Under the pieces are notes generated by a model. That model made no database searches and was not told the DNA's origin. It worked only from the letters and a program-made list of their open reading frames with translations. Below are positions 1 through 64,000 of a DNA stretch of 64,000 bases, one piece after another (positions within the stretch are counted from its first letter, which is position 1; every line of letters starts with the position of its first letter). A program made the position numbers and the translations under genes. Source of the DNA: a virus; IMG/VR virus record IMGVR_UViG_3300030098_006058, positions 1 to 64,000 of that record. One strand, 5' to 3'.

Positions 1-8
1 TTTGTGAA

Positions 9-520
9 GAAGACTATCAAATGCATATTCATATGAGGGTAATTTAATAGTCTTCAACTCCAACCAAGAGTTATGTTGTTAAAATTAAAACTATAACTAC
101 AACAGTCTACTTAAGTAGTGTAAGGGATCCTCCTTTAGAGTCTATAGTCCTCTTGTTTAAGTGTTACTATTATTCACACAACGTAAAGGGAAACGTATTT
201 CCTTCTTGCATAGCTGTAGTTATAGTTAGATTATCACTATTTCTAGGCTTATAAAAAGAAAAGGAGAGGAGGATCCACCCCCAAGGTTTCATTATACCTC
301 TCCCAATCTCTTCAATACCGTGAAAAAAATGTAACTATAATGTTACTGTAACGCTTCATTTCCCGGAGCTCTCCCAGGATCCACTTTGCATATCATTAAT
401 CAAAATGATAATCACAGTAACATTATTTAAAGTGACAGTTACTATCACTGAGTTATGAGTTTAATACTTTGCGGGTTCTCCAACCTCGGACTGTTCCAAT
501 AAATAATAATAACTCAGTTA
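9..520 (-). ncRNA. Cluster of tandem structured RNA-like elements (long closing stems enclosing internal hairpins)
   Basis: Inverted repeats at 9-17/47-55, 89-101/215-227 (13 bp), 337-349/414-426 (13 bp) and 447-456/509-518 (10 bp). Two of the stems extend by G-U pairs only when read on the minus strand. No ORF of 60 aa or more lies here. Confidence 0.5.
253..304 (-). terminator. Possible intrinsic terminator with a large loop
   Basis: Minus strand reads GGAGAGG...CCTCTCC followed by TTTTCTTTTT. Confidence 0.45.
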
Positions 521-531
521 TTATCGTTCGT

Positions 532-563
532 CCTAAATTTAGCAAAGGTTATAGATCTAGTGT
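532..563 (-). promoter_or_regulatory. Repeated motif copy 1 (candidate phage-RNAP promoter)
   Basis: Minus strand ACACTAGATCTATAACCTTTGCTAAATTTAGG, directly downstream of a terminator. Confidence 0.55.
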
Positions 564-566
564 GTT

Positions 567-597
567 AAAAAAAAGAGGAGTACCGTAGTACTCCCCT
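567..597 (-). terminator. Rho-independent terminator
   Basis: Minus strand GGGGAGTAC-TACG-GTACTCCTC-TTTTTTTT, just after the stop of ORF 612..860. Confidence 0.9.
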
Positions 598-611
598 TAC
601 ACATGAGCTGA

Positions 612-860
612 TTAGAAGCAAAGCATAACTGGTTCACCCGATCCATCAGATAAATCTGATCTTAGATCTGTGATAAGCTCTTCATTACCTTTTACAGTAA
701 TCATCTTATCGAATGCACCATTTAGCTTGAACTTACGATCTGCAGTTTTCTCTAGTTGTTTGTGAACACCTAGGAATACTACAACTCGTCCGTCTTCTAG
801 TACACGCTCAGGAGATACAGATATAATCTCTATCTCTCTTGTGTTACTTGAATTTGTCAT
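612..860 (-). CDS. Hypothetical early protein, 82 aa
   Basis: ORF track; lies between a motif copy upstream and a terminator downstream. Confidence 0.75.
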   Translation of the reverse strand: MTNSSNTREIEIISVSPERVLEDGRVVVFLGVHKQLEKTADRKFKLNGAFDKMITVKGNEELITDLRSDLSDGSGEPVMLCF

Positions 861-941
861 AGCTTAACGAATTACAAGGTTATGGATGGAACAATTCTCT
901 TAGCCACAGTTTATCTGTGTTAGGTCTATAAGACCTGCTCT

Positions 942-971
942 CCATAGATTAATACAGGTTCTATCTAGTGT
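942..971 (-). promoter_or_regulatory. Repeated motif copy 2
   Basis: Minus strand ACACTAGATAGAACCTGTATTAATCTATGG. Confidence 0.55.
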
Positions 972-994
972 TATTGTGGACACTACTGTACAAT

Positions 995-1024
995 CCATAT
1001 ATAAGAAGAGGTATGATATAGTGT
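995..1024 (-). promoter_or_regulatory. Repeated motif copy 3
   Basis: Minus strand ACACTATATCATACCTCTTCTTATATATGG, directly downstream of a terminator. Confidence 0.55.
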
Positions 1025-1030
1025 ATTGTT

Positions 1031-1060
1031 AAAAAAAGAGAGGCCAATGTGACCTCTCTC
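1031..1060 (-). terminator. Rho-independent terminator
   Basis: Minus strand GAGAGAGGTC-ACATT-GGCCTCTC-TTTTTTT, downstream of ORF 1102..1470. Confidence 0.85.
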
Positions 1061-1101
1061 TTCCTAGTTACTTAGATAACTTTGCTTTCAGCTGTTCTAC
1101 C

Positions 1102-1470
1102 TCATCTTCTAGCTGATCTAGAGCGATGTTCTTGTATCTGTATGTGATACTCACGTTCTAGCTCTTTAGCTCTATCTAGCTTCTCTTGTAGCTCTACAGT
1201 CTTCTCATGACCTTCTAGCAACATAAGATGTCCATGATACTCATTCATAGCATCCTGATGTTCTGCTATCTCAAGCTCAACCTTAAGCTTGGCTAACTTG
1301 GTTTGCATTGCATCCAATGAGTCATATGCATAGATACGTGGAAACATCTTAACAGTTGATTTACCACCTCGCATCTTAATCTCAATGGCATGCTCACACA
1401 CCTTGATCGCAAGCCTTAGCTTAGTTTGAGTTACAGACTTATTAACTAACGTATTCATTAAACTCTTCAT
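1102..1470 (-). CDS. Hypothetical helical/coiled-coil early protein, 122 aa
   Basis: ORF track; A/T-rich leader; bracketed by motif copy 4 and a terminator. Confidence 0.8.
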   Translation of the reverse strand: MKSLMNTLVNKSVTQTKLRLAIKVCEHAIEIKMRGGKSTVKMFPRIYAYDSLDAMQTKLAKLKVELEIAEHQDAMNEYHGHLMLLEGHEKTVELQEKLDRAKELEREYHIQIQEHRSRSARR

Positions 1471-1534
1471 AATAATAGATTTAATAGGTTAATGGTATGA
1501 TACAGAGCTACCATTCATGCTTCACTCTGTACTA

Positions 1535-1566
1535 CCTATCATAAGAACAGGTATATGATATAGTGT
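1535..1566 (-). promoter_or_regulatory. Repeated motif copy 4
   Basis: Minus strand ACACTATATCATATACCTGTTCTTATGATAGG. Confidence 0.55.
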
Positions 1567-1697
1567 TGAGTATATAATGCTATATATTTCATGTACGGGG
1601 GGTTTGATTCACTCTTTGGGAGGGGGGAGTTTTCCAATAATGGTCTGCATCTCTGAATACTTACCATCAAAAAAAATATTATAAAAAAATTTTTTTT

Positions 1698-1719
1698 ATT
1701 GAAAATTTAATTATATTTG
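1698..1719 (+). promoter_or_regulatory. Bacteroidota sigma70-type promoter
   Basis: TTG at about 1699 and TATATTTG (TAnnTTTG, the -7 element) at 1712-1719, upstream of the first + strand ORF. Confidence 0.65.
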
Positions 1720-1748
1720 TTTCTTATTAATATTTAAACTATAGCGAA

Positions 1749-1925
1749 ATGAATTTTATAAACTCATGGAAAAAAGGAAATAAAAAAAATAAAATTAAAA
1801 TAGCATTGAGACTAGGAACACTTACTATTCTGGAAATTTATATGTGTTTTTCATCAATGTGTGAGAAGGATTGTAAATGTCCAAGAGCAAGATTTATGGT
1901 TCTTAACTTTGGATTTGAAATATAA
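1749..1925 (+). CDS. Small protein, 58 aa (not in ORF track)
   Basis: Manual translation MNFINSWKKGNKKNKIKIALRLGTLTILEIYMCFSSMCEKDCKCPRARFMVLNFGFEI; first ORF after the promoter. Confidence 0.7.
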   Translation: MNFINSWKKGNKKNKIKIALRLGTLTILEIYMCFSSMCEKDCKCPRARFMVLNFGFEI

Positions 1926-1996
1926 TGTGTCCTTGTCCAATATGTATAGTAGCAGCCGTTGTTGTTGCTATAGGAGTAAAGGTGATTAAAAGATAA
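1925..1996 (+). CDS. Putative 23-aa membrane micropeptide (not in ORF track)
   Basis: MCPCPICIVAAVVVAIGVKVIKR; TAATG-coupled to the previous ORF and fills the gap up to 2001. Confidence 0.5.
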   Translation: MCPCPICIVAAVVVAIGVKVIKR

Positions 1997-2000
1997 TATA

Positions 2001-2552
2001 ATGGCAAAACAAAAAACACTTGATGAATTAAGAGCTGAAGCCCATAAAAAAGTATTAGAAAATATCGAAAAGAATAAAGGGAAAAAACCTAATTATTCTA
2101 ATGAAGAGGATACGAGTTGTGGAATGTTACCAGAACAAGTACCTATTGTAAATAGAGATGAAGCTAAAAAAATGTATGATAAATTACATTTAAGTTATGA
2201 GTATACAGGTAGAACTAATGATGGAACTAATAGAAAAATATGGACATTAGTAGATCCTAATAAAGAGATTGTGGGGAAAATGAAAACTTCTAAGAATAGA
2301 ATGATTAATCCGAGACCTAAAGGTCCTTGGGATGAACAATTCTCTTATATGAGCCTTTTTCATTATTATGATCATATACCAAATAAAGAAGTAAACTTTC
2401 TTCCAAGTACAACTTATTATATGAAAGAACGTGAGAATACACCACTTAATAAAGAAATGAAAAAGAGAGTAGAAGCTGGAGAGAAACTACCAGAAAGTTT
2501 TGAAGAAATGTTTAAATTGAAAAAAGAAATAGAAGATAGCGGGTTAGAGTAG
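2001..2552 (+). CDS. Hypothetical protein, 183 aa
   Basis: ORF track; the 3' end overlaps the tRNA. Confidence 0.8.
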   Translation: MAKQKTLDELRAEAHKKVLENIEKNKGKKPNYSNEEDTSCGMLPEQVPIVNRDEAKKMYDKLHLSYEYTGRTNDGTNRKIWTLVDPNKEIVGKMKTSKNRMINPRPKGPWDEQFSYMSLFHYYDHIPNKEVNFLPSTTYYMKERENTPLNKEMKKRVEAGEKLPESFEEMFKLKKEIEDSGLE

Positions 2553-2609
2553 TGGTTACTCACGGGTTTCATTAGCCCGTCTAGGTTGGTTCGATTCCAG
2601 CACCCGCAA
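2538..2609 (+). tRNA. tRNA with CAT anticodon, initiator (fMet)-like, no encoded CCA
   Basis: Cloverleaf: acceptor AGCGGGT/ACCCGCA with a 1:72 mismatch, D arm GAGT/ACTC, anticodon arm CGGGT-TTCATTA-GCCCG, T arm GTTGG-TTCGATT-CCAGC. Confidence 0.9.
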
Positions 2610-2638
2610 CTAATATAAATAATATAATATAAATAATA

Positions 2639-2947
2639 ATGGCAAAAACAGAATTAAGTCAAATTAATCAATCCATCAGAACTGGTGATCAGACTAGGTT
2701 AGGATGTGGTGCTACGTATATTGCAGCAGGTTCTGTATATAGTGGAGATTGGGTAGCTATACAATCTATCAGTACTACAGATGTAGTATTAAAAGTTAGT
2801 GGTACAGCAGAAACTATAGTAGATTGGGAAGGGGTAGCAGGTGATATCACATTAGAATCTACTGTTGGAACAAGTCCGATATGGTATGGAAACTTCACAC
2901 AGATTGAAGTAGATGCTGGAATACTATTAGCGTATAAACGTTGCTAA
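2639..2947 (+). CDS. Hypothetical beta-rich protein, possibly virion-associated
   Basis: ORF track; G/T/V-rich composition. Confidence 0.75.
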   Translation: MAKTELSQINQSIRTGDQTRLGCGATYIAAGSVYSGDWVAIQSISTTDVVLKVSGTAETIVDWEGVAGDITLESTVGTSPIWYGNFTQIEVDAGILLAYKRC

Positions 2948-2950
2948 TGC

Positions 2951-3148
2951 ATGGATAGAATAATAAAAAAATTAGCTGAGGAATATAATTTACCAGAACA
3001 GGTAATTGAAAGTATTGTTAGATCTCAGTTTAAATTTGTATGTGATAAAATGCAAGATGATGAATGTTTAAAAATAAGATTACATCATTTTGGAGTATTT
3101 AAAATTAAACCTAAAAGATTATATGTAATAAATGGAGAGATTGAGTGA
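2951..3148 (+). CDS. HU/IHF-like DNA-binding protein
   Basis: Pattern IIKKLAEEYNL...IVRSQF...IRLHHFGVFKIK resembles the HU fold, as seen in crAss-like phages. Confidence 0.7.
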   Translation: MDRIIKKLAEEYNLPEQVIESIVRSQFKFVCDKMQDDECLKIRLHHFGVFKIKPKRLYVINGEIE

Positions 3149-3329
3149 TAAAGTAATAAAAACTTCTAAATCTGCTATAGAAAATAAATTATCTATAATA
3201 AGTAGATTATTAGCTAAAGAAAAGGCTAAAGAAGAACCGGATGAATTAATTATAGAAGATCTAACATTTAGAATAAAATCTTTTACTGGAAAGATAGGAA
3301 AGATAAATAAATTAATTAATAGAGAATGA
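3132..3329 (+). CDS. Hypothetical protein, 65 aa
   Basis: ORF track; overlaps its neighbours in an operon-like arrangement. Confidence 0.65.
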   Translation: MERLSDKVIKTSKSAIENKLSIISRLLAKEKAKEEPDELIIEDLTFRIKSFTGKIGKINKLINRE

Positions 3330-3637
3330 TATTACAATATCTTGAACGAGCATTTAGGAATAATAGAAAAGATACTGGTCTTAGAGCCTTATCACAATTT
3401 GTAAAAAAATCAAAAAAGAAAGGTAATGTATCTACTTGGGATATTAGATTAAAAGGGACAGAATTAGATCCTACTAATCCTGATGGAATAGAATATAATA
3501 AACCGGCAAGGTTTTTAACGTCAAAAGAAACAGATAAATATATATATAATATGAGTAAAAGACGTAAACCAACTAAAGTATCAAATAGAAAGAACTTTAG
3601 AATAGTTGATTATACCGAAAGAAAAAATAGAATATAA
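3326..3637 (+). CDS. Hypothetical basic protein, 103 aa
   Basis: ORF track; ATGA and TAATG coupling to neighbours. Confidence 0.7.
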   Translation: MILQYLERAFRNNRKDTGLRALSQFVKKSKKKGNVSTWDIRLKGTELDPTNPDGIEYNKPARFLTSKETDKYIYNMSKRRKPTKVSNRKNFRIVDYTERKNRI

Positions 3638-4179
3638 TGGCATCATTATTCGATCTGAAAGGAGGACAAATAGTATTAAATCCAGAATCATTAGCTATCC
3701 CTATATTTAATAAGATCTGGAAAAGGGATAAATCTAAATCTAAAGATAGAGCAAATAAAGAAATTGCATATATATTTTTTATGTGTGATTTTAATAGTCC
3801 TTATATGGCTTATCCTGGTTCTAAAAGACGGGATATTATTTTAAATGATTTTATGAAAGATACTAAATGGACAGAGGATAAAGAGATAAAAGAAGCCATG
3901 AATAAATATTTAGAATTCCAAGAAACTCATACAATGAGACTAATGAAAGCAGCTAAAGGAGCTGCAGATAAATTAGCAATGTACTTTGAGCACATTGATT
4001 TTACCGAAATAGGTGAAAATGGAAGACCACGTTACAATGCAAAAGATGTAGCAATTAATTTAGAAAAAGTAGGAAGTATTGTAGAAAGTTTAGATAAATT
4101 AGAAAATAAAATTAAGAAAGAAATTAAGACTGATTCCCGTGTACGTGGTGGTGGGGATATAGGTCTTTATGAACGTTAA
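3637..4179 (+). CDS. Conserved crAss-like protein, candidate terminase small subunit
   Basis: Motifs IWKRDKSKSKDRA..EIAYIFFMCDFNSPY and C-terminal RVRGG; helical; lies upstream of TerL. The function is inferred. Confidence 0.55.
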   Translation: MASLFDLKGGQIVLNPESLAIPIFNKIWKRDKSKSKDRANKEIAYIFFMCDFNSPYMAYPGSKRRDIILNDFMKDTKWTEDKEIKEAMNKYLEFQETHTMRLMKAAKGAADKLAMYFEHIDFTEIGENGRPRYNAKDVAINLEKVGSIVESLDKLENKIKKEIKTDSRVRGGGDIGLYER

Positions 4180-4684
4180 AATAATTATTATGGGATGTGG
4201 ATGTAATAAAGGTAAAAAAAATAAACCTACTACCAATATATTAAAAGAGACCTTACAAAAAGCAGTAGCAGAAAGTAAAGGTGATCCGATTAATATTGTT
4301 GCACCAGTTAGAAATGGTAAGCTTCAAACTCCTAAACTTGTAGATAAAGCTACAATGGATAGGGTTAAAAAGAATCAAGATGCAAGAATTAAAGAGCATA
4401 AAAAAGGAGTTAAACCACCAAGCTTAATGAAACGTGCATTCAACTTTGCTAAGGCTACAAAAGAATATGTTAAAGATGGTATGCAGAATGTTGATAAAGC
4501 TATATATATAAAAAGATTGGAAATTTGTAAAAGATGTCCTATATTTAACGCGGAAAAAGGAACATGTAATAAATGTGGATGTTTTATGGAAATAAAAGCT
4601 AAATGGAAAGTTTCTACATGTCCTGATGAGCCATCAAGGTGGCCAGATCCAAATATAAAAGTAAAAGAATATGGCGATAACTAG
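4169..4684 (+). CDS. Cys-cluster protein (DUF6171-like C-terminal domain)
   Basis: RLEICKRCP...CNKCGCFMEIKAKW...CP...W; N-terminal MGCGCNK suggests the true start is near 4190. Confidence 0.65.
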   Translation: MNVKIIIMGCGCNKGKKNKPTTNILKETLQKAVAESKGDPINIVAPVRNGKLQTPKLVDKATMDRVKKNQDARIKEHKKGVKPPSLMKRAFNFAKATKEYVKDGMQNVDKAIYIKRLEICKRCPIFNAEKGTCNKCGCFMEIKAKWKVSTCPDEPSRWPDPNIKVKEYGDN

Positions 4685-4910
4685 AAAAACTTTAAAAGAA
4701 AAGTATAAATTCGAACCGGTTAAAGGTAACGAAAAAGTATTAACACGAAGAATAGGTGAAGCAGAAACTATAGATGTATTTGGAAGCGCTCTTTGTTATA
4801 GAGGAGAAGTTATGGCTACTCTTGAATGTATGAGTAATGATAGGTTTGGAGAATATTTGGAGAGATTAATTAGAAGTTTAAAAAGAAGAAATGAAATTAA
4901 AAGTAATTAG
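4671..4910 (+). CDS. Hypothetical protein, 79 aa
   Basis: ORF track. Confidence 0.65.
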   Translation: MAITRKTLKEKYKFEPVKGNEKVLTRRIGEAETIDVFGSALCYRGEVMATLECMSNDRFGEYLERLIRSLKRRNEIKSN

Positions 4911-5361
4911 AATTAGCAGTGAATCAGATTCAACATCGGGATTATTATTTGATATTACCGATCCTGATAATAAAAAATTTTTAGCTTATACATTGGAAGA
5001 TGAAAAAAGAAAAGAAAAAGTTATGCATGAAACAAGAGTACCGGCTGGAGAATATCCGGTTGTACTTAGAACAGAAGGTGGGTATCATAATAAATATTCT
5101 AAAAGATTTTCTGACTTTCATGTTGGTATGTTGCATATTATTGATATACCTAATTTTGAGTATATTCTTATTCATTGTGGTAATACCGATGAAGATACTA
5201 GTGGATGCTTACTTGTTGGAGACTCCCAAGAAAATAACCAAGTCAAGAAGGACGGTTTTATAGGAGCATCTACACAAGCATACAGAAGAATATATCCAAA
5301 GATAGCAAAAGCTTTAGAAAATGGAGAAGAAGTAACAATTAAATATGTAGATTATGCGTAA
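4891..5361 (+). CDS. DUF5675-like protein, putative endolysin (L,D-peptidase-like)
   Basis: YTLED...TRVPAGEY...ILIHCGNTDEDTSGCLLVG pattern with a His/Cys pair. Confidence 0.8.
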   Translation: MKLKVIRISSESDSTSGLLFDITDPDNKKFLAYTLEDEKRKEKVMHETRVPAGEYPVVLRTEGGYHNKYSKRFSDFHVGMLHIIDIPNFEYILIHCGNTDEDTSGCLLVGDSQENNQVKKDGFIGASTQAYRRIYPKIAKALENGEEVTIKYVDYA

Positions 5362-5635
5362 TAGAACTGATCAAGAATTATTAGATGAAGCAATGGATAA
5401 TGCTTATAAAGTTGTAATGGGCTTAACTACTGTAGATGATATATTAGATAGTGATAAAGAAGAAGTTGTATTACCTTTTGATATGACACAAGATAATGCA
5501 TATGATGTAACAAAACTTATTGAGTTATTGGTATATTATTATGAAGGTGAAGAATGGTATGAAAGATGTGCAGCTTTAACAAAATTAACAAAGAATGGCA
5601 AAAAGAACGCAGTTTTTATTCGAACAGAAGAGTAA
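5354..5635 (+). CDS. Hypothetical protein, 93 aa
   Basis: ORF track; C-terminal EEWYERCAAL helical hairpin. Confidence 0.7.
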   Translation: MRNRTDQELLDEAMDNAYKVVMGLTTVDDILDSDKEEVVLPFDMTQDNAYDVTKLIELLVYYYEGEEWYERCAALTKLTKNGKKNAVFIRTEE

Positions 5636-5729
5636 AGTAACAAGAAGAGGAGTACATGCTAAAAGCGGTTCTTCTAAAAGTAAAAGTAGTAAAAATTATA
5701 AAAAACCATATAATAGACAAGGAAGATAA
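5595..5729 (+). CDS. Small highly basic protein, 44 aa (not in ORF track)
   Basis: MAKRTQFLFEQKSKVTRRGVHAKSGSSKSKSSKNYKKPYNRQGR; the stop is TAATG-coupled to 5729. Confidence 0.7.
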   Translation: MAKRTQFLFEQKSKVTRRGVHAKSGSSKSKSSKNYKKPYNRQGR

Positions 5730-6775
5730 TGAAAAATTTAATATTAATATTATTATTTTGTTTTAGTTTTGTAAACGGACAAAATAATTTTTTTAAATAC
5801 TCTACCTTTTATACATCGATGTCAATGGGTACATCTATGATAGAAAGGGAAGATTATATAGCAATAGATAAAGGTTATGAGGATGTAACGTGGGTCTCAC
5901 CTTATGACTATAATTTAACAGTAGGTCTACGAAAAATAGCAAGATTTGATTATGAACATAAAGTTAAAACATGGTATTATGGTACTGAAGACAATGTTGC
6001 AGATAATGTTACTATTGGTAACAGTGTTGGTTGGGAGTATCTTTTTAATTATTCATTTATACGGAATCGTGGTGATAAATATACTGAGCAAAATTTCTGG
6101 CTTAGATACCTTGGAAATAGCTACGTCACCAAAATCCAATATACAGATAACCAAAGAGTAGATCTAAAGTTTACATCTCTAGATACTCGTTATCGAATAA
6201 ATAAAGGTAATTGGGATTTTACAATAGGAGCAGTTTTAAGAATACACCCAGCATACGGAATTAATCCTATTGAAGACTTTTGGATACCAGGTGAATCAAC
6301 ATTTCAAGATCTAGCAGAAGATTTTGGTTATGTTCCAGAAATGTGGATTCAAGGTAATTATGTTAATCAGAATTGGTACGATGTTAGTGATGGGGATTCT
6401 ATTCTAATAGCAACATCAAATGATGAATTTTATACTTGGTGGTTTGGTGATGCAGTAGCATCATTTAATGAAAGGGAATTAGAAAAATTAGGTATGCAAA
6501 AAGAACTAAGTGCAGTATTAGGAATAGCATATTATAAATATACTCCTAAGTTTTGGTTACATGCATGGGCTAATATTCTTCCTTATCATCATGGATTAGA
6601 TGATTATTCTTATTCATATGAAGATGCAAAAGATATGATAGAATGGGATTCTGGTATTGTAACGGGTGTTAGACTTAATAAACATTTAGGGCTATTTGTT
6701 GAAGGTACTCATATGAAGTATTGGGGAAAGCCTGTGTTTGATCTTAAGTTTGGTTTTAACTATTTAATATTTTAA
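5729..6775 (+). CDS. Putative outer-membrane beta-barrel protein
   Basis: Sec signal peptide, aromatic-rich amphipathic strands and a BAM-type C-terminus FDLKFGFNYLIF. Confidence 0.7.
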   Translation: MKNLILILLFCFSFVNGQNNFFKYSTFYTSMSMGTSMIEREDYIAIDKGYEDVTWVSPYDYNLTVGLRKIARFDYEHKVKTWYYGTEDNVADNVTIGNSVGWEYLFNYSFIRNRGDKYTEQNFWLRYLGNSYVTKIQYTDNQRVDLKFTSLDTRYRINKGNWDFTIGAVLRIHPAYGINPIEDFWIPGESTFQDLAEDFGYVPEMWIQGNYVNQNWYDVSDGDSILIATSNDEFYTWWFGDAVASFNERELEKLGMQKELSAVLGIAYYKYTPKFWLHAWANILPYHHGLDDYSYSYEDAKDMIEWDSGIVTGVRLNKHLGLFVEGTHMKYWGKPVFDLKFGFNYLIF

Positions 6776-6777
6776 GA

Positions 6778-6963
6778 ATGAATTGGATAAAATTATTAGT
6801 AATAATATTACTAGCAGCAGGATGTTCAACGTTATTTAATCCTGAAATGTATAATCCTAATCCACGACCTGTGGTTGTTGAAGAGGAAGTAAAAGTTGAC
6901 ACAATAAAAATAACTATAAACGGTGTTGAAAAAATTATATTAGACACTTTAAAAACAGATTAA
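6778..6963 (+). CDS. Small lipoprotein
   Basis: Hydrophobic leader with lipobox LAAG-C, then a Pro-rich segment. Confidence 0.75.
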   Translation: MNWIKLLVIILLAAGCSTLFNPEMYNPNPRPVVVEEEVKVDTIKITINGVEKIILDTLKTD

Positions 6964-6965
6964 TA

Positions 6966-7898
6966 ATGAAAAAATTACTACTTATATTATTTGCGTTTAT
7001 TAGCTCATTTGCTGTTGCGCAATTTGGACCCTTAGATGATTATGATTCGGATTATCTTAATTCTAATAACATGTGTGTGATATGTGCACAAGCAGAAGGA
7101 TTTTATTGTGGAGATGATCCAGCAAACTGGACACAATATGCACCAAATGGATGTGTGCAAAATTCATGGATTAATGATGGATGGGAAGATTGTGTAGATG
7201 CCAGCGATGAAAATGGTGCTGTTCCTACACTTATAGAAGATTGTGTTGTTGTTTCTGATTGTGACACAGTTTATGTAGATGTACCTGTTATTGAAATAGA
7301 TACAGTATTTGTAGATGTTCCATTTTATATCTATGAAACTGAATATATATTTGATACTATTGTAGAAACAGAGTATATAACTCAAGTTGTTATAGACACT
7401 GTTATTGATATACAATTAGATACTATATATAATACAGAGTATATAACCCAAATACTTTTTGATACTATAGTAGAGATTGAATATGAAACTATATTTGAAG
7501 AAATATTTGTTACAGATACATTGTGGATGGAAGGAGCACTAGACACTATGTTTATAGATGTAATAGAATATGTAGATGTATTTGTATTTGACACAATAAT
7601 TGAAACAGAAATTGAATATGTTGAGTTTTTTGTAACAGACACAATAATTCAATATGACACTATAGTGAACACAGAATATGTAGAAATATTTGTTGTGGAT
7701 ACAATTATAGAATATGTAGAAATAATTAATACAGAATATATTGATTGTGATACAGGTATGCCATGTAACTCTTCTATTAATGAATTATTAGATAAGTCAA
7801 AAGAAAATGGTTTAATTTATAATATTAAGGGACAAGCAATTAGAGAACCTGAAGGTTTATATATAGAAAATGGTAAAATAAAATATATGATAAAATAA
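6966..7898 (+). CDS. Secreted protein: LDL-receptor-A-like Cys motif, acidic DT(I/V) repeat stalk, T9SS-like C-terminal domain
   Basis: Signal peptide ending AVAQ; CVQNSWINDGWEDCVDASDE; many xDT[IV] repeats; C-terminus LIYNIKGQAIREPEGLYIENGKIKYMIK. Confidence 0.65.
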   Translation: MKKLLLILFAFISSFAVAQFGPLDDYDSDYLNSNNMCVICAQAEGFYCGDDPANWTQYAPNGCVQNSWINDGWEDCVDASDENGAVPTLIEDCVVVSDCDTVYVDVPVIEIDTVFVDVPFYIYETEYIFDTIVETEYITQVVIDTVIDIQLDTIYNTEYITQILFDTIVEIEYETIFEEIFVTDTLWMEGALDTMFIDVIEYVDVFVFDTIIETEIEYVEFFVTDTIIQYDTIVNTEYVEIFVVDTIIEYVEIINTEYIDCDTGMPCNSSINELLDKSKENGLIYNIKGQAIREPEGLYIENGKIKYMIK

Positions 7899-8242
7899 TG
7901 AAAAAAGAATTATCAGAAGATAGTAAATTTCAAATAAGTATAAAAACATTAATAGGAATTGTAGTAGGTGTAGCTACTGTAATCTCTGCATATTTTGGTT
8001 TAATGGGTACTATAAATTCTAAATTTGTAGAACTTGAAGATAAAGTTGAACAAGCTTTAGAAATGCCAAAACCAGGTACAGGAACTTATACTATTGATAT
8101 GGGAGATCCAGCAGCTACAAATACATGGCCTCCAACTCGTATGGAGTTTAATATGAAAGATCAAATGGCCCGTAATCAAATTGATATGCTAATAAAGGAG
8201 ATTGAGGAGATGAAGGAAGAAATTAAAGAATTAAGAAAATGA
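7898..8242 (+). CDS. Single-pass membrane protein with coiled coils
   Basis: TM segment TLIGIVVGVATVISAYFGL; heptad-patterned C-terminus. Confidence 0.75.
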   Translation: MKKELSEDSKFQISIKTLIGIVVGVATVISAYFGLMGTINSKFVELEDKVEQALEMPKPGTGTYTIDMGDPAATNTWPPTRMEFNMKDQMARNQIDMLIKEIEEMKEEIKELRK

Positions 8243-8610
8243 AAAAATTATATTGTCTAATATTATTAATATGTAATATTTGTATAGGACAGGACTTTAT
8301 TGATGAAAATAATTTCAACGAAAAAATCGCTAAAGATATTACAGCTGTAGAATTTTGGGCCGGATGGAATGTTCAAAATGAATTTAAAGAATTAAACAAA
8401 CTGAAAGAGTGTGTAGTATATAGAATAGATGTAACTTCTAATATAGATATTCAAACTAAATACAGTGTTACCGCTATACCAACAATAATTATATTTGATA
8501 ATGGTGTAGAGAAAGAAAGGTTCTTACCTAATATTATGTTTCAACTTGATGCTGATAAGAAAACAGTTCAACATTCTGTTGATACAATAAAGTTAAATAA
8601 ATTTCAATAA
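8239..8610 (+). CDS. Exported thioredoxin-fold protein lacking CxxC
   Basis: Signal peptide; VEFWAGWN in place of the usual DFWAxWCxxC; YSVTAIPTIIIFDNG cis-Pro motif. Confidence 0.75.
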   Translation: MKKLYCLILLICNICIGQDFIDENNFNEKIAKDITAVEFWAGWNVQNEFKELNKLKECVVYRIDVTSNIDIQTKYSVTAIPTIIIFDNGVEKERFLPNIMFQLDADKKTVQHSVDTIKLNKFQ

Positions 8611-8984
8611 TGTATAATTATAATGCAAAATTAGATAGAGTAGTTGACGGTGATACTGTTGACGCTGTTATTGATTTAGGCTTTAATGTCTATATTAAAA
8701 AAAGAATTAGATTAGCAGGTATAAATGCACCTGAATCTAGAACTAGAAATAAAGTAGAAAAGAAGTTAGGAATAGCTGCTAAAGAGAGATTAATAGATAT
8801 ATTAGATGGTGCAGCAAATTGTTTTGAATTAGAATCACAAGAACTTGGTAAATATGGTAGAGTTCTTGGTAGATTACATATAAATAAATTAGCTGGAAAA
8901 GAAACATTAACGCAGGTTTGTGTTAATGATCTCCTTGTAAAAGAGGGACATGCTGTCAAGTATGATGGCGGAAAACGTATATAA
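8610..8984 (+). CDS. Thermonuclease (SNase-like) family nuclease
   Basis: VVDGDT, IRLAGINAPE, KYGRVLG and VNDLLVKEGHA motifs. Confidence 0.9.
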   Translation: MYNYNAKLDRVVDGDTVDAVIDLGFNVYIKKRIRLAGINAPESRTRNKVEKKLGIAAKERLIDILDGAANCFELESQELGKYGRVLGRLHINKLAGKETLTQVCVNDLLVKEGHAVKYDGGKRI

Positions 8985-8998
8985 TTAAAAAATAAATT

Positions 8999-9214
8999 AT
9001 GATGAATATTTTTAAAGATTCCAATGACTGGAACGAAAAATCAATAATAGGTTTTATTGCTTTTGTAATAATGTGTATTGTTATGGTATTAGATCTTTCT
9101 ACTGGATGGTATGGTTATGATTTAGTAATTAACGAATTCGTATATGACTCATTTGTATGGGTTGTATTAGGGTGCTTTGGTATAAGTGGTGTTGAGAAAT
9201 TTGCTAAAAAATAA
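8999..9214 (+). CDS. Putative holin (two TM segments)
   Basis: Two hydrophobic helices and a basic C-terminus (EKFAKK). Confidence 0.55.
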   Translation: MMNIFKDSNDWNEKSIIGFIAFVIMCIVMVLDLSTGWYGYDLVINEFVYDSFVWVVLGCFGISGVEKFAKK

Positions 9215-11223
9215 TGAATCATTTTAGACTACAACCTTCTTTTGTTAATACCAGAGAATTCTCTTGCGAAGCTAAGAATTTTTTAAAGAATGGATATTAT
9301 ACCAATTCTCCTCCGGGTACTTATGCATATAAAGAATATTGGGATGAACAAACTAGAAGATGTTTAGAAGGTTTTGAAGTAGGTGGGGTCCGGATAACTG
9401 GACCTCATTATTTTTATTTAAATTTTACACAAATAAAAGCTACTGTAAAAAAAGGAAAATTGGAAAGAAAGGTTTTAACCTTTCCAAGTTTTCTGGATAT
9501 GGATTATTATTACTTTGATGAGTGCGAATTAGCAAGAGAAAATGGTCAAGGTATGATAGTAGCTAAAGCTCGTCGTAAAGGTTTTTCATACAAAAATGGT
9601 GCCTTATGCGTTCATCAATATAATTTTTTTAGAGATTCTACAAGTATTATTGGTGCATATTTAAATGAATATGGTGGAGCTACAATGGCCATGAGTTTAG
9701 AAATGATTAACTTTATTAATAAACATACAGCATGGGCTAAACGTAGAAATCCAGATCGAAGAGATTTTGTTAAAGCTAGATTTAAAGAAGTATTAGATGG
9801 GAAAGAAGTATGGAATGGATATAATAGTGAAATATTTACTTTAACATTTAAAGATAATTTCTCTGCAGCTATTGGTAAAACAGCTGATCTCATGTTATGG
9901 GAAGAGGCTGGTAAATTTCCTAATCTTATAAATGCATATATGATTACTGCTCCTGTATTTAGGGACGGTAATGTGATGATTGGGATGCCATTGATATTTG
10001 GAACAGGTGGTGATATGGATGGAGGATCAAATGATTTTGCTGAGATGTTTTATAATCCAGATAAATATTGGTTAAGACCATTTGAGAATATATGGGATGA
10101 AGGTGGAGCAGGAACTAATTGTGGATTCTTTATTGATGATATGTGGTACAAACCAGGAAAGGTAACTTTAAAATCAGGTGAAGTTGTAAAGATGGTAGAT
10201 GAAGAAGGTAATTCTAATAGAGATGCTGCAGAAGAGTTTTTAGATCAAGAAAGAAAAATTATTAAAACTACAGATTCTAGAACTACATGGGAGAAATATA
10301 TTACTCAATCTCCAAAGACTCCTAGAGAAGCTTTCTTAAGAAGTAGTGGAAATATATTCCCAACTATTGAATTGAATGCGTGGTTAGGAGAATTGGAAGT
10401 TACCAAAATAGCTCAAGATATGGCTATGATTGGAGAATTATATTGGGAAAAAGATGATATAAAGTGGATGCCTAATATTGAATTAAATCCTATAAATAAA
10501 TTTCCAATTAAAACAAATGATGATAGAACAGGATGTATTGTTATTTGGGAACATCCTTACAAGGACGCTTCGGGTAATATTCCATATGGATTATATATAG
10601 CTGGGACTGACCCTTACGATCAAGATGATTCTACTACTAGTTCATTAGGTAGTACTTTTATTTATAAGACTTTTCAAAAATTTGATAATACTTATAATAT
10701 ACCAGTAGCAGAATATACAGGTAGACCAGATACAGCAAAAGAATATTATGAAAATGTAAGAAAACTTCTTACATATTATAATGCACAAACATTATATGAG
10801 AACAATTTAAAGGGATTAAAAATATATTTTGAACAGAAGAAATGTTTACATTTATTAAAAGAACAACCAAATATATTAAAAGATATTGTTAATAGAACTA
10901 CAGTAAGTAGAGGTTATGGAGTTCATATGAGTGAACCAATTAAAGTTCAATGTGAATTATATCTTAGAGATTGGTTGTTAGAAAAAAGAGCAGATGGAGA
11001 AAAGGGAGATCAATTAAATTTACATACAATTTATTCAATTCCCTTAATACAAGAATTAATAGCATATGATCATAAAGAAGGTAATTTTGACCGTGCAATA
11101 GCATTTATGTTATGTATATTACATTCCCATGAAAACTATAATATTGATTTAGAAGCTAAATTTGACTTTAATATGGGAGATAAATTTTGGCGATCTTCAT
11201 TATTTAAGAAAAGAAAAAGATAA
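9214..11223 (+). CDS. terL: Terminase large subunit
   Basis: Walker A-like KARRKGFS, Walker B-like LWEEAG, motif III FGTGG, nuclease motifs GTDPYD and GNFDR; crAss-type N-terminus. Confidence 0.95.
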   Translation: MNHFRLQPSFVNTREFSCEAKNFLKNGYYTNSPPGTYAYKEYWDEQTRRCLEGFEVGGVRITGPHYFYLNFTQIKATVKKGKLERKVLTFPSFLDMDYYYFDECELARENGQGMIVAKARRKGFSYKNGALCVHQYNFFRDSTSIIGAYLNEYGGATMAMSLEMINFINKHTAWAKRRNPDRRDFVKARFKEVLDGKEVWNGYNSEIFTLTFKDNFSAAIGKTADLMLWEEAGKFPNLINAYMITAPVFRDGNVMIGMPLIFGTGGDMDGGSNDFAEMFYNPDKYWLRPFENIWDEGGAGTNCGFFIDDMWYKPGKVTLKSGEVVKMVDEEGNSNRDAAEEFLDQERKIIKTTDSRTTWEKYITQSPKTPREAFLRSSGNIFPTIELNAWLGELEVTKIAQDMAMIGELYWEKDDIKWMPNIELNPINKFPIKTNDDRTGCIVIWEHPYKDASGNIPYGLYIAGTDPYDQDDSTTSSLGSTFIYKTFQKFDNTYNIPVAEYTGRPDTAKEYYENVRKLLTYYNAQTLYENNLKGLKIYFEQKKCLHLLKEQPNILKDIVNRTTVSRGYGVHMSEPIKVQCELYLRDWLLEKRADGEKGDQLNLHTIYSIPLIQELIAYDHKEGNFDRAIAFMLCILHSHENYNIDLEAKFDFNMGDKFWRSSLFKKRKR

Positions 11224-11228
11224 AAATA

Positions 11229-11259
11229 TTTGGAAATAAGATAAATTTATATATTTTTG
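11229..11259 (+). promoter_or_regulatory. Bacteroidota sigma70-type promoter upstream of portal
   Basis: TTTG at 11229-11232 and TATTTTTG at 11252-11259. Confidence 0.7.
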
Positions 11260-11279
11260 TAAGTTAGAATAATACTATA

Positions 11280-13775
11280 ATGCAGGGATTAAATCAAAAT
11301 AACATATTAGAGGAGCTACCAAAACAGAAAATAGCTAAATCTAAAAAGGGAAAAAAATGGGGAAAAGCTTGTATAGATGAATTAGAAAAAGTTACATATA
11401 GTGACATGTCTTATAATGGACGATCCTCTAGATATAGAAAACAAATTAATTATGATTTGTATAACGGTGTTTTAGATCAGAATGATTTTGAATATGTAGT
11501 CAATCCTTATGGATTTAGTAAAGATGAATTCCCAGCTAACTTACAACATTATGATATAATATCTCCCAAATTACAACTTCTAATGGGGGAAGAAATTAAA
11601 AGACCTTTTAACTTTAGAGTTGTTTCTCATGATCCTGAATCTGTTTCTAAGATGGAAGAGGTGAAGAAAGAAATGATGATGGAATTTCTATATAGTGTAT
11701 TAGTACCACCACAAGTACAACAACAGCAACAACAAGAAATGATGCAGATGCAACAACAGGGAGCATCTGAAGAGGAGATGCAAATGGCACAGCCAAAAAC
11801 ACCTGCTCAAATAGAAAAATACATAGCATACGAATATCAAGATGTTAGAGAAAAACAAGGTCAAAATATTTTAGAATATCTAGTTAAAAATCAAAATATA
11901 GAAAATAAGTTCAATGCAGGATTTAAGGATGCTTTAATCGCAGGAGAAGAAATTTATTGGGTAGGCGAAGTTGCAGGTGAACCTGTAGTAAGAGTATGTA
12001 ATCCTTTAGACGTACGTGTTATATTAGATCCAGACTCACCTTGGATAGAAGATGCTCAATCTGTAGTAGAAGAAAGATGGTTAACATTAGCAACTGTTAT
12101 TGATGAATATCATGAATATTTAACTCCTCAAGAAATAGATAAATTAGAAAAAGGATGGGGAGGTAGAGATAGTTATATGGATAGTAACGGTGTTAATTAT
12201 CCATATTCAGAATTTAATATTGTTAATTATGATGCAAGAGGAACTTTTGATCCAGAGCATATTCGAAGTTATAGACGAGATGGTATGATTCGTGTTATAC
12301 AATGCGAATGGAAATCTATGCGTAAAGTAGGATTTATAACTTATAAAGATGAGATAGGATTTGAACAACAAGATATTGTAGATGAAATTTTTGAAGTACC
12401 AGAAGAAGCAGAAAAAAATAAAGATGGAGAATGGGTATTTGGAGGAATGCGTTTAAAATGGCATTGGATAAGTGAATATTGGGAAGGTACAAAAATAGCT
12501 GAAGATATTTATTTAAATATTAAGCCTAAAGAAAACCAAAGAAGAGATATGGATAATCCTAGTAATGTCAAATCTGGATATGTAGGATATATTTATAATG
12601 AAAGAAATTCAGAATCTATTTCCTTGATAGATCGTATGAAACCATATCAGTATTTGTATAATATTATTTATTATCGAACTGAATTAGCTTTAGCAAAATC
12701 AAAAGGTAAAGTGGCTTTAATGGATATTTCACAAATACCTTCATCAGAAGGATGGGACGTTTCTAAGTGGATGTACTATCTAGAAGCTGTAGGTGTGATG
12801 TTTATTAACTCCAGAGAGGAGGGGAATAGATCCCAGCAAGCCCCGCAATTTAATCAATTCCAATCTATTGATCTTTCTATGGGTAATTATATTAATACTC
12901 ATGTCCAACTATTAGATCAAATCAAAAATGAGATTGGAGAACTCTCTGGAGTTTCTAGACAAAGACAAGGACAGGTTCAAACTTCTGAACTTGTAGGAAA
13001 TACTGAACGAGCTGTTGTTCAGTCTTCTCATATTACAGAATATTGGTTTTATAATCATAGTGAAGTTAAAAGAAAAGTATTACAAGCATTAATCGATGTA
13101 GCAAAAATGGCTTGGAAGAGTGGTAAGAAAATTCAATATATTATGGATGACATGAGTCGAGTATTTCTTAATCTAGAAACTGATGATTTTTCTAGTACTA
13201 ATTATGGAGTATTTGTTTCTAATTCTGGTAAAGATGATAGAGCAGTAGATTCAATGAGACAATTAGCTCAACAAGCTCTTCAAGCAGGAGTAACTAATTT
13301 CTCAGATGTAGCAAGTATTATGCAGTCAGAATCATTAGGTGATATGAAACGAAAACTAGTAGATGCAGAAAATAAAATGCAACAAAAACAAGCTGAAGAT
13401 GGTCAAAGACAACAACAGATGCAGCAACAAGCAGCTCAATTAGCGCAGCAAACAGAACAAATGAAGCAAGATAGAGAAGATGCACGTGCTCAATTAGAAG
13501 CAGATACTAAGATTAGAGTGGCAGAGATTAATGCTGAAGCTAGGTTAGCTGATCAAGATGATAATAATGATGGTTATATTGATATACAAAATCGAGATAA
13601 TGATGTTAAATTAGAATCAGATAAAGAAAAAATAAATTTACAACGAGAAAAACAACAAGCAGAACTTGGATTGAAACAGCAAGAAATGGAAGAAAAGAAA
13701 AGAGCTAACCAAGCTAATGAGCAAATAAAAAGAACTGCTGCAAATAAGAAACCTAATGCCGGAGGATCCAAATAA
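11280..13775 (+). CDS. Portal protein (crAss/P22-like)
   Basis: Follows TerL; LPKQK, NYDLYNG, LMGEEIKRPF and GVSRQRQGQV motifs; Q-rich coiled-coil barrel. Confidence 0.92.
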   Translation: MQGLNQNNILEELPKQKIAKSKKGKKWGKACIDELEKVTYSDMSYNGRSSRYRKQINYDLYNGVLDQNDFEYVVNPYGFSKDEFPANLQHYDIISPKLQLLMGEEIKRPFNFRVVSHDPESVSKMEEVKKEMMMEFLYSVLVPPQVQQQQQQEMMQMQQQGASEEEMQMAQPKTPAQIEKYIAYEYQDVREKQGQNILEYLVKNQNIENKFNAGFKDALIAGEEIYWVGEVAGEPVVRVCNPLDVRVILDPDSPWIEDAQSVVEERWLTLATVIDEYHEYLTPQEIDKLEKGWGGRDSYMDSNGVNYPYSEFNIVNYDARGTFDPEHIRSYRRDGMIRVIQCEWKSMRKVGFITYKDEIGFEQQDIVDEIFEVPEEAEKNKDGEWVFGGMRLKWHWISEYWEGTKIAEDIYLNIKPKENQRRDMDNPSNVKSGYVGYIYNERNSESISLIDRMKPYQYLYNIIYYRTELALAKSKGKVALMDISQIPSSEGWDVSKWMYYLEAVGVMFINSREEGNRSQQAPQFNQFQSIDLSMGNYINTHVQLLDQIKNEIGELSGVSRQRQGQVQTSELVGNTERAVVQSSHITEYWFYNHSEVKRKVLQALIDVAKMAWKSGKKIQYIMDDMSRVFLNLETDDFSSTNYGVFVSNSGKDDRAVDSMRQLAQQALQAGVTNFSDVASIMQSESLGDMKRKLVDAENKMQQKQAEDGQRQQQMQQQAAQLAQQTEQMKQDREDARAQLEADTKIRVAEINAEARLADQDDNNDGYIDIQNRDNDVKLESDKEKINLQREKQQAELGLKQQEMEEKKRANQANEQIKRTAANKKPNAGGSK

Positions 13776-16218
13776 AAAGATAAATCTAAATTTACCTCAA
13801 TTTAAATCTAAGAAAAATAGTAGATTATTTTTTATGGGTGAGCGTGGGAATAGACATGGAGGAATACATGAGGAAACTTTTATGGGTGCAAGATGGACAA
13901 CAGATCTTCCTATATCTGATCGTGTATCTTTTTCTCCAACTGTAACAGCAGGAAAGGTTAATGTGGACATACCTCCTATTCGTCATGCTCATGTTCCTGG
14001 TGAAATTAATAAATTTAGATTTCCTATTTTAGGTGGGGGTATAAAAATAAAATTAGGTAAAAAATATGGAGGTGATAATATAAGTTCTAATAAAGCTGCT
14101 AAAATTTTAGATCATGGTTATATTAGAAATAAACCTCTAACATTTAAACAAAGGGCTTTCTTTGGTTCTAAGCTTAATCGTGCATATGGAGGATTAATTA
14201 AAAAATATGAAAATGGTGGAGACATAAATACTCAAATTCCTTTAAATATTCAACCACAAGATAAACTAATAAAACCTAAAGATATTAAAATGAGAGGTAG
14301 TAGTAAATATACTATTGATTCAGATTATTATTATAGGAATAGAAAAAATGCAAAAATTATTAAACCTGTTCAAAATTTTTTAATACAACAAGGTTTTTTA
14401 TCAGAAGGTGATAATGATGGATTTTGGGGAACTCAAACAGAAGGAGCTTTACAGGATTATATTACAGATCAACATATATCTAATTTTGAATGGGGAGAAA
14501 ATTTTACTCCTTCTTCTGACTTTCTTAGAAAGAAAGTATTTACTGAAAGTGGGGGATATTCTGATGTAAAATCTTCAGCGGGGGCTTTAGGATTAATGCA
14601 ATTTATGCCAAAGAATGTTAAAGAATTTCAAAAAGATGGAAGATATTTTGATGAAGTTAGAACAGGATGGTCTGCTTCAAATAATGCGGATGCTATTTTA
14701 GGCTCTCAATTATATATAAGAGATTTAGCAGAAAATTATGGAATCATAACTCCAAATATGAATCAAAAAACAAAAGAAGCATTTTTAAATATAGCTTATA
14801 ATTGGAGTCCTGATGGTGCTATGTATTTAAGAGATCATCTTAAAACATTAACATATCCATCTGGAGAGAAAAAAGGACAGAAAGTTGATATTAATGATGT
14901 TAATTATTGGTTACCATATATAGAAAAAAATAGAGGTTTTGAAGGGGGATGGAGATATTTAAAAGATAAAGCAGGTGAACCTATATATAAAAAACATTGG
15001 TGGACAGCTGAAGAAATAAAAGCAGAAAAAAATCCGGAAAAGAAGAAAAAGATGAGAGGAGGATGGAAATGGACTAAACAATATGAGTTGGATGATAAAG
15101 GAGAAAAAATTCCTGCTTCATGGTATGTACCCACAGAGACTACAAATTATGCTAGAATATCTCATGGTATGGCAGATCCAAGTAATGAGAAAGTTACAAA
15201 AAAATTATCTGATTTAAAAGATTGGAATTATGAATTAAGCGACTTAATAAGAAATCCTATATATAAGAAAGAATGGGGAGGATATAGTCAAAGCCATCTT
15301 TCAAGACTTTTAGAACAAGGAGGTGATCCAGGTAAAACTGAACCGCCAGAAAATTCATATCCTGAATTAACTGGTAAAAATTTAGAAAGTTTTAATGAGA
15401 TAACAAAATGGGAACCTGATGAGGTGAAAGATATATTATATAAAACTTGGCTAAATACAGGAAAACCTAAGTTATCGACTGAAGGGTTGTTTGGGATGTT
15501 CCCGGGTAGTTATAATGTATACACGAATAAGATTAGAGCTGCTGATACTGAAACTCTTGTAGAAGAATTAAAACATGCATATCAATTTAGAGGAGATAAA
15601 AGAACAGGTGATCAAGACAATTCACTTAAAAGTAAAATAAAATCTAAGCTATTTCATCACGGTCGAGGACCTTTTCAACTTGTAGGCACATTACTGGGAG
15701 CACCTTATCAACTAAGTAGAGTTCTGGGTTTAAACAAGAACTTCAGAAAAAATCTTTATAATCCTTATAAAAAAACGGAAGGAGTAGAAGGGATTCATGA
15801 TCAATTCGGTGCTTATGGTCATGCGTGGGGACACGGATTAGAAAGTAATGTAAATAGAGCAAGAAATAAAGCTATATATCGTGAAATTAAAGAAGCTCAA
15901 GAAAACGAAGATTGGGAGAAAGAACTTAACTTAAAAACCAGACTTTATTCACTATCAAATCCCATAGATTCTGCTTCGTTTCGCTTAAATAGTACCCCTA
16001 ACCTTCAGGAACGGACTGATAATTCTCATCTTAACCCCAGAAAAAATTGGTTAGAGGTGGATAATTTTACTACATGGGATCCTGAAAATAAAGAACCGTT
16101 GGGAATAGCAAAAGAGATGTTTGAAGATTCATATGAAAATAAATTATATAATTTTTTATATAATAGAAATACAATAGATGATCTTAATCTATATCAAGAT
16201 TCAAAATATTGGGAATAA
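13756..16218 (+). CDS. Multidomain virion protein with peptidoglycan-binding and lytic transglycosylase domains
   Basis: VQNFL...DGFWGTQTEGALQDY (PG-binding); TES...SSAGALGLMQFMP...AYN...ETTNY (SLT motifs); repeated xxGG motifs. Confidence 0.8.
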   Translation: MPEDPNKKINLNLPQFKSKKNSRLFFMGERGNRHGGIHEETFMGARWTTDLPISDRVSFSPTVTAGKVNVDIPPIRHAHVPGEINKFRFPILGGGIKIKLGKKYGGDNISSNKAAKILDHGYIRNKPLTFKQRAFFGSKLNRAYGGLIKKYENGGDINTQIPLNIQPQDKLIKPKDIKMRGSSKYTIDSDYYYRNRKNAKIIKPVQNFLIQQGFLSEGDNDGFWGTQTEGALQDYITDQHISNFEWGENFTPSSDFLRKKVFTESGGYSDVKSSAGALGLMQFMPKNVKEFQKDGRYFDEVRTGWSASNNADAILGSQLYIRDLAENYGIITPNMNQKTKEAFLNIAYNWSPDGAMYLRDHLKTLTYPSGEKKGQKVDINDVNYWLPYIEKNRGFEGGWRYLKDKAGEPIYKKHWWTAEEIKAEKNPEKKKKMRGGWKWTKQYELDDKGEKIPASWYVPTETTNYARISHGMADPSNEKVTKKLSDLKDWNYELSDLIRNPIYKKEWGGYSQSHLSRLLEQGGDPGKTEPPENSYPELTGKNLESFNEITKWEPDEVKDILYKTWLNTGKPKLSTEGLFGMFPGSYNVYTNKIRAADTETLVEELKHAYQFRGDKRTGDQDNSLKSKIKSKLFHHGRGPFQLVGTLLGAPYQLSRVLGLNKNFRKNLYNPYKKTEGVEGIHDQFGAYGHAWGHGLESNVNRARNKAIYREIKEAQENEDWEKELNLKTRLYSLSNPIDSASFRLNSTPNLQERTDNSHLNPRKNWLEVDNFTTWDPENKEPLGIAKEMFEDSYENKLYNFLYNRNTIDDLNLYQDSKYWE

Positions 16219-16277
16219 TAAAATTATATAAACCGCTATAATAAATCATAAAAAAGATTGAAAAAGCATTAAAAAAA

Positions 16278-16308
16278 GTTGTTAATGAAGAATAAAATAA
16301 TATTTTTG
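16278..16308 (+). promoter_or_regulatory. Bacteroidota sigma70-type promoter upstream of scaffold/MCP
   Basis: GTTG at 16278-16281 and TATTTTTG at 16301-16308. Confidence 0.65.
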
Positions 16309-16327
16309 TAAATTGTAAATAAATTAA

Positions 16328-17518
16328 TTGATTATGAGTGAACAAACTACTAATCCTTTTGAAGGATTTAAAACATTAGGAGGGGAAACAATAAAACCTG
16401 ATAGTGTAGAAATTAAAGATGTGCCAAATACTGATGATGCTTTGGCAAAAGATACAGGAATTGTTGATAAAACAGAAGAACCTGTAGAAGAAGTAAAAGA
16501 AGAAAAAAAGAAAGAAGTAAAAGAAGAAGATAAAATAGATTTAACTCCTGAGTTAAATATTGAATATAAAGCGCCAATAGAAGAGGATAATGAAGAAGAA
16601 GAAGAAATTCAAAATGATATAGAAGCGGGTATAACATCTGATGATACTGAGAATGAAGAGGTTTCACAGATAGGTGTTTTAGCTAAATATTTAAAAGAAG
16701 AAGGAGTTGTAGATTACGATGATGAATCTTTTGAAGATAATGAAGAAGGTCTCGTTAAAGTAATTGAAAATGAAATTAAAAAGGGTATAGATAAATATAA
16801 AGAAGATCTAGATCCTACAGCTAAACAGTTTATAGATTTTGTAGAAAACGGTGGAGATCCACAACATTTTACAAAAGCGTATTCAGAGGTAGATTTTAGT
16901 AAAATAGATTCTAATAAAATAAAAGGTAAATCTGAAGTACAAAAACAAATAGTTGCTGAATTAATGAAACAAGAAGGATATTCTCCTGAAGAAATTCGAG
17001 AAGAGATCCAGGATTTAGTAGACGGTAATGTATTGCAAAGAAAAGCTAATAGATCGTTATCTAAATTACAAGTAATTCAGAATAAAAAAAGAGCTGAACT
17101 ATTGAAAAGTCAAGAAGAACAAGCTCAAAAAAGAAAAGAAGAACAAGCTACCTTTTTAAGTAGCTTAAAAGAAGATATAGAGGGTCGAGAAGAGATTGCC
17201 GGATTCTCTATCAATAAAAAGCAGAAAAAAGCTTTTTATGACTATATAACTAAAGCAGATCGGAAAACTGGTAAAACACAATTAGTGTTAGATTCTGAAA
17301 AGGATAAAGATGCTCAGTTAAAGATGGCTTGGTTATATTTTAATAACTTTGATTTTTCAAAGGTAGAAAAGAAAGCTAAAACAAAAGCAGTATCAACTTT
17401 AAGATCTCATTTGGAGCGTGCTTCTAATGTGTCCACGAAAAAACTGAAAAGTAAAGCAAGGACTAAAGTGACTGGAGATGATATTGATTTTAGTTTATTT
17501 TCTAAGGCAATTAGTTAA
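16328..17518 (+). CDS. Probable capsid scaffolding protein (likely ATG start 16334)
   Basis: Acidic low-complexity N-terminus and helical C-terminus, immediately upstream of the MCP as in crAss-like phages. Confidence 0.75.
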   Translation: MIMSEQTTNPFEGFKTLGGETIKPDSVEIKDVPNTDDALAKDTGIVDKTEEPVEEVKEEKKKEVKEEDKIDLTPELNIEYKAPIEEDNEEEEEIQNDIEAGITSDDTENEEVSQIGVLAKYLKEEGVVDYDDESFEDNEEGLVKVIENEIKKGIDKYKEDLDPTAKQFIDFVENGGDPQHFTKAYSEVDFSKIDSNKIKGKSEVQKQIVAELMKQEGYSPEEIREEIQDLVDGNVLQRKANRSLSKLQVIQNKKRAELLKSQEEQAQKRKEEQATFLSSLKEDIEGREEIAGFSINKKQKKAFYDYITKADRKTGKTQLVLDSEKDKDAQLKMAWLYFNNFDFSKVEKKAKTKAVSTLRSHLERASNVSTKKLKSKARTKVTGDDIDFSLFSKAIS

Positions 17519-17549
17519 TAATAATAATAATATTTAAAATTTTAAGTGA

Positions 17550-18998
17550 ATGGCTATAAATGGATTGCAACTATATAGAACTAAGTGGCATTCTGGTTTA
17601 ACTCAACAAAATCACTTATCATCTGCGTATTTAACAGAACCAGAAGTTATGAGTACATTAGTGACTCGTATCTTTGGGATGCAGGGTTCAAACCCTATCC
17701 AATACTTGACATCAGGTATGGGACGTTCTAAGGAAATTGGTAATAGAGAATATGATTGGCATTTACAGGGTGATGATGAAAAAGCTGTTGCAGTTACCGG
17801 TAACTTAGGAGACGGAGGCGTACAGCCTGGTCTAAATAGAACAACTTTTCGTGTTAAATTTAAGGAAAAGTGGTTCGCAAATCAAGAAGTTCTTGTCGCA
17901 GATGACAGATCTTACAGAGTAAGAGTAATGGAAGATCCCTATTTTGATGGAGGGGATTGGATATATACGTTAAAATTAACAAGTCCAGATCCGGCAAAAT
18001 TTATGGATCCTGATTTAATTTCAGCGGGAAGACAATTTTCTAAAGAATATACTACAGTACCTGAGTTCTCTACTGGAGGTAACACTACTTTTAGTGCTCC
18101 TTTCAAAATGAGAAATCATTTAAGTACATTGAGAAAATCATATACAGTAACAAGAAGTGCTGCAACTGATGCACTTGTTATCCAACTTGCTGATCCAGCA
18201 AATCCGGGTAAAAAGTCAACTGTATGGACTCGATATGCTGAGTGGGAAGCAATGGCACAGTGGTATAGAGAGATCGAAAGATCTTATTGGTATTCAACAT
18301 TTTCATCTGATGCTAATGGTGTCACTGATATGTTGGGTAATAATGGACTTCCAGTTTATGAAGGTGCTGGTATTAGAGAGCAAATTGCTCCATCTAATAT
18401 TAGAAATTATACTGAATTAACTGAGAATATTATCCGTGATTTCTTAATTGATCTATCATATAATGTAGCTCCTGAATCATCTAGAGATTTTGTTGCATTT
18501 ACTGGTGAATATGGATTTGCTGAGTTTGACAAAGCTATGAAAACAGCTGCGTCTAATTGGACTCTAGTAGATTCTAAATTTGTAACTGGTAGTGGACAAA
18601 ACCTTGCATTAGGTGGACAGTTTAAAACATATATGGGATTAAATGGTACTAAGATTACTCTTAAACATTTACCTTTATATGATAATACTGTTATAAACAG
18701 ACAGTTACATGCTGATACAGGTAGACCAATAGAATCGTACAGATTTACTTTCTTAGACTTTGGTATGGCAGGTGGAGAATCAAACATCCAATCTGTTCAT
18801 AAAAAAGATTCTAAGGACATGATGTGGCATACAGCGGGTTCTGTTGATCCATTTGGTAACACAGCTAAATCAGTAAACACTATGCGATCTGATAATCTTG
18901 ATGGTTATTCAGTACATATGTTAACTGAATGTGGTATCATGATCAAAAACCCAATGGCATGTGGTGAGTTAATTTGTACTAATGTAGCGGCTAACTAA
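17550..18998 (+). CDS. Major capsid protein (Crassvirales type)
   Basis: WHSGLTQQNHL, MRNHLSTLRK, GAGIREQI and FTGEYGF motifs; 482 aa; expected position. Confidence 0.95.
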   Translation: MAINGLQLYRTKWHSGLTQQNHLSSAYLTEPEVMSTLVTRIFGMQGSNPIQYLTSGMGRSKEIGNREYDWHLQGDDEKAVAVTGNLGDGGVQPGLNRTTFRVKFKEKWFANQEVLVADDRSYRVRVMEDPYFDGGDWIYTLKLTSPDPAKFMDPDLISAGRQFSKEYTTVPEFSTGGNTTFSAPFKMRNHLSTLRKSYTVTRSAATDALVIQLADPANPGKKSTVWTRYAEWEAMAQWYREIERSYWYSTFSSDANGVTDMLGNNGLPVYEGAGIREQIAPSNIRNYTELTENIIRDFLIDLSYNVAPESSRDFVAFTGEYGFAEFDKAMKTAASNWTLVDSKFVTGSGQNLALGGQFKTYMGLNGTKITLKHLPLYDNTVINRQLHADTGRPIESYRFTFLDFGMAGGESNIQSVHKKDSKDMMWHTAGSVDPFGNTAKSVNTMRSDNLDGYSVHMLTECGIMIKNPMACGELICTNVAAN

Positions 18999-19026
18999 TT
19001 AGTAATAATTTAATAAATTTTGTAAC

Positions 19027-19839
19027 ATGACAGAAGGAACTGTGATTGTGAAAGCTCTAAAAGCACATAGTTGGTCAGGTTTTCATAGGTTTCCGAAGTG
19101 TAAAGATACGGTCATAGCTCAGTACGGACGTGCGGGCTATGCTACCGGTCTTTCATCAGAGGAAGAAGCTAAACTTGAAAAACTATTACATTTAGAGTCT
19201 GGAACATTAAACCGCTTTTCAGATTATTGGCAGAATTATACTGTTATTTTAACTGATAAAGATAAAGTATTAAAACTAGAGCGTCCAAAAGATTTTCTAG
19301 ACTATAAGATTTTATCTTCCAGTGAAAAAGTAGCTAATTCTGTAAATAATTTAGCGGATTGGCCCAAAGCAACATATGTATTATATGATGCGGAGGAAGA
19401 TGCCAAAAAAGATAATTTAAAGGTTAAAGAAAAAAGAAAGGCTTATAAAATATTCAACGGAATGACAATTAGCGAAATGAGAGATGTATTAAAAGTAATG
19501 GGTAAAAAAGCAGATAATGCTTCAGAGACATTAATAGAAAATACATTGAATGATATTGTTGATAGTTCTCCATCTGAATTTATTGAAACTATAAACGTTT
19601 CTGATTTCAAAACCAGGGTTTTTATAAATGATTTAGTTGCTATAAATGCACTAAGAATTAGAGGTGGGCATTATATGCTCGGTGATACTGCTTTAGGACA
19701 TGATTTAGAAACAACTATTTTATTCTTAAAAGAACCTAAAAATCAGGATATTGTATTATCTTTGAAAGCTAAGTTACAAGGTAAAACTTATAATAAAGAA
19801 GTACCTAAAAAAGTATCTTCTAAAAAAGTTAAATCTTAA
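19027..19839 (+). CDS. Conserved crAss-like protein downstream of MCP
   Basis: Gene order; YATGL and KVANS motifs, with C-terminal FLKEPKNQDI. Confidence 0.75.
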   Translation: MTEGTVIVKALKAHSWSGFHRFPKCKDTVIAQYGRAGYATGLSSEEEAKLEKLLHLESGTLNRFSDYWQNYTVILTDKDKVLKLERPKDFLDYKILSSSEKVANSVNNLADWPKATYVLYDAEEDAKKDNLKVKEKRKAYKIFNGMTISEMRDVLKVMGKKADNASETLIENTLNDIVDSSPSEFIETINVSDFKTRVFINDLVAINALRIRGGHYMLGDTALGHDLETTILFLKEPKNQDIVLSLKAKLQGKTYNKEVPKKVSSKKVKS

Positions 19840-20534
19840 TGACAGTAGCTGAAATGCACATACAATTCAAAGTGGGGTTAGATAAGACTGATAGTCTTAA
19901 CTACCCTAACTTTGAACCTGAAGAAATTGATCTTTGGCTTAATAGAGCCCAGGATAAATTTGTTAAAACTCGCTATTCTCATGATCCCAAAAGAGAAAGT
20001 TTTGAGGAAACTCAAAAACGAACTGATGATCTTCGTGAGGTTTTAGTAGAGACAACTATTTTTCCTTCAGCAGTACAGCAACCTGTAAAACCAAATGGTG
20101 TATTATTTGATTTACCTAATGGTAATAATGATTTACCGGTTTATTGGTTTGCTATTAATGAAGAATGTGGAATTCATTATCCGAATTGCACAAACGATTT
20201 AGTAACTGAAAGAAAAAGAGTTAAACCTATTCAGCATGATGATTATAATAAAATCATATCTGATCCATTCAATAAACCTTATAAAGGTAAAATTGTCCGG
20301 TTGATGCATGGTGATAAGGTTGAATTAATTTCCGATGGTACATTTATCATCGCAAGTTATATTTTGAGATATATAAAACAACCAGAAGCTATAGATCTAG
20401 CTAACAATAATGATTGCGAACTTGCATCTCATACACATACAGAGATTGTAGATACTGCAGTTACTATGGCGCTTGAGAATATTGCAAGTCCTAGATACCA
20501 AAGTCATATGGTTGAGAGTATATCTCGTGAGTAA
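19839..20534 (+). CDS. Ring/adaptor (tail tubular-like) protein
   Basis: FEPEEIDLWLNRAQ, FEETQKRTDDL, YIKQP and CELASHTHTEIVDTAV motifs. Confidence 0.8.
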   Translation: MTVAEMHIQFKVGLDKTDSLNYPNFEPEEIDLWLNRAQDKFVKTRYSHDPKRESFEETQKRTDDLREVLVETTIFPSAVQQPVKPNGVLFDLPNGNNDLPVYWFAINEECGIHYPNCTNDLVTERKRVKPIQHDDYNKIISDPFNKPYKGKIVRLMHGDKVELISDGTFIIASYILRYIKQPEAIDLANNNDCELASHTHTEIVDTAVTMALENIASPRYQSHMVESISRE

Positions 20535-20564
20535 ATTAATGTTTAATATTTAAAAGAATTTATA

Positions 20565-21551
20565 ATGAGACACGAGAATTATAAAATTATGATCGGTAAA
20601 AATGGTACTGGTCGTACAGGTGGCGTAACTCCTGCTAATTTAGCAGATGGAGAAATAGCTGCATTTAAACCAGATATGACAGCGTTATTACCTGGTGAAA
20701 CTATTTCCGATGCGGAATATATATATCTTGCACAGGGAACTGCAACACTAGGACAACCTAGATTTTCTGCTAAAATCCAAGGTGCAAACGTTAAAAAATG
20801 GTCAGGACAGGATTATTCGGTTGCAGTAGAACAAAGAACTCACGTAGGTAATGTGGGTGCTGCTGCTTTAGCAATTAATGTACAACCTAGTATTGAATAT
20901 GTTATGTCTATTATTTTTACATTTGATAAAGTAGAAGGTTCAGAGAGACAATTAGTTAGACGATTCCACCACACAACTGCAGCTGCAGGTGCAACACAGC
21001 AAACTATTGCTGATGCATTTACAGCATTAATTGATGCAGATGCTAAAGCTAAAACTTTAGTTGATGCTTCAACAGTAAATAATGGTGCGAATTATGGTGT
21101 ACGAATTGAATCACGAGCACAAACTTATAATGTAATTGATGGTTATGAACAAGTAACATTTAAAGTTGTATTAGAGGGTGGTTTTGTATTTAATGGAACT
21201 ACACCTGTTTCTTATACTGTAGATCCTACATATGGAATAGGTACTTATGCACATGTATCAGATCTTGAAAGAGCTGCACTAGGATACGATGGGGTGAATA
21301 ACTTAATGAAATTCCCTGTACCATCTTATCCAGTATATGCTGTATCAACTGGTACATATGATATGTATTCTATAGTACATGATGATGTTCACGCATCGGC
21401 TAATCTTAATAAAGATATAGCTAGCCCAGAAATGACTTTGATTGCGATCAATGTTCAGGGGGGTGCTCCAGGACAACAAGCGGCTTTACAAAATGAATTA
21501 AACCCATGGTTTAACTCATGTCCGGGTAGCTTTCCAGCAGTGGCACTTTAA
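20565..21551 (+). CDS. Structural protein, probable auxiliary capsid protein
   Basis: Gene order in the crAss head block; A/G/T/V-rich; GIGTY..V..LE motif. Confidence 0.65.
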   Translation: MRHENYKIMIGKNGTGRTGGVTPANLADGEIAAFKPDMTALLPGETISDAEYIYLAQGTATLGQPRFSAKIQGANVKKWSGQDYSVAVEQRTHVGNVGAAALAINVQPSIEYVMSIIFTFDKVEGSERQLVRRFHHTTAAAGATQQTIADAFTALIDADAKAKTLVDASTVNNGANYGVRIESRAQTYNVIDGYEQVTFKVVLEGGFVFNGTTPVSYTVDPTYGIGTYAHVSDLERAALGYDGVNNLMKFPVPSYPVYAVSTGTYDMYSIVHDDVHASANLNKDIASPEMTLIAINVQGGAPGQQAALQNELNPWFNSCPGSFPAVAL

Positions 21552-21581
21552 TTAATTGTTTAATTTTAAAAATATAATATA

Positions 21582-21971
21582 ATGGCAAATCCAACAATGG
21601 CCTCACAAGGCTCAAATAGAGAAGTTCATTGCGCAACAGCAAAATTTACATGGAATGCAACCGGAGCATCTACTTATACTAGCGGAGTTATGGTTCCAAG
21701 TGGAGCACAAATTCTTTCCGTAGGGGTAAGAGCAGGTGCTACAGGAGAAGCAGTTCCAGGTACCGGTACTAGTATTACAGTAAAAGTAGGAGGTGTAGCA
21801 GTAAGTGCTGCTATAGATCGTAATAGTAACTATGATGCAGTAGGAGATTCTTATACTGCAGCAGCAATATTCTATACCGATGCAGGTTTAGATAATGGCG
21901 CTATAGGTGTAACTACTGTAGGAACACACGATGCGGGTAATACTTATGTAACTGTTTGTTATGTAGTGTAA
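21582..21971 (+). CDS. Small beta-rich virion protein
   Basis: A/G/T/V-rich composition in the structural block. Confidence 0.65.
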   Translation: MANPTMASQGSNREVHCATAKFTWNATGASTYTSGVMVPSGAQILSVGVRAGATGEAVPGTGTSITVKVGGVAVSAAIDRNSNYDAVGDSYTAAAIFYTDAGLDNGAIGVTTVGTHDAGNTYVTVCYVV

Positions 21972-21985
21972 TAAACTTTCAATCT

Positions 21986-22018
21986 GTGAGATAGGGGGAG
22001 AAATCCCCCTATACTCAT
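21986..22018 (+). other. Strong intergenic hairpin with GAAA tetraloop
   Basis: ATAGGGGGA-GAAA-TCCCCCTAT extended by GTGAG/CTCAT; no U-tract follows. Confidence 0.7.
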
Positions 22019-22036
22019 ATAAAATATAATAAAGTA

Positions 22037-22657
22037 ATGGCAGCAGTAACTTTACCTAAAATAGATTTTACAGCTTCAGAAACATGTGATTCAAAAGGTA
22101 TAAAAATAACAGAAACAACAGGTACTTATAACAGTCCTGCAAATACTGGGGGTTGGGGAAATCCTAATGCTGATTTAGCTAACGTACAAGATGCTGAATT
22201 AATAATAACAACACCTAGCGGAACAGTTTATACTATAACATATGCACAAATGAATGGTCTTTTACCAAGTATGGTAGAAGGTTCTTTTATAGTACATATG
22301 GGATTATTAGGGGGTACACAGGGAGCAACAATGACTCAAGGATTATACTCTATTAAATATAGAGTATTAATAGAATATAATAATGCACCTCCTCAATCAA
22401 CTTGGGTGACAGTTCAAAAATATGTTTTTTTACATAATACTATAAAATGTTGTGTACATAAAATGTTAGCAACATTAGATATGTGTGATACCTGTCCATG
22501 TGATTCAGAAAAACAAAAAGCTTTAGAAGCATATACGTTATATAAAGCGTTACTTTATGCAAATCAATGTGGTAATGTAGATTCAGCAACGAAAATACAT
22601 GATCAAGTAACTAAACTATGTACTTATGTGGACGGACCATGTAATACATGTTCTTAA
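22037..22657 (+). CDS. Structural protein, possible tail-fibre hub
   Basis: Ig-like N-terminal part and Cys-rich helical C-terminus. Confidence 0.6.
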   Translation: MAAVTLPKIDFTASETCDSKGIKITETTGTYNSPANTGGWGNPNADLANVQDAELIITTPSGTVYTITYAQMNGLLPSMVEGSFIVHMGLLGGTQGATMTQGLYSIKYRVLIEYNNAPPQSTWVTVQKYVFLHNTIKCCVHKMLATLDMCDTCPCDSEKQKALEAYTLYKALLYANQCGNVDSATKIHDQVTKLCTYVDGPCNTCS

Positions 22658-22670
22658 TAAGAGTTTTTAA

Positions 22671-23555
22671 ATGGCGTGTCAAAATTGTGAAAATGGATGT
22701 ATAAATCCAAATTTATGTTCATGTGATTGTCAATCATGTGCGACTGCAGGTGCTTGTGATATTCCTGCAGGTGCTCCTGGTGCGCAAGGTCCACAAGGTC
22801 CGCAAGGTACTCCAGGACAACCCGGTTTAAACGGTGTAGATGGTATAGATGGTCTAAATGGATGTACAATAACTAATGTTTATCAATCAGATGGAAATGA
22901 ACCTCCAGGTATCCCAGCTGGACATCTTATAGTAGAAACTGGAAATACAGGAGAACCCTGTGAGCAGGTATTTGATGCAGGTCCAATTTCAGGAGGAGGA
23001 GCAGGTGATGGCGCAATGCCACCCGGTGTTATTGTTATGTGGTCTGGCGCTTTAAATGCTATACCTGATGGTTGGTTAATATGCGATGGCACTAATGGTA
23101 CTCCCGATTTACAAGGTAGATTTGTAGTAGGTCGAGATCCAACAGTAGGTTCTCCATATACATCGGTAGGAAATATTGGGGGAGCTGCTACTGTTTCTTT
23201 AATGCAAGGTAATATACCAGCACATACTCATAGTTTAGCAAATGTAAATGTAGTAATGGATCAAGGTGGAGGTCATTATCATTCATGGAGAGGTTATCAT
23301 GAAGATAATGGAAATGGTAGTGGAGAACAACATAGATCTAGAAATTGGTATAATACAGATCCTTTAGAACCTATTACTATTCAACCTATAGCACCTACTG
23401 ATTTTCTTGATCCTGATTATGGTGCTCATACACATACAGCTTCATTAAATCCAACTGTTACTATGGATGGAACTCCTCAATTAACATTAGGAGCAGGAAA
23501 TCCTTTTAGTATAACCCCCACCTATTACACTATAGCATATATCATGAAACAATAA
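22671..23555 (+). CDS. Fibre protein with collagen-like repeat and tail-collar domain
   Basis: Gly-X-Y repeat (GAPGAQGPQGPQG...); PGVIVMWSG..IPDGWLICDG.NGTPDLQGRF; ends YYTIAYIMK. Confidence 0.85.
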   Translation: MACQNCENGCINPNLCSCDCQSCATAGACDIPAGAPGAQGPQGPQGTPGQPGLNGVDGIDGLNGCTITNVYQSDGNEPPGIPAGHLIVETGNTGEPCEQVFDAGPISGGGAGDGAMPPGVIVMWSGALNAIPDGWLICDGTNGTPDLQGRFVVGRDPTVGSPYTSVGNIGGAATVSLMQGNIPAHTHSLANVNVVMDQGGGHYHSWRGYHEDNGNGSGEQHRSRNWYNTDPLEPITIQPIAPTDFLDPDYGAHTHTASLNPTVTMDGTPQLTLGAGNPFSITPTYYTIAYIMKQ

Positions 23556-24262
23556 TGGCAGATAAAAAACTGAATATATACGATTTAAGACATAGGTTAA
23601 ACAAACTAAAATGTTGTTTTTCTGAAAAAGCAGCTGATTATGCTATGAAGCAAAAGTTTGGTAAAGTTTGTAAAGAGGAAAAATGTAATTTACAACTTTT
23701 AGGTGCTTATATAGAAATGATTGAATGTATGCATCCAGTCGGTTGTAATTGTTATACTGAATGGGTACAAGGAGGTTCTTTAATTTGGAATGAAAATACA
23801 TCTTATATTAAAGATCAAATTGTAAAAGTTTATCCAAGAGCATCTGCAGTAGGAAGTCCTAGTGAATTTTTACTTATGAGGTGGACAAATGCTTTACCTA
23901 GTTTTTCTTTTGTTGCTGATGCAGCGGGAGAAGGAGGATCTATATGTTGGGAAGATGGTAATTTAGTTCAAACTGGATATATTTCACCTTGTTATGATTT
24001 GATAAATATACATGGTTGGAGTGTGTGTGGAAATGTTAAAGTAGCATGGCAAGCTCAAGGAAGTTATGTATGGAATCCTAATATGACATATCAATATGGA
24101 GATATTGTTAAATTCCAAGGAGGTGGTAATGGGCTTAATCAAACTGGCCAAAATCAGTTTTATATAAGTAGAATAAAAAATAATTTTGCTAATGCAGCCA
24201 ATCTAGGATTCCATGAATCTACAGATTGGGTATTATTAGAATGTTTTGACTTAATAGTATAA
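23555..24262 (+). CDS. Structural protein with two CBM5/12-like motifs
   Basis: WNENTSYIKDQIV and WNPNMTYQYGDIVKF. Confidence 0.6.
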   Translation: MADKKLNIYDLRHRLNKLKCCFSEKAADYAMKQKFGKVCKEEKCNLQLLGAYIEMIECMHPVGCNCYTEWVQGGSLIWNENTSYIKDQIVKVYPRASAVGSPSEFLLMRWTNALPSFSFVADAAGEGGSICWEDGNLVQTGYISPCYDLINIHGWSVCGNVKVAWQAQGSYVWNPNMTYQYGDIVKFQGGGNGLNQTGQNQFYISRIKNNFANAANLGFHESTDWVLLECFDLIV

Positions 24263-24266
24263 TTAA

Positions 24267-27200
24267 ATGGCAGCGAAAGATAAATTTAAACAACTCGTAT
24301 ACGGTAAGAATATAAGACAGGATAATAGAACTTATCCTCCTACTATATCAACTGTTAATACAGCATTTGATCCTCAAGCTGGATGTGCATCAATTTCTGC
24401 AGATGCGGCTTATAATCCAGGAACTGCTTATGCAGCGGGTGATGTTTTATTTTATACTGATGGTGCTACAGTTTATAATTCTGCTAATGCAGTTATGGGT
24501 GGAGGTACTGTTGGAGGATTAGGCGGAGATGGAAAAAATGCTCAAAGTACTTTTATTGTTAAAAGTCCTACTACTCATTATTGGTGGATTTTCTCTCATG
24601 ATGTAGCTAATAATAAAGTATGGGTTGCTACAGTTAAAATGGATGATAATGGGGGATTAGGATCTGTATCTCAAAAAGCAACTTCTCAAACATTCGCAGG
24701 TTCTGCAACTGATAGGATGGCTCCATATTATGATGGAACTGCAAGTCAGTATGGTTTTATTATACATTTAACAGGTAGTGATCGTTGGGTATCTTATAGA
24801 GTAAATGGATTATCCGGTCAGAATCCTACATTTGCTGCTGCAGTAACTACTTCTATAGGTACATCTTATAATAATAATGATGCAGCTAATCATGCAACTG
24901 TTAAATTCAATAAAGATAATACAAAATTTGCAACAGTTTATCAAGCAAATATAGGTACTGCAGGTTCACCTGTTACTGGAGCTGTTGTTGAGGTATTTGA
25001 TTTTAATACAAGTACACAAGTACCATCTAATTTTGGTCAATTTATTCTTCCTATTAATGATGCTGGTGCGATAGCTATCGGAGGAGGTGCTCAAAGACTT
25101 AAAGGATATGATTTAGAATGGGATTTTGATACTGCAAGTCCAACTTTATATGCACCTGTTTATGATCCCATAAATGGAATGGGTATTAGATATTATGTAT
25201 TAAATGCTTCTAATGTTCCTTCTAGTAGTGGAGATGTAGCTAAGTCTTTCCAAAGTACTGGAACATGGGGAGATAGAACTATTTGGTCTTTATTTAGAGA
25301 TCCATATGACGATAAAATTTATGTAGCAACTCCAAATAAAATTGGTAGTACAGGAGGATATAGTGCAAATTATAATGATACTTATGGTATAACACAGGTT
25401 TCTGCTATAACAAATTCAAGTAGTCCTGCTGGTACTGCAGAGTTTGTAGATTCAGTAGTAACTACAGGTACTAAATTAGTTAGAAAAGGTTTAGGTACAA
25501 GAGCAATAAGAGATGAAGCATCTGCATCATCTGGTAAATATAATTTAACTCCATGTGATACATTTAAAGAATATGTATTAGATTCAGATGGATTTATTTG
25601 GAGTATAGACGGAGCACTTGATGCTACGAAAATTGCTGATGTAAGTAGTATTACAAATAGAAAAAATATAGCGGTTCAAAAGGAAACTGGATTTATATAT
25701 TTATTAGCGGGTACAGGAGCTACTCAAGCTATCTATAAAGTAGACCCTATTTCAGGATCTGTAGCTTCAGGAGTAGCAATTTCTGGAGCAGGTATTACAG
25801 GTTTTAATAGTATTTGTAGTAAAGATGGAGATGCTCTTAAATTATATGCAGTTATAGAAATAGCTGGTCCGCATTATAATTATGCAGAAATAGTAATTGC
25901 TACAGGAGTAGCTACTAAAACTGCAGGTAATACATCTCATGTTGCAGTAGATACTGCATATATAGGTACTACATTATATATGGCATCTGGAGATGATCTA
26001 TATAAAAATACAGGACCTGGTACATGGGCTACAGTAGGAGCTAATGGTCTAAGTACAAACTATGAAGGTTTAGCTACAGATGATACAACTTTATATGGTT
26101 ATATAGCTGGAAAGAGATATACTATTAATACAACTAGTGGAGCAGCAACATTAGGAAAAAGTATAACAACAAATGGTGGAACAGCTACTTGGAATTATAC
26201 AATTACAGGTGCTGGCCAAATTAATTATGCAGGAACTCTTAATCCTCTTATTACTTCTGATGGTACTATTCCTCCATTTGTAGGAGATATAATTAGAGTT
26301 GAAAACTTTGCAGGATGTTGGACTGTTAGTACAGCTTCTTCAGGAACTGCTCAAGTAGTTGGGAATGTTTTACAAAGTTATTCAGATTGTGATTCTTGTA
26401 CTTTAGTTGATAGTAATTTAGAGTGTAAATTACTTGTTGATTGTTGTACAACAGGGGCCGGAATACCTCAAAAAGTAGTTGGAACTACAGATGATTCTAC
26501 AATAGTAGTTGGTAATGTATATGAAATTACAGGTAATGCTACAACTTCAGATCAATTAAATAGATGTGTTAAAGCTGTTTCTCCTGATTCTGATTTATAT
26601 GTTACTTTTTATAATGGAGAAGTAGGTAGTATAGATTTAACTACCGGTATTATTACACAGAATACAGGTCTTCCAAATACTATGGGTATTACTTTTGATA
26701 GTAATGGAAATGGTTTAACATTACAAGAAGATGGAAAAATTAGTTTAGTTAAACCTTCTGGTTTTGCTAATGCTATAGAAGTTAATGCTAGTGCAGTTTC
26801 CATGAATAAAGCTATTACTGTAGCGGATGATGGTACTATATATGCAGCAGGAGATGTTTCTGGTGTAACAAAATTACAAAGTATAACTTATGATAATAAT
26901 GCTGATACCATAACTTTTGGTTCTACATTAGTTAATGCTAGTGTTCTTCTTACAGGAGATATGGCTGTAGGTCCTGATACATTATTATATTGTACAGGAG
27001 ATGCGGCTCCTTCTGGTGCATTAGATCCAAATGATCTATTTACTTTAGATACAACTTCAGCTACTAATACTACTATTGCAAGTTTAACTACTACATTAAG
27101 TTTAACAACTCATCAAATAGTTAAAGGTATATCTTTTGTTAAAGATGTATGTAAAGTATTAGTTTGGGATTCTGCGTCTAATGGTTTAACATTATTTGAT

Positions 27201-30200
27201 GTTAATCATCTTAGTGGAGTTTTAATAAGTAGTTTATCTTTACAACATCCAGATGGTAGTTCTGCTTTTGAAATTCCTCCTACAAGTATAGCTTATAATA
27301 ATCCTTGTAAATACCATACTGAAAGTTCATTTAAAGTAACTTCTTATGGAAATTGTTCTGATTGTGCTGCATCTGATACATCAAAAAAATGTAAATATAA
27401 ATTAATTAACTGTAAAAACGGTTTAGTTAAATATACTGAAGTAGATTTATCAGCAGATGTTGGTAAAATAATCTCTTTAAATGAAGTAGGATTATATAAA
27501 TGTTATACTGTAGAACATACATATTCTGATTCTGTTACAGCTGATGTAACTAAATTAGCAGGTTATACAGATTGTACTGATTGTGAAAATAGTGAAAATT
27601 CTATTTTTAGATTATTGAAATGTACTGATGAAACTTCAGATCCAAAATATACAACTGAAGATTTAACTCCAGGTATATCTGGATATGTTGGTAAAGTAGC
27701 TATTCTAGAAGGAGAATATTATGGAAGAATAGTAGATAGTTTAGGAACTTCTGCTCATTCATTATTAACTACTGCAGTAACTATTGTTAATCATACTTCA
27801 AAATGTAGTGATGCTAATTTCTATACTCGAATAACTGCATGCAATGATTCAACAAGAATTATTGATATTGACTATACCTTAAGTCCAAGTATTCATTCTT
27901 ATATAGGTACTTCTAAAGGTTTAGCTATAAATAATCTAGGAAATAAAGAAGATGAAGTTTGTTGGACAGCAGCTTCTTGGATTGAAGGTCCAACTCCTTA
28001 TGTATATCAAAATATTACTGTAACTGCTTTTGCTGATGATTGTGATACTTGTGTTCAAACTGCATTAGCACCACCACCATCACAGATTGCTTTATCATCT
28101 TGTTGTAATACACCATCTGGTGATTATGCTCCTGATTTTTATTTTGCAGTTACTGCTGGAGTTGATATAAATTTAGATGATGATGGATTAATTGTTGAAG
28201 CAGATATTACAGATCCAACTACTGGTATACTTTATAATGGATGTTGGAATGTAGACGAATTACCTGGATTGATGGATCCTTCTTTTTTAACTGATTGGGA
28301 TTATATTAATGTATTAGCTTCTACTGTTGTAGGGGGAAGTCCAGGAACTAGTTGTCATGGATGTACATATTGGTGTACAGCTACAGCAGGATGTGAAGTA
28401 TTAGCTTGTGTTTCATCTGCACAGGATTATTTTGTAGAGTGTGGAGGATTTAGTCAGGCCGAACAAGGTGCTGGTGTATTAGCATTTGATGAAGATCCTC
28501 TTAGAGAATGTTTTAGATTATGTAATAATAAATTTAATGGTGTACACGGAATAAACTGGTATTGGGGTAATGGAGCAGGATTGAAGTGGGAATTATTAGG
28601 TACTCCTTATGCTACATTTGATGGAAATAGTCAAATGGGTATGGGGATTATAGGAATGCCAGGTGATTATGGATATACTAGATTTGGAAGTGCTGTACAC
28701 TGTGTAGCTGAAAATATCACTATAGGAACTAAAGATTATGTTAAGGGAGATATTTTATTTTATACCGACGGTCATCATGTGTTTAATTCTAATCATGTAT
28801 TCATGGACAATGGTACAAATTTGGCTGGAGGAGATATGGTGAGTCCAATTTCAGATATTAATTCTGCTTATGATAATTATAGAATGGCTACACAACAGGC
28901 TATTATTGTACCAGACCCTCAAGGAGGATTTATAGGTAATAGTACAAAGACTCATGCTTGGTATTATATATTTTACCAATCAACAGGAGATGGACCTTTT
29001 TATTCGGCAAAAGTATTAATGGATACTTTTAATGGATTAGGACTTGTAGCTCCTGATACTATTGACTATAAAATACATGATAATTCTACAGAAAGATTAT
29101 GTGTAAGTACTGGAAGAACTGATGATGCAGAAGAGGTTTATTGGGTAATAGAAGTACAACCATGGTATGATATTCCAAATCCAGATTTTGGAACACCATT
29201 AGCAGAACCTAATGCAACTATACGTGTTCATAAAGTTAGTGCTATTGGATTTGAAGTAGATTATACAATATTTGAATTAGATCAAAATAATATTCAGGGG
29301 AAATTAGATAATTTCCAACAAATGTCTGTATGTGCAAGAATAAAAATGTCACCAGATAATAAATGGATTGTTCTAACAGGTTGGCAAGGAGGAGCGAATT
29401 GGACTCAATTATTAAGATTTGATGAAACTACTGGAGAGATAGGTCCTACTTATGGAGAAATCTGGACAGATGCTCCAAATTTAGGGTGTGTTCCTGTTAC
29501 TACAGGTTGTAATACTAATATTGCGACTAGTTTTATTCCAACAATGACTGCTGTTGAATTTGATGCAGGAAGTAATTATTTATATATGATAAGGAGCGGA
29601 TCAATCTATCCGCCAGAAGTTCCATCGGGAAGTTGTGAAGGTCAAAATACAATGCAACCTGCTTTATTAAGAAGATCTCTTGATGGTGTAACTGGAGAAA
29701 TAGGAGAAATAGAAATAGTAGAAAATAATATACAGTTTTTACCAGGAATCAATAATATTCCTGCTATGGATACTGAAGGACAAGGAGAGGGTTGTGCAAA
29801 TCATGCAGCTATTCCAGTAGATATGGTTATAGGACCTGATTGGAATTTATATTATGGTATGTTTAAAGGTAAATTAACTGGAAGTCAGAATACAGGTTTA
29901 AGTTCTTGGAAACAAGGAAGTTTTATAGGACAGGATTTTAATGATGGCGAATTTAGTACATATGATAAATATATAGGTAGAGTTGTTAATCCTCATAATG
30001 ACTATCCAATAGTTCTAAGTCCTAATGAAGATCAGTGGGATCAAACTTATGTAAGTTTGGAAAATCGAAGAATGGCAACAGGATTCCCAGTATACTTAAA
30101 GAAAAAATGTGCTCTACCTAGTGAAGATGATACTGTGTATGATGTGGGTGTAGCAGCTACATATGAAGCATGTGATGAAAGTACTGATTGTGGAATAGTT

Positions 30201-33200
30201 ATACCTCCTATACCTGCATATCAATTAACTGAGTGTGGATGTTCAGGAGCAGATGGTATTGGTTGTGGGGGAGCTATTACAGATCCGTGCTATACTTGTG
30301 ATAAGGATTATGATGGCATTCAACAAACTACTGGATTAGAAGCGCCTACTTCTAATATTGTAGCTAATCCTACTGTTGGAAATGCTAAATGGAGTACTTT
30401 AGAAACTGGTACTAATTCTAGACATTGGACAGTCATTAGAGAAGCAGTAGAATTATTAGCTACTGGAGTTGATCAAACTGTAACACTGAGTTATAGTTAT
30501 TGTAAAGGTGGAACTAGTTTTCATGGAGGACAGGTTTTACAAACTTTTGAACAAGGTCCTGCAACATCTAGAACAACTGGAATAAGCAATTATACTGGTG
30601 TTGCATTTGATTATGTATATGCAATAACTGAAATACAATTTAAAGCAGAAATTGCCTATTGCTTTCAAATAATGAAGGAATTATTTGAATCAGTATTTAA
30701 CAAATCTTGTGGATATGGTGCTAATTTATGTTTAAATTTTGTACCTGCAAATGCACCAGGTTTAGCTCCTGGATCTGCTGCTTTAGGAAATGAAGTTTGG
30801 GATGGGGTTACTGGAACTGGAATTGTGAATGAAGATGAACTATTAAATAATCCAGTAGGAAGCCCTCAAGGAACTCCATTCGATGATTCTGCAGGAACTT
30901 CAGGAATATCAAATATCGGTGATATTAGAATAGGTATGTCAGCTAATTCACCTTCGCCCGCAGGTGCACTAGGTCGTGGAGGATCTCCTTCTCCTAATTC
31001 TGTACCTGGGTTATCAAGAGATACTGGTTGTTATTTCGGTAACTGTAATACACAAAATCCAGCACGTATGTATTCATTGATATGGTTAGAGGGTAATACT
31101 GAGTGGAGAATGAGAACTCAGCCTTATGATGAAACTATAGGAAATCTTATAAATAATTCTGGTGAGTCTAAAAATTATGAAATAGTAAGAATTATGGCCC
31201 ATGAAATATTTCATGCTTTAGGAATGGGACATTGTTGGAGAACTTTTAGGACTCAAGGAGTTGTAGATGGATTTAATTGTGCCAATGTAATAAATAGTCC
31301 TTGTACATCTCCTGGTATACAAGGTAATGGTGCATGTGCAGGTTGGTGGGCATATTATTGCGGGGTATTAGAAACTAATTCTATAATGGCAGCAACAGTA
31401 GGTTCAGATATGGAATGGAATGATTTCTTTGGAACACCTTCCTGTAATCTAGCAGGAGGAGATAGTGGATTGATAGATCGAACTTCTGTATGTGCTCTTT
31501 ATGGTTATACTTATGGAAATAGTCCATATAGTGAAGCAGGAACAACTTATAATCAAATAACAAATTCTGTTATAGCCCAAGCTCAAGGAGCATCTACTAC
31601 GGGATTAGCAGATGAAGATAATGATGTATGGCAATGTCCTGCATGTGAAGGTGGATTATTTTATACAACTGCTGCAGAGTTTGAACCATTTGTTGGTGGA
31701 ACAATTTTATGGAATCCTGGTGATGGATTAGGAGAAAGATGTTTTGAAGTAAGCGCTATAGATGGTATACCTGAAGGTGAAACAGATACAACTATAACAG
31801 GATATGAGGGTCCTTATGAGGACTGTGATGAATGTCTGTTAACTCAGTTGTCTCCACCTTGTTGGCAATTATCTTTATGTATGCAATGTGAAGCAAATGT
31901 AGATGGTTCGACTCCAATGAATATAATTACAACAACTGATATGAGTTCATATTGTGTCATTGGAGGAATACCAGGTGATGATGTGAATACTCCTGTAGTT
32001 GTATTAGAAGAATATCCAAATGCATGTTGGACAGTTGAATGTGCACTTTCGATAGACTTAGATGAGGCTCTATGTCAAACTGCTGCTCCAGTAACTGTAG
32101 AATCTTCACATGCAGATTGTCAAATTTGCTGCGATGGTGTAGGGGGACAATGTTTTAGTCTTCATAGTTGTACCACTGGAGAAACATTTATAACTTTTAC
32201 TAATTTATTTATATATATAGGTCAGGTAGTTACTTTAACTCAATATGTTCCTGGAATGACACCGGGAGATTGTTTTACAGTAAGTTTATGCGGTCCTTGT
32301 GGTCCTGATTGTTTAGGTCTTGGAGCAGTTACAGTTAATGAAACATGGAATGATTGTAAATCATGTGTGACAGAGGGACAGCAAATATATGATTTATTTG
32401 ATTGTGCAACATGTTTTGAAGAGGATTATTGGTCTTATCCAAATCCAATTCCAGCAGGATGTAATTATGTATTAGGTGTTGCTGAAACTGTAGCTATTAG
32501 TATTTTAAATGGTATGGGTGGATCTGCTTATTTTACTGGAGATCCTGCAGTAGAAGATTCTGAAGGAAACCCATTCTGCATGAAAGTATTTCCAAGTGAG
32601 ATGAATTGGTCTCCTTATGCGGTTGATGTTACTCAATCTTGTATATGTAATCCTGATGAACCTACTCCAGTTATAGGCTGTATGGATTCAACAGCATTAA
32701 ATTATAATCCAAATGCGAATACTCCATGTGATGGAACAAATGGAAATCCTGTTATTATACCATGTCAAGAAGATCAAACTATACAAACTAATCCATTAGG
32801 ATGTTGTTGTATATATATAGATGATACAGAATATGAAGGATGTTGTGATCAAACAGCTGTAAATTATTGTCCAGGATGTAGTAATTGTTGTCCTGATAAT
32901 AGCTGTTGTCAATATAATCCACCTCCCCCTTTAATTTCAGTACAATATGAAGAAGATTGTATAAACTGTTTAAGTTGGGATGAAATAGATGATGTATTCC
33001 AGAAAGCTGCTAAGATGTGTGATGTATGTTGGCCTCCACCAGGAATAACATATAAAGAATATTATTGTAATGAACCATTACCTGTGGTTCCTGATCCATT
33101 AGATCCTCCAATAATTGGATGTCTGGATCCTGTTGCATGGAATTATAATCCTGATGCAGAATTACCTTGTGACGGTTGTTGCGAATATGTAGATGGTTGT

Positions 33201-34949
33201 ACAGATCAATCTGCATGTAATTATGATCCTGAAGCAACAGAGACTAATTTAGATGCTTGTATATATCCAAATGAATGTGGAAGTTGTATAGGTGATTTAA
33301 GCTGTTTAGAACCTGGATGTATGGACCCAACAGCTTGTAACTATGATCCAAATGCACAAGAAGATTGTGTAACTTGCTGTGAATATTCTACATGTGTAGG
33401 ATGTTGTGATGAAAACGATCCTAATTATTGTCCAACGTGTACAGTTTGTAATTCTAATTATTGTGTAGCTGGAATATTTGATTGTTTATCTAATAGAGAT
33501 ATTTATGTATTTTATGATATGACTTCTATGGGATATGTTGGAGCCGGAACTACACAAGATGATAGACTATTATTTGTAAATGGTATAAAGGATACTATGG
33601 ATGAAGTATATATGTGGTTAGTAAATGGAGGATATCTAGGAAATGTTTATCATTTACCAGTTCAACATGTGTCATGTGCTGTAAATGGGACTGGGATTTG
33701 TGGTGGTACGGCTCAAGATTATAGTACTTGGATACCAACTGCAACTGCATCAGCAAACTTTGAAAGATATTTAAGATGGTTTACATATCCAGCTCATGGA
33801 AATAAAGGAGCTAATAGTGGAGATTTACCAGATTCAGATAGAGTATCTTTTGTTACTTTATCTAAATGTAATCCAGGTGCACCAAATGCGGGACAACCAA
33901 CAGATTATTGTTTTAATAATATAACATATAATACAGGTGTAGGAGGAACAACTGCTCCAATAATAAAACAGATTTCTGCTAAATATACTTGGGATGGAAT
34001 AAGTGATTTTGAAAGCGGTCTTCCTCAACCTCAATTAGATCCAAATGGACATGGGGCTGCGGATGGTCCAGGTTGTGAAGGGCTGTATGATCCATATCAT
34101 GAATTTGCTCCAGAAAAACCAGTTGATAATAGCCCAATTTGTATAGCATTTATAGATGAAAGTGGTCAACAAGGTGCAGCTGGAACTCCAGTTAGTAATA
34201 CTGATGATACTATTAATATAGGCCAATATACATCACAAGAACTTATTTCTAGTGCACTAGCTGGTCAAGGAGATGGATGTCTGGTTACTGATTTAAATTA
34301 TACTTTAGGGGCCGGAGCTGCTAATACTTTTCCATATACTGGAGATCATGGAATAGGTTTAGGGTGTCATTCAGATACTGCTTCCGATGCATCAGGATAT
34401 TTAAATCCTGCTAATAATGTAACTCAAGAATACAAATGGGATTTCATGGATTTTGATAAATTCTGGTCATTAGGATATGATGATACTACATTTACTTTTA
34501 ATACAGTAGGTAATGAAAATGGATACGCTCAAAATAATGCTAACTTCTTAATTATACCAGCAGCTGCACAATGGCAAGGTATGACAGATAGTAACCAACT
34601 TATTTTAATACATCATTTAAATCAAGCTATTGGTAGAGGAGTTCCAACTCTATCAGGTCATATTGAAGTAGCAAACTTTGTAGAGTGGCCAGTATATGTA
34701 GGTACAAGTAATAATACTAGACATAGTGCTAGATACATGACAGACCCTCTTATGGTTAATAAATATGCAGGTGGACAGCAGGGATTTGCAATACAATCTG
34801 AACCAAATAATATGTTAGGTAATTATAAATTTAATTATTCATTACCTAATGAAGTTACATCTCTTGGACAGGTAGGATCAGATGCAATGTTATTCCTTCT
34901 ATTAGAAGGGCTATGTGCAAACTATATGGAGATGGGTGCAGTACAATAA
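24267..34949 (+). CDS. Giant Cys-rich fibre/adhesin-like protein (3560 aa) with propeller-like domains and a metzincin motif
   Basis: Uninterrupted ORF; HEIFHALGMGH plus NSIM Met-turn; GC.D..A.NY.P repeats; repeated Cys modules. Confidence 0.8.
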   Translation: MAAKDKFKQLVYGKNIRQDNRTYPPTISTVNTAFDPQAGCASISADAAYNPGTAYAAGDVLFYTDGATVYNSANAVMGGGTVGGLGGDGKNAQSTFIVKSPTTHYWWIFSHDVANNKVWVATVKMDDNGGLGSVSQKATSQTFAGSATDRMAPYYDGTASQYGFIIHLTGSDRWVSYRVNGLSGQNPTFAAAVTTSIGTSYNNNDAANHATVKFNKDNTKFATVYQANIGTAGSPVTGAVVEVFDFNTSTQVPSNFGQFILPINDAGAIAIGGGAQRLKGYDLEWDFDTASPTLYAPVYDPINGMGIRYYVLNASNVPSSSGDVAKSFQSTGTWGDRTIWSLFRDPYDDKIYVATPNKIGSTGGYSANYNDTYGITQVSAITNSSSPAGTAEFVDSVVTTGTKLVRKGLGTRAIRDEASASSGKYNLTPCDTFKEYVLDSDGFIWSIDGALDATKIADVSSITNRKNIAVQKETGFIYLLAGTGATQAIYKVDPISGSVASGVAISGAGITGFNSICSKDGDALKLYAVIEIAGPHYNYAEIVIATGVATKTAGNTSHVAVDTAYIGTTLYMASGDDLYKNTGPGTWATVGANGLSTNYEGLATDDTTLYGYIAGKRYTINTTSGAATLGKSITTNGGTATWNYTITGAGQINYAGTLNPLITSDGTIPPFVGDIIRVENFAGCWTVSTASSGTAQVVGNVLQSYSDCDSCTLVDSNLECKLLVDCCTTGAGIPQKVVGTTDDSTIVVGNVYEITGNATTSDQLNRCVKAVSPDSDLYVTFYNGEVGSIDLTTGIITQNTGLPNTMGITFDSNGNGLTLQEDGKISLVKPSGFANAIEVNASAVSMNKAITVADDGTIYAAGDVSGVTKLQSITYDNNADTITFGSTLVNASVLLTGDMAVGPDTLLYCTGDAAPSGALDPNDLFTLDTTSATNTTIASLTTTLSLTTHQIVKGISFVKDVCKVLVWDSASNGLTLFDVNHLSGVLISSLSLQHPDGSSAFEIPPTSIAYNNPCKYHTESSFKVTSYGNCSDCAASDTSKKCKYKLINCKNGLVKYTEVDLSADVGKIISLNEVGLYKCYTVEHTYSDSVTADVTKLAGYTDCTDCENSENSIFRLLKCTDETSDPKYTTEDLTPGISGYVGKVAILEGEYYGRIVDSLGTSAHSLLTTAVTIVNHTSKCSDANFYTRITACNDSTRIIDIDYTLSPSIHSYIGTSKGLAINNLGNKEDEVCWTAASWIEGPTPYVYQNITVTAFADDCDTCVQTALAPPPSQIALSSCCNTPSGDYAPDFYFAVTAGVDINLDDDGLIVEADITDPTTGILYNGCWNVDELPGLMDPSFLTDWDYINVLASTVVGGSPGTSCHGCTYWCTATAGCEVLACVSSAQDYFVECGGFSQAEQGAGVLAFDEDPLRECFRLCNNKFNGVHGINWYWGNGAGLKWELLGTPYATFDGNSQMGMGIIGMPGDYGYTRFGSAVHCVAENITIGTKDYVKGDILFYTDGHHVFNSNHVFMDNGTNLAGGDMVSPISDINSAYDNYRMATQQAIIVPDPQGGFIGNSTKTHAWYYIFYQSTGDGPFYSAKVLMDTFNGLGLVAPDTIDYKIHDNSTERLCVSTGRTDDAEEVYWVIEVQPWYDIPNPDFGTPLAEPNATIRVHKVSAIGFEVDYTIFELDQNNIQGKLDNFQQMSVCARIKMSPDNKWIVLTGWQGGANWTQLLRFDETTGEIGPTYGEIWTDAPNLGCVPVTTGCNTNIATSFIPTMTAVEFDAGSNYLYMIRSGSIYPPEVPSGSCEGQNTMQPALLRRSLDGVTGEIGEIEIVENNIQFLPGINNIPAMDTEGQGEGCANHAAIPVDMVIGPDWNLYYGMFKGKLTGSQNTGLSSWKQGSFIGQDFNDGEFSTYDKYIGRVVNPHNDYPIVLSPNEDQWDQTYVSLENRRMATGFPVYLKKKCALPSEDDTVYDVGVAATYEACDESTDCGIVIPPIPAYQLTECGCSGADGIGCGGAITDPCYTCDKDYDGIQQTTGLEAPTSNIVANPTVGNAKWSTLETGTNSRHWTVIREAVELLATGVDQTVTLSYSYCKGGTSFHGGQVLQTFEQGPATSRTTGISNYTGVAFDYVYAITEIQFKAEIAYCFQIMKELFESVFNKSCGYGANLCLNFVPANAPGLAPGSAALGNEVWDGVTGTGIVNEDELLNNPVGSPQGTPFDDSAGTSGISNIGDIRIGMSANSPSPAGALGRGGSPSPNSVPGLSRDTGCYFGNCNTQNPARMYSLIWLEGNTEWRMRTQPYDETIGNLINNSGESKNYEIVRIMAHEIFHALGMGHCWRTFRTQGVVDGFNCANVINSPCTSPGIQGNGACAGWWAYYCGVLETNSIMAATVGSDMEWNDFFGTPSCNLAGGDSGLIDRTSVCALYGYTYGNSPYSEAGTTYNQITNSVIAQAQGASTTGLADEDNDVWQCPACEGGLFYTTAAEFEPFVGGTILWNPGDGLGERCFEVSAIDGIPEGETDTTITGYEGPYEDCDECLLTQLSPPCWQLSLCMQCEANVDGSTPMNIITTTDMSSYCVIGGIPGDDVNTPVVVLEEYPNACWTVECALSIDLDEALCQTAAPVTVESSHADCQICCDGVGGQCFSLHSCTTGETFITFTNLFIYIGQVVTLTQYVPGMTPGDCFTVSLCGPCGPDCLGLGAVTVNETWNDCKSCVTEGQQIYDLFDCATCFEEDYWSYPNPIPAGCNYVLGVAETVAISILNGMGGSAYFTGDPAVEDSEGNPFCMKVFPSEMNWSPYAVDVTQSCICNPDEPTPVIGCMDSTALNYNPNANTPCDGTNGNPVIIPCQEDQTIQTNPLGCCCIYIDDTEYEGCCDQTAVNYCPGCSNCCPDNSCCQYNPPPPLISVQYEEDCINCLSWDEIDDVFQKAAKMCDVCWPPPGITYKEYYCNEPLPVVPDPLDPPIIGCLDPVAWNYNPDAELPCDGCCEYVDGCTDQSACNYDPEATETNLDACIYPNECGSCIGDLSCLEPGCMDPTACNYDPNAQEDCVTCCEYSTCVGCCDENDPNYCPTCTVCNSNYCVAGIFDCLSNRDIYVFYDMTSMGYVGAGTTQDDRLLFVNGIKDTMDEVYMWLVNGGYLGNVYHLPVQHVSCAVNGTGICGGTAQDYSTWIPTATASANFERYLRWFTYPAHGNKGANSGDLPDSDRVSFVTLSKCNPGAPNAGQPTDYCFNNITYNTGVGGTTAPIIKQISAKYTWDGISDFESGLPQPQLDPNGHGAADGPGCEGLYDPYHEFAPEKPVDNSPICIAFIDESGQQGAAGTPVSNTDDTINIGQYTSQELISSALAGQGDGCLVTDLNYTLGAGAANTFPYTGDHGIGLGCHSDTASDASGYLNPANNVTQEYKWDFMDFDKFWSLGYDDTTFTFNTVGNENGYAQNNANFLIIPAAAQWQGMTDSNQLILIHHLNQAIGRGVPTLSGHIEVANFVEWPVYVGTSNNTRHSARYMTDPLMVNKYAGGQQGFAIQSEPNNMLGNYKFNYSLPNEVTSLGQVGSDAMLFLLLEGLCANYMEMGAVQ

Positions 34950-34966
34950 TAAAATATAGGTAATAA

Positions 34967-34998
34967 TTTGAAATTATAAATATTTATCTATATATTTG
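34967..34998 (+). promoter_or_regulatory. Bacteroidota sigma70-type promoter
   Basis: TTTG at 34967-34970 and TATATTTG at 34991-34998. Confidence 0.7.
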
Positions 34999-35037
34999 GA
35001 AAATTAATAGAGTAATAATTTAATAAAACATAATTTA

Positions 35038-35403
35038 ATGGCGACTTTAACACATCAATTAATAATATCTAGTACTACTACAAGCTCTGATGCTTTAAGT
35101 ATTAGTACTTCAGATGTACTTACTGTTACTGAACCGTCTATAAATATTGCAAGAAAATCAATAGCTACTGGAGCTGCTCAAACAATTTTACCTGCTATTT
35201 CAGCTAAGTTTACATATATCTATTTAAAAGCTATATCAGGAACTGCTGCTTCAGATTGGGTACAAGTTAAAATTAACGGTCAGGTTATGGCTAAATTAAG
35301 AATTGGAGAATCTATGTGGTTACCAATTTATAATAATTATGCGGTAGAAGGAGAAGCTTACGGAAATGCAGTAATTGTAGAATACGGACAATGGTCAGTA
35401 TAA
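35038..35403 (+). CDS. Small beta-rich structural protein
   Basis: ORF track; T/S/A-rich. Confidence 0.7.
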   Translation: MATLTHQLIISSTTTSSDALSISTSDVLTVTEPSINIARKSIATGAAQTILPAISAKFTYIYLKAISGTAASDWVQVKINGQVMAKLRIGESMWLPIYNNYAVEGEAYGNAVIVEYGQWSV

Positions 35404-35433
35404 TAGAATGTTTAATAATAAAATAGAATAATA

Positions 35434-35736
35434 ATGGCAAGTAATAAACCGGTAAAACTTATTTCTGCAAAAAAAGCTCTTGGAGCTGAAATGACGGGGA
35501 AATATGCTACAGTTAGTTCTGTAGATAGAATTATAAAAAATTTGCAGTTCTTCTATATTATTGGTACTACAGCTGATACAACAACTGATGGTACTGATTT
35601 AGAAGTAGGAGATATAGTTATTCAGATAGAAGATGCAGCAGCTACCTCTCATTATATGACAGTGGTAACTGCAGGAACTTTACCTGAAGCTTTTGTAGCA
35701 AATGATTTATATATAGTATTACGACCTGGTGCGTAA
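35434..35736 (+). CDS. Hypothetical structural protein, 100 aa
   Basis: ORF track. Confidence 0.7.
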   Translation: MASNKPVKLISAKKALGAEMTGKYATVSSVDRIIKNLQFFYIIGTTADTTTDGTDLEVGDIVIQIEDAAATSHYMTVVTAGTLPEAFVANDLYIVLRPGA

Positions 35737-35770
35737 TTTAATTTAATTTAATAATTTTAAAATTTTTAAT

Positions 35771-36178
35771 ATGGCTAAGAAAGAAACTAGCGCAATGAAA
35801 AAAACAGAATTGACTAATCGTGACTTATTAGCGGTCAGTCAGGGAATCGCTTACATAAATAGTAAAGAAACTAAAGTATGGCATGCTTTATCAAAGAATA
35901 TGGATAGTATTTCTGCTATCGTAACAGAGGTAAATACACGTCATAAAGCAATAACTGAAGAGTTAGCAAAAAAAGATGATAAAGGAATAGCTATTAGAAA
36001 TCCTCAAGGTCAAATTGATTTTGGAGATAATCTAGATACAGCTAATAAAAGATGGGAAGATATCATGAATGAGAAAGTTACAGTAGAACTTTTACCAATT
36101 CCTTTAGAAGATCTAAAAGATTATGGCTTAGATGCGACTATGGTTAGACCCCTGATTGGTACGTTATTAGTTGAATAA
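35771..36178 (+). CDS. Helical protein, possible tail-fibre chaperone
   Basis: Helical hairpin pattern typical of small phage genes near fibre genes; the function is inferred. Confidence 0.55.
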   Translation: MAKKETSAMKKTELTNRDLLAVSQGIAYINSKETKVWHALSKNMDSISAIVTEVNTRHKAITEELAKKDDKGIAIRNPQGQIDFGDNLDTANKRWEDIMNEKVTVELLPIPLEDLKDYGLDATMVRPLIGTLLVE

Positions 36179-36187
36179 ACTAAATTA

Positions 36188-36403
36188 ATGGCAAGACGTA
36201 TTTCAAATTCAGAACTACATGAGGATATACTCGAAATTAAACAGGATGTGAGTGATCTTAAAAAAAGATTACTCGATCCTGATTTCGGTATCGTTTCTCG
36301 TGTAAATAGAAATACTTCTTTTCGTAGTAGTGCAGGTAAAGTCCTGTGGTCAATTTGGGTAGCAATAGTGGGAATTCTGGCTAAATTGATGTTTTGGAAT
36401 TAA
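36188..36403 (+). CDS. Coiled-coil plus C-terminal TM protein, holin/XhlA-like
   Basis: Heptad N-terminus and TM segment VLWSIWVAIVGILAKLMFW. Confidence 0.6.
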   Translation: MARRISNSELHEDILEIKQDVSDLKKRLLDPDFGIVSRVNRNTSFRSSAGKVLWSIWVAIVGILAKLMFWN

Positions 36404-36413
36404 ATTTTAATGT

Positions 36414-37013
36414 ATGAAGATAGATCCGAAATGGTTAATAATAATAGGTTTAGTTATTTTTATATTACTGTCTAGGGCATGTAACAATAACTTTATACTA
36501 GGACCAAAGGTAATAGATGAAGTAACAACCGTACATACAGATACGTTGAGAGTTACACATATAGACACTCTACAATTTGTAGATACTATTCAAAGAATAG
36601 TAACTGTAAAAATAGAAGAACCTGTTAAAGTAATCATTGAAGATGATGTTTGGGATGAACTTAATATAAATGAATATAATAATTCATTTAATGATAGTTT
36701 AATAGATGGAACTATTTATACTAGGGTAGATGGAACAATGTTAGATCAAGAATTTAATTATATTCCTAAATTTCCTCAGTATATTATTCAAGTAGATACA
36801 GTTATGGTAAATACCTTGACGAATACTACAACAACAGTTCAATCTAGATTTAATTTAAATATAGGAGCAGAAGTAGGAGGTAATCCTGAAATGTTTAACT
36901 TCTCTCCTTTAATAGGCTTTACAAGTCGAAATGGGTTTTCATATTCCTACAGATATGGAATAATGGATAAAACACATAATGTAGGAATAATGTATAATTT
37001 TAAAATAAAATAA
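36414..37013 (+). CDS. Membrane-anchored spanin-like protein
   Basis: N-terminal TM, DT-rich stalk, C-terminal amphipathic beta strands ending GIMYNFKIK. Confidence 0.55.
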   Translation: MKIDPKWLIIIGLVIFILLSRACNNNFILGPKVIDEVTTVHTDTLRVTHIDTLQFVDTIQRIVTVKIEEPVKVIIEDDVWDELNINEYNNSFNDSLIDGTIYTRVDGTMLDQEFNYIPKFPQYIIQVDTVMVNTLTNTTTTVQSRFNLNIGAEVGGNPEMFNFSPLIGFTSRNGFSYSYRYGIMDKTHNVGIMYNFKIK

Positions 37014-37015
37014 TA

Positions 37016-37699
37016 ATGGGTCTTTTAGAAAAATGGAAAAATAGATTTGCTCCCGGTGGAGGAGATCGTATTGTAAGAACCAAAACAACCTATGGACAAA
37101 ATTTAGATCGTTCAGTAGATATGAATGGATTAATTACTGATATTGAAGATAATTTTGGTTCAGCTGCAAATGTAAGTTCAAATGAAACTAATATTGCTAC
37201 TAATACAGCGAGTATTACTACTATTAATTCTTTGAATCCAAATAGTGCAAAAATAAATGTTACAGCAATAGGAGCAAAATCAGCTATGAATGCTCAGAAT
37301 CTACATTTGATTGGAAATGTTATAACAATAGTACCTAGTCCAGGTGCGGGTAAAGCTATAGTACCTATAGCTTTAACTATAACATGTAAAGGAGGTTTGA
37401 TAACAGAAAGTTCTAATAAAAGTTTAGTTTTTGGTTATGATTTTGTATTAACAGGCGGTCAAATGGGATTTTCAAGAGTTATGGGAACTGTGGCGAGTGG
37501 TAGATTTCAAACTTTAATGACTTCTCCATCTGCAGCGTCAGGAAATTGGATTCCTAAAACAGATGCAACCGATTCTCCAGAAGATAAACCACTTATCATG
37601 TGGGCAAGTGGAGCTCTTAATGGTAATTGGACTATAGAAGGTGGACTAGTATTTTGGTATGAGGCTACTTGTACTGATGCGGGTGTTTGGTCTGTTTAG
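37016..37699 (+). CDS. Putative fibre/spike protein
   Basis: Trimeric-coil-like segment NETNIATNTASITTIN followed by a beta domain. Confidence 0.6.
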   Translation: MGLLEKWKNRFAPGGGDRIVRTKTTYGQNLDRSVDMNGLITDIEDNFGSAANVSSNETNIATNTASITTINSLNPNSAKINVTAIGAKSAMNAQNLHLIGNVITIVPSPGAGKAIVPIALTITCKGGLITESSNKSLVFGYDFVLTGGQMGFSRVMGTVASGRFQTLMTSPSAASGNWIPKTDATDSPEDKPLIMWASGALNGNWTIEGGLVFWYEATCTDAGVWSV

Positions 37700-37720
37700 T
37701 ATTAACTTTATAAAATAAGT

Positions 37721-38854
37721 ATGGTATTACAATATACAATACAGGGACAACTGGTAGGTCGGTACCAAGATGTTTCCGAAGCTTCAAATAAAACCGATAT
37801 AGATAATGGAAGTATACATAAAGTACTTCGAAGAGAAAGAACCACAGCGGGTGGTTTTATATGGAAGTTAGAAGATGAAGTGAGTGAGAACATTAGTTCG
37901 AATGAACTTAAAGATGCGATAAATGCGCAGGGATTAAGTGAAGATGAAGTTAAGTCAGTTAAGATCTGGCAAACTATGAGCGGTGAGACTAGATATTCTA
38001 TAGTAACTAAAGAAGGTAGTCAAGCAGCTCAGAAATTTAAAGATGAGTTCTTTGAAAAATTGAAAACAATATCTCCCGCTCCAAAAGCGAGGAAATATAC
38101 TGCATTGGATACAAATCCAATAGTATATGAGATTTCTTTACCTGATATACATTATGGTAAAGAAACTGATGAAGATGTAAAAACAGCAGAAGATCATTTT
38201 ATGGATTCTGTTAAAGAATTACATGGGAGAGCATCAGGATTAAGTATTGAAAGGTTTCTATTACCAATAGGAAATGACGGTATGAATTCTGAAGGAATGA
38301 GAAAGACTACAACTAAAGGAACACCTCAAAATGATTCTATAGATTGGCAAAAATCTTTCATAGGGTATACTAAATTAATAATTAATGCGGCTAATTATTT
38401 AGCTGAGTATGCTCCGGTAGATATTGTTATAGTACAAGGAAATCATGATTTTGAACGTATGTTTTATGCAGGTGAAGTTTTATCTGCATGGTTTAAAAAT
38501 GATCATGATGTAACAGTAGATAATGGATTAGATAGTAGAAAGTACTATGAGTATGGAGTAAATATGATTATGTTTACCCATGGCGATAAAGAAAAAGCAG
38601 CTGAGATGCCACTTATAATGGCAACTGAGCAGCCTGTAATGTTCTCAAGAACTAAATTTAGAGAGGTTCATTGTGGACATTTACATAAAGAAATGGTGAA
38701 TGAATATAGAGGAATTAAAGTAAGATTTATTCCTTCTATTTGCGCGAATGATTCATGGCACAAATTAATGGGCTATCAATCTTTAAGATGCGCGCAAGCA
38801 TATATATGGAATAAGGAAAAGGGGTGTGAAGGTTATTTACAAGTAAATATATAA
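37721..38854 (+). CDS. NUMOD1-like HTH fused to calcineurin-like metallophosphoesterase
   Basis: VLQYT..G..VGRY..VSEA...I..VL...RTTAGGFIWK; then PDIH, GND, GNHD, THGD and GHLH. Confidence 0.85.
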   Translation: MVLQYTIQGQLVGRYQDVSEASNKTDIDNGSIHKVLRRERTTAGGFIWKLEDEVSENISSNELKDAINAQGLSEDEVKSVKIWQTMSGETRYSIVTKEGSQAAQKFKDEFFEKLKTISPAPKARKYTALDTNPIVYEISLPDIHYGKETDEDVKTAEDHFMDSVKELHGRASGLSIERFLLPIGNDGMNSEGMRKTTTKGTPQNDSIDWQKSFIGYTKLIINAANYLAEYAPVDIVIVQGNHDFERMFYAGEVLSAWFKNDHDVTVDNGLDSRKYYEYGVNMIMFTHGDKEKAAEMPLIMATEQPVMFSRTKFREVHCGHLHKEMVNEYRGIKVRFIPSICANDSWHKLMGYQSLRCAQAYIWNKEKGCEGYLQVNI

Positions 38855-38857
38855 TTA

Positions 38858-39595
38858 ATGGCAGTAACTTTAAATAAATTAGTTTATGATATAAAGAATA
38901 TAGGATACGGGGGTGTATCATCTGACGACGCCAAGATTAGTGATAAGCAGATAGCTTATTGGGTAATGATTGAGCGGTCTATGTTACTTTCTCAAGTTAT
39001 GGGAAAGAAGCTCCGAGTTCCTGCTTCTTGTATCGAAACTCTTGAAAGTGTTTATTTAGAAGTTGTTGATGCTGCTGAAGCTTGTGAAGTTGATTTAGGG
39101 GTTCATGTACTTAAATCCGTAAAGCCTATACCCAGAACAGTTCAGAGGAATCACTTGGATAGTATTTTGGCTGTTGAGTCTTTAGATGGTGAAAGAGCTT
39201 TTTCTGAAACTACTACGTTTCGAAGAAAGTGGAATAAGTATAATAAGTATACCAGTTCTAAAAATCGTTGGTATATAAAAGATAGTCATCTTTATGTAAG
39301 TTGTGATTTATTGATTGAAGCAGTGAAAGTCACCGGTGTATTTGAAGACGCTGAAGAAGTTTGGTTACATAATAGATGCGATGAAGATTATGCTGCATCT
39401 GGAGAAGCCCCCACTGGCAAGTCCTGTGAATATGATTGGGACACCCCATTTCCGATTTCTATGTCTGTAGCAGACCAGGTTACAGATCTTGTATTGAAAA
39501 AAAGATTACAAGCAACATTAGCATTACCTAATGATGAAACCAATAACGCTAAAGGAGATGGAGAACAAAATGTGCAAGCAGCAGCTCAAAAATAG
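38858..39595 (+). CDS. Ring (tail tubular-like) protein
   Basis: TLNKLVYDI...SDD..ISDKQIAYW, GVFED and a P.D..NN C-terminus, typical of crAss ring proteins. Confidence 0.75.
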   Translation: MAVTLNKLVYDIKNIGYGGVSSDDAKISDKQIAYWVMIERSMLLSQVMGKKLRVPASCIETLESVYLEVVDAAEACEVDLGVHVLKSVKPIPRTVQRNHLDSILAVESLDGERAFSETTTFRRKWNKYNKYTSSKNRWYIKDSHLYVSCDLLIEAVKVTGVFEDAEEVWLHNRCDEDYAASGEAPTGKSCEYDWDTPFPISMSVADQVTDLVLKKRLQATLALPNDETNNAKGDGEQNVQAAAQK

Positions 39596-40010
39596 CTGCA
39601 CTTTAACTCAGGCTTATAAATCATATGATGATTATTATAAGGTTGGTTATAAAACATATAGAAATATATGTGAAGATTTTAATAAGAAAATTATGGATGA
39701 TATTCTATTAAAGTCAAAAGAATTTAAGATGCCATTTAGATTAGGCTCTTTAAGGATAAAAAAGAAAAAAATGAATTTCTCTAATAAGCTGAGAAACAAA
39801 TTAAAAATTGATTGGAAAGCTACGAGAGAAAATAATAAGGTTATATATCATCTCAATGATCATACAAATGGTTATAATTATAGATGGTATTGGGAAAAAA
39901 GAAATGCTATAATTAAAAATAAAAGTATATATAGCTTTCAAGCTACTCGTACAAATAAAAGACGATTAGCTACATTATTAAAGAATAATGAAATAGACTA
40001 TTTTGAATGA
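39531..40010 (+). CDS. IHF-like crAss conserved protein (likely start 39570)
   Basis: FKMPFRLGSLRIKK, IDWKAT, YHLNDHTNGY.YRWYW. Confidence 0.75.
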   Translation: MMKPITLKEMENKMCKQQLKNSCTLTQAYKSYDDYYKVGYKTYRNICEDFNKKIMDDILLKSKEFKMPFRLGSLRIKKKKMNFSNKLRNKLKIDWKATRENNKVIYHLNDHTNGYNYRWYWEKRNAIIKNKSIYSFQATRTNKRRLATLLKNNEIDYFE

Positions 40011-40762
40011 TTTATAAATATGTATCAGTATATGAAATAATAGAAGGAGTATATAGAGATTCAGGTATTAAAGAAGAACTTGATATTTGGGACGTAATTG
40101 AATGGGCCGGAGAAGCTTTAGAGTTAATTGGTGCTGGGATGACCTATGTAGAATTAATTGGAGAGATTTGTGTCCATGAACATCGAGCACAATTACCATG
40201 TAATTTTCACAGCTTAGAACAAATTTCATATAAAGGTATACCTTTACCATTATGCAGTGGTACATTTGGTGCTATTTCAACTACACCTACAAATACAACA
40301 ACAAATTATATTGATGGGGAAGAAGTTAATGAAAATAACTTTCCTATGACAGATACGATGACTGGGAGTCGTGGAAATTGTTATTATATAAATGATAATT
40401 TTGTAGTTACATCTTTTGAAGAGGGTTGTATTTTAATGACTTTTAAAGGTATAAATGTTGATAAGGAAGGGTATCCTATGATGCCAGATCATATCAGTTA
40501 TAAGAAAGCTGTTAAATCATATATACAAACAATGATAGATCGTATGTGGTGGAGAAAAGGGTCATTACCGGAAGCTGTTTATAGAGATAGTCAAAGAGAT
40601 TGGGAATGGTATGTTAAACAAGCACGTGGTGCGGTAGCTATGCCAAATCTTGATGCTATGGAGAATATTAAGAATCAATGGGTTAAATTGAAACCTAACA
40701 TGAATTCTCATCAAACTTTCTTTACTGATTTAGCAAGTCCAGAACGAAGGAAACTTAAATAA
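40007..40762 (+). CDS. Ring (tail tubular-like) protein
   Basis: VIEWAGEALELIG, LPCNF and DKEGYPMMPD motifs; directly before the muzzle gene. Confidence 0.75.
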   Translation: MIYKYVSVYEIIEGVYRDSGIKEELDIWDVIEWAGEALELIGAGMTYVELIGEICVHEHRAQLPCNFHSLEQISYKGIPLPLCSGTFGAISTTPTNTTTNYIDGEEVNENNFPMTDTMTGSRGNCYYINDNFVVTSFEEGCILMTFKGINVDKEGYPMMPDHISYKKAVKSYIQTMIDRMWWRKGSLPEAVYRDSQRDWEWYVKQARGAVAMPNLDAMENIKNQWVKLKPNMNSHQTFFTDLASPERRKLK

Positions 40763-43700
40763 TGGCAAAAAAAGATTCAAATATTATAGTTAATACCTTT
40801 ACTAAAGGTATAAATAAAGATGCAGCTAAATATATTTTACCTCCTGATACTTATTATGATGCGCAAAATGTAAGAATAACCGCTCATGAAGGTAGAGAAG
40901 GAATGTCCTTAGTTAATGTTGAAGGTAATGACTTTTTAATTAAGATTCCATGTTCTACAGTTGCATGGAAAATTAAAATGTTCGAGCAGATTTATTATGA
41001 TGAAACTTTTTGGCCTAATCAAGTTTGGGGACCTCTTACATTTAATATTACATATAATGGTCAGACTTATTCACATATTTTACCAGGTGGTACAGGTGGT
41101 AATATAGTTGCTCAACTTTATGAGGAAGTAAGATTTTCAAATCAATGGTTATATCCTGATGGTTCTACAAATACATTCCCCTCTGAAATAAATATTAATT
41201 ATGATAATAGTAATTATGAATTAACATTTTGGTCAAATGTTATAACTAATCAAGTTTTAAACATCGCATTAGTAGATAATGTTGGAAATCCTGTAGGTTG
41301 GACACAGCAAACAGCATTAGGTAATAGTTGGTGTGACTTAGAAGTAATTGGTTATACTACTATTAGAGATGATATTTATATTTTTACAACTTCTGATGAA
41401 TCAGAAGAAGGAGGAAATGGACAAGTATGGAGATTACAATATGATCATTCTAGTAATGTTGCAGCATTAACTTGTATGATTAATAGAGATGATATAAAAT
41501 TTACTAAACGTCATCCTATTCAAGCTATTGGTAGATATGAAAATAGAAAGACGCAAACTATATATTGGACAGATAATTTTAATCCACCAAGAAAATTAAA
41601 TGTAGCAGATGATTTAGTTTCTATGGTAGTTCCTACTAGATTTTTAGATTTAGCACCACGTACTTCATTTCAAATACCTGTTTTAGTTAATATTGCTACT
41701 GGAGGATCACTACCTGCAGGAAATTATCAAGCAGCATATAGATATAAAAGTGCTGAAGGAGCAGTCACAGAATGGTCACCTTTAAGTAATCCAGTTAGTA
41801 TTTATGGTGATTCAGAAACAGATCCTTTTTGTGATATTGAGGGAGATTTAATACAAGATGATGCAAATACAGATCCAGGAAATGAAGGTAATGGAGAAAT
41901 TACTAATAAAAAATTAGTTTGGGATCTTCAAAATCTAGATGTTGATTATGATATTATTGAATTTGCAGCTATATATAGAACTATATATAGAGATGAAAGT
42001 GATAATGTTGATTATTCTAAAGCCTATATTTTCCTAGAACAAGAGAATAATAATTCAACAATTCAATTTGAACATACAGGATCTGAACAGAAAATATTAA
42101 CTACTATTTCTCAAATAAGAGAAGGGATTGGAGCTACTTTTGAGAGAGTAAAAACTATTTCAAGTAAAGATAATAAATTATTTCTAGGAAATATTGTTAA
42201 TACAAGTTTTTTAGTAGACTACGATGCTAGAGCTTATAGATTTATTAATGATGGTGGTTTAAATCCAACAGCTTTATTAAACTCACAAACAGATCTTCCT
42301 GTTATTATTAATGGAAATACTCCATTTGCTCCTGGACCTGGTCAAACTGCTATTGATGCAGTAGTAGAAAATCATGATTGTATATGTCCTTATAATGATG
42401 AAAATCCAGATACAAATCCAGATTGGTATACAAATGACCAATATAAATACCAATCAAATGGTACTATTCTAGGTGGTACAGGTCCTAATGTTAGTTATAG
42501 ATTTATAACAGAAACAATGGTAGGTGATCGAGCAGTTCCTCAAGCGGGTCAAGTAGGGAATGGTGATGTAATGGGATTCAATGGTTGGGGATATAACTTT
42601 GGATTTTGGAATTTTGATTTCGGATGTGGACGTTATAGACCTTGGCCTTTTGATGGATCGTGCTTAGTAGGTGAACCACCTGTAACTAATAATAATATAG
42701 TTAACTTATTTGGAGGAGTAGGTGTTCAAAATTATCCTATGAATGGTACTATAGATAATTTTAAAAGTTCTTATAAGCATAGTTTATATCAAGGTTATGC
42801 TAGAGGAGAAGTATATAGATTTGGTATAGTTTTTTATAATAATAAAGGACAATCAAGTTTTGTTAATTGGATTGGTGATATAAAATTTCCATTTGAATAT
42901 GATCGAGATCTAAATGTGTGGCCAGATTGGAGAGGTGCTCAATTTTCTATTTTTTATTGGAATGCTGATGCTGGAACTCCTGATCTGTTAGCTGGACAAC
43001 CTTTTAACTATTCTGGAAATATGGAAACTCGGAGTTTAGGTATTGAATTTACAGTTAATCTTGGAGGCTTAGATATAGCTGGTCAGGGTATTACAGGTTA
43101 TTCTATAGTTAGAGTAAATAGGGATATGGAAAGAGATGCATCTAGATTAGGACAAGCTTTAGCTGGCCAGGTGTGTAGAGCAAAAGTGAGAGGAAATGTA
43201 GGTGGATGTGCTCAAAATAATGAAATTCATGCATTTCCTACTCAACGAGATAATTTAATTCCTATACCTTGTTCACAAAATTGGCAAGGAAATAGTGGGT
43301 GTTGGGAAAATTCTTTAATGTCGATAGATACTGGTCAAGATGATAATAACGTTAATATTAGTGGATTAGGACCACCAAATCCAAATAGTGCAAGACCTTT
43401 ATTTCCGTGGGGACATTCGTATCATGCTGGAGTTAGAATATATTTTACTGAACAACAAACTATGTTGTTATATGGCCCAATAAATTGGGTTAATAGTAGT
43501 ACAAGTGAACAGTTTAATACTGATAAAAAAACTATATTTCAAAAAGGAGATTATGTAAAAATATCTTCTGTTTTACAACCATTACCAAATGAGGATTATG
43601 GAAATTTACCTGTTACTTTTTTTGAAAACCAGTTAGGAAGTCAATGTAATACGAATGCACCTACAGGTATGTGGTATAAATATTACTATCCTGTAAGTAT

Positions 43701-46248
43701 TGGAGCAGGTACAGGGTGGAATCCAACTATGACTTATTGGGGAGGAACGCCTATAGGAGTTTTTTCTCAAAATCCTGCCAATCTTAAAATAGAGCTTGAA
43801 TATTCAGCATGGGTAGGAGATGGTCAAACATTATCTCAAAATTCAGATAGTTCTATGAAGGGACATTTTTGTAATGTAACTAATTTTAGCCATCTTATGC
43901 ATACTAATTGTCAGTGTGAAAGTTGTGGACCTGGTATCAATACAGCATATAATTATAATACTAGTATGAATCTCTGTTCATCAGGATCTGTAGGATTAAG
44001 ACCTAGATCTATTGGTAGTGAGTGTACTTTTGTTACTACAAAAAATAGAATACCTTGGCCAGATATGGGTATGGGACAAGGTACTTGGAATCAACCTGGT
44101 GGTTTATCAGATGTAGGAGCAACTAATCCTGAAGAATTTTCCGCAGGAACATATACAAGATGTATAGTAAATTATGAGAGATATTCTACTCCTTATGGAG
44201 GACCTACTTTTTCAGATCGTACTCGATCTGTATATCAACTATGTAATCATTATAGACCTATAACAGTTGCTAGTAATAATCAAATAAATGAAGTTTATGG
44301 TGGAGATGTAATTGTTACATTATTCGATTATACTCAATATGATAAAAATTGGGGACAGGCTCCACCATGGTTAGCACGTGCAGGTGTAATAGCTGCAGGT
44401 TTACAAGGTGAAGAAGAAGATGGTGGTGGTAATTGTAATTCTGCTTGTACAATGACTGAAGATGAATTATCGGATTCTGAATGGGGAATAGTAGTAGGCT
44501 GTGTAGCTCCTTTAGAAATACATACTGCTAATCCTGAAATGAGACATGGATACCATTTTGCTTCTAAGGGAGGGTCAGCACCATCTGTATATCCTGATAA
44601 TGGTACTAGTCTACATGATGAATATAGATATATGTCAGGGTATAATGCTCCTAATGATATTAGAAAATTTATTCCTGTTCCTTTTAATGTTAATCTAAAC
44701 GAAGAGTTTGATACTAGAATCTATTATTCTAATACAAAAGTGAATGGCGAAACAGCTGATTCTTGGGGAACCTTTAAAGTAGGAAATTTTAAAGATGTAG
44801 AAGGAATATACGGTCCTTTAAATAATTTATTAGTTTTTGGAAATAGAATGATGTTTTGGCAAGATAAAGGTTTTGGAATTTTAAATGTAAATCCAAATGC
44901 TATTGTTCAAGCAGCTGATGGTTTAGAATTACAATTAGGAACTGTATCTAGTGGCACTGGTGCATTTATTCAATCTTATGAATATGCATCAACAAAATTT
45001 GGCGCTAAACAACAATGGGCTATAACTAAAAGTGATTATAATGTATTCTTTTTTGATATATTAAAAAAGAAATTCTTTGCTTATGGTGGTGATGGTAATA
45101 AACCATTATCAGATGTTACAGGTATGGCTACTTGGTTTGAAGACGCTTTACAAGGAGATATACTAAAGAAAGATAATCCTATCATGGGTGAGGGTATTAC
45201 AGCAACTTATGATAATAGACATAGTGAAGCTATCTTTACTTTTCATGATAGAGGATTACCTAATACATTTGAGGTACAATATCTTAATGGAGAATTAGTA
45301 GGAAGCCATTCTGATTTAATGGTTGGAGCACTAAGACCTTTAGATAATTGTAATGATTGTTTAAATTTTGAATGTGGTTTTCATAGTTTCATGAATCCTT
45401 TAGTTATTGAACAGTTAGAATATAATGGACAAACATATGGCCCAATATTTATAGTAGTAAAAATAGGGTGTCCTGGAAATCCTGCAGTTGATCCTTATGA
45501 GATAGGTGATCTTATGTTTTTTAGTAATGATCTAGAATTTTTAAATCTTAGCGGAGGAGAAGTTTTTGAAATGTTATGTAATAGCGCTTCGAAAAGTTTT
45601 ACATTATCTTATAATGAATTTATAAAAGGTTTTACTTCTTTTTACGACTTTCATCCTTCTATATATATTAATGATGGAAAAAGAATTATAAGTCCTAATT
45701 GTCAAAATTCATGTTATACAGGAGATGATTCTTTTTATAGGGATAAATTATATATGCATGATATAGGTAATTATGGACAATTTTATGAATATATAGTACC
45801 ATCTTCAATAGCAGTAGTAACAAATGTAGCATCAGTTTCAACTAAAGTATTTGATAATATTTCTTTTCATATGGAATCATTACAAGTAGAAAATGAACCT
45901 TTAAATGAAGATTATGATGTTCAAAACGATGTATTTGATAAAGTTAGATTTATGACAGATTATCAAACATCAGGATGGGTAAACTTAATTCCAGGAAATA
46001 ATATAAAGAAAAAAGAACGAGAATGGCAAGCACCTGTTTTTCGTAATGTAATGTCAGATACTCCTGCTAATAATGATCTTTATGATGTATCTAATTATGA
46101 TTTAGATAGACAATTTAAAGATAGATTAAGAGATAAGTATTTAATGACAGAATTAGTATATAATAATTTTAATAGTTTAGGTCAGCCTAAAAACATTAAA
46201 ATAATAATGGATTACTTTAGAGCTTACTTTAGAGGATCTTTTAGGTAA
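40762..46248 (+). CDS. Tail stabilization/muzzle protein (1828 aa)
   Basis: NTFTKGINKD, YWTDNFNPPRKLN, GEVYRFGIVFY, YSNTKVNGETADSW, KKEREW and RLRDKY motifs. Confidence 0.88.
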   Translation: MAKKDSNIIVNTFTKGINKDAAKYILPPDTYYDAQNVRITAHEGREGMSLVNVEGNDFLIKIPCSTVAWKIKMFEQIYYDETFWPNQVWGPLTFNITYNGQTYSHILPGGTGGNIVAQLYEEVRFSNQWLYPDGSTNTFPSEININYDNSNYELTFWSNVITNQVLNIALVDNVGNPVGWTQQTALGNSWCDLEVIGYTTIRDDIYIFTTSDESEEGGNGQVWRLQYDHSSNVAALTCMINRDDIKFTKRHPIQAIGRYENRKTQTIYWTDNFNPPRKLNVADDLVSMVVPTRFLDLAPRTSFQIPVLVNIATGGSLPAGNYQAAYRYKSAEGAVTEWSPLSNPVSIYGDSETDPFCDIEGDLIQDDANTDPGNEGNGEITNKKLVWDLQNLDVDYDIIEFAAIYRTIYRDESDNVDYSKAYIFLEQENNNSTIQFEHTGSEQKILTTISQIREGIGATFERVKTISSKDNKLFLGNIVNTSFLVDYDARAYRFINDGGLNPTALLNSQTDLPVIINGNTPFAPGPGQTAIDAVVENHDCICPYNDENPDTNPDWYTNDQYKYQSNGTILGGTGPNVSYRFITETMVGDRAVPQAGQVGNGDVMGFNGWGYNFGFWNFDFGCGRYRPWPFDGSCLVGEPPVTNNNIVNLFGGVGVQNYPMNGTIDNFKSSYKHSLYQGYARGEVYRFGIVFYNNKGQSSFVNWIGDIKFPFEYDRDLNVWPDWRGAQFSIFYWNADAGTPDLLAGQPFNYSGNMETRSLGIEFTVNLGGLDIAGQGITGYSIVRVNRDMERDASRLGQALAGQVCRAKVRGNVGGCAQNNEIHAFPTQRDNLIPIPCSQNWQGNSGCWENSLMSIDTGQDDNNVNISGLGPPNPNSARPLFPWGHSYHAGVRIYFTEQQTMLLYGPINWVNSSTSEQFNTDKKTIFQKGDYVKISSVLQPLPNEDYGNLPVTFFENQLGSQCNTNAPTGMWYKYYYPVSIGAGTGWNPTMTYWGGTPIGVFSQNPANLKIELEYSAWVGDGQTLSQNSDSSMKGHFCNVTNFSHLMHTNCQCESCGPGINTAYNYNTSMNLCSSGSVGLRPRSIGSECTFVTTKNRIPWPDMGMGQGTWNQPGGLSDVGATNPEEFSAGTYTRCIVNYERYSTPYGGPTFSDRTRSVYQLCNHYRPITVASNNQINEVYGGDVIVTLFDYTQYDKNWGQAPPWLARAGVIAAGLQGEEEDGGGNCNSACTMTEDELSDSEWGIVVGCVAPLEIHTANPEMRHGYHFASKGGSAPSVYPDNGTSLHDEYRYMSGYNAPNDIRKFIPVPFNVNLNEEFDTRIYYSNTKVNGETADSWGTFKVGNFKDVEGIYGPLNNLLVFGNRMMFWQDKGFGILNVNPNAIVQAADGLELQLGTVSSGTGAFIQSYEYASTKFGAKQQWAITKSDYNVFFFDILKKKFFAYGGDGNKPLSDVTGMATWFEDALQGDILKKDNPIMGEGITATYDNRHSEAIFTFHDRGLPNTFEVQYLNGELVGSHSDLMVGALRPLDNCNDCLNFECGFHSFMNPLVIEQLEYNGQTYGPIFIVVKIGCPGNPAVDPYEIGDLMFFSNDLEFLNLSGGEVFEMLCNSASKSFTLSYNEFIKGFTSFYDFHPSIYINDGKRIISPNCQNSCYTGDDSFYRDKLYMHDIGNYGQFYEYIVPSSIAVVTNVASVSTKVFDNISFHMESLQVENEPLNEDYDVQNDVFDKVRFMTDYQTSGWVNLIPGNNIKKKEREWQAPVFRNVMSDTPANNDLYDVSNYDLDRQFKDRLRDKYLMTELVYNNFNSLGQPKNIKIIMDYFRAYFRGSFR

Positions 46249-46251
46249 AAA

Positions 46252-46282
46252 TTTGGAAAATCAATAAAAATTATTATTTTTG
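46252..46282 (+). promoter_or_regulatory. Bacteroidota sigma70-type promoter upstream of the cargo/vRNAP block
   Basis: TTTG at 46252-46255 and TATTTTTG at 46275-46282. Confidence 0.7.
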
Positions 46283-46303
46283 TAAATTGGTAAAGTATAG
46301 TTA

Positions 46304-48886
46304 ATGGCGAATAAAAAGAAAAAAAGTTTTTCATATGAATATGGTGGTAATTCTCTAGGAATGCCTAAATGGTCTCCTATGATGAAAGCAGAATATGGTT
46401 ATGGTTCTAGTGGAGCAAATCAAGGTTTAGATTTGGTAACAAATAATATAGATAAATTTTTACCTCCTACAAATCCTCTTTCTATAGGATTAAAAGTACT
46501 TAATACTGGAATAGATATATTCAATGTACATAGAACAAACCAAAAAATAAAACAAGAAAAAAAGACATTAAATGAGAAAAGAGAATTAACTAATCTGTTA
46601 ATGGATCCAGATTCTAATAAAGACTCATTAAATATGACTCAGGCTATAGCAGCTAATCAAAGTGATATTGCAAGGATAGAGAATCTAGAAGAACAAAATA
46701 TGATGACAGATGCTATTTTACCAAATGCTAGGAATCTAGTTAATGCTGGATTAGGTACTGCAGGAGTTGATTATACAGCTGAAGGTTTTGATGAAAAAGA
46801 ATTTGTACAAGGTTTATTTGGTAATGCTGCTTATGGAGGATCTCAACAACCTACTGAAAACTATGAAGCAGAAGGAGGAGAAGTTATTCAACATGAACCT
46901 GGAAATCAGCCTGGAACAACAGGTAATATGAAAACTGTGGGTAATAATCCAACTTTATCTAAATTAGAAGGTAAGTCTCATAATCGAGGAGGAGAAGCTG
47001 TAAGTTCTGACGGAGATCAATATGTATATTCTAATAAATTAAAATCAGATGAATGGGGAATAACCTTTGCAGCAGCCGCAGAAAAAATAGCTAATAAAAT
47101 AGAAAAATTTGAAGAAGCAGCAAGTGATGGGGATAAGATAACAAAAGATACTGCTGCAGCTATGATTCAAGAATGGAATGGTAGGTTGCTTAAATTAAAA
47201 GAAGAACAAGAACGGAAGAGAGAAGAAAAATTTATGGAAATGTTACAGTCAGGTGCATCGATGGAAGAACTTTCACAGAATTTTCCTGATATACTTGAAA
47301 AGTTTATGCAAGAGAACTTAGATCCTCAACAACAATCTGGAGCTCCTCAGCCAGCTATGGATCAAGGTTTAGGAGAAGCAGAAGCTATGCTTCCACCTGA
47401 AATGAGATATGGTGGTAAAATGTATGAACATGGTGGACCACATGATGATGATCCATGGTTACCTAGAACAGATGTAGGTACAGATGCAACACAAGGACGT
47501 TTAACTGAAATGACTTTTTCAGGTTATGGTCAACCTTTAAATATATATTCAAATGATCCTAAAATGAGTGAATATCTTCAAGGATTATCAGGTACAGGAG
47601 ATCAATTAGGCGCTAAATGGTGGGGAGGTCTTCCGCCAGATCTTAAAGCAAAAGCTCAAGACTTAGGTATTACTGGTTTAGGAAGCTTTGGTGATGATGT
47701 TAATCTTATAACACAATTTGAACAAGCTGCTAATGAATTAGGATATGAGATGCCTATAGAAGAATTAGGTCAAGGTAAAGTTGGAGAATATATTCTAGGG
47801 GTTTCTGATTGGTCCCCAACAACAACACCTTCTCTAGAAACAAAGGGATTTGAAGGATTTCCATCTAAAGAATTTACATTAAACCCTGATGATTTTAAAG
47901 TAGAGGAAGAAGAAGGTGGAAGAGAGAAATGGACAGCTCAACCTACTACAGATCCTTTATTTGGACCATTTCCTCCACAAAAAAGGCGTAATCCTATTGA
48001 TTTTAGCTTTCTCAACACTAGGCGAAATATTGATTTAGGAGAAGGTAATGAAGATATATTTAATACAGGTACAGGAGAAGACAATGACCCTGAAACTGAA
48101 ACTGAAACTCCAAATAGAAAAAGTAGGATAAATATGCCGAATTTAAGGAACATTCTGAAAATGAAATTTACAAATCAGAAGAAAGAAGAAAATGCTGAGG
48201 ATCCTACAAACACTAAAGAAAAAAGAGGATTTGATTGGACAGCTTTACAAAATATGAAATTATCACCGTGGTATAATTTATCAAAATCTAAAGAACCACT
48301 AACTCCTAGCCAGATGCGTCTTAATCCTTTCTATCATGAATTAACTACTAGAGAAGATAGAGATATAAATATACAACCGATATTAAATCGTAATTTAGAT
48401 ATGATGTATACAAATCTAGATCTATCAAAAGACTTTACTGGCGGTTCAAGTAGTAGTATTATGTCTGCTTTTAATATGGCAGATCAAACAAGACAGCAAG
48501 GAGATAGTTCAGCTTGGGGTCAAAAATTATCAGGTGAAGCTCAAATAGAAGCTCAAAATGATGCAATGAAGATGGGGCTGGGAGAAGGCTTTGCAGCAGA
48601 ACAAAGAAGAATAGATGAATTAATAGGTATGAAACAGGGTAAAAGACAAGAGTTTGAAAAAACTTTCTTTGAACAAATAGATGCAATGGGAGACTTAAAT
48701 AGACAGGAAAGGAATATGAGGGCTCAAGATGAGATGCTAAGTAAAGTATTACAAAAAATTTACGGTATAAATTTAGCTGACTTTAAATCTAAATTTGGAG
48801 GATCTCCTCCTGAATATGATGTTAATCAGATAGATTGGAATGATCCAGAAATAATATCTCTTATAAAAAGTTTATTAAAAAATTAA
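46304..48886 (+). CDS. Internal virion cargo (ejection) protein
   Basis: EAEGGE...GKSHNRGG...VYSNKL motif set, repeated YGG motifs, and position after the muzzle gene. Confidence 0.75.
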   Translation: MANKKKKSFSYEYGGNSLGMPKWSPMMKAEYGYGSSGANQGLDLVTNNIDKFLPPTNPLSIGLKVLNTGIDIFNVHRTNQKIKQEKKTLNEKRELTNLLMDPDSNKDSLNMTQAIAANQSDIARIENLEEQNMMTDAILPNARNLVNAGLGTAGVDYTAEGFDEKEFVQGLFGNAAYGGSQQPTENYEAEGGEVIQHEPGNQPGTTGNMKTVGNNPTLSKLEGKSHNRGGEAVSSDGDQYVYSNKLKSDEWGITFAAAAEKIANKIEKFEEAASDGDKITKDTAAAMIQEWNGRLLKLKEEQERKREEKFMEMLQSGASMEELSQNFPDILEKFMQENLDPQQQSGAPQPAMDQGLGEAEAMLPPEMRYGGKMYEHGGPHDDDPWLPRTDVGTDATQGRLTEMTFSGYGQPLNIYSNDPKMSEYLQGLSGTGDQLGAKWWGGLPPDLKAKAQDLGITGLGSFGDDVNLITQFEQAANELGYEMPIEELGQGKVGEYILGVSDWSPTTTPSLETKGFEGFPSKEFTLNPDDFKVEEEEGGREKWTAQPTTDPLFGPFPPQKRRNPIDFSFLNTRRNIDLGEGNEDIFNTGTGEDNDPETETETPNRKSRINMPNLRNILKMKFTNQKKEENAEDPTNTKEKRGFDWTALQNMKLSPWYNLSKSKEPLTPSQMRLNPFYHELTTREDRDINIQPILNRNLDMMYTNLDLSKDFTGGSSSSIMSAFNMADQTRQQGDSSAWGQKLSGEAQIEAQNDAMKMGLGEGFAAEQRRIDELIGMKQGKRQEFEKTFFEQIDAMGDLNRQERNMRAQDEMLSKVLQKIYGINLADFKSKFGGSPPEYDVNQIDWNDPEIISLIKSLLKN

Positions 48887-48889
48887 AAA

Positions 48890-51800
48890 ATGGCAATAAA
48901 TCAACACATGCAACCTGCACAAACTTCTTTGATGCAGACTTATGTACCTCTTCCTTTTAAAGAGTTAGCTATGGTCGGTGCGCATAATAAAGAAAAAAGT
49001 GATGAAGGTGAATTATTATATAATACATTAGATCAAAGTTTATTAAAAGTTAAAGCAAGAGGACATGCACATCAGCAGATATTATCCGATTATTCTAAAA
49101 ATTTTGATACTCAATTAAGTAATATATATGATAAGCATGGTGGAGATTATATGAAAATGATACCAGATTTAAAGGTATTAAAAAATACATTAGCAAAAGA
49201 TGTAACTCAAGGAAATCTTGCTACTATTATATCACAAGCTGAACAAGCTGGTTTACATGATGAAGGTCTAGTAGAATTAAAAGGAAAAGAGGGAGGAAAA
49301 TATTATGATGAAGATTTATATTGGCAAATTCCAGGGTCTGCAGGACGTGATTGGGTAGATGCTCAAATGTGGGGTCTGGTGGAAAATCCAAACCAAGAAG
49401 GAGTATGGGATTTTGATTTCCCTACAGGTTCTGAAAATCCTTATGTTACAGGAGAAGCTAAATTACCAACAGCTTATAGTTATAGCGGTCATCATCATGC
49501 AGCTCAAGAACATGATGAAACTAAAAAGGTATTTGATCCTATTAAAACAGAAGTACAGCAATTTGTTCAAGATGGGATGACTGTAGAAACACAAAGTAAA
49601 ACTATAAATAGAATTTATAAAGCAGCTATGAATGATTATGGTTCTTTATCTTCTAATTATAGATCTGAAATTGAATATTTAAACGGTTTAAATGAAGGAG
49701 CAGATCCGTCTCATCCAGTAGAGAAAGCTACAGAATTCTTAGATGTATATTATGAAGTTACAGGCTTTATGGATAATGGAGATCCAATATTTGGAGATTT
49801 ATCGGGCCAAGATTTATTAGATAGACAACAACAATATAAAGATTATATAGAAGCGTTAACATTAGAAGATGGAACAACTCCATCAGATGTGGCTAGAAAA
49901 TTAGCTAATATCAATACAGTAGCACAATTAGGTGAAAAGTATGTATTAGGATCTACTAAAATAAAATCTGTTAGTGATTCTACAAAAGGTTTTAGTGTTA
50001 AAAGACCTGATAAAACTGTTGTCCAAATTTCTATGGATGGTTATGTTGAAAAGAATGCAATGCCTGTTATAACCGAGAAAGAGGGAGGAGCAACTTATGA
50101 ACCTATTCATGATGCATCTAACCCAGCTCTAGCTTTTAAAAATTATACAAGAGATTTATTTATTGAATACGAAAATATGTTTAAAATGTATTCACAGTAT
50201 ATGGAAAATGAGGGATCAATGTCAGCAGAGATGAAGCAAGAAAAATTACAGCAATTACAAGATCTAGAATATCAAATAAGGGCTTATAAAAATGTTGAAC
50301 ATGATCTTTTACATGATACTGCATATGATATGGGCGTATTCGCTCGAATGGATTATGGTCCTGAAGGAGAATTTAAATTTCCTAATAGAATATGGGCTAA
50401 AAGAACGGAAGTAGGAAAAGAGCATTGGCAAGCATATGGTTATACAAATCTTTTCTTTGGTAAAGATGGAAAACCCGTTAGTTTGGATGAATTTATGAAG
50501 ATACATGATTATAAAAATGAAATGCAGGTTTATCTAGATATGGAAGAACATTTAGCAAAACAACTTGAAAATTATAAACCTAGTTTTTATTCTCAAAATA
50601 TTCATGATAAACAAAAGATGTCGGGAAGTGATCATATGCCAGTATCTATTATAGGTATGATGGTACATCCAGACTTCTATATTAACAATACAGATGTATT
50701 TGGTGATGATAGATCTTTATGGAAGAATGCTGAAGATAGAATTAAAGAACAAAAATTATTTCAAGGTAGAGATATTAGAAAACGAATTGTAGATAGCTCA
50801 GGAGATGCAGATTTCGATGAACAAGTAGCAAAAGCTTTATTACCTATATTTGGTAATACAGGTTTACAATCTGTATTTAGAACTCCTGATGGTAAACAAG
50901 TATCCATATCTGATTATTTTACCGAAGAATGGGGAGCTACACAATGGGGTGAATATTTAGAGGATATATCAGATAAAAATAAAGCTCAAAGTTTTTCAAT
51001 TCAAGCAACTCCTTCACATACTGTAAATAATAGTTCTCTGTATCCTGGAGGGTTTAAAGGTATGCTTAGTATTCCGACTGGTGGAAAACATAGGGGAGCT
51101 GATAGTGAAGATTCAACATTAAATCTTTTCTTTGATATGCCTGCTGAATATACAGAAAGAAAACTAACTATGTATCCTGATGGTACTTTATATAAAGATT
51201 ATGGTTCAGATGGAGCTGCAGAATATTTAAGAGTTAATATGGAATATGCTGTACAATTAGATTTAGATGCAGCTTCTGATATTCCAGGAGATAGAATTCC
51301 TACTAAAAAACGAGGAATTCCAGGTGGGGCTATGTTTGAAACAGGAGAATATGATCCAAATGATACATACCCATTAGGTCATTGGTATTTTGAAACAAAT
51401 CCAATAACTGGTCAACCTCTTGTTAGTACTGATGGTACACAAATGGATCAATTTTTATTTAGACCTACAGAGGGTATGTTACTAGATGTAACATCTGATG
51501 GTACTCATGTATACGCTACAGGAAATGAAGTATTTAATGCAGATACTCAATTACAAGAAGTATTCAATGTTTTTGCTCTAAATGATCCTAATAGTAAATG
51601 GGCATTTGATATGATATTTGGAGGTAATGTATTAAATAATTCAGCAGATCAGCTAAAAGAACAATTTTCATATGAAGGAGGTATACCAGCAAAAGAAGAT
51701 ATTACGCATATTATAGAAGATAAATCAGGTCAAAGAGTAGAATTTGAATTAGAGGAGGGTCAAACATTATATCCATCTCGTTATAAAAATAGCGAGGGTA

Positions 51801-53167
51801 ATAATGTAAATTTAGTTGAGAATCCAGCGATAAACGAAGTTCGAAATGGCCAAGTTTGGCCTAATGCAGGCTATGAAGATTATGAGGGGGAAAATGCATT
51901 AGATGAACCTCTTAAATTACCACTTTCTCATTTTCTACAGTCTACAAATCAGGAATTAAGAACAGTAGGTAGTGACTATTTAGATAATTTAGATTTAGAT
52001 GTTTTATCTGGAGTAACAGTTACACTATCAAATGGTCAAACTGTAGATATAGCACAAGCACTTTCTGACGGTCGAATGACTATGGAATTTACTACTGGAG
52101 ATGATCTTGAATTAGTTCAAAATAATTCTAATAGAGATTATAAAGAACAAGAAAAAATTTATAATGATGCAAAGAAAAAATGGGAAGATGGAGGAAAAGT
52201 TGGTAATATAGGAGCAGAAAAACCAAATAGTTCATTCCATACACTAGGACAAGCTATTGATATTGCAGGGGGTGAGGGTATATATGATATTATACTTGTT
52301 GATCGTACTGGATATGTTCCTGCTATTGCTCAAGATGATGTTCCTTGGCAGACAATGCCATCTAATAAAAGACACTTTTATGGAAAGAATTTTAGACCAG
52401 GAGTATGGATAGGTCAAATAAAGCAACCAGAAAACTATGGATTTGTTGGTGACTATGTTGATGTTTTTGGAGATACATGGAATGTTCAAAAAGATGATGC
52501 ACAAGAATTTGCTAAACATGAAAAGAACAAAACAGGAGCTCTATATGCTTGGCCAGGTTATGCAGGTACACCGAAATCGATTAAGGATGATAGAAGACTG
52601 GGGATAGGATATATTGATTATTGGGCTGAGGGATGGTATTCTCAAGAATATCTAGAAGATCTTAAAGCGCTCCATGGTGAAAAGGATTATGACTATCAAG
52701 TCTTCCCAACAGGACTTGGAAAAACAAATCCAAATGATCCTTTTATACCTATAGGTACTAATGAAGCAGGTGGTTACATTTGGGGGGATGGTTTTTTTGG
52801 TGAGAATGATTGGTTTGATTATAGAGGTGAGGGATATACCGCTGCGAGTCCTGGTTGGAATTCTGTACGTTTAGGTGATATTACAATTAATGGTACAAAA
52901 CCTTTTAAAAATACTCAGAAAGAATTAACTAAATTAGTATTTGATGCATTGTGGGAAACAAAAAATAATGGAGATAATTCTGCAATATTACAAAAAATAG
53001 GGAAACCCGTTACAGATAAAACAATGAGTGAAAATCCATTAGAGAAACTATATTTTAAATACAGTGATTTAGATTTTGGTCAGATGCCAGGAGAATGGTG
53101 GCACTGGTCAGTTGGAGAAAATAGAGATTGGAATAGTACTATAAAATATCCAGATTGGGTCGAATAA
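48890..53167 (+). CDS. Large cargo protein with C-terminal M15-like peptidase motifs
   Basis: N-terminal TYVPLPF motif; R..KEQ..IY, SFHTLGQAIDI and EWWHW. Confidence 0.75.
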   Translation: MAINQHMQPAQTSLMQTYVPLPFKELAMVGAHNKEKSDEGELLYNTLDQSLLKVKARGHAHQQILSDYSKNFDTQLSNIYDKHGGDYMKMIPDLKVLKNTLAKDVTQGNLATIISQAEQAGLHDEGLVELKGKEGGKYYDEDLYWQIPGSAGRDWVDAQMWGLVENPNQEGVWDFDFPTGSENPYVTGEAKLPTAYSYSGHHHAAQEHDETKKVFDPIKTEVQQFVQDGMTVETQSKTINRIYKAAMNDYGSLSSNYRSEIEYLNGLNEGADPSHPVEKATEFLDVYYEVTGFMDNGDPIFGDLSGQDLLDRQQQYKDYIEALTLEDGTTPSDVARKLANINTVAQLGEKYVLGSTKIKSVSDSTKGFSVKRPDKTVVQISMDGYVEKNAMPVITEKEGGATYEPIHDASNPALAFKNYTRDLFIEYENMFKMYSQYMENEGSMSAEMKQEKLQQLQDLEYQIRAYKNVEHDLLHDTAYDMGVFARMDYGPEGEFKFPNRIWAKRTEVGKEHWQAYGYTNLFFGKDGKPVSLDEFMKIHDYKNEMQVYLDMEEHLAKQLENYKPSFYSQNIHDKQKMSGSDHMPVSIIGMMVHPDFYINNTDVFGDDRSLWKNAEDRIKEQKLFQGRDIRKRIVDSSGDADFDEQVAKALLPIFGNTGLQSVFRTPDGKQVSISDYFTEEWGATQWGEYLEDISDKNKAQSFSIQATPSHTVNNSSLYPGGFKGMLSIPTGGKHRGADSEDSTLNLFFDMPAEYTERKLTMYPDGTLYKDYGSDGAAEYLRVNMEYAVQLDLDAASDIPGDRIPTKKRGIPGGAMFETGEYDPNDTYPLGHWYFETNPITGQPLVSTDGTQMDQFLFRPTEGMLLDVTSDGTHVYATGNEVFNADTQLQEVFNVFALNDPNSKWAFDMIFGGNVLNNSADQLKEQFSYEGGIPAKEDITHIIEDKSGQRVEFELEEGQTLYPSRYKNSEGNNVNLVENPAINEVRNGQVWPNAGYEDYEGENALDEPLKLPLSHFLQSTNQELRTVGSDYLDNLDLDVLSGVTVTLSNGQTVDIAQALSDGRMTMEFTTGDDLELVQNNSNRDYKEQEKIYNDAKKKWEDGGKVGNIGAEKPNSSFHTLGQAIDIAGGEGIYDIILVDRTGYVPAIAQDDVPWQTMPSNKRHFYGKNFRPGVWIGQIKQPENYGFVGDYVDVFGDTWNVQKDDAQEFAKHEKNKTGALYAWPGYAGTPKSIKDDRRLGIGYIDYWAEGWYSQEYLEDLKALHGEKDYDYQVFPTGLGKTNPNDPFIPIGTNEAGGYIWGDGFFGENDWFDYRGEGYTAASPGWNSVRLGDITINGTKPFKNTQKELTKLVFDALWETKNNGDNSAILQKIGKPVTDKTMSENPLEKLYFKYSDLDFGQMPGEWWHWSVGENRDWNSTIKYPDWVE

Positions 53168-53176
53168 TTATTACAA

Positions 53177-56100
53177 ATGAGTGAGAAAACATCAGCATTA
53201 AAGGGTATATTTTCAAATACCTCTACAGAATTAGATCCGGGTACGAATTTACCTAAGAGCCCTACTAAAGGTCCTAACGACCCTCCTATTGCTCCTCCCA
53301 AAGGTGCTAAAAGGTATAATAGAGGAGGATCTAATTCTAATTTATGGGGAGATGGTGTAAATAGTGTATCTGATATATTTAAAATCCCTTCTGAAACAGG
53401 TAAGATGGGAACTCCCCCAACAATATTTCCAGGTCCTAGTTATTACGATTTACCGGATGTAGATTTTGATATATACGATAGAGGGACTACTCTTCAACGA
53501 AGAGCTAGTAGGCAAGGTGTAGGAGAACAAATACTAGGAGCTTTGAATCAAGCAGTATTTGGAGAAGTTTTAGGAGGAACTATTGAAGCTCTGGGAGCCT
53601 TAGCAGATTTTGCATGGGGTGGAATAGGTGAAACGTATGGTAACTGGATGACTGAATTAGGATCTGATATAAGAAATTTTACAAAAGAGATTACTCCTAT
53701 TTATCAAATGTATCCAGGAATGGCTTGGAATCCGTCTGATTCTGGATGGTGGGCTCAAAATGCAGTATCTGTAGCATCTACACTATCATTACTTATTCCT
53801 GCTAGAGGAGTTCAAGTAGCGGGAGGAAAACTTATGATGGGAATTGCTAAGGGTACAAAGAAAATTAATAAGGCTAAAAAAGGAACTAAACTTCATAACT
53901 TCGCTAAAAAAATTGAAAATGCAGCGCACGGTACAAAATGGACTAGAGCTGCAGGTACGGCTGTATTAGGAGGTACTGCTAGTAGATTTATGGAAAATTA
54001 TAGAGAAGCTGCAGAAACTGGAGTACATTCTCTTGAAAAAAATCTAAAATTTTTATCTGATCCGGAAAATCTAGAAGAGTTTTTAAATAGTGAAGAAGGT
54101 CAGATATTTTTAGAAGAAACAGGAATTACAAGAAATGATCCTAATATCGTAACTAAAGCTGCACAATATGCTTCCGGAAAAGCTGCATCGCATGCATTTA
54201 AAATAGATTGGGCTAACTGGGCTTTTGATGTATTTCAATACGGTCTTATGTTTTCTCCTGGGTTATTTGGAAAGATAGGAACACGTACCGGAAAAGGTTC
54301 TTCTGCTGCAACGAAAGCTCAACAAGGATTTTTAAAGGCTCCAAAAAAAGTTAAATCACCTAGATTTGGAAGACTAGGTGCTGCATTTAATTGGACTGTT
54401 AAAAAAGGTAAACCTTTTGCTAAATGGGCTGCATGGTCTGCTACAGAGGGTGTAGAAGAGATGGTTAACTATATTGGTATGCAAGAAGGTATTCGAAGAG
54501 GTGATTTAATATTAGGTAATACAGGATATACTAATAAAGAATATATAGAATCTGATGACTTTTTAGGACGTTTAGATCACTATATGGAACAAGGTGGATT
54601 TTGGACATCCGCTATGTGGGGTGCGATAGGTGGAGGTATATTTACCGGGGTTGCAGGTATTAGAAATAGAAATTATCATAAAAAATTAGCAGAACAAAAA
54701 GTACAAGAAATTGGAGAAAGAACAGCGTTAATTACTGAATTAATGCAAGAAAGACAAAGATATGAAGCAATAGGAGATATTGACGGTATGAGAAAGATCG
54801 ATCAACAACTTGCTATTGAATTGGCGTTAAAAGCTGCAGCTGTAGGAAATGTAGACTTATTATTAGAAATGATTAATGACCCTATGATGGATGAAGCTTT
54901 AGAGTCAGGGGGAATGAAAAAAGAAGATATACAAGCTAAAAAGAAAGAAATAATAGAAACTGTTGAGCTAGTTGAGAAATTATATAATTCTAGAATGAAT
55001 ACCCTAACAGGGGATAAATATAGTGATGCATTAGGAGCATCTATTGTTAGAATGGAAATGAATATTTCTATGTATCAAAATCTTATTGATGAGATAAATA
55101 AACGTATAGAAGCAGGAGAAACATCAGATGTTGTTTTACAAGATGGTTTTAAAATTGGGTCTAATACTAAAAATAGATATGATTTACAAAGAAAAATACA
55201 AGAAGTAAATAAAGTACTTCAAATGTTTGAACAAATTAGGTCTGGTCTAGAAAAAGCAAATGCTGAAGCCGGAACTTCTGAAAAAGATAAACAACAAAAT
55301 AGTTTAGCTTTAGAAGAAACTAATAAGCAGATAGAAAAATATAAACAACAATTATCAGAGCTTGAAAAGAAATCAACTCTTGCTAAAAAAGATTCTCAAG
55401 ATAATTATGATGCGGGAGTATATAAACAAGAAGAAGACTTTTTAAAGAAAGTCCAAGAGATGGATCAAAGAGGGCTAGCAGAAAAGAAAGCTTTATATAC
55501 AAATTTACGGGATTTAAGTTGGGAACAACTCAATAGATTATTATCAGGAGAAACAACATTAATAGATAAAGATAAAAAAGAAGTAGGAAAAGCAAGTGTT
55601 CCAAAAACTGAACAAGAGGTTATAGAAGATTCTTTAGGGACAGGTACAGAACAGGCTAAACAATCAGCTCAAACAAGAGCAAAAATACAAGATTTAAGAA
55701 ACTTTATAATAAAAAATAAACCAAGTTTAAAAGCTCTTGATGATTTTATTGCACAATATCCTACTGATCAAGAGTTTCAAAGAGTAGCCGCATTAGCTAG
55801 AGAAGCTTATGCGCAATATAAAAATGAACAAGATTTTCGTGATAAAAATGACAGCTTTAGATCTAAATTAAAGAAAGTTATTAAAAAGGAAACAGACGAA
55901 ATAAAAGATTATATTGATGAAGCTAATAAGAAATTTTTAGAAGAATTAGATAAACTTACTAAACCTAAAACATCTATGAAAGATGTACGTAAAGGTGTTG
56001 AAACAGAGATTTGGTATAGAAATTGGATAGAAAATGGAGCTCTTAGAACTTATGGTATTAAAGAATCTCAGGATTATTTAATTAATGAATTATTTGATGA

Positions 56101-59100
56101 ATTTACACCGGTTATTTCTGTTGTTTGGAAAGGAAAAGTAGGTTCTTTATTTATAGACCCAGAAACTAATGAATATATTTTTAGACATGGAAGATCTGGA
56201 AAAGAAACAATTATACCTGTAGAGCCAGAAACTGCTTCAAATAAATATAGGAACTCTAAAGGACAGTATACTAAAGGAGCTACTTTACGTCATTTAGATA
56301 TGAGATTATTAAAGAATTCATATCTAAATATGAGTATTATAGCAGATGGTAGAACTATTATGATTAATGGTGAATACTATAATATATTAGATTCTGATCC
56401 TTCATCAGCAATTAAATATAATAAAAAAACAGCTGAAGTTTTAGGAGTACATTTAACTAAATGGGATGGAACAAAAGTTTTCATTACTACTCCTGGCCTT
56501 AAATATGAGATAGCTAATATAATTGAAACTTTGGAAGCTGTTAAAAGAATTCAGTTTAAAAACTTAGTGCAAAATGATTTTATGATCATTGAACATGAGG
56601 GTACAGAATATATAGTTCAATATGAAAATGCTGGAATGAAAGGTTTATTCCAGGATTACCAAGAATTAACAGTTAGATTAGAAGATGGTACTCCAGCTTC
56701 TTCCGATATAAAGAAAGAAGTTTTAAAAATCGCTAATCAAAATCTTACAAAAGCAATAGAACAAGAAATTAATAATATTAAAGTTAAATATAATGAAGCT
56801 AGAACATCTAATAATGTTACTCCCGCCAAAAATACAGAAACAACTCTTGAGTCTACACCCGAACAAGAGGGCAAAATTTCTGAGGACCCAGGGAAGGTCA
56901 AACAAATTACGCAATCCGAAATAAATTCAGAGAAAATAGAAGAATCTTCTGAAGGAAAAAAGGAAGAATTAAATACAAAAGAAGAAAAAGATTTAGCGAA
57001 CGGTGCACGTAATAGTATTGAACAAAATTCCTCTTCAATTACTGAAGAAGAAAATCAAAAGAATACAAAAGAAGAAGAGACACAGAATAAAGAACAAACG
57101 AAAAAAAAGCTAGAAGAGGTTATAGGCTTAGGCTCACAGCATGAATCAAATGAAAGTACTACACCTGAAGATGAGATGAATAAAGATCAAAATACTTTAG
57201 GATTAATTTCTTCTCCAACTGATACAGATCCAGATAATTTAGATGCACAATATCCATCAGGTTTTATTACAGAAATGGCCTGGATTAATATAGGAACAAA
57301 AGAAAATCCTTTAATTGTTAATTTACTTGATGGTAATGGTAATTTAATTGGAAATAGAATAGGTATTGGAACTGTTCCTTATATAGATAAGACTATAGAA
57401 GAAATGTCTAATCTTGAGAAGAGTTTATTAGAAGCAGGAAATGCTCGTATTGTAAAACTATATCATTGGAAACCTGTAGAATCAAATGTTGATGGTGTAA
57501 TGACAGTTTTAACTGAAGGAAGTCGAGCTATTGTAGATGAATCTCAATTAAAAGAATTAACTAATGACGAAGGAAAGCCATTATTTAGAATATGGAAAAC
57601 CAATACAGTAAAAGTAAGTGATTATATATCAACAGATGTATTAAATAGTCCTAAATTTGGGGTAGGGACTAAAATTATTTTAAGAGTTGAACCAAATGAT
57701 CAATTCTTCTCATCAAATGAACCTAATAAAGTAACTATTACATTAAGATTAGCATCTAATCCATCTATTATTTTAACTAAAAGACAAGGAGTTTTTGAAC
57801 AAGATGGAGAACTTTATGATCAAGTAAAGTCAATGTTAGAATCGGGAGATATTAAAGATATAGAAGCCGAAGTAACTGGAAAAACAAATGGATATGTTAT
57901 CAATATTAAAAGGAATGGAAAATCAGTTGAATCTAGTTTAAATACTTTAGAAGGACAATTTCCTTTAATATTAGGTTATGCTCAAGGAGATGTTATGAGA
58001 ATTGAAGGAGAAGAATATCAAGATATTATAGTTCCAGATAGTCCTTATTATGAGTCTGGTGCTACTTATTTAATTATACCTGCATCTAATGGAACATATA
58101 TACCAGTCAGGTTAAATACACAAAAATTAACAGATTTTGCAGCTGAAAAAGTGTTAGAAATAATATTATCTGAGATTACAAATCCTGAACAAAAAAGAGC
58201 GCAAGTTAATAAAATTGTTAATGTTTATTCTAAAGTTACTAGTGATAAGGTATTGGCTTTAGATAATTATGAATTTAAATTTAAATATGGTGATTTTAAT
58301 ATTGGTATACAATATAATATAGAAGGAAGCGGTAAAAACGCTAAAAACAATTTAAAAAATGCAATAGAAGGTAAACCTTTTCATTTCAAATTATATGATG
58401 AATTTGGTCTTCAAGTTAGTAAAGGAGAGTTTAAAGATGGAGATACTATAAAACAAAAAACATTAAGAGAATCTTCAGAATTAAATATAAATGAAAACGG
58501 TCCTATAAAAGAGGCTATTATAGAACATTTAAAAACTAAATATTATAATATTCAAAAAAATGAATTAAATAGTGACCAAAAATTTATATCTCCCCTAAAA
58601 GATGGTAAAGTATATAAAAATTACTTAGAGTATTTATCAGACCCAGAATTAAAAATAATAACTCATGATATTCCAAGCGGATCTCAAACAAAATTCTTTA
58701 ATACAAAAGTATTTTTTAAACTTACATCTAAACCAATTAAAGCTACTTCTAAAAAGAAGAGTGCACCCTCTTTCCTTAGTTCAAGTGACAAAAAAGTTAT
58801 TAATAGTGTAGAAACTGAAAATGAAAATATTTCTGAAATTCCTACTGAATATGATGAAGTAAAAGGAAAAGTAAAAAAATCAGGTCGAAGAAAATACACT
58901 GTTACAGAACAAACAGATAATAGTCAAAGAAATCCTAATATTGAGACATTTGATCCAACAAAATTAGCAGGTATCCCGAAAGATAGTACTGTAGAAAGTT
59001 CAGATAATTTATCTGATAACGAGAATAATATTATATCAGATAAATCTGAAGAAAGAAAAAATAATAAAAGTGATGATAATTTTGATGTTCAATTAAGACA

Positions 59101-62100
59101 AAGATATGAAACAGATCCTGCATCTGATATACTATCTGAAAAAGAAGTACAATGGTTTAAAGATAAATTTGGAGAAGAGGGATTAGAAATAGCCCAAAGA
59201 ATTAAATATATTATATTAAAAGATGGCCGAATGGCATATGGAAAATACCATAAAGGTATGGTTACATTAGCACAATTTGGTAAAGAAGGTACAGCTTATT
59301 GGGAAGCTATGCGTCGTATAATGGATTTACATCTAACACCAGAAGAAAAAAATGATTTAACTCTTGCAGCTATTAATAGATGGAATGATACAGATCAAAA
59401 ACAAGTTGAAATAAATATTGCTAGAGGTTTTATGGAATTCATGTTAACTGAAAATGACTCATCTCTTTCTGGTATTTTAAAAAGATTCTTTAGAAATCTT
59501 CTATATTATATAAAAAATATGTTAGGTATGAAGCCTAGTATAGATCAAATGTTCAAAGATTTATCTAATAGAACTTATACAAAATATAATGTTAAAGAAT
59601 TAAATGAATTATCTCAAGTTCAAAATGTAGCTAAATTACGAGAAAAGAAAAATTATACAGAACTAGAGGTTGAAGATATAACCTCAAGTATAAACTTTAT
59701 GTTATGGGAACATTTAAATAATAAATATGGAGATAATTGGGTAGATATTTTAAGTAAACCTGTAGAACTTGCAAAAGAATATGAAAAAATTAGAATAAGT
59801 TGGAGAAATAAGTCAGAAGAAAGATTGAAAGATCCAAATTTAAGTGAGCTTAATCGAAGAATCCATTCTAATATATTAGATATAACTGATGAATCTGTAT
59901 TTTATACCCAATTTGAAAAAGTAGGTAAAAATAGAATCAATTTAGAAAATGTTACTGATGTTGGATTTAGAGATTTAGCAGTAGAAGGGTTGATAGAATG
60001 GGGTTATAAATTTAAATTTAAAAAAGATTTTACTCTAGATTACGACTCTAAACCAGAAATAACAGAAGCAATTCCTAATGAAGAAGAAGTATCTACTGAA
60101 GATATTGGAATTGAAGATATAGAAAAATTAGAAAAGATATATGGTATGAATTTTTGGCATCAAGACCAAAGATCTACATTATCTAAAGAGGTTAAAATAG
60201 GATTAAGTTTTATTAAGAGCCGTGAGAGAAGTAATATAACAGGTAGTTATAAATTTATACCATTTGATGATATATATAATTATATTTCTGCTGCACTTTC
60301 TAATGTACCTCAAAAATATATAGAATCTACATTAAGAGGTTTACAAAATAAAACAGTAAATGGTCAAAATGTAATGCCAAGCGTTATTAGAGTATTTGAT
60401 CAAGCTTCCGACCAATGGAAAAGAAAATTCTTAACACATTTCAATAAACAAAATATTTTATTTAAAACATTAGTTATTGAAGGAGGTAAAACTAAAACTG
60501 TATTTACTAATAGAAATGGTATCCACCAACAAATTATGAATGAATGGATAGCAGCACGAGGTTTAACTAATATCTTTACAGAAAGAGTAGGAAAACCCGA
60601 CGAAATAAATATAGAAGAAGTTGAAAAAATATGGAGTAAAACAAAACCAGACATTTTCTATGATCAATTAATGCCTATTTACCAAAAATATATTAAATTA
60701 TTAGGTAATCAAGCTGAACAAACAAAAGGAAAAGAAGAATATTTAAAAGTAATGACTCTTATTCTTGAAAAAATTGGGATAACTATACCAAAAGATGTTC
60801 AAAATGGTATTATAAATGATGAAAAAATGAATGTGAAAGATTTACATTCATATATGACGGGTACAAATTCTGTATCTTATATGTTCACTAATAAACTTTT
60901 AAAAGGACTTAGTCCATATATAGCAGAGAATCTAGAAGGGATGGCTCTTGGTAGACTTGCAGAGCTAGTTGCACAGTATAGAGTTGATAAATATTTATCT
61001 TCATTTATTGGAGGAAACAGAAAACCTATATTTTCTATTAATCTTAATACATTTGGTTCAGATAGAGTTAATTTATTAACAGATCCTAGAACGTCGAAGC
61101 AGACAATAGATGAATATTTAAGTGATTCTTTTTATAATCCTCTTCCAGATAATAACAATTATATGCATCTTATTTTAAGATTGTTACAAATCCCTGAAGT
61201 AAGAGATAAATTTGTATTAAGTACTTTTGATGTTATACAAGAAAGAGGAGAATTTCAAGCAGGTAAAACATACGACGAATTAACAGAAGCAGTTTCTTGG
61301 AAAACAAGATATGCTATGTTTTATAATAATGGATTACCATTTGCAGAAATTAATACAGGTACTAAAAGTGATAAAACAAATTTTCAATTTGTATTAGTTC
61401 CTAAAATAAACTATATGAATAGACGTCTTGGATTATGGACATCTCCTCATCAAGAAAATGCAAAAACATTTGTAGATACAGCTATAGATTTATTATATCC
61501 TTTAGCATTAGCAGAATACAATAATATAATAAGAACAGAAAATGAATTATTTGGTCCTACTCCAATAAGTCCACGGGAAGAAATAAAAAATGTACATTAT
61601 AAAGATGTTCCAGGAGATAGAAAAGGAAATGGATTAAGATTCTCTATGTTGGATATATTAAATGATTCTCAATATGAAATATTTACTCCAGAAGGTAGAT
61701 TAAGAAGACCTAGTAATGGGCTGACGCATGAAGATATGAATAGAATGCAAGCTTTAATAAAAACAGGTATTAAAAATTTCGTATTAAGAGAAGTGAATAA
61801 AACTTTAGATTCAATGTCTAAATCAGGGGTCGTTAATAAAGTTAAAGAAGGCCATTATACAAATAATGGTTTACCTAGTGAAACATTAGCAGGAAGAGTA
61901 GGTACTGAAAATAATATATATGACTCCTTAGTTGGGTTTGCTATAAACGATTTAGTATATAAAAATTATCTCTCTACAATATTTGGTCCACCGGCCTTTT
62001 ATTATAAAAATATTGTAGATAAAATGAAAAGAGGTTACCAAGATGTAACTCCAGGTTATAATGTAATAGTTGGTAAAAATGGTATGAAATCAAAGTTTAA

Positions 62101-64000
62101 CCATGTAACATTACGGGATATTTATAAACAACGACCTGAAAATGTTGCAAGGATAAAGAAAATATTAACAGATGCAGGAGTTTCTAATAAGGTAGCAGAT
62201 AGAATTTCACAAGCATATGCAAGTGTAATTAAAACTGATGGTCAAGGATATGTAACATTAGAATTTTACAAACAGATTTTAGAATCTACAGGACAATGGA
62301 GCCCTCAACATCAAGAGTATTATGAAAAATATTGGGTTACAGGTAAAAAAATGCCAGCAGAAGCTAGAGATTTATTATTAGATCCTCTTAAAACATTCTA
62401 TTTTGGACCAAGAGTACATACTAATTCATTAGGAAATACAAGATTACGATGGGAACAATTAAAACATTCGGTTGTACCATTATTAAGAGAATGGACTGAA
62501 ACTACAAAACAAGAAGGAGAATTTACTTTAAATAATCTTAGACAAAGAATGGAAGGTGTAGGACAATATAAAGGTTTTACTCCAATAGATATGGTTGATT
62601 TTGAATCAGGTGTAAAAGTAGGTGCTAACGGTCTTACAGAATTTAATAGACCAGAAACATGGGTAGTTGAACAATTTGAAACTAAAAATTTAAGATTACC
62701 ACAACTTATTAAAACTAAAGTTAAAGATCCATTAGATGGAACTCAATGGGCTAAATTAATTTTAGAGAATTTATCTGTAGATAATAATTATACAATATTT
62801 GAAAAATCTTTTAATGGAGAAGAATTAAGAAAATTATATAACGATATATATGCTGAGAAAATTAAAAGATCTTCAGAGAAACTTATGAAACGAATAGGTT
62901 GGAATTCATTTAAACAGAAATGGGAAAATAGAGACGAACTTATAAATACGCCAGAATTTGCACAAGCTCAATTAGAGTTTTTGAAAAAAGTAAGAGCTAT
63001 TATAGAAGATGGATTGACACAAAGAAATATGTCAGGTGTATATTTTGATGCTTTAGATTTAAGGGAAGTAAATGATATGATTACTAAATTTGATTTTGCT
63101 GTTCCTTTAGCATTCCCGACGTTTGCTAAAACATTTGAAAATTTACTTAATTCAGTTGTTAAAAATAATGTATTAAAACAAAGAGTACATGGTATGTCTG
63201 CTGTACAAGTAGCTGAATTTGGATCAGGAGTAGGTCAATTTACTGATGAATTACAAATTAAAAGATCTCCAAGTGGTGGTATATATGCAGAAGCGAGATT
63301 GTCTTATGATATAGCTCTTAAATTAGGTTACCAGGGTAAAGTAGGTGAAATAAAAAATATAGATAAAAATATCTTAGAAGTATTAGGATATCGTATTCCA
63401 ACTCAAGGTAAAAATTCTATGATATCTTTAAAAGTAATTGAAATATTACCAAGTACTATGGGAAGTATTATTCAGGTTCCTTCAGAATTAACTACAATGA
63501 TGGGACAAGATTTTGATATTGATAAATTATATCTTATGTTCCCAGAACGTACTAAAACAGGGACAAAAATTGAAGCGTTCTCATACGACACATATTTATC
63601 TAAAGGAAGAAGTTTTGATGGTATCGGAGAGCAGAGTTTAAATAATGCTTTATTTGATATTAGAAAGGCTATACTAGAATCTAAACATACTGCTAGAGAA
63701 ATTTTAGATCCCCTTGATACAACTACTTATGAAGAAAAAATACGTGAATATGAACGTTTAGGAATAATACAGAAATTACAGAACTTGGCTGCAAATGCAA
63801 CATCGACAGATGTATTCTTTGAAATGATTAATAAGGATGCTAATATGCTTATTGGTTTATTTTCATTACATGCTACAGGACATGCAATGGCCCAAGAAAT
63901 GGGATTAGAATTAGATGATTTTTATTCTATTAATATAAATATTAATGGAAATGAATCATTAACTGATTTATCTCGTATTTTTGATTATTATGGTGGATTT
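53177..64000 (+). CDS. Giant virion-packaged RNA polymerase protein (partial, >3600 aa; not in ORF track)
   Basis: ATG at 53177. In the same frame: TDGQGY, GYRIPTQGKNS and catalytic GQDFDIDK (DFDID at 63509-63523). The track lists no closed ORF from this ATG, consistent with a frame that stays open to the window end. Confidence 0.92.
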   Translation, partial: MSEKTSALKGIFSNTSTELDPGTNLPKSPTKGPNDPPIAPPKGAKRYNRGGSNSNLWGDGVNSVSDIFKIPSETGKMGTPPTIFPGPSYYDLPDVDFDIYDRGTTLQRRASRQGVGEQILGALNQAVFGEVLGGTIEALGALADFAWGGIGETYGNWMTELGSDIRNFTKEITPIYQMYPGMAWNPSDSGWWAQNAVSVASTLSLLIPARGVQVAGGKLMMGIAKGTKKINKAKKGTKLHNFAKKIENAAHGTKWTRAAGTAVLGGTASRFMENYREAAETGVHSLEKNLKFLSDPENLEEFLNSEEGQIFLEETGITRNDPNIVTKAAQYASGKAASHAFKIDWANWAFDVFQYGLMFSPGLFGKIGTRTGKGSSAATKAQQGFLKAPKKVKSPRFGRLGAAFNWTVKKGKPFAKWAAWSATEGVEEMVNYIGMQEGIRRGDLILGNTGYTNKEYIESDDFLGRLDHYMEQGGFWTSAMWGAIGGGIFTGVAGIRNRNYHKKLAEQKVQEIGERTALITELMQERQRYEAIGDIDGMRKIDQQLAIELALKAAAVGNVDLLLEMINDPMMDEALESGGMKKEDIQAKKKEIIETVELVEKLYNSRMNTLTGDKYSDALGASIVRMEMNISMYQNLIDEINKRIEAGETSDVVLQDGFKIGSNTKNRYDLQRKIQEVNKVLQMFEQIRSGLEKANAEAGTSEKDKQQNSLALEETNKQIEKYKQQLSELEKKSTLAKKDSQDNYDAGVYKQEEDFLKKVQEMDQRGLAEKKALYTNLRDLSWEQLNRLLSGETTLIDKDKKEVGKASVPKTEQEVIEDSLGTGTEQAKQSAQTRAKIQDLRNFIIKNKPSLKALDDFIAQYPTDQEFQRVAALAREAYAQYKNEQDFRDKNDSFRSKLKKVIKKETDEIKDYIDEANKKFLEELDKLTKPKTSMKDVRKGVETEIWYRNWIENGALRTYGIKESQDYLINELFDEFTPVISVVWKGKVGSLFIDPETNEYIFRHGRSGKETIIPVEPETASNKYRNSKGQYTKGATLRHLDMRLLKNSYLNMSIIADGRTIMINGEYYNILDSDPSSAIKYNKKTAEVLGVHLTKWDGTKVFITTPGLKYEIANIIETLEAVKRIQFKNLVQNDFMIIEHEGTEYIVQYENAGMKGLFQDYQELTVRLEDGTPASSDIKKEVLKIANQNLTKAIEQEINNIKVKYNEARTSNNVTPAKNTETTLESTPEQEGKISEDPGKVKQITQSEINSEKIEESSEGKKEELNTKEEKDLANGARNSIEQNSSSITEEENQKNTKEEETQNKEQTKKKLEEVIGLGSQHESNESTTPEDEMNKDQNTLGLISSPTDTDPDNLDAQYPSGFITEMAWINIGTKENPLIVNLLDGNGNLIGNRIGIGTVPYIDKTIEEMSNLEKSLLEAGNARIVKLYHWKPVESNVDGVMTVLTEGSRAIVDESQLKELTNDEGKPLFRIWKTNTVKVSDYISTDVLNSPKFGVGTKIILRVEPNDQFFSSNEPNKVTITLRLASNPSIILTKRQGVFEQDGELYDQVKSMLESGDIKDIEAEVTGKTNGYVINIKRNGKSVESSLNTLEGQFPLILGYAQGDVMRIEGEEYQDIIVPDSPYYESGATYLIIPASNGTYIPVRLNTQKLTDFAAEKVLEIILSEITNPEQKRAQVNKIVNVYSKVTSDKVLALDNYEFKFKYGDFNIGIQYNIEGSGKNAKNNLKNAIEGKPFHFKLYDEFGLQVSKGEFKDGDTIKQKTLRESSELNINENGPIKEAIIEHLKTKYYNIQKNELNSDQKFISPLKDGKVYKNYLEYLSDPELKIITHDIPSGSQTKFFNTKVFFKLTSKPIKATSKKKSAPSFLSSSDKKVINSVETENENISEIPTEYDEVKGKVKKSGRRKYTVTEQTDNSQRNPNIETFDPTKLAGIPKDSTVESSDNLSDNENNIISDKSEERKNNKSDDNFDVQLRQRYETDPASDILSEKEVQWFKDKFGEEGLEIAQRIKYIILKDGRMAYGKYHKGMVTLAQFGKEGTAYWEAMRRIMDLHLTPEEKNDLTLAAINRWNDTDQKQVEINIARGFMEFMLTENDSSLSGILKRFFRNLLYYIKNMLGMKPSIDQMFKDLSNRTYTKYNVKELNELSQVQNVAKLREKKNYTELEVEDITSSINFMLWEHLNNKYGDNWVDILSKPVELAKEYEKIRISWRNKSEERLKDPNLSELNRRIHSNILDITDESVFYTQFEKVGKNRINLENVTDVGFRDLAVEGLIEWGYKFKFKKDFTLDYDSKPEITEAIPNEEEVSTEDIGIEDIEKLEKIYGMNFWHQDQRSTLSKEVKIGLSFIKSRERSNITGSYKFIPFDDIYNYISAALSNVPQKYIESTLRGLQNKTVNGQNVMPSVIRVFDQASDQWKRKFLTHFNKQNILFKTLVIEGGKTKTVFTNRNGIHQQIMNEWIAARGLTNIFTERVGKPDEINIEEVEKIWSKTKPDIFYDQLMPIYQKYIKLLGNQAEQTKGKEEYLKVMTLILEKIGITIPKDVQNGIINDEKMNVKDLHSYMTGTNSVSYMFTNKLLKGLSPYIAENLEGMALGRLAELVAQYRVDKYLSSFIGGNRKPIFSINLNTFGSDRVNLLTDPRTSKQTIDEYLSDSFYNPLPDNNNYMHLILRLLQIPEVRDKFVLSTFDVIQERGEFQAGKTYDELTEAVSWKTRYAMFYNNGLPFAEINTGTKSDKTNFQFVLVPKINYMNRRLGLWTSPHQENAKTFVDTAIDLLYPLALAEYNNIIRTENELFGPTPISPREEIKNVHYKDVPGDRKGNGLRFSMLDILNDSQYEIFTPEGRLRRPSNGLTHEDMNRMQALIKTGIKNFVLREVNKTLDSMSKSGVVNKVKEGHYTNNGLPSETLAGRVGTENNIYDSLVGFAINDLVYKNYLSTIFGPPAFYYKNIVDKMKRGYQDVTPGYNVIVGKNGMKSKFNHVTLRDIYKQRPENVARIKKILTDAGVSNKVADRISQAYASVIKTDGQGYVTLEFYKQILESTGQWSPQHQEYYEKYWVTGKKMPAEARDLLLDPLKTFYFGPRVHTNSLGNTRLRWEQLKHSVVPLLREWTETTKQEGEFTLNNLRQRMEGVGQYKGFTPIDMVDFESGVKVGANGLTEFNRPETWVVEQFETKNLRLPQLIKTKVKDPLDGTQWAKLILENLSVDNNYTIFEKSFNGEELRKLYNDIYAEKIKRSSEKLMKRIGWNSFKQKWENRDELINTPEFAQAQLEFLKKVRAIIEDGLTQRNMSGVYFDALDLREVNDMITKFDFAVPLAFPTFAKTFENLLNSVVKNNVLKQRVHGMSAVQVAEFGSGVGQFTDELQIKRSPSGGIYAEARLSYDIALKLGYQGKVGEIKNIDKNILEVLGYRIPTQGKNSMISLKVIEILPSTMGSIIQVPSELTTMMGQDFDIDKLYLMFPERTKTGTKIEAFSYDTYLSKGRSFDGIGEQSLNNALFDIRKAILESKHTAREILDPLDTTTYEEKIREYERLGIIQKLQNLAANATSTDVFFEMINKDANMLIGLFSLHATGHAMAQEMGLELDDFYSINININGNESLTDLSRIFDYYGGF

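What the first reader, a model, noticed from the sequence alone, without database searches (positions are those of the whole stretch)
262..531. Non-coding transcription unit built from tandem multibranched RNA domains
Seen: between motif copy 1 and the terminator-like hairpin at 253-304 there is no sizeable ORF. Instead there are two back-to-back domains. One is 447-518, a 10 bp closing stem around GGTT-GGAG-AACC. The other is 331-442, where ATAATGTTACTGTGA pairs with TTACAGTAACATTAT (15 bp including a G-U) and encloses the hairpins TATCATT/AATGATA and TCCTGG/CCGGGA. The G-U pairs work only on the minus strand. GTGGATCCT occurs in both the 331-442 domain and the loop of the 253-304 hairpin. 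Inference: an early-expressed ncRNA polycistron, possibly cut by RNase III into small RNAs that act as decoys, antitoxins or anti-defence RNAs.
Basis: partly seen in the sequence, partly recalled or inferred. Interest (0 to 1): 0.75.

Follow-up and report, generated by a model that had tools for sequence, protein, structure and literature searches.

The report
Swappable small RNA gene, marine crAss-like phage
A marine crAss-like phage carries, in its array of tiny promoter-to-terminator units, one unit that seems to make a folded RNA of about 207 bases instead of a protein; the RNA turns up as its own piece in an ocean RNA library, and near-identical phages lack it.

Summary
Window 331-442 folds far better than shuffles (z -4.9), 444-531 only marginally (z -2.2), and no ATG ORF over 15 codons lies inside. 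The window is a crAss-like phage (Crassvirus capsid, E 7e-146).

New evidence: in one marine metatranscriptome run, a 207-nt contig covers exactly window 324-530. It starts 2 nt after the repeated promoter-like motif (563-532) and ends inside the U7 run (329-323) that follows the long stem. The only other piece of 1-2000 in that run starts at the end of another motif copy. The unit is therefore most likely a discrete, self-terminated RNA of about 207 nt on the minus strand. It ends before the 253-304 hairpin, not at it.

The RNA is accessory. Two of four sequences spanning the slot (96-98% identical relatives) have a 26-nt mini-hairpin instead, with junctions at the transcript start and the U-run. 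This resembles PeSL-type cassette shuffling.

No Rfam family, homologue, phage target or host mimic was found. All copies are identical, so covariation could not be tested. Function, timing and RNase III processing remain untested.

Earlier scan notes describe similar promoter-terminator cassette arrays in other crAss-like phages, but carrying mini-genes.

The parts
573..598 (-). Intrinsic terminator of the upstream 82-aa gene (860-612): 11-bp stem followed by U8. It lies immediately before the promoter-like motif.
   Evidence: terminator scan; only the terminator parts of Rfam models match here
532..563 (-). Promoter-like motif copy (ACACTAGATC..AACCTTT..GG). It is one of 5 minus-strand copies at the head of the replication-gene arm.
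   Evidence: The RNA-library contig starts at 530, 2 nt after the motif's final GG.
324..530 (-). The transcribed unit: an RNA of about 207 nt, seen as one whole contig of a marine metatranscriptome run. The real ends are probably about 533 and 323.
   Evidence: X15 record 17: 207 nt, covers 324-530; folds
447..518 (-). Domain D1: a 10-bp closing stem around small hairpins, including GGUU-GGAG-AACC. Structurally ambiguous (pair probability about 0.41).
331..442 (-). Domain D2: a 16-bp stem (pair probability 0.97), an optional 8-bp outer stem, and two inner hairpins. It ends 1 nt before the U-run, so it also has the geometry of a terminator.
323..329 (-). U7 run. The RNA contig ends at 324. The run is shared with the 'empty' allele of relatives and forms the 3' junction of the cassette.
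253..304 (-). Conserved hairpin with a U-rich tail. It belongs to the framework and is present in all 4 slot-spanning sequences and at the contig end. It could be a backup terminator. No X15 RNA contig covers it.
73..230 (-). Second cassette slot. Here it holds a structured non-coding stretch (13-15-bp closing stem, 89-227). This is allelic to a 74-aa ORF (contig end, L008) and to about 100 nt plus a 42-aa Cys-rich ORF (L004, L007).
   Evidence: X1 holds it as a separate contig of lower depth
9..55 (-). Conserved 14-bp hairpin that closes the second slot. The next motif copy (genome 88690-88659) follows it after the circular join.
   Evidence: (z -4.1)
995..1024 (-). Another copy of the promoter-like motif. 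The second RNA-library contig (836-996) starts at the first G of its final GG.

Best explanation
Window 533-323 (minus strand) is a stand-alone gene for a structured non-coding RNA of about 207-210 nt. It sits in the promoter-terminator cassette array that opens the replication-gene arm of a marine crAss-like phage.

Transcription starts at or next to the GG that ends the phage-specific motif ACACTAGATC..AACCTTT..GG. It runs through D1 (a loosely defined three-hairpin domain) and D2 (a rod of 16-24 bp with two side hairpins), and stops in the U7 run right after D2. D2 therefore serves as both body and terminator and probably stabilises the RNA.

The unit is accessory cargo. It has been exchanged exactly at the transcript start and at the U-run, as expected if recombination between the repeated promoter and terminator framework shuffles cassettes (PeSL-like).

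Shown: the anatomy, the fold statistics, the RNA-library contig with these ends, and the presence/absence polymorphism.

Inferred: the strand (from the orientation of motif and U-run, and from 7 G-U pairs); that the motif is the promoter; and that the virion RNA polymerase reads it early.

Inferred function (about 0.25): a trans-acting RNA that works by binding or sequestering a host protein, for host take-over or anti-defence. The grounds are that no complementary target exists in the phage genome and that the only G+C-rich parts are exposed hairpins in an otherwise A+U-rich rod.
For: - Phage identity: Crass_capsid E 6.8e-146 and a P22-type portal; DFDID motif in a 5708-aa ORF.
- Architecture: terminator 598-573, then the motif, then the unit.
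- RNA evidence: in metatranscriptome run X15, 2 contigs in all were laid on window 1-2000. One of 207 nt covers 324-530 and one of 164 nt covers 836-996. Both (2 of 2) begin within 3 nt of the end of a motif copy (532 and 995). The first ends inside the U7 run.
- DNA controls: DNA run X1 crosses both ends without a break (contig 240-1114). DNA runs keep contigs as short as 31 nt, so a continuation would probably have been listed.
- Fold: z -4.94 for D2 and -3.65 for the whole unit.
- No ATG ORF over 15 codons, read by eye.
- Accessory status: L004 and L007 (96-98% identical) have a 26-nt mini-hairpin in its place. L008 and the window carry the RNA. That is 2 of 4 slot-spanning sequences, with junctions at the motif end and at the U-run.
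- Precedent: the crAss-like phage phi14:2 makes abundant early non-coding RNAs from intergenic regions at the start of its early arm (bioRxiv 10.1101/2020.03.07.982082, passages read).
Against: - The RNA evidence is one run of one study, and consists of contigs, not reads. It gives no strand, no true ends and no reliable abundance, and some DNA carry-over can never be fully excluded.
- All copies seen are identical (0 differences over 1067-330), so there is no covariation or conservation test.
- Both strands fold about equally well against shuffles.
- D1 is only marginally structured.
- No homologue exists anywhere searched, so no family supports it.
- The small genes in the next slot have no motif of their own. 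The unit could therefore be their leader rather than an independent gene.
- Function is pure inference.
Confidence: 0.65

Rival explanations
1. Terminated leader or attenuator. The unit is the 5' leader of the downstream cassette gene(s). The 207-nt RNA is the by-product of premature termination, like the short pR'-tR' transcript of lambda (recalled) or the 5'UTR-derived short RNAs of Pseudomonas phages. Read-through, perhaps by a modified or different polymerase, would then express the downstream gene.
For: - The 74-aa and 42-aa genes in the next slot have no motif copy of their own between the 253-304 hairpin and their ATG.
- Two hairpin-plus-U signals lie in tandem (329-323 and 253-243).
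- The 'empty' allele keeps a mini-hairpin plus U7 at the same place. This suggests that a promoter followed by a stop is the conserved logic.
Against: - No X15 RNA contig lies downstream of 324.
- 200 nt of strongly folded cargo is not needed for the stop, since the empty allele does it with 26 nt.
- Nothing like a known riboswitch or antiterminator was found.
Confidence: 0.2
2. DNA-level element: palindromes that serve replication, packaging or recombination near the genome junction. The RNA would be incidental.
For: Both strands fold equally well against shuffles. The region lies at the contig ends.
Against: - 96-98% identical phages lack it, so it is dispensable.
- The contig ends are an assembly wrap, not physical ends: L008 bridges them.
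- The RNA-library contig matches the promoter-to-U-run bounds.
- 7 G-U pairs favour one strand.
Confidence: 0.05
3. It encodes one or more very small peptides, for example the 30-aa GTG-started frame at 448-356, whose N-terminus is hydrophobic, or ATG frames of 11-13 aa.
For: Such frames exist.
Against: - The 30-aa frame has no ATG start, and its start codon lies inside the D1 closing stem.
- The other 30-aa frame (545-453) starts upstream of the RNA.
- The frames run through the long stems, whose A+T-rich sequence trivially gives I/V/L/T codons.
- No variation is available for a codon test.
Confidence: 0.05
4. Functionless spacer or remnant whose structure is fortuitous. It is transcribed only because it lies behind a strong promoter.
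For: No homologue, no conservation data and dispensable.
Against: - D2: z -4.94, 0 of 200 shuffles.
- The stem-plus-U7 end is placed exactly where the RNA contig stops.
- Phage genomes are compact.
Confidence: 0.05

Closest known systems
Early non-coding RNAs of the crAss-like Cellulophaga phage phi14:2 (g004-g005 and g005-g006 intergenic regions; bioRxiv 10.1101/2020.03.07.982082, passages read)
   Same: A crAss-like phage of a marine Bacteroidota-type host. Non-coding stretches among the first small genes of the early arm, transcribed in the same direction as the early genes. Reported as more abundant than most mRNAs. Function unknown.
   Different: The phi14:2 regions are about 690 nt each (annotation), against about 207 nt here. 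No sequence similarity was found, nor a like pattern of long closing stems. The paper found no common motif upstream of early transcripts, whereas here a clear motif precedes the RNA. Time of expression is not known here.
PeSL (promoter-early stem-loop) cassettes of T4-type phages (Arbiol et al. 2010, PMC2839356, abstract read; PMC4122927, listing only)
   Same: Repeated composite promoter-plus-terminator elements in a hyperplastic early region. Near-identical phages differ by insertion, deletion or replacement of the cargo between them.
   Different: PeSL promoters are sigma-70-like and the cargo is ORFan genes. Here the motif is phage-specific and unlike a host promoter, and the cargo is an RNA. 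The phage lineage is different. Recombination at the elements is inferred here from the junctions, not shown.
Short promoter-proximal RNAs of virulent Pseudomonas phages (PMC10914365, passages read)
   Same: Small RNAs of about 80-210 nt in virulent phages. The 5'UTR-residing class is ascribed to premature termination, and for some candidates the figure legend reports Northern-blot confirmation of length and abundance. Function unknown.
   Different: The paper reports that those candidates are conserved within their genera and sit in the 5'UTRs of named genes. This one is a swappable cassette with no homologue found.
Intrinsically terminated bacterial and phage sRNA genes in general, and RNA anti-CRISPRs (recalled, not read here)
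   Same: Own promoter, stem plus U-run at the end, no ORF, and a location among accessory early genes where counter-defence genes are usually found.
   Different: No likeness to a CRISPR repeat or other host RNA could be shown. No base-pairing target was found in the phage.

Membership tests
Any Rfam 15 family | Match to a covariance model at or near its gathering score | tested here: not met
   0 matches at gathering score on the whole window; within 324-530 the best hits are mir-881 (16.9 bits against 70) and RAGATH-12 (13.3 bits against 75), E 3.8-8.3, which is noise.
tRNA / tmRNA | Cloverleaf or tmRNA recognised by ARAGORN | tested here: not met
   the only gene found in the window is tRNA-Met at 2538-2610.
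Stand-alone sRNA gene (promoter, no ORF, intrinsic terminator, discrete transcript) | Discrete transcript with ends at a promoter and at a stem plus U-run | tested here: met
   the RNA-library contig covers 324-530. The motif ends at 532 and the U7 run is 329-323. Caveat: these are contigs of one run and give no strand.
Stand-alone sRNA gene (promoter, no ORF, intrinsic terminator, discrete transcript) | Structure supported by covariation | not testable with these tools
   All copies are identical.
PeSL-like promoter-terminator shuffling cassettes | Repeated composite terminator-promoter elements flanking small units in an early region | tested here: met
   5 minus-strand motif copies lie between 1566 and genome 88681. 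Two of them directly follow terminators. No terminators were found further down the arm.
PeSL-like promoter-terminator shuffling cassettes | Near-identical phages differ by cargo replaced exactly between the elements | tested here: met
   the filled (window, L008) and empty (L004, L007) alleles diverge from the motif end to the U-run. The second slot has three different cargoes.
PeSL-like promoter-terminator shuffling cassettes | Sigma-70-type promoter; mini-circle intermediates | tested here: not met
   The motif is not sigma-70-like; the scan places no sigma-70-type site on it. Mini-circles cannot be tested. The resemblance is therefore in how it works, not membership of the T4 family.
phi14:2-type early non-coding RNAs | Sequence or structure homology to the phi14:2 intergenic RNAs | tested here: not met
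   blastn gave only short A+T-rich matches (E >= 0.17) and nhmmer gave no hit; no comparable stems.
phi14:2-type early non-coding RNAs | Early, rifampicin-resistant (virion RNAP) transcription | not testable with these tools
   This needs an infection time course.
RNA anti-CRISPR or other host-RNA mimic | Near-identity of part of the RNA to a host CRISPR repeat or host RNA | tested here: inconclusive
   Exact 24-mer and 22-mer cores were searched against 185,579 species genomes. The first gave 0 hits. The second gave 1 hit, inside a coding region of a G+C-rich MAG, with no further likeness. Only exact words were tested and the host is unknown.
Processive antiterminator RNA (HK022 put-like; recalled) | Promoter-proximal stem-loops that make the polymerase read through downstream terminators | tested here: inconclusive
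   The position fits. However, the RNA contig stops at the first stem plus U-run, and no X15 contig covers 231-323.

The most novel reading that the evidence does not exclude
CrAss-like phages trade not only mini-genes but whole RNA genes between the promoter-terminator units that their injected RNA polymerase reads first. On this reading, the 207-nt RNA is an 'RNA moron': a stable decoy expressed in the ocean, made at the very start of infection, that disarms a host defence or RNA-binding factor present only in some host strains. That would explain its presence/absence among 97%-identical phages. The matching transcript starts would also be the first transcript-level pointer to the still undescribed promoter of a crAss-type virion RNA polymerase.
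Probability: 0.2. Interest if true: 0.85.

Novelty: new member of a known kind. Interest (0 to 1): 0.55.

Why it matters
Early non-coding RNAs were reported for one cultured crAss-like phage (phi14:2) and left unexplained. This gives a second, much smaller and sharply bounded example, seen in an environmental RNA library.

Natural 'with' and 'without' alleles exist in otherwise near-identical genomes. That is an ideal starting point for a functional test.

The coincidence of two RNA-contig starts with two copies of the repeated motif is also direct, if thin, evidence that the motif is a promoter. It therefore bears on the open question of what the crAss-type injected RNA polymerase recognises.

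Tried and rejected
- Rfam at gathering score on the whole window, and at E<=10 on 1-700: nothing.
- ARAGORN: nothing in the unit.
- Homologues of the RNA:
  - GenBank phages by blastn: window 1-2000 at E<=1e-5 gave no match. The RNA alone at E<=5 gave only a 48-nt, 79% match in Acinetobacter phage Ac42 (E 0.05), judged chance.
  - Exact core words in IMG/VR: 0 hits for both words.
  - Exact core words in GTDB genomes: 0 hits for the first word. The second gave 1 chance hit, in a G+C-rich coding region.
- Relatives found through the neighbouring proteins: only one IMG/VR contig, which is the empty allele.
- The motif pattern in the metagenome collection gave two TARA contigs, one filled and one empty. 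The filled one is identical in the RNA, so covariation analysis was impossible.
- Paralogy among D1, D2, the 73-230 domain and the 253-304 hairpin: local alignment scores are no better than shuffles, z from -0.9 to 0.9.
- Antisense targets in the phage's own genome: only A+T-rich matches of 10-17 nt at E>=0.22.
- Likeness to the first 7 kb of phi14:2: none.
- Simple deletion as the origin of the empty allele: the 26-nt filler aligns to the RNA's 3' part at about 57% by my count. That is not convincing, so I read it as replacement.
- Contig ends caused by strain bubbles rather than RNA ends: considered because T7/T8 and nearby SNPs exist. Judged unlikely, because X15 has no other contig on 231-323 or 531-835, although contigs as short as 31 nt are kept in other runs of the same call.
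- Depth figures (12.8 against 2.5) are not used to rank expression, as the tool warns.
- PFAM and PHROGs on the neighbouring small proteins: no families at useful E-values.
- Supplements of the phi14:2 preprint (its promoter and primer-extension tables) were not seen and may bear on the comparison.

Full report
WHAT THE WINDOW IS. The window is the first 64 kb of an 89,108-base virus record. It encodes a Crassvirus-type major capsid protein (PF23898, E 6.8e-146) and a P22-type portal. Its capsid is at most 44% identical to those of GenBank crAss-like phages. A 5708-aa ORF (53177-70300) carries the DFDID motif, which the phi14:2 paper names as the catalytic site of the virion RNA polymerase. 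All 20 rows that hold part of window 1-2000 are marine or marine-derived metagenomes.

Plus-strand genes run from about 2001 to about 70650. Minus-strand genes (the replication arm) start near 1566 and run leftward, through the contig join, down to about 70657. The finding therefore lies among the first units of the minus-strand arm.

THE CONTIG ENDS ARE A WRAP, NOT GENOME ENDS. Genome 89005-89108 repeats window 231-334 (98%), and genome positions about 88690-88761 repeat window 1-72. A different middle lies between them: a 74-aa minus-strand ORF (88986-88762) in place of window 73-230.

The TARA contig L008 bridges the join. Its bases 1-859 equal window 1067-209, and its bases 734-3620 equal genome 89108-86223. 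In DNA run X1, window 43-269 is a separate, lower-depth contig between longer ones. The genome is thus circular or circularly permuted in assembly, and window 73-230 is one allele of a variable slot.

THE OBSERVATION.
- D2 (331-442) has a 16-bp stem with pair probability 0.97, an inner hairpin UCCUGGG/UCCGGGA with probability 0.93, and a second inner hairpin. Its z-score is -4.94 on the minus strand and -4.15 on the plus strand, with 0 of 200 shuffles each.
- D1 (444-531) has the 10-bp closing stem in the MFE fold, but only at probability about 0.41 and z -2.2 on either strand.
- The 253-304 hairpin does not beat shuffles (z -0.01), but it is followed by a U-rich tail.
- Seven of the 60 pairs of the minus-strand fold are G-U and would fail on the plus strand. 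The plus-strand fold has 3.
- Whole-unit z-scores are similar on both strands, -3.65 and -3.92. Folding alone therefore does not decide the strand.
- There is no sizeable ORF: two 30-aa GTG/TTG frames on the minus strand, a 39-aa TTG frame on the plus strand, and ATG frames of at most 15 codons (and reading).
- GGATCC occurs three times in window 125-382, against 14 in the whole record.

THE FRAME AROUND IT. On the minus strand, the 82-aa gene (860-612) ends in a strong terminator (598-573, 11-bp stem, U8). Directly after it comes the motif ACACTAGATCTATAACCTTTGCTAAATTTAGG (563-532).

A loose search for the first 10 bases, allowing 1 mismatch, gave 27 hits in the genome (11 on the plus strand, 16 on the minus). 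By eye, five of these share the downstream ACCT...GG part. They start at 1566, 1024, 971, 563 and genome 88690, all on the minus strand at the head of this arm. No further terminators are found in genome 84000-88700. It also resembles cassette arrays noted by this scan in other crAss-like phages.

RNA EVIDENCE. One RNA run (X15, a marine metatranscriptome held as contigs) holds part of window 1-2000. When laid, it gives only two contigs.
- The first is 207 nt and covers window 324-530 over its whole length. Position 530 is 2 nt after the GG that ends the motif. Position 324 lies inside the U7 run 329-323, which begins 1 nt after the outer stem of D2.
- The second is 164 nt and covers 836-996. 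Position 996 is the first G of the GG that ends the motif copy 1024-995.

So 2 of 2 RNA-library contigs start within 3 nt of a motif end. The first also ends where a stem-plus-U terminator predicts. The remaining 82% of the 2-kb stretch has no cover in X15, while DNA run X1 crosses both ends of the unit in one contig (240-1114). This argues against DNA carry-over.

Strain differences near 329-304 could break a contig. However, X15 has no further pieces on the conserved 231-323, although DNA runs in the same call keep contigs as short as 31 nt.

Limits of this evidence: one run, contigs only, no strand, no exact ends, and depth that cannot be used for ranking.

THE UNIT IS ACCESSORY. Four sequences span the slot.
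- The window and TARA contig L008 carry the RNA, with no difference between them over 1067-330.
- IMG/VR contig L004 and TARA contig L007, 96-98% identical in the flanks, have instead a 26-nt filler that forms a 7-bp mini-hairpin, followed by the same U-run.

The alleles part right after the motif and rejoin at the U-run, so exactly the transcribed part is exchanged.

The next slot lies between the conserved 253-304 hairpin and the conserved 9-55 hairpin. It has three different cargoes: the structured non-coding window 73-230, a 74-aa ORF, and about 100 nt plus a 42-aa Cys-rich ORF. Partial contigs in DNA runs X9 (410-585) and X10 (276-441) hold the RNA in the same context. X10 links it to the 74-aa-gene allele.

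WHAT IT IS NOT.
- No Rfam family matches, and it is not a tRNA or tmRNA.
- No homologue was found in GenBank phages, IMG/VR or 185,579 species genomes. Those genomes gave one chance 22-mer hit inside a G+C-rich coding region.
- There is no likeness to the first 7 kb of phi14:2.
- The domains are not paralogues of each other.
- There is no complementary target in the phage genome beyond chance.

MOST LIKELY MECHANISM. The unit is a stand-alone gene for a non-coding RNA of about 207-210 nt. A phage-specific promoter ends in the initiating GG. D1 and D2 are transcribed as one molecule, since one contig spans both. Transcription ends at the U-run after D2.

The long helix of D2 would also protect the 3' end. 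That fits a stable RNA that stands out in a community RNA sample when its neighbours do not.

Its position among the first units of the arm, and the precedent of phi14:2, make early synthesis plausible. In phi14:2, non-coding RNAs from the start of the early arm are among the most abundant transcripts and persist through infection (passages). Synthesis by the injected polymerase is likewise plausible. Neither point is shown here.

For function I commit, at about 0.25, to a trans-acting protein-binding or decoy RNA for host take-over or counter-defence. The reasons are three:
- It is strain-variable cargo in the kind of early hyperplastic region where such genes sit.
- It has no antisense target in the phage.
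- Its only G+C-rich, information-rich parts are exposed hairpins.

The main rival, at about 0.2, is a terminated leader that gates the motif-less genes downstream. This would be comparable to the short RNAs in Pseudomonas phages that arise by premature termination (PMC10914365, passages).

COMPARISON WITH KNOWN THINGS. In how it works and evolves, the array resembles the PeSL cassettes of T4-type phages (PMC2839356, abstract). It differs in having a non-sigma-70 motif, another phage lineage and an RNA as cargo. It is not a member of that family.

It resembles the phi14:2 early non-coding RNAs in position and in lacking an ORF, but it is not homologous to them and is three times shorter. It is best filed as a new member of the known kind 'phage-encoded small non-coding RNA with its own promoter and terminator'. 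It would be a new RNA family candidate with only one sequence so far.

VERDICT. The reading is partly supported: the non-coding transcript is real as far as one RNA library can show. Its 3' end needs correcting to 324, and its processing and function are untested. Interest is moderate (0.55). The natural filled and empty alleles, together with the match between transcript starts and the motif, make both the RNA's role and the promoter question directly testable.

Noticed in passing
window 1-334 and genome 88690-89108 (L002, L010): The record's two ends repeat each other but have a different middle. The contig is a circular wrap through a strain bubble: window 73-230 against a 74-aa ORF at 88986-88762. 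TARA contig L008 bridges the join, so the real length is about 88.8 kb.
   Followed up: yes
window 73-230; L004 2290-2570; L008 about 855-1080: The slot between the conserved hairpins 253-304 and 9-55 has three cargoes in near-identical phages. They are a structured non-coding 139-nt domain, a 74-aa ORF, and about 100 nt (flanked by TTATAAGC direct repeats) plus a 42-aa Cys-rich ORF. None has its own motif copy.
   Followed up: partly
window 836-996 and 995-1024: The second RNA-library contig starts at the GG that ends the motif copy 1024-995. It runs across the motif copy 971-942 into the 82-aa gene. This is transcript-level support that the motif is a promoter with its start at the GG.
   Followed up: partly
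window 53177-64000, continuing to genome 70300: A single 5708-aa ORF with DFDID at residue 3445. The crAss-type virion RNA polymerase motif sits inside a giant protein, far longer than the separate polymerase gene described for phi14:2.
   Followed up: no
window 125, 271, 377: GGATCC, a self-complementary hexamer, occurs three times within 260 nt, each time in or next to a hairpin loop of a different domain. The whole 89-kb record has 14 copies (about 6 expected). A protein site or a loop-loop contact is possible; neither was tested.
   Followed up: partly
window 1670-1930: The A-rich, low-complexity divergent region between the two gene arms attracts many unrelated metagenome contigs with loose ends. 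Depth there is not meaningful.
   Followed up: no
window 2538-2610: tRNA-Met (CAT) overlaps the last 15 nt of the ORF 2001-2552.
   Followed up: no

Follow-up and report, generated by a model that had tools for sequence, protein, structure and literature searches.

A candidate phage-specific early promoter heading the replication arm in a marine crAss-like phage

The window, by which we mean the whole 64,000-nt stretch of DNA analysed (the first part of an 89,108-bp virus record), comes from a marine crAss-like phage whose minus-strand arm carries the replication module (PolA, DnaB-like helicase, primase, nuclease and rIIA/B). The head of this arm is occupied by a row of small units, the features of which are collected in Table 1. 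The cassette ORFs matched no known protein family in Pfam or PHROGs, and among all the loci compared a homologue of the 122-aa ORF was found only in a near-identical contig (L011/L015); a 102-aa ORF gave one weak PHROG match. No tRNA or known RNA family was detected at the units, the only matches being a tRNA-Met at 2538-2610 and weak Rfam matches below threshold. The non-coding unit at 324-531, which belongs to no Rfam family, is predicted to be a structured RNA (fold -53.9 kcal/mol) and closes with a 15-bp stem (426-412 with 351-337) followed by a T7 run (329-323). The terminator-like hairpin at the end of unit 1 is missing from the listing of the consensus terminator scan. The slot between S5 and S3 holds yet another allele in L011, making three alleles in all, and motif copy 5 lies directly next to the S3 repeat in the record.

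Table 1. Features at the head of the minus-strand arm (window coordinates unless marked as record coordinates).
Feature	Position	Strand	Basis and remarks
Motif copy 1	1535-1566	-	Pattern and covariance model (E 6.6e-5); heads the unit of the 122-aa ORF
Motif copy 2	995-1024	-	30-nt form; pattern and covariance model; RNA contig begins at first G (996)
Motif copy 3	942-971	-	30-nt form; pattern and covariance model; 53 nt downstream of copy 2
Motif copy 4	532-563	-	Pattern and covariance model (E 1.4e-7); heads the non-coding unit
Motif copy 5	record 88659-88690, outside window	-	Full-pattern match; across the record's end from copies 1-4
Conserved non-coding block	1595-1722	-	Just upstream of copy 1; 79-81% identity in relatives
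ORF of 122 aa, unit 1 payload, no known family	1102-1470	-	ORF list; Pfam, PHROGs
Intrinsic-terminator-like hairpin and T7 run, end of unit 1	1031-1065	-	Sequence; upstream fold -21.6 kcal/mol
ORF of 82 aa, unit 2 payload, no known family	612-860	-	ORF list; Pfam, PHROGs; loci comparison
Intrinsic terminator, 11-bp stem and T8 run, end of unit 2	567-598	-	Terminator scan (hairpin 598-573) and fold
Non-coding transcription unit, about 207 nt	324-531	-	Metatranscriptome contig and fold
S5, left flank of variable cassette slot	240-334	-	Terminator-like hairpin 282-265; identical repeat at record 89014-89108
Cassette allele A (non-coding) of variable slot	73-239	-	Strain and record comparison
Cassette allele B, with 74-aa ORF	record 88763-89013		Record comparison
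S3, right flank of cassette slot	1-72	-	Identical to record 88691-88762

The non-coding block upstream of copy 1 is kept in relatives although their flanking early units are unrelated. It contains two C6 runs (1622-1627 and 1597-1602) and a 16-mer, AGATGCAGACCATTAT at 1637-1652, that is invariant in all eight aligned genomes. The 16-mer was considered as a relative of the motif core and rejected, the partial likeness not being significant by itself (one match against 0.74 expected).

A scan of the 64-kb window with the pattern ACACTAKAT-N3-5-ACCT-N12-GG gave exactly four matches, all on the minus strand (copies 1-4), and the full pattern had no match in 100 dinucleotide-preserving shuffles of the window. 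These are the four minus-strand copies reported in an earlier sequence-only reading of this DNA. Two details that it had claimed were likewise borne out: the spacing of 12 nt between ACCT and GG holds in 4/4 copies, and two of them stand just after the U-tract of a terminator, copies 2 and 4 beginning 6 and 3 nt behind T-runs, with 60-nt upstream stretches that fold at -21.6 and -19.7 kcal/mol. Taken by itself, the 9-mer ACACTAKAT falls short of significance, since its five matches in the window (the fifth at 11690-11698) compare with a shuffle mean of 2.49 and at least five were found in 12 of 100 shuffles. In the complete record the full pattern had five matches on the reverse strand and none on the forward strand, and the reversed control had none. 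When 19 family sites were used to build a sequence-only covariance model, it recovered in the record only the five copies at E <= 5.3e-4, the next match being a 17-nt partial one with an E of 0.066. The first G of copy 1 lies 66 nt from the start of the 122-aa ORF. Copies 1 and 2 have a longer stretch in common (ACACTATATCAT), and the copies share no 31-mer.

The own-type motif, with its leading ACAC, was not found in 48 terminase-related loci, and the definition of the family was therefore widened. Related marine crAss-like phages carry the same element in the form of a T-run, TAGATC, N3-4, RACCWTTAC, N8 and GG, of which 52 matches (38 distinct) were collected. The copies, 2-5 per genome, share one strand and fall within about 1-2 kb where the replication arm begins. 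In all five complete relatives every match at E < 1e-3 (2-3 per genome) is on one strand within ~1 kb; in the 48 related loci (529,628 b) 28/28 matches at E < 0.01 lie on the strand that does not carry the terminase gene, the L011 sequence being in the other orientation from the remaining loci; and six further contigs have 2-4 same-strand copies each. The confinement of same-strand matches to the early region that the sequence-only reading had expected thus holds for this genome and for 5/5 complete relatives. Its definition of the motif stood only in part: the pattern is real, but the conserved core is TAGATC...RACCWTTAC...GG, and the leading ACAC is peculiar to the lineage of the source phage. 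Among viral contigs the own-type pattern occurred in nine stretches, of which L011 is the only relative. Seven of the contigs (L007-L010 and L012-L014) have one identical single site and L006 another, and these were treated as unrelated. A search for relatives with the 234-aa protein likewise gave only the contig of L011, and megablast of window positions 1-3000 against phage records gave no match.

Six positions (A12, C14, C21, C22, A30 and G36) are invariant in the 38 distinct sites. The strict family pattern matched ten viral contigs, compared with none of 185,579 prokaryote genomes (596 Gb), and scanning the first 12 kb of phi14:2 with the covariance model gave no match (best E 0.27). A reading of the element as a hairpin or RNA structure was rejected: RNAalifold predicted no pairs on the family sites, and a hand-set 5-bp helix was paired in 71.6% of cells against 65.1% in shuffles, with slid controls reaching 62%. 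The conservation is one of linear sequence.

A run of at least five T (T5+) lies directly upstream of 27 of the 38 distinct family sites, which bears out the arrangement in promoter-gene-terminator cassettes claimed for this DNA; by a crude fold criterion, a hairpin (mfe <= -8) accompanies the T-run at 13 of the 37 evaluable sites. Family copies lead lineage-specific small ORFs or non-coding RNA, and the contents of the cassettes differ among relatives while the motif is retained. In a comparison of the source genome with L011 (97% identity), homology ends at window position 531, the base after the GG of copy 4, and resumes in S5; this is one clear case of a strain replacement ending at the motif and not a survey. 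Strains exchange cassettes exactly at the signal.

The RNA evidence consists of two assembled contigs from one run (X1) of one marine metatranscriptome study, and such contigs give neither strand nor true ends. A 164-nt contig (depth 2.5) covers 836-996 and stops on one side at the first G of copy 2. A longer one, of 207 nt and depth 12.8, spans 324-530 with one other letter; it has one end 3 nt past the first G of copy 4 and its other end within the T7 run. The remaining bins of 1-1800 were empty in run X1, and run X2 covers 1877-2045 only; regions of 1-2700 lacking contig cover are not evidence of silence. The possibility that the contig ends are assembly breaks at repeats was considered and rejected, given the lack of a common 31-mer and the fact that the S5 repeat would break the unitig near 305, not at 324; this argument depends on the contig word length, which we take to be 31. 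At 11 of 12 first-copy sites of relatives there is a conserved ORF of 80-95 aa with its ATG exactly 3 nt after G36, and transcription should therefore start no further downstream. The contig ends and the conserved ATG are together suggestive of transcripts that begin at a fixed distance from the motif, and they agree with the earlier proposal of a start at or near the GG, the ends lying 0 and 3 nt from the first G.

The motif, its strand, its clustering, its conservation in the family, its adjacency to terminators and the turnover of cassettes are matters of observation, and promoter function with a start at the GG is supported by them and by the RNA ends. We lean towards the view that the copies are phage-specific early promoters, that is, linear DNA signals of ~30 bp with a GG start that head terminator-closed cassettes and are read most likely by the injected virion RNA polymerase (vRNAP). 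Counted from the first G of the GG (+1), the signal would consist of TAGATC at about -26 to -21, RACC at -17 to -14, WTTACTWA at -13 to -6, AT-rich DNA at -5 to -1 and then the GG itself at +1/+2, where transcription would begin. Each unit would close at an intrinsic terminator, its T-run bordering directly on the next promoter, and the replication-gene arm would open with a short row of self-contained cassettes made up of small ORFans or non-coding RNAs. From the last copy the conserved 234-aa gene would be transcribed, and probably also the arm behind it. Because it is the only sequence common to the cassettes, the signal could double as a patch of homology where strains acquire, lose or exchange them.

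The enzyme that reads the signal would most likely be the central part of a 5,711-aa protein (record 53177-70312), of which residues 2100-4300 match 6VR4 (E 5.3e-30) and which has DFDID at residue 3445. In phi14:2 the replication module forms the early, rifampicin-resistant class, according to the available part of a preprint (10.1101/2020.03.07.982082). The injected crAss-type vRNAP, a 6VR4 homologue, is our best guess as the reader because of this analogy and the lack of host-type features. Of the sequence-only reading's attribution to the vRNAP or another phage factor, the promoter part holds, with same-strand matches in the early region only, also in 5/5 complete relatives; the vRNAP as the reading enzyme is what we infer. 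In three genomes (G000, G001 and G005) whose terminases are 91-94% identical, the vRNAP cores are 41-46% identical and there are three motif variants; G002-G004, with cores 62-91% identical, have one variant. Across these six genomes there is thus a weak indication that motif variants differ most where the vRNAP cores do. On the other hand, the core ACC..TTAC is retained even where the vRNAP cores of the phages share only 41-63% identity, so a more conserved reader would fit equally well. The motif is limited to the first 2 kb of the arm, whereas rifampicin resistance extends over the whole replication arm of phi14:2 in the portion of the preprint available; a crAss-type enzyme may read no duplex consensus at all. 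We put at slightly below even the more specific proposal that the motif family is a duplex promoter directly recognised by the crAss-type two-barrel vRNAP, with a GG start, a near-leaderless first message and an upstream box co-evolving with the vRNAP core, whose divergence far outpaces that of the structural genes.

A promoter read by host RNAP, either with an alternative sigma or with the primary sigma and a host or virion-delivered activator bound to TAGATC/RACC, is in our judgement unlikely. The Bacteroidota primary-sigma promoter, which we take to have TTTG at -33 and TAnnTTTG at -7, is AT-rich like the motif, and the 3' part of the family consensus (TWANNNTTGG) comes near its -7 box, which four of the 38 sites match; nevertheless, the box is missing from 34/38 family sites and from all five own copies, and the consensus has no counterpart of the TAGATC and RACC blocks. 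T-rich upstream DNA and the retention of the core despite very divergent vRNAPs also speak for the host enzyme, as do the middle promoters of phi14:2, described in the accessible part of the preprint as extended tripartite host-type motifs (10.1101/2020.03.07.982082). Against it, column 26, the would-be flipped-out A of a -10 element, varies whereas T25 and A30 are fixed; G996 lies inside an RNA contig and the ATG follows G36 by 3 nt, distances too short for a -7 box with its end at G36; and the strict pattern is absent from the 596 Gb of prokaryote genomes. The late intergenic sites of the phage itself fit the host consensus, but the motif sites do not: canonical TTTG-N-TAnnTTTG occurs in three intergenic gaps on the + strand, and full sites, with TTTG about 19-21 bp ahead of TAnnTTTG, number six on the + strand and one on the minus strand, none coinciding with a motif copy. 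The unlikeness to the + strand promoter asserted in the sequence-only reading was thereby confirmed. The phage does not encode Sigma70_r2 (the control matched in 11/14 genomes). About 20 nt downstream of copy 5 there is TATATTTG, a point against a phage-specific reading.

T7-type early regions are cut into units by RNA processing, and with this precedent the motif might act in RNA, an endonuclease cutting a long early transcript before the GG and so defining 5' ends; cleavage would also yield contig ends at the GG. We consider this quite improbable, given that the terminators directly upstream of 27/38 sites should let little RNA enter the motif, that the contig from 996 passes uncut through copy 3, that the sites have no conserved secondary structure (no RNAalifold pairs; helix 72% against 65% in shuffles) and that first-copy sites lack a preceding unit from which they could be released. 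The breakpoint relative to the 97%-identical strain at the 3' end of copy 4, and the variation of cassette contents around a constant motif, would suit a site of protein binding or recombination that serves cassette exchange, or an early-repressor operator, with no start function of its own. That the motif serves mainly in this way is improbable, since strict orientation, fixed spacing to an invariant G, an AT-rich -5 to -1, abutment on a start codon and the RNA ends at the GG are what one expects of a promoter; no recombinase lies next to the array among the proteins scanned, and swapping at shared promoters needs no dedicated site, as the T4-type PeSLs illustrate in the part of that study available (PMC4122927). 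Finally, the stretch shared by copies 1 and 2 (ACACTATATCAT) could be taken to mean that the copies are functionless remnants of local duplication, a reading that is barely credible in view of the unrelated flanks, the six positions invariant in 38 distinct sites and the occurrence of the motif in register across genomes with unrelated cassette contents.

To our knowledge, Crassvirales are among the most abundant phages and all inject a giant two-barrel RNA polymerase. No published definition of a promoter for the crAss-type vRNAP was found in the literature searched, and the word 'promoter' does not occur in a 2023 review (PMC10136315); the one study of this enzyme describes no motif shared by the regions ahead of early transcripts (10.1101/2020.03.07.982082). 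The signal described here is a concrete candidate for this promoter, and if the vRNAP does read it as a duplex, it would give this polymerase class its first promoter defined by sequence in Crassvirales. A 30-bp signal, invariant at six positions, and a likely start base make promoter-specific in vitro transcription and mutational tests possible, and the short, highly expressed non-coding unit (window 324-563) offers a template. The signal would permit annotation of early genes in uncultured marine relatives and could seed an orthogonal expression system for Bacteroidota, and the turnover of cassettes at it illustrates how these phages renew their first-expressed genes.

Early promoters of T4 are read by the host RNA polymerase. 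In the promoter-early stem-loop (PeSL) cassettes of T4-type phages, as far as the available part of the report describes them, a terminator stem-loop is followed at once by an early promoter in hyperplastic regions of small ORFans, and where close relatives differ by indels or replacements, the differences stop at this composite, much as at the array described here (PMC4122927; see also PMC2839356). The present signal differs in being unlike the host consensus, with the -7 box missing from 34/38 sites, and in being confined to one short block where an arm begins, whereas T4 has many such regions spread along its genome. The array probably works like a PeSL array, yet it is no member of the T4 family.

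The promoters of coliphage N4 are DNA hairpins, and the N4 vRNAP is T7-like. The available account of the N4 early promoters (PMC4496689) offers a parallel in the few promoters that head the early region and in the terminator-closed units, and the reader enters with the DNA in N4, as it would here. The present system has no conserved hairpin, however, and its polymerase is of the two-barrel gp66 type; the T7-like RNAP profile PF00940 had no match in the record, and the control also matched 0/14 genomes. The gp66 enzyme of phi14:2 differs in that the accessible portion of the preprint reports no common motif upstream of early transcripts (10.1101/2020.03.07.982082) and in that the present model has no match in its first 12 kb, but it belongs to the same polymerase family (the 6VR4 match), and in the same portion of the preprint the replication arm is early, with abundant early non-coding RNAs between small genes at its head. 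Thermus phage P23-45 is of another lineage and infects another host, and the assignment of its pre-early promoters, in the part of the study available, was made by cappable-seq and ChIP-seq, compared with contig ends only in our case (PMC10770324). According to the same part of that study, its single-subunit two-barrel vRNAP is likewise fused to a giant virion protein (the tape measure) and was assigned a linear AT-rich DNA motif upstream of the first transcripts, a motif common to relatives that carry the fusion (PMC10770324).

The sequence-only reading had claimed that four minus-strand units near the left end of the window are each headed by a copy of the pattern ACACTA(T/G)AT-N3-5-ACCT-N12-GG. 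All four matches were recovered; they lie in window 1-1700, with none elsewhere in the 64 kb and none in 100 shuffles, and the 9-mer ACACTAKAT taken alone showed no significant excess in the window. A scan of the whole 89,108-bp record uncovered a fifth minus-strand copy beyond the window, and a family covariance model (sequence only, trained on 19 sites) detected the same five copies, the next match having an E value of 0.066. The array is located at the head of the minus arm, directly past the divergence point of the two arms. The record's ends are spanned without a break by an independent TARA scaffold of 98.6-99.7% identity, so that copy 5 follows copy 4 as the next one in the same direction of transcription.

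Coordinates of the motif copies and other features (copies numbered in the minus-strand direction)
Feature	Position	Strand	Remark
Copy 1	window 1535-1566	-
Copy 2	window 995-1024	-
Copy 3	window 942-971	-
Copy 4	window 532-563	-
Copy 5	record 88659-88690	-
Canonical TTTG-N-TAnnTTTG sites	window 11229, 34967, 46252	+	three intergenic gaps
TATATTTG box	window 1712-1719	+	head of + arm
Conserved non-coding block	window 1595-1722	-	between divergent arms
Non-coding RNA	window 324-531	-	~207 nt
S5 flank	window 334-240 = record 89108-89014		95 nt, identical at both record ends
S3 flank	window 72-1 = record 88762-88691		72 nt, identical at both record ends
tRNA-Met (CAT)	window 2538-2610	+	overlaps end of 183-aa ORF 2001-2552
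tmRNA-like match	record 86674-86750	-	outside window
Hairpin pair	record 87651-87675, 87253-87277	-	outside window

No record of the phage collection exceeds 42% identity to the terminase of this phage, and the best matches are all crAss-like phages. The structural genes lie on the plus strand (2001-70653), as does the gene for a 5,711-aa protein (record 53177-70312). The middle of this protein contains DFDID (residue 3445) and matches phi14:2 gp66 (6VR4; E 5.3e-30), a crAss-type virion RNA polymerase (vRNAP). The minus arm (70657-88401, continuing into window 1566-1) encodes PolA, helicases, a primase, a PD-(D/E)XK nuclease and rIIA/B; according to the phi14:2 preprint, the replication module of that phage belongs to the early class, whose transcription is rifampicin-resistant (10.1101/2020.03.07.982082).

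Relatives were taken from a terminase search that yielded 48 IMG/VR loci. The pattern in the form seen here occurred in none of the 48; related loci carry, at the equivalent place and strand, a T-run, TTAGATC, N3-4, GACCWTTAC and T.A...TTGG. The leading ACAC of the motif as originally defined is therefore confined to this lineage. The G001 lineage has the variant TATGACC with the start GC, and the three copies of a more distant lineage (L062, terminase 65% identical) share the core ATAACTCCTACTAAT. Over the 48 loci the model gave 28 matches at E<0.01, every one on the strand opposite the terminase, and six further contigs had 2-4 same-strand copies apiece. The expected same-strand clustering in the early region was observed in five complete relatives, each having 2-3 matches at E<1e-3 on one strand within ~1 kb; weaker matches elsewhere in these genomes were few, all with E of at least 0.0019. 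In the pooled set (52 matches, 38 distinct sequences), columns A12, C14, C21, C22, A30 and G36 are invariant and A20, C27, A16 and T25 nearly so, and no conserved secondary structure was found in the family. phi14:2, scanned over its first 12 kb, gave no match to the family model.

Two marine metatranscriptome runs from one study (X1 and X2), stored as contigs, were compared with window 1-2700. One X1 contig (164 nt, depth 2.5) spans 836-996; its upper end coincides with the first G of the terminal GG of copy 2, and it continues through copy 3 into the 82-aa ORF. Another (207 nt, depth 12.8) spans 324-530, from 3 nt past the first G of copy 4 to a position inside the T7 run 329-323. The rest of window 1-1800 is without contig cover. 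By our own estimate, each contig has a chance of ~0.02 of ending, on either side, no more than 3 nt from any of the four GGs in 2.7 kb. Contigs reveal neither strand nor true ends, and their ends support, and do not prove, a start at the GG. An independent limit on the start comes from the first-copy sites of relatives: the ATG of a conserved 80-95-aa ORF lies exactly 3 nt past G36, the first G of the GG in the family alignment, in 11 of 12 cases, which implies that transcription starts at or before that point and that the first message is nearly leaderless. With contig ends 0 and 3 nt from a first G and the ATG so placed, the proposed promoter with a start at or near the GG is well supported, and we consider it highly probable that the motif copies act as promoters.

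No other piece of the region is covered as well in X1 as the ~207-nt non-coding RNA, which is strongly folded (-53.9 kcal/mol) and missing from the 97%-identical relative L011; the phi14:2 preprint likewise describes abundant early non-coding RNAs (10.1101/2020.03.07.982082). In X2, two RNA contigs cover the start of the first plus-strand gene (window 1877-2045), and one of them extends before 1877 by a loose end of 154 nt, which suggests a variant upstream sequence.

The motif might be read by host RNAP with its primary sigma factor or by the injected vRNAP. The Bacteroidota -7 box TAnnTTTG is missing from 34 of the 38 sites and from every copy in this genome, and the full TTTG-N-TAnnTTTG is present in three plus-strand intergenic gaps, both of which argue against the host primary sigma factor. 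So do two further findings: no Sigma70_r2 domain is encoded by the phage, and the strict family pattern matched 10 viral contigs versus none of 185,579 prokaryote species (one genome each). The canonical plus-strand sites and the TATATTTG box point to a Bacteroidota host and late transcription by host RNAP.

In favor of the vRNAP, the enzyme is encoded by this phage, and the array heads the arm that depends on vRNAP in phi14:2, which by analogy would count for it as the reader. P23-45, in which a linear motif is assigned to a fused two-barrel vRNAP, offers a precedent (PMC10770324), and motif variants show a weak trend to be most unlike where vRNAP cores are most unlike. Against it, all motif copies fall within 2 kb of the head of the arm, and the phi14:2 preprint reports no common early motif and an assay of gp66 on denatured DNA (10.1101/2020.03.07.982082). 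The motif core is also retained among phages whose vRNAP cores (residues 2801-3800) are 41-63% identical; this range holds among our genome and G001-G005, whose terminases are 84-98% identical, apart from the G003/G004 pair at 91%. Judged from these identities, the injected polymerase evolves, or is exchanged, much more rapidly than the genes for structural proteins. On balance, we infer, by a slight margin over even chance, that the vRNAP reads the motif.

A T-run of at least five residues lies upstream of 27 of the 38 distinct sites, and clear intrinsic terminators precede copies 2 and 4 of this genome. The 11 sites lacking the T-run are mostly each genome's first copy, which has a conserved non-coding block upstream instead. 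Within this block, which is conserved in all relatives whereas its flanks are not, lie an invariant AGATGCAGACCATTAT and a pair of C6 runs; it may serve as an origin, as a packaging signal or as the site where a polymerase first enters. The copies are followed by small ORFs at variable distance or by no ORF. The cassette ORFs (122, 82 and 74 aa) have homologues in the near-identical L011 only, and the 234-aa gene behind the last copy is kept in all relatives; the copies thus flank a hyperplastic stretch. In most relatives (L021, L022, L025, L031, L034, L035, L087, L090, L092, L093 and L095), the first early gene codes for a conserved protein of 80-95 aa that starts MDN or MVD and in many cases ends GYIEL; this protein diverges among lineages while keeping its first residues, and its gene is missing from this genome.

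Homology with L011 ends one base past the GG of copy 4 and restarts in S5, the left flank of a variable cassette slot, the difference being the entire transcribed unit. The TARA scaffold has the order terminator, copy 2, copy 3, 82-aa ORF, terminator, copy 4, non-coding unit, S5, cassette B, S3 (the right flank), copy 5 and 234-aa gene. The inserts between S5 and S3 are unlike at the two record ends, A being non-coding and B having the 74-aa ORF, and L011 carries a third allele. The TARA scaffold and L011 have one slot each, so the record most likely passes twice through a single polymorphic slot, as alleles A and B; two slots in tandem within this strain would be the less likely arrangement. 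Such a double passage would explain why IMG/VR labels the record linear despite the scaffold that bridges its ends.

Other features were noted in passing. The tRNA-Met region is kept in relatives. The tmRNA-like match (Rfam RF00023, 42.3 bits versus a gathering score of 47, E 1.2e-14; ARAGORN calls none) lies in an ORF-poor 2.4-kb stretch of the minus arm. The two hairpins, almost the same in sequence (CCTGAACATGA ... ACTGTTCA, then T or A runs), stand after the 234-aa and 102-aa genes and may be terminators or have a regulatory role.

The PeSL (promoter-early stem-loop) composites of T4-type phages, as described in PMC4122927 (see also PMC2839356), share this architecture, in which a terminator stem-loop is combined with an early promoter, and are points of modular exchange; the array falls outside that family because its promoter is not host-type. 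The N4 early region works alike, although N4's hairpin is absent here. Our literature searches turned up no published consensus for promoters of a crAss-type vRNAP, the phi14:2 study being represented by its preprint; the word "promoter" is absent from the 2023 Crassvirales review (PMC10136315), and the crAss001 transcriptome paper deals with host promoters only. With this motif, the promoter question for crAss-type vRNAP becomes directly testable.

Follow-up and report, generated by a model that had tools for sequence, protein, structure and literature searches.

Two-component spanins, exemplified by lambda Rz/Rz1 and T4 PseT.3/PseT.2, are among the closest described counterparts of the locus reported here. 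The text of one survey (Kongari et al. 2018, PMC6139136) gives 91 of 677 phages as spanin-less, Bacteroides and Croceibacter phages among them, and a periplasmic cysteine as absent in only ~4% of spanin systems. The sole alternative to spanins found in our literature search was a cationic peptide, as presented in a preprint (bioRxiv 515445). Phage-encoded outer-membrane (OM) barrels offer a second comparison: a preprint (10.64898/2026.10.24.761521) counts 1,603 of them across 1,303 huge phages and considers the blocking of LamB by lambda Lom, while its main text makes no use of the word 'thioredoxin'. Here we describe a gene trio, A, D and E, that is a concrete candidate for opening the outer membrane in spanin-less phages.

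The window analysed is a stretch of 64,000 nucleotides (IMGVR_UViG_3300030098_006058:1-64000) from a viral genome of 89 kb. All ORFs of ≥100 aa within 2001-64000 lie on the + strand, and downstream of the locus come the genes for terL, portal and major head protein (Table 1). The initial annotation described six tightly packed, mostly coupled ORFs, and all six (A to F) were found in place on this strand with three overlap junctions. These are TAATG at C/D and E/F and ATGA at D/E, while A/B and B/C are separated by 2-nt gaps. The flanking junctions g5595/A and G/terL are TAATG overlaps too. An independent marine metagenome run contained 6340-8854 on a single contig piece with 1 difference. A hydropathy scan returned 10 ORFs with a hydrophobic segment, five of them inside 6778-9214; its threshold missed the signal peptide of A, which adjoins this cluster. 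Signal peptides ending before Gln were detected by regular expression in 47/51 A, 16/16 C and 49/51 E sequences, and are visible by eye in the four A sequences that the expression missed. The pattern fits the Bacteroidetes Q-rule as set out in the consulted part of PMC5837995. We infer that the region is a lysis/envelope island of a marine crAss-like phage with a Bacteroidota host.

Table 1. ORFs of the envelope locus and its flanking lysis-gene candidates, with positions counted from the first letter of the window.
ORF	Position	Strand	Length (aa)	Description
DUF5675 protein	4891-5361	+		candidate endolysin; upstream edge of lysis region
A	5729-6775	+	348	signal-peptide outer-membrane beta-barrel (~12 strands); core
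B	6778-6963	+	61	predicted lipoprotein, Pro-rich mature part; sporadic accessory, o-spanin-like architecture
C	6966-7898	+	310	exported; Cys-rich LDLa-like head, repeat stalk, 43-aa tail; clade-specific accessory
D	7898-8242	+	114	bitopic inner-membrane coiled coil, N-in, one TM; core
E	8239-8610	+	123	signal-peptide thioredoxin fold, NxxN; core, adjoins D
F	8610-8984	+	124	SNase-type endonuclease, no signal peptide; passenger
G	8999-9214	+	71	two TM segments; holin-like by size, topology, context; frequent companion

The six genes had been taken for one undescribed envelope module. A conserved set does exist, but it is smaller: the core is A, D and E, with G as a frequent companion. Linkage was assessed in 101 viral loci, 21 close to the window and 80 from a branch in which A is ~32% identical; the loci are mutually related, so the counts are not independent events. 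The claimed co-occurrence of the genes held for A, D and E, which are found together across these loci, and broke down for B (5/21 close loci), C (0/80 distant loci) and F (15/101). A and D occur together in 100/101 loci, with D no more than 5 kb downstream of A in 97/100 and directly after it in 59/100. D and E are adjacent on one strand in 98/98 loci, frequently overlapping. The commonest order is A-D-E (39 times). The distant branch retains A in 80/80 loci and D and E in nearly all. One MAG contig carries the permuted but still contiguous order D-E-A, and another has Peptidase_M15 followed by A-D-E.

Five complete relatives have terL proteins 25-41% identical to that of the window and major head proteins 30-32% identical or undetected. 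Their A proteins are 52-80% identical, D up to 80% and G 78-83%, and the most similar A (80%) belongs to the relative whose terL is the most distant (25%). These identities indicate that the trio moves between phages. It is also widespread, with at least 529 IMG/VR stretches in one branch alone and 320 representatives of A (50% identity) at E≤0.001. Parts of A and D showed high summed contig depth, pointing to sharing by many co-occurring phages. No homologue of A was found in 50,697 GenBank phage records, and two pattern scans of species genomes, drawn from a collection of 185,579 species, returned two phage-sized MAG contigs only.

The annotation of A as a signal-peptide beta-barrel was borne out by structure prediction. 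The AF2 model (pLDDT 70.6) matched outer-membrane barrels only, with 69 Foldseek matches at E≤0.001, and the protein ends in Phe. VIA Z values were 15.2 for KdgM, 15.1 for the EstA beta-domain, 14.2 for NanC, 13.8 for NalP, 12.5 for Tsx, 12.3 for OMPLA and 12.2 for both FapF and LpxR. Across the 12-stranded barrels (Z 12.2-15.2, rmsd 3.1-4.7, 163-212 residues) this is a likeness of fold only. No Pfam, PHROG or NCBIfam family matched A, and a profile of 51 sequences found no PDB chain at E≤10. The most conserved segment comprises residues ~54-104.

D has the inner-membrane coiled-coil layout initially ascribed to it. After one N-terminal transmembrane (TM) segment (residues 11-29) come a short linker that contains Pro and a periplasmic helix with heptad periodicity. 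The median hydrophobic excess at a/d positions was 0.55 in 51 homologues versus 0.20 for shuffled sequences. Invariant in the 51 sequences are K16, T17, I39, E83, K87, D88, R92 and I95; cysteine follows the TM segment in 0/51. No spanin or holin family matched D, its PHROG matches being families of unknown function. The periplasmic part comprises ~55-75 residues, short for spanning the periplasm alone.

E matches PF00085 (E 2.6e-9), and its profile retrieved 207 PDB sequences at E≤0.01, the best being thioredoxins (9.6e-13). Both active-site cysteines are replaced by Asn (NxxN) in 51/51 sequences, while the cis-Pro is retained; Q18, N44, N47 and P81 are invariant. The signal peptide and fold initially reported for E were recovered, but 'Cys-less' has to be narrowed to CxxC-less, since the mature protein of the window has one cysteine, C58. 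E thus resembles the thioredoxin family in fold, profile match and cis-Pro, and differs in lacking the CxxC redox site, in being exported and in always being encoded beside D. We predict it to be a redox-dead, periplasmic thioredoxin fold, a natural case of this fold with a non-redox use.

The remaining ORFs of the cassette lie outside the core. B was rightly called a lipoprotein, as far as prediction goes: it has a lipobox followed by Cys, and the mature part contains no other cysteine. A regular expression search of the genome's coding strand returned no other lipobox ORF, and among the 101 loci B was found at none beyond the five close ones. F matches PF00565 (E 8.8e-11) and the endonuclease family phrog_452 (E 7.7e-36), as its designation as an SNase implied. 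Its place in an envelope cassette did not hold up. F lacks an export signal, occurs in 10/21 close loci and within 3 kb of the core in the 15 noted above, and is an ordinary cytoplasmic nuclease, a passenger outside the envelope module.

C is present in 21/21 close loci, always after A and mostly directly so. Its head is weakly LDLa-like (PF00057 E 4.2e-4, under the cut-off), and the stalk consists of acidic DT[IV]-type repeats of variable length. It had been described as a secreted protein with a tail resembling those of type IX secretion system (T9SS) cargo; the signal peptide is present, whereas no C-terminal domain (CTD) model matched. Neither the tail nor full-length C matched the Pfam and NCBIfam CTD models (0/6 sequences per library at E≤10), including PF18962 and TIGR04183 for type A CTDs. 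In the AF2 model of the tail (pLDDT 73-78), 42 residues form a helix and three or four short strands. Y285, G289, Y299, I300 and G303 are invariant in the tail alignment, and K304 and K306 nearly so. A long-form type A CTD, described in the consulted text of PMC11285876 as a seven-strand 3+4 beta-sandwich, was rejected: neither a model match nor such a sandwich was found.

The tail may instead be of the 'short' CTD type known from Prevotella intermedia cargo. The portion of Ye et al. (2025, PMC11969387) that we consulted gives a length of 40-51 aa, a single three-strand sheet and three motifs (B, D and E), the first two of them 1-6 aa apart. C likewise couples a signal peptide to a conserved 43-aa tail. 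Compared by eye with that text, the tail seems to carry all three motifs: B as Tyr, Gly and a basic residue, D, a few residues further on, as GxY followed by Ile, and E as Lys. A small three-strand sheet is predicted after the helix. It differs from these CTDs in the lack of an HMM match, in that the preferred cleavage-site motif is not evident, and in being encoded by a phage, whose host and host T9SS are presumed. C is therefore a candidate T9SS cargo, a phage protein that in this clade may use the host's secretion system, and surface remodelling is possible for C.

The cassette had been placed between an endolysin and a holin. At the upstream end this stands in the form of a lysin candidate: the DUF5675 protein matches PF18925 (E 8.2e-25) and phrog_1501 (E 5e-26), and the consulted part of a 2026 preprint groups DUF5675 structurally with C82 peptidases and proposes it as a lysin candidate. 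At the downstream end G (TM segments at residues 11-29 and 47-65) is putatively holin-like, of class II or pinholin-like size, topology and context, but matched no holin family in Pfam or PHROG. Of the 8000 candidates scored in a search with G, 7927 passed E≤0.001. Among cultured phages G has a single homologue, 50% identical, in Flavobacterium phage immuto, where an annotated endolysin and holin follow it directly.

Similar neighbours recur in the other loci. In 66/101 an endolysin-like gene is found at most 3 kb from the core, and the families represented are four and unrelated (phrog_33083-like 28, Peptidase_M15_3 15, DUF5675 14, PG_binding_1+Amidase_2 9). Holin-type genes comprise G (56/101 loci), Phage_holin_4 (24) and GTA_holin_3TM (16); 40/101 loci have one of the latter two, and 62/101 have one of those or G, within 3 kb. 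In locus L018 the DUF5675 gene is directly upstream of a GTA_holin_3TM gene, and in L022 the same slot is taken by a Peptidase_M15_3 gene. At the other 35/101 loci no endolysin-like gene was recognised in that range. Flanks are ample at about 25 of them, many of which adjoin ribonucleotide reductase genes instead.

Starting from the directly supported folds, targeting signals, linkage, mobility and lysis-gene neighbourhood of the trio, we tentatively favour, at somewhat short of even chances, a lysis-cassette module that acts at the last stage of lysis and breaches the outer membrane or controls its breach. D would be the inner-membrane anchor, reaching into the periplasm with its coiled-coil helix, E would lie beside it, and A would be the outer-membrane barrel. 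The three would contact one another as a three-tier set, whose expression late in infection is suggested by gene order alone. Action by G, the holin-like protein, and by the DUF5675 lysin candidate would come first, after which A, D and E together would breach the outer membrane, or time or control that breach. The trio would thereby take the role of the lipoprotein-based spanins of other phages, with B and C as accessories added in the window phage and F unrelated.

A conserved, undescribed module had been proposed to remodel the cell surface. The module stands, whereas its context favours outer-membrane disruption, a role that the initial annotation itself listed. Disruption is favoured because a lysin candidate and a holin-like gene flank the trio in the late arm, and because its neighbours in relatives include members of four unrelated endolysin families and two holin families, and because of the position of the G homologue in immuto. 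No homology linking A, D or E with lysis came out of the family searches.

Moron-type surface genes, too, are typically found close to lysis genes. Superinfection exclusion or receptor masking is a competing explanation, though an unlikely one. A, together with displayed C in this clade, would alter the surface of the infected cell and block adsorption or injection, with D and E inserting or holding the barrel. Exclusion genes of lytic phages are usually early, whereas this module lies in the late structural/lysis arm with stop/start overlaps. The invariant pairing of D with a dead thioredoxin fold would be left without a reason, A to E and G gave no PADLOC match, and A has no similarity to the 8-stranded barrels of the Lom type. 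Strong conservation of A and its sharing among co-occurring phages suit exclusion, as do the ligand-binding type of the head of C, its signal peptide and its possible short CTD; OM barrels are widely reported in phages, and the blocking of LamB by lambda Lom is discussed in 10.64898/2026.10.24.761521. We consider it distinctly improbable that the trio instead controls lysis timing, with D as a holin-like or holin-binding protein, E as its periplasmic partner, by analogy with T4 holin T and antiholin RI, and A sensing or relaying an outside signal. The constant adjacency of D and E would fit, and the frequency of further holin-type genes suits multi-component timing. The N-in, single-TM topology of D with its periplasmic domain is the layout of class III holins. 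The likeness is architectural only: no family search found similarity to T4 T, RI or RIII, and no timing system is known to use an outer-membrane barrel.

Two further readings start from A itself. As a specific channel of the Tsx, KdgM or NanC kind, A could feed nutrients or nucleosides to the infected cell, a very unlikely role in our estimate. All three are among its best fold matches, and 47/101 loci have ribonucleotide reductase genes no more than 3 kb from the core, albeit mostly on the opposite strand. The fold of A does not single out a channel, because autotransporter beta-domains, OMPLA, LpxR and FapF are equally among its matches; its profile has no solved relative at E≤10, and D and E would go unexplained. 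Least probable of all, A might anchor or shuttle C at the cell surface, in the manner of PorP/SprF-type barrels and the cargo proteins encoded beside them. The position of C after A in every close locus and the length, motif order and strand prediction of its tail are in keeping with such a pair. Distant loci nonetheless keep A, and nearly always D and E, without any C; the PorP_SprF model (PF11751) matched nothing anywhere in the genome at E≤10, and C lacks a CTD model match.

The hosts of the trio's carriers would be Flavobacteria-type bacteria, and the consulted text of one paper describes Flavobacteria as main responders to phytoplankton blooms. Were the trio to prove non-lytic, what is left would be a mobile envelope device across three compartments, found in phages only and in need of an explanation.

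Compared with lambda Lom and the OM barrels of huge phages, A is likewise a phage gene for a Sec-exported barrel, presumably BAM-inserted into the host outer membrane. It differs in its ~12 strands, with best fold matches among 12-stranded proteins, in belonging to no sequence family and in being tied to D and E, and it was found on phage contigs of ~60-170 kb rather than in huge phages. Two-component spanins share with the trio a place in the lysis region, a partner in the outer membrane and, as architecture only, an inner-membrane component in which a single N-terminal TM segment precedes a periplasmic coiled coil. In size D also comes close to the T4 i-spanin (117 aa), and the window phage encodes a small Pro-rich lipoprotein, B. 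A two-component spanin was nevertheless rejected as the identity of the locus: D has i-spanin architecture, but a constant lipoprotein partner and periplasmic cysteines were not found. In two-component spanins the gene of the small lipoprotein subunit is embedded in, overlaps or adjoins the i-spanin gene, and the subunits join by their C-termini to bridge the periplasm. B is absent from 16/21 close loci and from three complete genomes, and is split from D by the 933-nt gene C. The same three complete relatives carry the module with no lipobox ORF detectable by regular expression, a search that may miss unusual lipoboxes; without a lipoprotein gene they would have no canonical spanin. The unimolecular layout (lipoprotein signal plus C-terminal TM segment) was not found in the window genome. 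Only at loci L103 and L104 is E directly followed by an ORF, 70 aa long, that combines a lipobox with a C-terminal TM segment, and 17 loci encode a second TM-coiled-coil protein with a weak Rz-like match (E 0.0028). Other devices acting on the outer membrane may therefore exist in some of these phages. The trio itself has no sequence similarity to spanins, its constant outer-membrane partner is a beta-barrel instead of a lipoprotein, and it includes a third protein, the periplasmic thioredoxin fold E. It is possible, though less likely than not, that A-D-E forms a periplasm-spanning complex, with residues ~54-104 of A as docking or active site and the NxxN protein E as adaptor between D and the barrel. 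Such a complex would be a third kind of outer-membrane disruptor beside spanins and cationic disruptins, barrel-based, in use in a very large set of marine Bacteroidota phages that have yet to be cultured, and exchanged as a cassette among them.

All six ORFs of the region that the initial annotation had described as an envelope-spanning cassette are present and tightly packed, with 2-nt gaps at A/B and B/C, TAATG overlaps at C/D and E/F and an ATGA overlap at D/E. The fold matches of A are to outer-membrane barrels only, in agreement with its description as a signal-peptide β-barrel. B is a predicted lipoprotein (a lipobox, then Cys and a Pro-rich mature part), and D is an inner-membrane coiled coil, with one transmembrane (TM) segment and a heptad-periodic C-terminal helix. 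F has family matches to SNase-type endonucleases and lacks a signal peptide. E is an exported thioredoxin fold, but the term "Cys-less" had to be narrowed to CxxC-less, as one Cys is kept in the mature protein of the window. In nearly all homologues of A, C and E, the predicted signal peptide ends immediately ahead of a Gln. This pattern is described as the Bacteroidetes Q-rule in PMC5837995, pointing to a Bacteroidota host.

Features of the window discussed in the text
Feature	Coordinates	Strand	Description
DUF5675 gene	4891-5361	+	candidate endolysin
44-aa ORF	5595-5729	+	very basic; overlaps A start by one base
A	5729-6775	+	barrel
B	6778-6963	+	predicted lipoprotein
C	6966-7898	+	exported protein with T9SS-like tail (plausible)
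D	7898-8242	+	inner-membrane coiled coil
E	8239-8610	+	exported thioredoxin fold
F	8610-8984	+	SNase
G	8999-9214	+	71-aa, 2-TM holin-like protein
Bacteroidetes-type promoter match	11229-11259	+	before portal gene
820-aa protein	13756-16218	+	weak lytic-tail / endolysin-domain PHROG matches, E 5e-7 to 4e-6
Bacteroidetes-type promoter match	34967-34998	+	before gene at 35038
Membrane protein, 71 aa	36188-36403	+	C-terminal TM segment; tail-gene region
Membrane protein, 199 aa	36414-37013	+	N-terminal TM segment; phrog_25644 (unknown function); tail-gene region
Bacteroidetes-type promoter match	46252-46282	+	before gene at 46304

The source IMG/VR record (89,108 bp, of which the window is the first 64 kb) is rated 100% complete. 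Genes for a portal, a major head protein and a terminase of crAss type (phrog_6681, E 6.2e-139) lie in the window, whose terL shares about 65-71% DNA identity with its counterpart in gut crAss-like phages. All ORFs of ≥100 aa within 2001-64000 lie on the plus strand, which puts the six-gene region shortly before terL, within the long arm of structural genes. In a second, independent marine metagenome run, 6340-8854 was recovered in a single contig piece with 1 difference, and adjoining pieces spanned 4800-5904 and 8825-9822. This rules out a single-sample assembly artefact as the source of the arrangement. Summed contig depth, a rough guide only, was 443-944 over 5885-6101 (part of A) and 8055-8271 (part of D) against about 20-30 over terL in two marine runs; these two segments seem common to many co-occurring phages at ≥90% identity.

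A search with A yielded 21 close viral loci (A 52-95% identical). A, C, D and E were found in 21/21 of these, G in 17/21, F and DUF5675 in 10/21 each and B in 5/21. By profile search, the A family comprised 320 representatives at E ≤ 0.001. From a distant branch, with A about 32% identical to that of the window, at least 529 viral stretches were confirmed and 80 retained. Here D was present in 79/80 loci, E in 77/80, G in 39/80 and C in 0/80. Across all 101 loci, A and D occurred together in 100, and D and E were same-strand neighbours in 98/98. D lay ≤5 kb downstream of A in 97/100 loci, directly after it in 59, and the commonest gene order was A-D-E. Two pattern scans of cellular genomes (185,579-species collection) returned only two phage-sized MAG contigs, one with Peptidase_M15 followed by A-D-E and the other with a permuted, still contiguous D-E-A. 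This co-occurrence defines the core as the trio of A plus D-E. G is a frequent companion, C a clade-specific insertion, B sporadic and F a passenger. The undescribed envelope module proposed earlier is real and mobile, but its core is three genes rather than six; the suggested gene-neighbourhood check links A, D and E across the 101 loci, whereas B, C and F are not constant.

Mobility was apparent from five complete relatives with terL 25-41% identical to that of the window and a major head protein that was 30-32% identical or undetected. In the same five phages A was 52-80%, E 57-68% and G 78-83% identical, and the relative with the most distant terL carried the closest A and D. In the relatives' 8-kb flanks, little else matched genes of the window genome. 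The contrast between distant terL or head protein and similar A, E and G argues for cassette-like movement; by these sequence comparisons, the trio travels between phages as a cassette.

The trio of the window has DUF5675 on one side and G on the other. DUF5675 is grouped structurally with C82 peptidases among the lysin candidates of a 2026 preprint. The sole homologue of G in GenBank phages is found in Flavobacterium phage immuto, directly upstream of an annotated endolysin and holin. Among the genes that follow E in relatives are Peptidase_M15_3 (2/2 tested) and GTA_holin_3TM (3/3 tested). For all 101 loci, genes ≤3 kb from the core were clustered, with annotation of one representative per cluster. 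Endolysin-like genes from four unrelated families were present within this distance in 66/101 loci, holin-family genes in 40/101 and a holin-family gene or G in 62/101. Neither an endolysin-like gene, a holin-like gene nor G was found ≤3 kb of the core in 29/101. We estimate the searched span at roughly 10-15% of such genomes; chance alone would put a single endolysin in it much less frequently. The loci are related to one another and not independent. We argue from the swapping of unrelated endolysins beside the same trio that it belongs to a lysis cassette. This context favours a role for the trio in the last steps of lysis over the surface remodelling first proposed.

Several observations weigh against a lysis role. 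No homology ties A, D or E to lysis, the periplasmic part of D is short, and 35/101 loci are without a recognised endolysin-like gene ≤3 kb, many of these adjoining ribonucleotide reductase genes instead. Another TM-coiled-coil protein with a weak Rz-like match is encoded in 17 loci, and two loci contain a 70-aa ORF with a lipobox and TM segment. Surface "moron" genes likewise tend to adjoin lysis cassettes, and proximity to lysis genes is equally typical of them. For phage barrels in general, superinfection exclusion is favoured in a preprint (10.64898/2026.10.24.761521). Among PADLOC defence models, the sole match in the region was a weak one to the SNase F.

The lysis reading also raises the matter of spanins. 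In three complete relatives carrying A, C, D and E, no credible lipobox ORF was found in any frame, making them spanin-less by the criteria of Kongari et al. (PMC6139136), who report 91/677 surveyed phages as such, Bacteroides and Croceibacter phages among them. In the window genome, B alone among coding-strand ORFs has a lipobox, and B and D of this phage may possibly form a "separated" two-component spanin. Against this pairing, B is missing from most relatives, C separates B from D, and neither protein has a periplasmic Cys. The 70-aa ORF of the related loci L103 and L104 (9867-10079) directly follows E and has an N-terminal lipobox and a hydrophobic C-terminus. Its layout is that of a unimolecular spanin, but it seems too short for spanning the periplasm.

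The A model, folded with 17 homologues, had a pLDDT of 70.6 and pTM of 0.60. Foldseek returned 69 matches at E ≤ 0.001, with FapF, NanC and autotransporter beta-domains at the top. VIA-align gave a Z of 15.2 to KdgM (rmsd 3.1, 163 residues), with EstA (15.1), NanC (14.2), NalP (13.8), Tsx (12.5), OMPLA (12.3), FapF (12.2) and LpxR (12.2) also aligned. A had 0 matches in Pfam, PHROG and NCBIfam, and its 51-member profile found no relative among solved structures at E ≤ 10. GenBank phage records contained no A homologue. A PorP/SprF barrel was ruled out by the family model. A lipid enzyme of OMPLA or LpxR type was considered, and would be in keeping with the fold matches and invariant His and Arg residues.

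D occurs in two sizes, 114 aa and roughly 94 aa, distributed independently of A. Its profile showed no relation to immuto gp187, which likewise combines a TM segment and a coiled coil (hhalign probability 0.3%), or to the second TM-coiled-coil family of some loci (probability 2.8%). tblastn of the window D and one distant-branch D against GenBank phage records gave 0 matches. PHROG matches of D were to unknown-function families, phrog_1009 being matched by 18/51 members. Alignment of E to solved thioredoxins placed Asn at both active-site Cys positions, each invariant (51 sequences). E had only three matches in GenBank phage records, all generic thioredoxin-like; fused forms sought among longer proteins were not found, which is weak evidence. 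A modelled complex of A (19-348), D (40-114) and E (19-123) scored 0.00 for partner A against a mark of 0.32, with no controls alongside, and is counted neither for nor against binding.

The 44-aa ORF preceding A has no family match; its product could bind nucleic acid or act on membranes as a cationic peptide. In relatives, homologues that share its ending recur close to lysis genes (L018 9454-9579, L020 12765-12890, L021 5508-5633 and L105 13289-13423). Several small, very basic proteins, many with a QYD or QHD ending, are encoded in the related loci L019-L022 and L008 (11268-11570 and neighbours). One family of these is DUF6321 (PF19846, E 4.8e-27); in 12 loci it lies no more than 3 kb from the trio. 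Sigma-70-type sites were not above shuffles (58 versus a mean of 68.1), and terminator-like matches in the region all fall within coding sequence. The Bacteroidetes-type promoter pattern was not above chance (5 matches versus 3.07 expected), with 0 inside the module. Three of the five lie in the few intergenic gaps of the plus arm and none in 2000-11228; the three tabulated matches are candidate late promoters. The tabulated 820-aa protein probably travels in the virion and cuts the wall during entry, rather than serving as a lysis enzyme.

Behind its signal peptide, C has a Cys-rich head that matches LDLa below threshold, a variable-length repeat stalk and a conserved tail. Its whole-protein model was poor (pLDDT 45.9; stalk residues 97-268 <50), and no Foldseek match reached E ≤ 0.001; LDLa repeats headed the weak ones (E 2.4 or weaker). 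In two relatives, L006 (9044-9751) and L011, A and C are separated by an inserted gene of glycoside hydrolase family 16 (PF00722, E 8.2e-16), indicating that the A-C junction accepts cargo genes. CTD models matched neither C nor its tail alone. Y285, G289, Y299, I300 and G303 of the 43-aa tail are invariant, K304 and K306 nearly so, and the tail was modelled as a helix with three or four short strands (pLDDT 73-78). It is too short for the seven-strand sandwich described for classical T9SS CTDs (PMC11285876). According to PMC11969387, the "short" CTDs of Prevotella intermedia measure 40-51 aa. Motif B (Tyr, Gly and a basic residue) is followed after 1-6 residues by motif D (GxY, then Ile), and motif E (a basic residue) comes last; the predicted structure is a single three-stranded sheet, to which a helix is added in some cases. 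Compared by eye, the C tail resembles these in length, motif residues and strand pattern, making the T9SS-like tail of the initial annotation plausible.

Follow-up and report, generated by a model that had tools for sequence, protein, structure and literature searches.

The gene at 6966..7898 of the 64,000-nucleotide viral stretch analysed here (the window; all features described below are on its plus strand) is genuine and widely conserved in marine crAss-like phages, and it is strictly paired with the gene of a phage outer-membrane (OM) beta-barrel, OMP348. The evidence supports the view that its 310-aa product (ATG start, stop codon included in the coordinates of the ORF listing) is an exported protein in which a cysteine-rich head is carried on a stalk. 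The explanation that we favour, tentatively and with slightly less than even confidence, is that the protein is an exported cargo displayed on the cell surface by means of a host-type tag, with OMP348 as partner; a type IX secretion system (T9SS) export route is plausible and unproven.

The family comprises 1257 proteins at E<=0.01, with lengths between 246 and 342 aa, and tblastn confirmed the family in 230 of the 252 matched viral stretches. Crassvirus-type genes surround it: the same phage encodes crAss-like capsid, terminase and portal proteins, the latter two just downstream of the gene, which bears out the phage origin assumed in the preliminary description. When the 5000-12000 region was compared with the INPHARED phages by megablast, only an 81-nt match of chance size was obtained. 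Similarly, tblastn of the protein against the phage database gave no match, and the PHROG scan assigned it to no family, structural or other. The annotations of ten family or mosaic proteins were "hypothetical protein" or missing, and a literature search with limited terms returned no paper on the gene cassette, the stalk-plus-tail unit or the ~45-aa tag described below. AlphaFold2 modelling from a 20-sequence alignment gave a mean pLDDT of 39. Fold searches with this model yielded nothing significant, either with VIA (best Z 2.3; LDLa module of RXFP2, Z 2.0) or with Foldseek (best E 2.8; rows of megalin and VLDLR LDLa modules).

The N-terminus of the protein consists of MKK, a hydrophobic core and the sequence AVA|Q, and a Sec-type signal peptide is predicted for aa 1-18 (6966..7019) with cleavage before Gln19. 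This would conform to the "Q rule" of signal peptide cleavage, as described in PMC10367356. Residues 1-24 represent the sole 19-aa hydrophobic window of the protein (Kyte-Doolittle 1.99), and Q19 is conserved in at least 90% of the 20 aligned relatives. A signal peptide ending at Q, one of the proposals made from the sequence at the outset, is thus confirmed by the hydrophobic window and by the conserved glutamine.

The head (aa 37-99, 7074..7262) contains seven cysteines, C37, C40, C48, C63, C76, C93 and C99, which are invariant among the aligned relatives, and it appears to be a divergent LDLa-like module. LDLa modules have six cysteines with canonical spacing that form three disulfides, and residues W, D, D, D and E of their acidic motif WxCDGxxDCxDxSDE form a Ca cage. 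In the head, an acidic core resembling this cage, CVQNSWINDGWEDCVDASDE, is located at aa 63-82 (7152..7211). It coincides with the place where an LDLa match had been claimed. PF00057 detected it with an E value of 4.2e-4 over model positions 14-35 of 37, at a score (20.9 bits) lower than the curated gathering cut-off of 24.1. Of the earlier LDLa assignment the exact place and the likeness therefore stood, and the Ldl_recept_a HMM search proposed with it fell short of the family threshold. A phmmer comparison of the head with PDB sequences returned 25 sequences at E<=1, of which 24 were receptors with LDLa modules (the best one, VLDLR, with E 5e-4) and the remaining one was an antibody chain (E 0.99). 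The PF00057 and PDB scores together indicate a likeness to LDLa that is beyond chance, yet below threshold.

The likeness extends beyond the C-terminal half noticed at first: it comprises the N-terminal half of the module, found as C40-x5-F-x-C48, as well as the W-x-x-D-G-x-x-D-C-x-D-x-S-D-E acidic cage. In the core W68 is conserved in at least 90% of the relatives, and N70, D71, W73, D75, C76, D78, D81 and E82 are invariant. As judged from the alignment, D71, W73, D75, D78, D81 and E82 match the VLDLR modules and would provide the acidic cage. The head differs from LDLa in having a 14-residue insert between the second and third module cysteines, an invariant Asn (N70) in place of the fourth cysteine and a displaced sixth cysteine (the next one past E82 is 10 residues on), so that the canonical spacing of six cysteines is not satisfied. 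It also differs in its distribution, as domains of this type occur in bacteriophage and Bacteroidota surface proteins. Among 33 mosaic proteins scanned, the same head domain was found inside seven large ones that possess real PF18962 C-terminal sorting domains (CTDs): P0141, P0147, P0197, P0206, P0227, P0229 and P0234.

The head is followed by an acidic stalk of DT/TEY repeats (aa 100-259, 7263..7742), flanked by C93-x5-C99 on one side and C261-x5-C267 on the other. The stalk contains 39 Asp plus Glu and no Lys or Arg, and the two basic residues are missing from the whole of aa 20-259. This agrees with the acidic repeat stalk noticed earlier, with the qualification that the repeats have diverged: Tandem Repeats Finder detected only a 12-bp, 2.4-copy array at 7588-7616. 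Length variation among the relatives falls in the stalk, which ranges from about 100 to 190 aa. Its pLDDT in the AlphaFold2 model was about 22.

The C-terminal 51 residues (aa 260-310, 7743..7895) form a conserved tail with a C-x5-C motif, a predicted helix and the pattern YN..GQ...G.YIENGK.KY. The segment YNIKGQ...GLYIENGK, which had been likened to short T9SS sorting domains, was found at aa 285-304 and is conserved in the relatives. Searches with the models that define such domains failed. The models for CTDs of type A (TIGR04183 and PF18962), type B (TIGR04131/PF13585) and type C (NF033708, ChiA type) gave no match even at E<=10 in the protein or in its last 52 aa, and none of them matched the 89-kb phage.

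Profile comparison pointed to a remote relationship. In an hhalign comparison with the type-A CTD the tail gave Prob 36.8 (P 3.6e-4; 13 confident columns), and none of 60 column shuffles attained its score; the extended alignment was collinear with a gap of ~20 aa. (An hhalign comparison of 18 tails with 8 CTDs gave Prob 5% and was superseded by these larger alignments.) The best PDB sequence match of the tail profile was a T9SS CTD chain at a non-significant E of 0.31. One protein with an intermediate tail, encoded in locus L167, was recognised by the tail profile with E 4.9e-4 and by PF18962 with E 0.12. The 310-aa protein resembles type-A cargos in its layout, in which a conserved Sec-like N-terminus is combined with a conserved module that ends the chain, and the tail shows a weak but collinear likeness to the type-A CTD in LPC~YPNP, YN..GQ, G.Y and the terminal K. 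The type-A CTD is a beta-sandwich of about 70-80 aa on which motifs A-E are conserved (PMC10202324, PMC4804311). The tail differs from it by the lack of a model match and by being always joined to an acidic stalk. It is also, at 51 aa, about 20 residues shorter than a type-A CTD and all its similarities are sub-threshold, which speaks against surface display by a sorting signal.

Tails of this kind are not restricted to phages. In the mosaic relatives the tail is always located at the extreme C-terminus of otherwise varied proteins, where it is preceded by Laminin_G_3, DUF285, trypsin, thyroglobulin-1 or SprB-repeat heads. In one case (L084) it follows a weakly LRR-like head, for which all Pfam matches were sub-threshold, and the locus is plainly cellular as judged by eye from the ORF translations. 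Three genomes of marine Flavobacteriales (G001-G003) contain exactly one stalk-plus-tail protein apiece, together with one SprA each and 36, 40 and 25 PF18962 matches, respectively. These cellular carriers thus possess the T9SS core. In T9SS-bearing marine Flavobacteriales, then, the stalk and tail terminate single-copy proteins with signal peptides and varied heads. The single copy per cellular genome, compared with 25-40 CTDs, sets the unit apart from the type-A CTD; it is unlike what is seen with a general signal and counts against the display reading.

The tail aligned better with a different sequence, a C-terminal tag of ~45 aa that is abundant in the likely host lineage. In this comparison hhalign gave Prob 54.4 over 41 columns, nearly the full length, and none of 100 shuffles reached the score. 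The tag is present in 35, 18, 37 and 26 copies in G001, G002, G003 and G089, respectively. It is situated at the end of the ORF in 42 of 49 matches and is preceded by a Sec-like N-terminus in 19 of 20 complete ORFs. It was recognised by none of the T9SS models tested and showed no likeness to the type-A CTD (Prob 0.8). Multi-copy end-tags on unrelated exported proteins are the signature of a sorting signal. We infer that the tail belongs to a class of short tags, which would be only remotely related to the type-A CTD.

The barrel gene (5729..6775) is the most constant neighbour. The pairing of the two genes was observed in 79 of 80 loci in one direction and in 78 of 80 in the other, and the two exceptions to the latter are loci that end 67 and 4 nt past the barrel gene. 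The AlphaFold2 model of OMP348 (pLDDT 70, pTM 0.70) matched 12-strand OM barrels. The matches included Tsx (Z 11.9), NanC (Z 11.1), EstA (Z 10.9), NalP (Z 10.0) and FapF (Z 9.0; Foldseek E 4.7e-4), and PorV was in the middle of the table with Z 7.8. The nearest named clusters in the ESM Atlas were OM barrels including autotransporters (0.93-0.94). OMP348 had no match among PDB sequences. Clustering with the gene of an OM beta-barrel, a potential anchor, is a feature that the 310-aa protein shares with type-B cargos. It differs from these in that the tail does not match PF13585/TIGR04131 and the barrel, which looks 12-stranded and generic, does not match PorP/SprF. Further points against the display reading are that OMP348 gave no PorP/SprF match at E<=10 and no PorV signature, that a single-protein query did not retrieve the barrel from G001-G003, and that its profile had no match in 399 of the 401 genomes searched from the order.

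The two genes are part of a larger envelope cassette, whose components were counted over 80 loci of the family and 80 loci of a larger sister phage clade. Between the barrel gene and the gene of the 310-aa protein lies lipo61 (6778..6963), coding for a 61-aa protein with a Pro-rich start and a hydrophobic, lipoprotein-like N-terminus (..LLAAGC) that does not match a strict lipobox regex; homologues were present in 5/80 and 4/80 loci, respectively. Downstream, TMcc114 (7898..8242) encodes 114 aa with one N-terminal TM segment (aa 11-39) and a charged, helical C-terminus. It matched only a PHROG family of unknown function and had no meaningful match in the PDB. The next gene, TrxL123 (8239..8610), specifies a thioredoxin-fold protein (PF00085, E 2.6e-9) with a signal-like N-terminus, which reads WAGWNVQN at the expected CxxC site. 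Both genes were found in 70/80 loci of the family and in 69/80 of the sister clade. A holin-like 71-aa protein with two hydrophobic segments (8999..9214; windows aa 11-39 and 47-65) is encoded in 43/80 and 33/80 loci. Upstream of the barrel gene, at 4891..5361, a DUF5675 protein (PF18925, E 8e-25; 33/80 loci) is a candidate peptidoglycan peptidase, and DUF5675 is grouped with C82 peptidases among candidate lysins in a preprint (bioRxiv 10.64898/2026.04.11.717860). Amidase_2 was absent from the phage.

In the sister clade the same slot of the cassette is occupied by much larger cargos, of 700-1400 aa. A cargo was present in 72 of the 80 loci, and in 58 it ends no more than 350 nt before the barrel gene. 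In 28 of 30 cargos tested PF18962 scored above the cut-off, indicating a true type-A CTD. Proteins with type-A CTDs thus share with the 310-aa protein both the head domain and the cassette slot. T9SS export, as first suggested, is partly supported: the remote likeness to the type-A CTD, the non-significant PDB match to a T9SS CTD chain, the likeness to the short tag of the likely host lineage and the CTD cargos of the sister phages are in its favour, and the lack of a CTD model match is not.

According to the explanation that we favour, the protein would be exported by Sec, after which its C-terminal tail would serve for sorting or anchoring in the manner of a host tag. Through it the protein would reach the external side of the outer membrane, most likely via the T9SS of the host. 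By analogy with PorP/SprF for type-B cargos, OMP348 may be the OM partner or anchor. The stalk would hold the Ca-cage head off the surface of the infected cell, where the head could bind a cationic ligand. Its purpose might be to remodel the surface, mask receptors or promote adhesion late in infection. The conservation of the envelope cassette is a hint that the phages place their own proteins on infected cells.

Since the cassette lies beside lysis genes, a role in lysis fits as well. Two-component spanins pair an OM lipoprotein with an inner-membrane protein whose coiled coil lies in the periplasm, and are encoded near holin and endolysin. The cassette resembles such systems in combining a TM, coiled-coil-like protein, a lipoprotein-like protein, a holin-like protein and a lysin in one block, and TMcc114 is i-spanin-like in layout. 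The 310-aa protein, TMcc114 and the barrel might therefore constitute a spanin-like bridge that spans the periplasm and helps to break the OM at lysis, with the stalk as spacer. In the sister clade an endolysin (PG_binding_1 plus Amidase_2) follows the Trx-like gene in 20/80 loci, and the holin-like gene is present in 33/80. lipo61 is reminiscent of o-spanin-type tethers, and so is a stalk-plus-tail protein of the sister clade (L332), whose lipoprotein-like N-terminus is more in keeping with a tether in the periplasm than with a T9SS cargo. We nevertheless consider the bridge unlikely. The PHROG scans for spanin families matched no cassette protein, and the conserved core (OM barrel, thioredoxin-fold protein and large exported cargo) is foreign to known spanins. 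A stalk whose length varies between about 100 and 190 aa would be unusual if it had to bridge a periplasm of fixed width, the slot in the sister clade holds T9SS cargos, which leave the periplasm, and the cellular stalk-plus-tail proteins have enzyme or adhesin heads and occur in housekeeping contexts without the cassette.

The strict gene pairing would also be accounted for if OMP348 were a type-V or FapF-like channel that threads or anchors an unfolded repeat protein independently of the T9SS. EstA, NalP and FapF are among its fold neighbours, its model contains a 24-aa internal helix and its ESM Atlas neighbourhood includes autotransporter clusters. These fold matches are generic, however, since the porins Tsx, NanC and KdgM match as well or better (Z 10.6-11.9). 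Moreover, the neighbour of the barrel in the sister clade could do without a private channel, as it is equipped with a T9SS CTD, and no such barrel was found with the cellular stalk-plus-tail proteins. The seven cysteines of the head probably form disulfides, which would make it harder to pass a 12-strand pore. Export through the phage's own barrel is improbable.

A little less probable still is that the protein stays in the periplasm as a cation buffer, decoy or chaperone-bound factor, with the tail serving as a folding or oligomerisation unit. The C-x5-C motifs at both ends of the stalk would be compatible with this, as would the co-conservation of the exported, redox-dead thioredoxin-fold protein. 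In the low-confidence AlphaFold2 model the tail is predicted to be a helix plus hairpin (pLDDT 58-68) and not a seven-strand sandwich, a point that also counts against the display reading. The tail presumably could be likened to the T4 fibritin foldon; this reading is unsupported because its sole trace was a non-significant Foldseek row to a foldon fusion with E 9.6. The nearest relatives of the tail, multi-copy end-tags on unrelated exported proteins, argue against a periplasmic location.

The view that the protein is a virion fibre with a spurious signal peptide was rejected as very improbable, for the head-stalk-tail layout and the position just upstream of terminase and portal recall phage fibres, but the conserved Q-rule signal peptide, the Cys-rich head, the exported and membrane neighbours, the cellular homologues with signal peptides and the lack of a PHROG structural family all contradict it.

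The favoured explanation has precedents. A phage-encoded T9SS cargo was reported in one cryoconite phage ("Cryophage"), and the authors regard it as a unique occurrence (PMC7468147); clustered genes of a cargo and an OM-barrel partner of the PorP/SprF type are described in PMC10202324. In the marine phages studied here the theme of phage-encoded cargos appears widespread and organised: in hundreds of contigs the gene of a cargo adjoins that of a private OM barrel and those of two small envelope proteins, close to the lysis genes. More broadly, at least two clades of marine Bacteroidota phages, with ~790 viral stretches confirmed by tblastn, may carry a conserved envelope machine consisting of the OM barrel, the TM coiled-coil-like protein and the redox-dead thioredoxin-fold protein. 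This machine would take up a variable cargo with C-terminal tags of the host type and either display it on the OM of the infected cell or breach that membrane with it. The ~45-aa tag and the stalk-plus-tail unit would be new classes of Bacteroidota C-terminal sorting signals, missed by the models of types A, B and C and copied by phages. We regard this combined proposal as rather doubtful. Should the short tails be sorting signals, current predictions of the T9SS secretome would overlook dozens of proteins in each genome of the abundant small-genome marine Flavobacteriales, and phages would be seen to borrow a signal of the host. If the cassette acts in lysis, it is a candidate for the OM step in lysis by Bacteroidota phages. 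Either way, the genes form a defined, testable set.

DUF6383 was considered because a Bacteroidota cluster with 24% DUF6383 and 15% Por_Secre_tail came up at rank 16 (score 0.81) in the ESM Atlas. It was rejected, as PF19910 did not match the phage at all and its matches elsewhere were sub-threshold.

The ORF at 6966-7898 (+ strand) encodes a 310-aa stalked protein, whose sole strongly hydrophobic stretch is its N-terminus (MKK, a hydrophobic core and AVA|Q). This is the predicted signal peptide ending in Q of the preliminary description; Gln19, which at least 90% of the 20 relatives in the alignment retain, agrees with the 'Q rule' of Bacteroidetes as described for phage proteins in PMC10367356. 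An LDL-receptor-A (LDLa)-like head had been placed at 7152-7211. The likeness stood, although the score of this segment with Pfam Ldl_recept_a (20.9 bits, E 4.2e-4, model positions 14-35 of 37) stayed under the cut-off of 24.1: when the head was compared with PDB sequences, 24 of the 25 matches at E<=1 were LDLa-module receptors (best VLDLR, E 5e-4), the remaining one being an antibody chain (E 0.99). The start of the module was also found (C40-x5-F-x-C48), followed by a 14-residue insert before the remainder. The fourth Cys of the module is replaced by the invariant Asn70, and the invariant cage residues D71, W73, D75, D78, D81 and E82 are presumably Ca ligands. The acidic repeat stalk was borne out: residues 100-259 contain 39 Asp+Glu and neither Lys nor Arg, and aa 20-259 are entirely free of basic residues. 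The stalk is bracketed by C93-x5-C99 and C261-x5-C267, the invariant Cys in the protein numbering nine. Indels in the stalk account for most of the difference among relatives (family lengths 246-342 aa). No DNA tandem array of note was detected in it, indicating that the repeats are old.

The C-terminal segment had been likened to short type IX secretion system (T9SS) sorting domains. The HMM search proposed as a check did not support this, since models of type A, B and C C-terminal domains (CTDs) gave no match at E<=10, either with the full protein or with its last 52 aa, and PF18962, TIGR04183 and NF033708 had no match in the whole phage record. Compared with a type-A CTD the tail falls short by about 20 residues, and its low-confidence model has a helix at 271-281 and a hairpin at 298-307. 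Several weak signals nevertheless appear to relate it to type-A CTDs. When 251 distinct tails were compared with 51 CTDs by hhalign, using alignments built, like that of the short tag below, from sequences gathered in this analysis and not from curated seeds, 13 columns on the YN..GQ.I strand were aligned with confidence (Prob 36.8, P 3.6e-4). None of 60 column shuffles reached this score (maximum 18.9 vs 23.0), and the reversed profile gave 9.2. The relaxed alignment was collinear (LPC with YPNP, G.YI with sG.Y, ends together) with a gap of about 20 residues. Among 177,635 PDB sequences the best match of the tail profile was a 'Por secretion system C-terminal sorting domain' chain (E 0.31), and one protein with an intermediate tail (L167) matched both the tail profile (E 4.9e-4) and PF18962 (E 0.12). 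Every similarity of the tail, to CTDs as well as to the short tag, falls below accepted thresholds.

The family comprises 1257 proteins at E<=0.01, marine and in many cases from Tara samples; of the 252 viral stretches matched, tblastn confirmed 230. When 1.84 billion representatives were searched with a profile, 170 proteins were found at E<=1e-3, among which head and tail were found separately: local HMMs assigned 67 of the 150 listed to head only, 61 to tail only, eight to head and tail, six to head plus type-A CTD, one to CTD only and seven to none of these. Pfam searches of 33 relatives found the head embedded in seven large proteins with real Por_Secre_tail CTDs, six of which also match Ldl_recept_a and five Dockerin_1. 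Stalk and tail together form the extreme C-terminus of proteins that have a signal peptide and a Laminin_G_3, DUF285, trypsin, thyroglobulin-1 or SprB-repeat head. When one genome per species was scanned, three cellular stalk+tail loci were detected, all in assemblies of Flavobacteriales or Bacteroidetes from metagenomes or single cells. The neighbours of one (L084) resemble lipB, lysS, rpiB, M28 peptidase and aldehyde dehydrogenase genes, as judged by eye from the translations, which indicates a cellular context. Assemblies G001, G002 and G003 encode exactly one stalk+tail protein and one SprA each, with 36, 40 and 25 PF18962 matches, respectively. Strong stalk+tail matches occurred in 4 of 401 genomes of the carriers' order, always singly.

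The head-bearing relatives P0145 and P0201 and a neighbour gene at locus L083 end in a different tag of about 45 aa, ..IDILGR....GF.L.IYDDG...KKY.IK (for example L083:1516-1653; further loci L337-L366). It was matched 35, 18, 37 and 26 times in G001, G002, G003 and G089, Flavobacteriales assemblies of 1-1.5 Mb each with 18-37 tagged ORFs, and not at all in the phage. In 42 of 49 matches no more than 4 residues separated the end of the tag from that of the ORF, and 19 of 20 tagged ORFs with a visible N-terminus began with a Sec-like peptide whose last residues are FGQ or FSQ. None of its places was among the PF18962, TIGR04183 or NF033708 matches, and no likeness to type-A CTDs was seen (Prob 0.8). 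The phage tail aligned with it over 41 columns (hhalign, Prob 54.4, P 1.3e-4) or, under relaxed settings, over 47, nearly the whole tail; 0 of 100 shuffles reached the score (maximum 17.2 vs 24.0) and the reversed control gave 10.3. An end-piece present in many copies on exported proteins that are otherwise unrelated looks like a sorting signal, and since PF18962, TIGR04183 and NF033708 do not recognise the tag, it may be an undescribed one.

Upstream of the stalked-protein gene lies a gene (5729-6775) for a protein with a signal peptide and the ending ..NYLIF. Its model, from a 35-sequence alignment, was a beta-barrel (pLDDT 70, pTM 0.70) in which residues 231-254 form a helix. Its neighbours by fold were outer-membrane barrels of 12 strands, namely Tsx (Z 11.9), NanC (11.1), EstA (10.9), KdgM (10.6), NalP (10.0), FapF (9.0) and PorV (7.8); no single family stood out, and no sequence family was matched in PHROG, Pfam, NCBIfam or PDB sequences. 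The stalked protein is strictly paired with this phage barrel. The barrel gene was present at 79 of 80 loci found with the stalked protein, and at 80 loci found with the barrel a head-bearing ORF lay downstream in 78, and in 77 of these it also had the tail; at the two exceptions the sequence stops 67 and 4 nt past the barrel gene. The genes for a TM, putatively coiled-coil, protein (7898-8242) and an exported thioredoxin-fold protein (8239-8610) each occurred at 70 of the 80 stalked-protein loci, a two-TM 71-aa gene at 43, DUF5675 at 33 and the small gene lipo61 (6778-6963) at five. DUF5675, a candidate lysin in the window (4891-5361), is grouped with C82 peptidases among candidate lysins in a preprint (bioRxiv 10.64898/2026.04.11.717860). 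At L170, L206, L211, L215 and other loci the barrel and stalked-protein genes lie farther apart, with an additional 0.5-1.5 kb of DNA between them.

The barrel profile matched 2 of 401 genomes of the carriers' order, once in a cellular-looking context (L249) and once on a 43-kb phage contig (L252, contig 32 of assembly G193) that had been binned with a bacterial genome. The latter encodes DnaB, ribonucleotide reductase, QueC/QueD/QueE-like proteins, GTP cyclohydrolase, a MazG-like pyrophosphatase and DNA polymerase. Its cassette (9586-15183) consists, in this order, of a 993-aa PF18962 protein (E 3e-13), barrel, TM coiled-coil, thioredoxin-fold protein and an endolysin with PG_binding_1 and Amidase_2 domains. 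With the L252 barrel as query at least 602 viral stretches were matched and at least 535 confirmed. At the 80 loci kept (L253-L332) a large cargo was present in 72 and ended at most 350 nt before the barrel in 58; the TM coiled-coil and thioredoxin-fold genes were each present in 69, a holin-like gene in 33, an endolysin in 20 and a small stalk+tail protein without LDLa head in six. PF18962 scored above cut-off in 28 of 30 complete cargos, and the other two had a visible CTD-like ending (..FFPNPT..). The stalked protein belongs to a cassette that, in sister phages, has true T9SS substrates in its cargo slot. The sister cassette, found in large marine phage contigs of up to about 170 kb, has the order holin-like, 700-1400-aa type-A CTD cargo, outer-membrane barrel, TM coiled-coil, Trx-like, endolysin. 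Its cargos share a Cys/Trp-rich module (..VIDVD.YCC...WD..C....Y.YC..) directly before the CTD, and two gave weak AMPK1_CBM matches.

The stalked protein is exported and modular, with a head and a tail both common to exported proteins of T9SS-bearing marine Flavobacteriales. We tentatively favour, at somewhat less than even confidence, a surface cargo: the tail would act as a host-type sorting or anchoring tag, export would be through the T9SS, and the barrel would serve as outer-membrane partner. The last step is an analogy with type-B cargos, which have clustered PorP/SprF genes; PorP/SprF is proposed to anchor such cargos (PMC10202324). Because the cassette adjoins lysis genes, a spanin-like, periplasm-spanning role keeps some, though lower, probability. 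Private export through the strictly paired barrel is rather improbable, another periplasmic role slightly more so, and a virion fibre can practically be dismissed. A phage-encoded T9SS type-A cargo is already known from one cryoconite phage, a 'unique occurrence' according to its authors (PMC7468147). For the cassette, the stalk+tail module and the short tag, no paper was found in the main texts of the literature searched with the terms used.

At one sister-clade locus a 201-aa stalk+tail protein (L332:7832-8437) has a lipoprotein-like N-terminus resembling lipo61, and lipo61 for its part has motifs of the DT type, like those of the stalk, at its end, which suggests a past fusion or fission between lipo61 and the stalked protein. 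The thioredoxin-fold gene has the TM coiled-coil gene as its constant partner. Its product carries WAGWNVQN at the expected CxxC active site (FNAGWNSAN in a sister-clade homologue) and, from these residues, looks redox-dead. Inside the envelope block, 8610-8984 encodes a staphylococcal-nuclease-like protein without signal peptide, homologues of which lie near the cassette at 17 of 80 loci and at 11 of 80 in the sister clade.

The window covers the first 64 kb of an IMG/VR virus record of 89,108 bp with a completeness rating of 100%, and its phage is, by gene content, crAss-like. It encodes a Crassvirus major capsid protein (PF23898, E 7e-146), large terminase (phrog_6681), portal and tail ring protein, with nearly all genes on the + strand and a G+C content of about 30%. 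Giant ORFs, typical of crAss-like phages, lie at 24267-34949 (3560 aa), 40762-46248 (1828 aa), 48890-53167 (1425 aa) and 53177-64000 (at least 3608 aa, continuing past the window end). An 820-aa protein (13756-16218) encoded after the portal gene matches SLT transglycosylase and, weakly, PG_binding_1, and is probably not the lysis endolysin but a lysin carried by the virion. A tRNA-Met (CAT) gene at 2538-2610 overlaps the 3' end of the ORF at 2001-2552.
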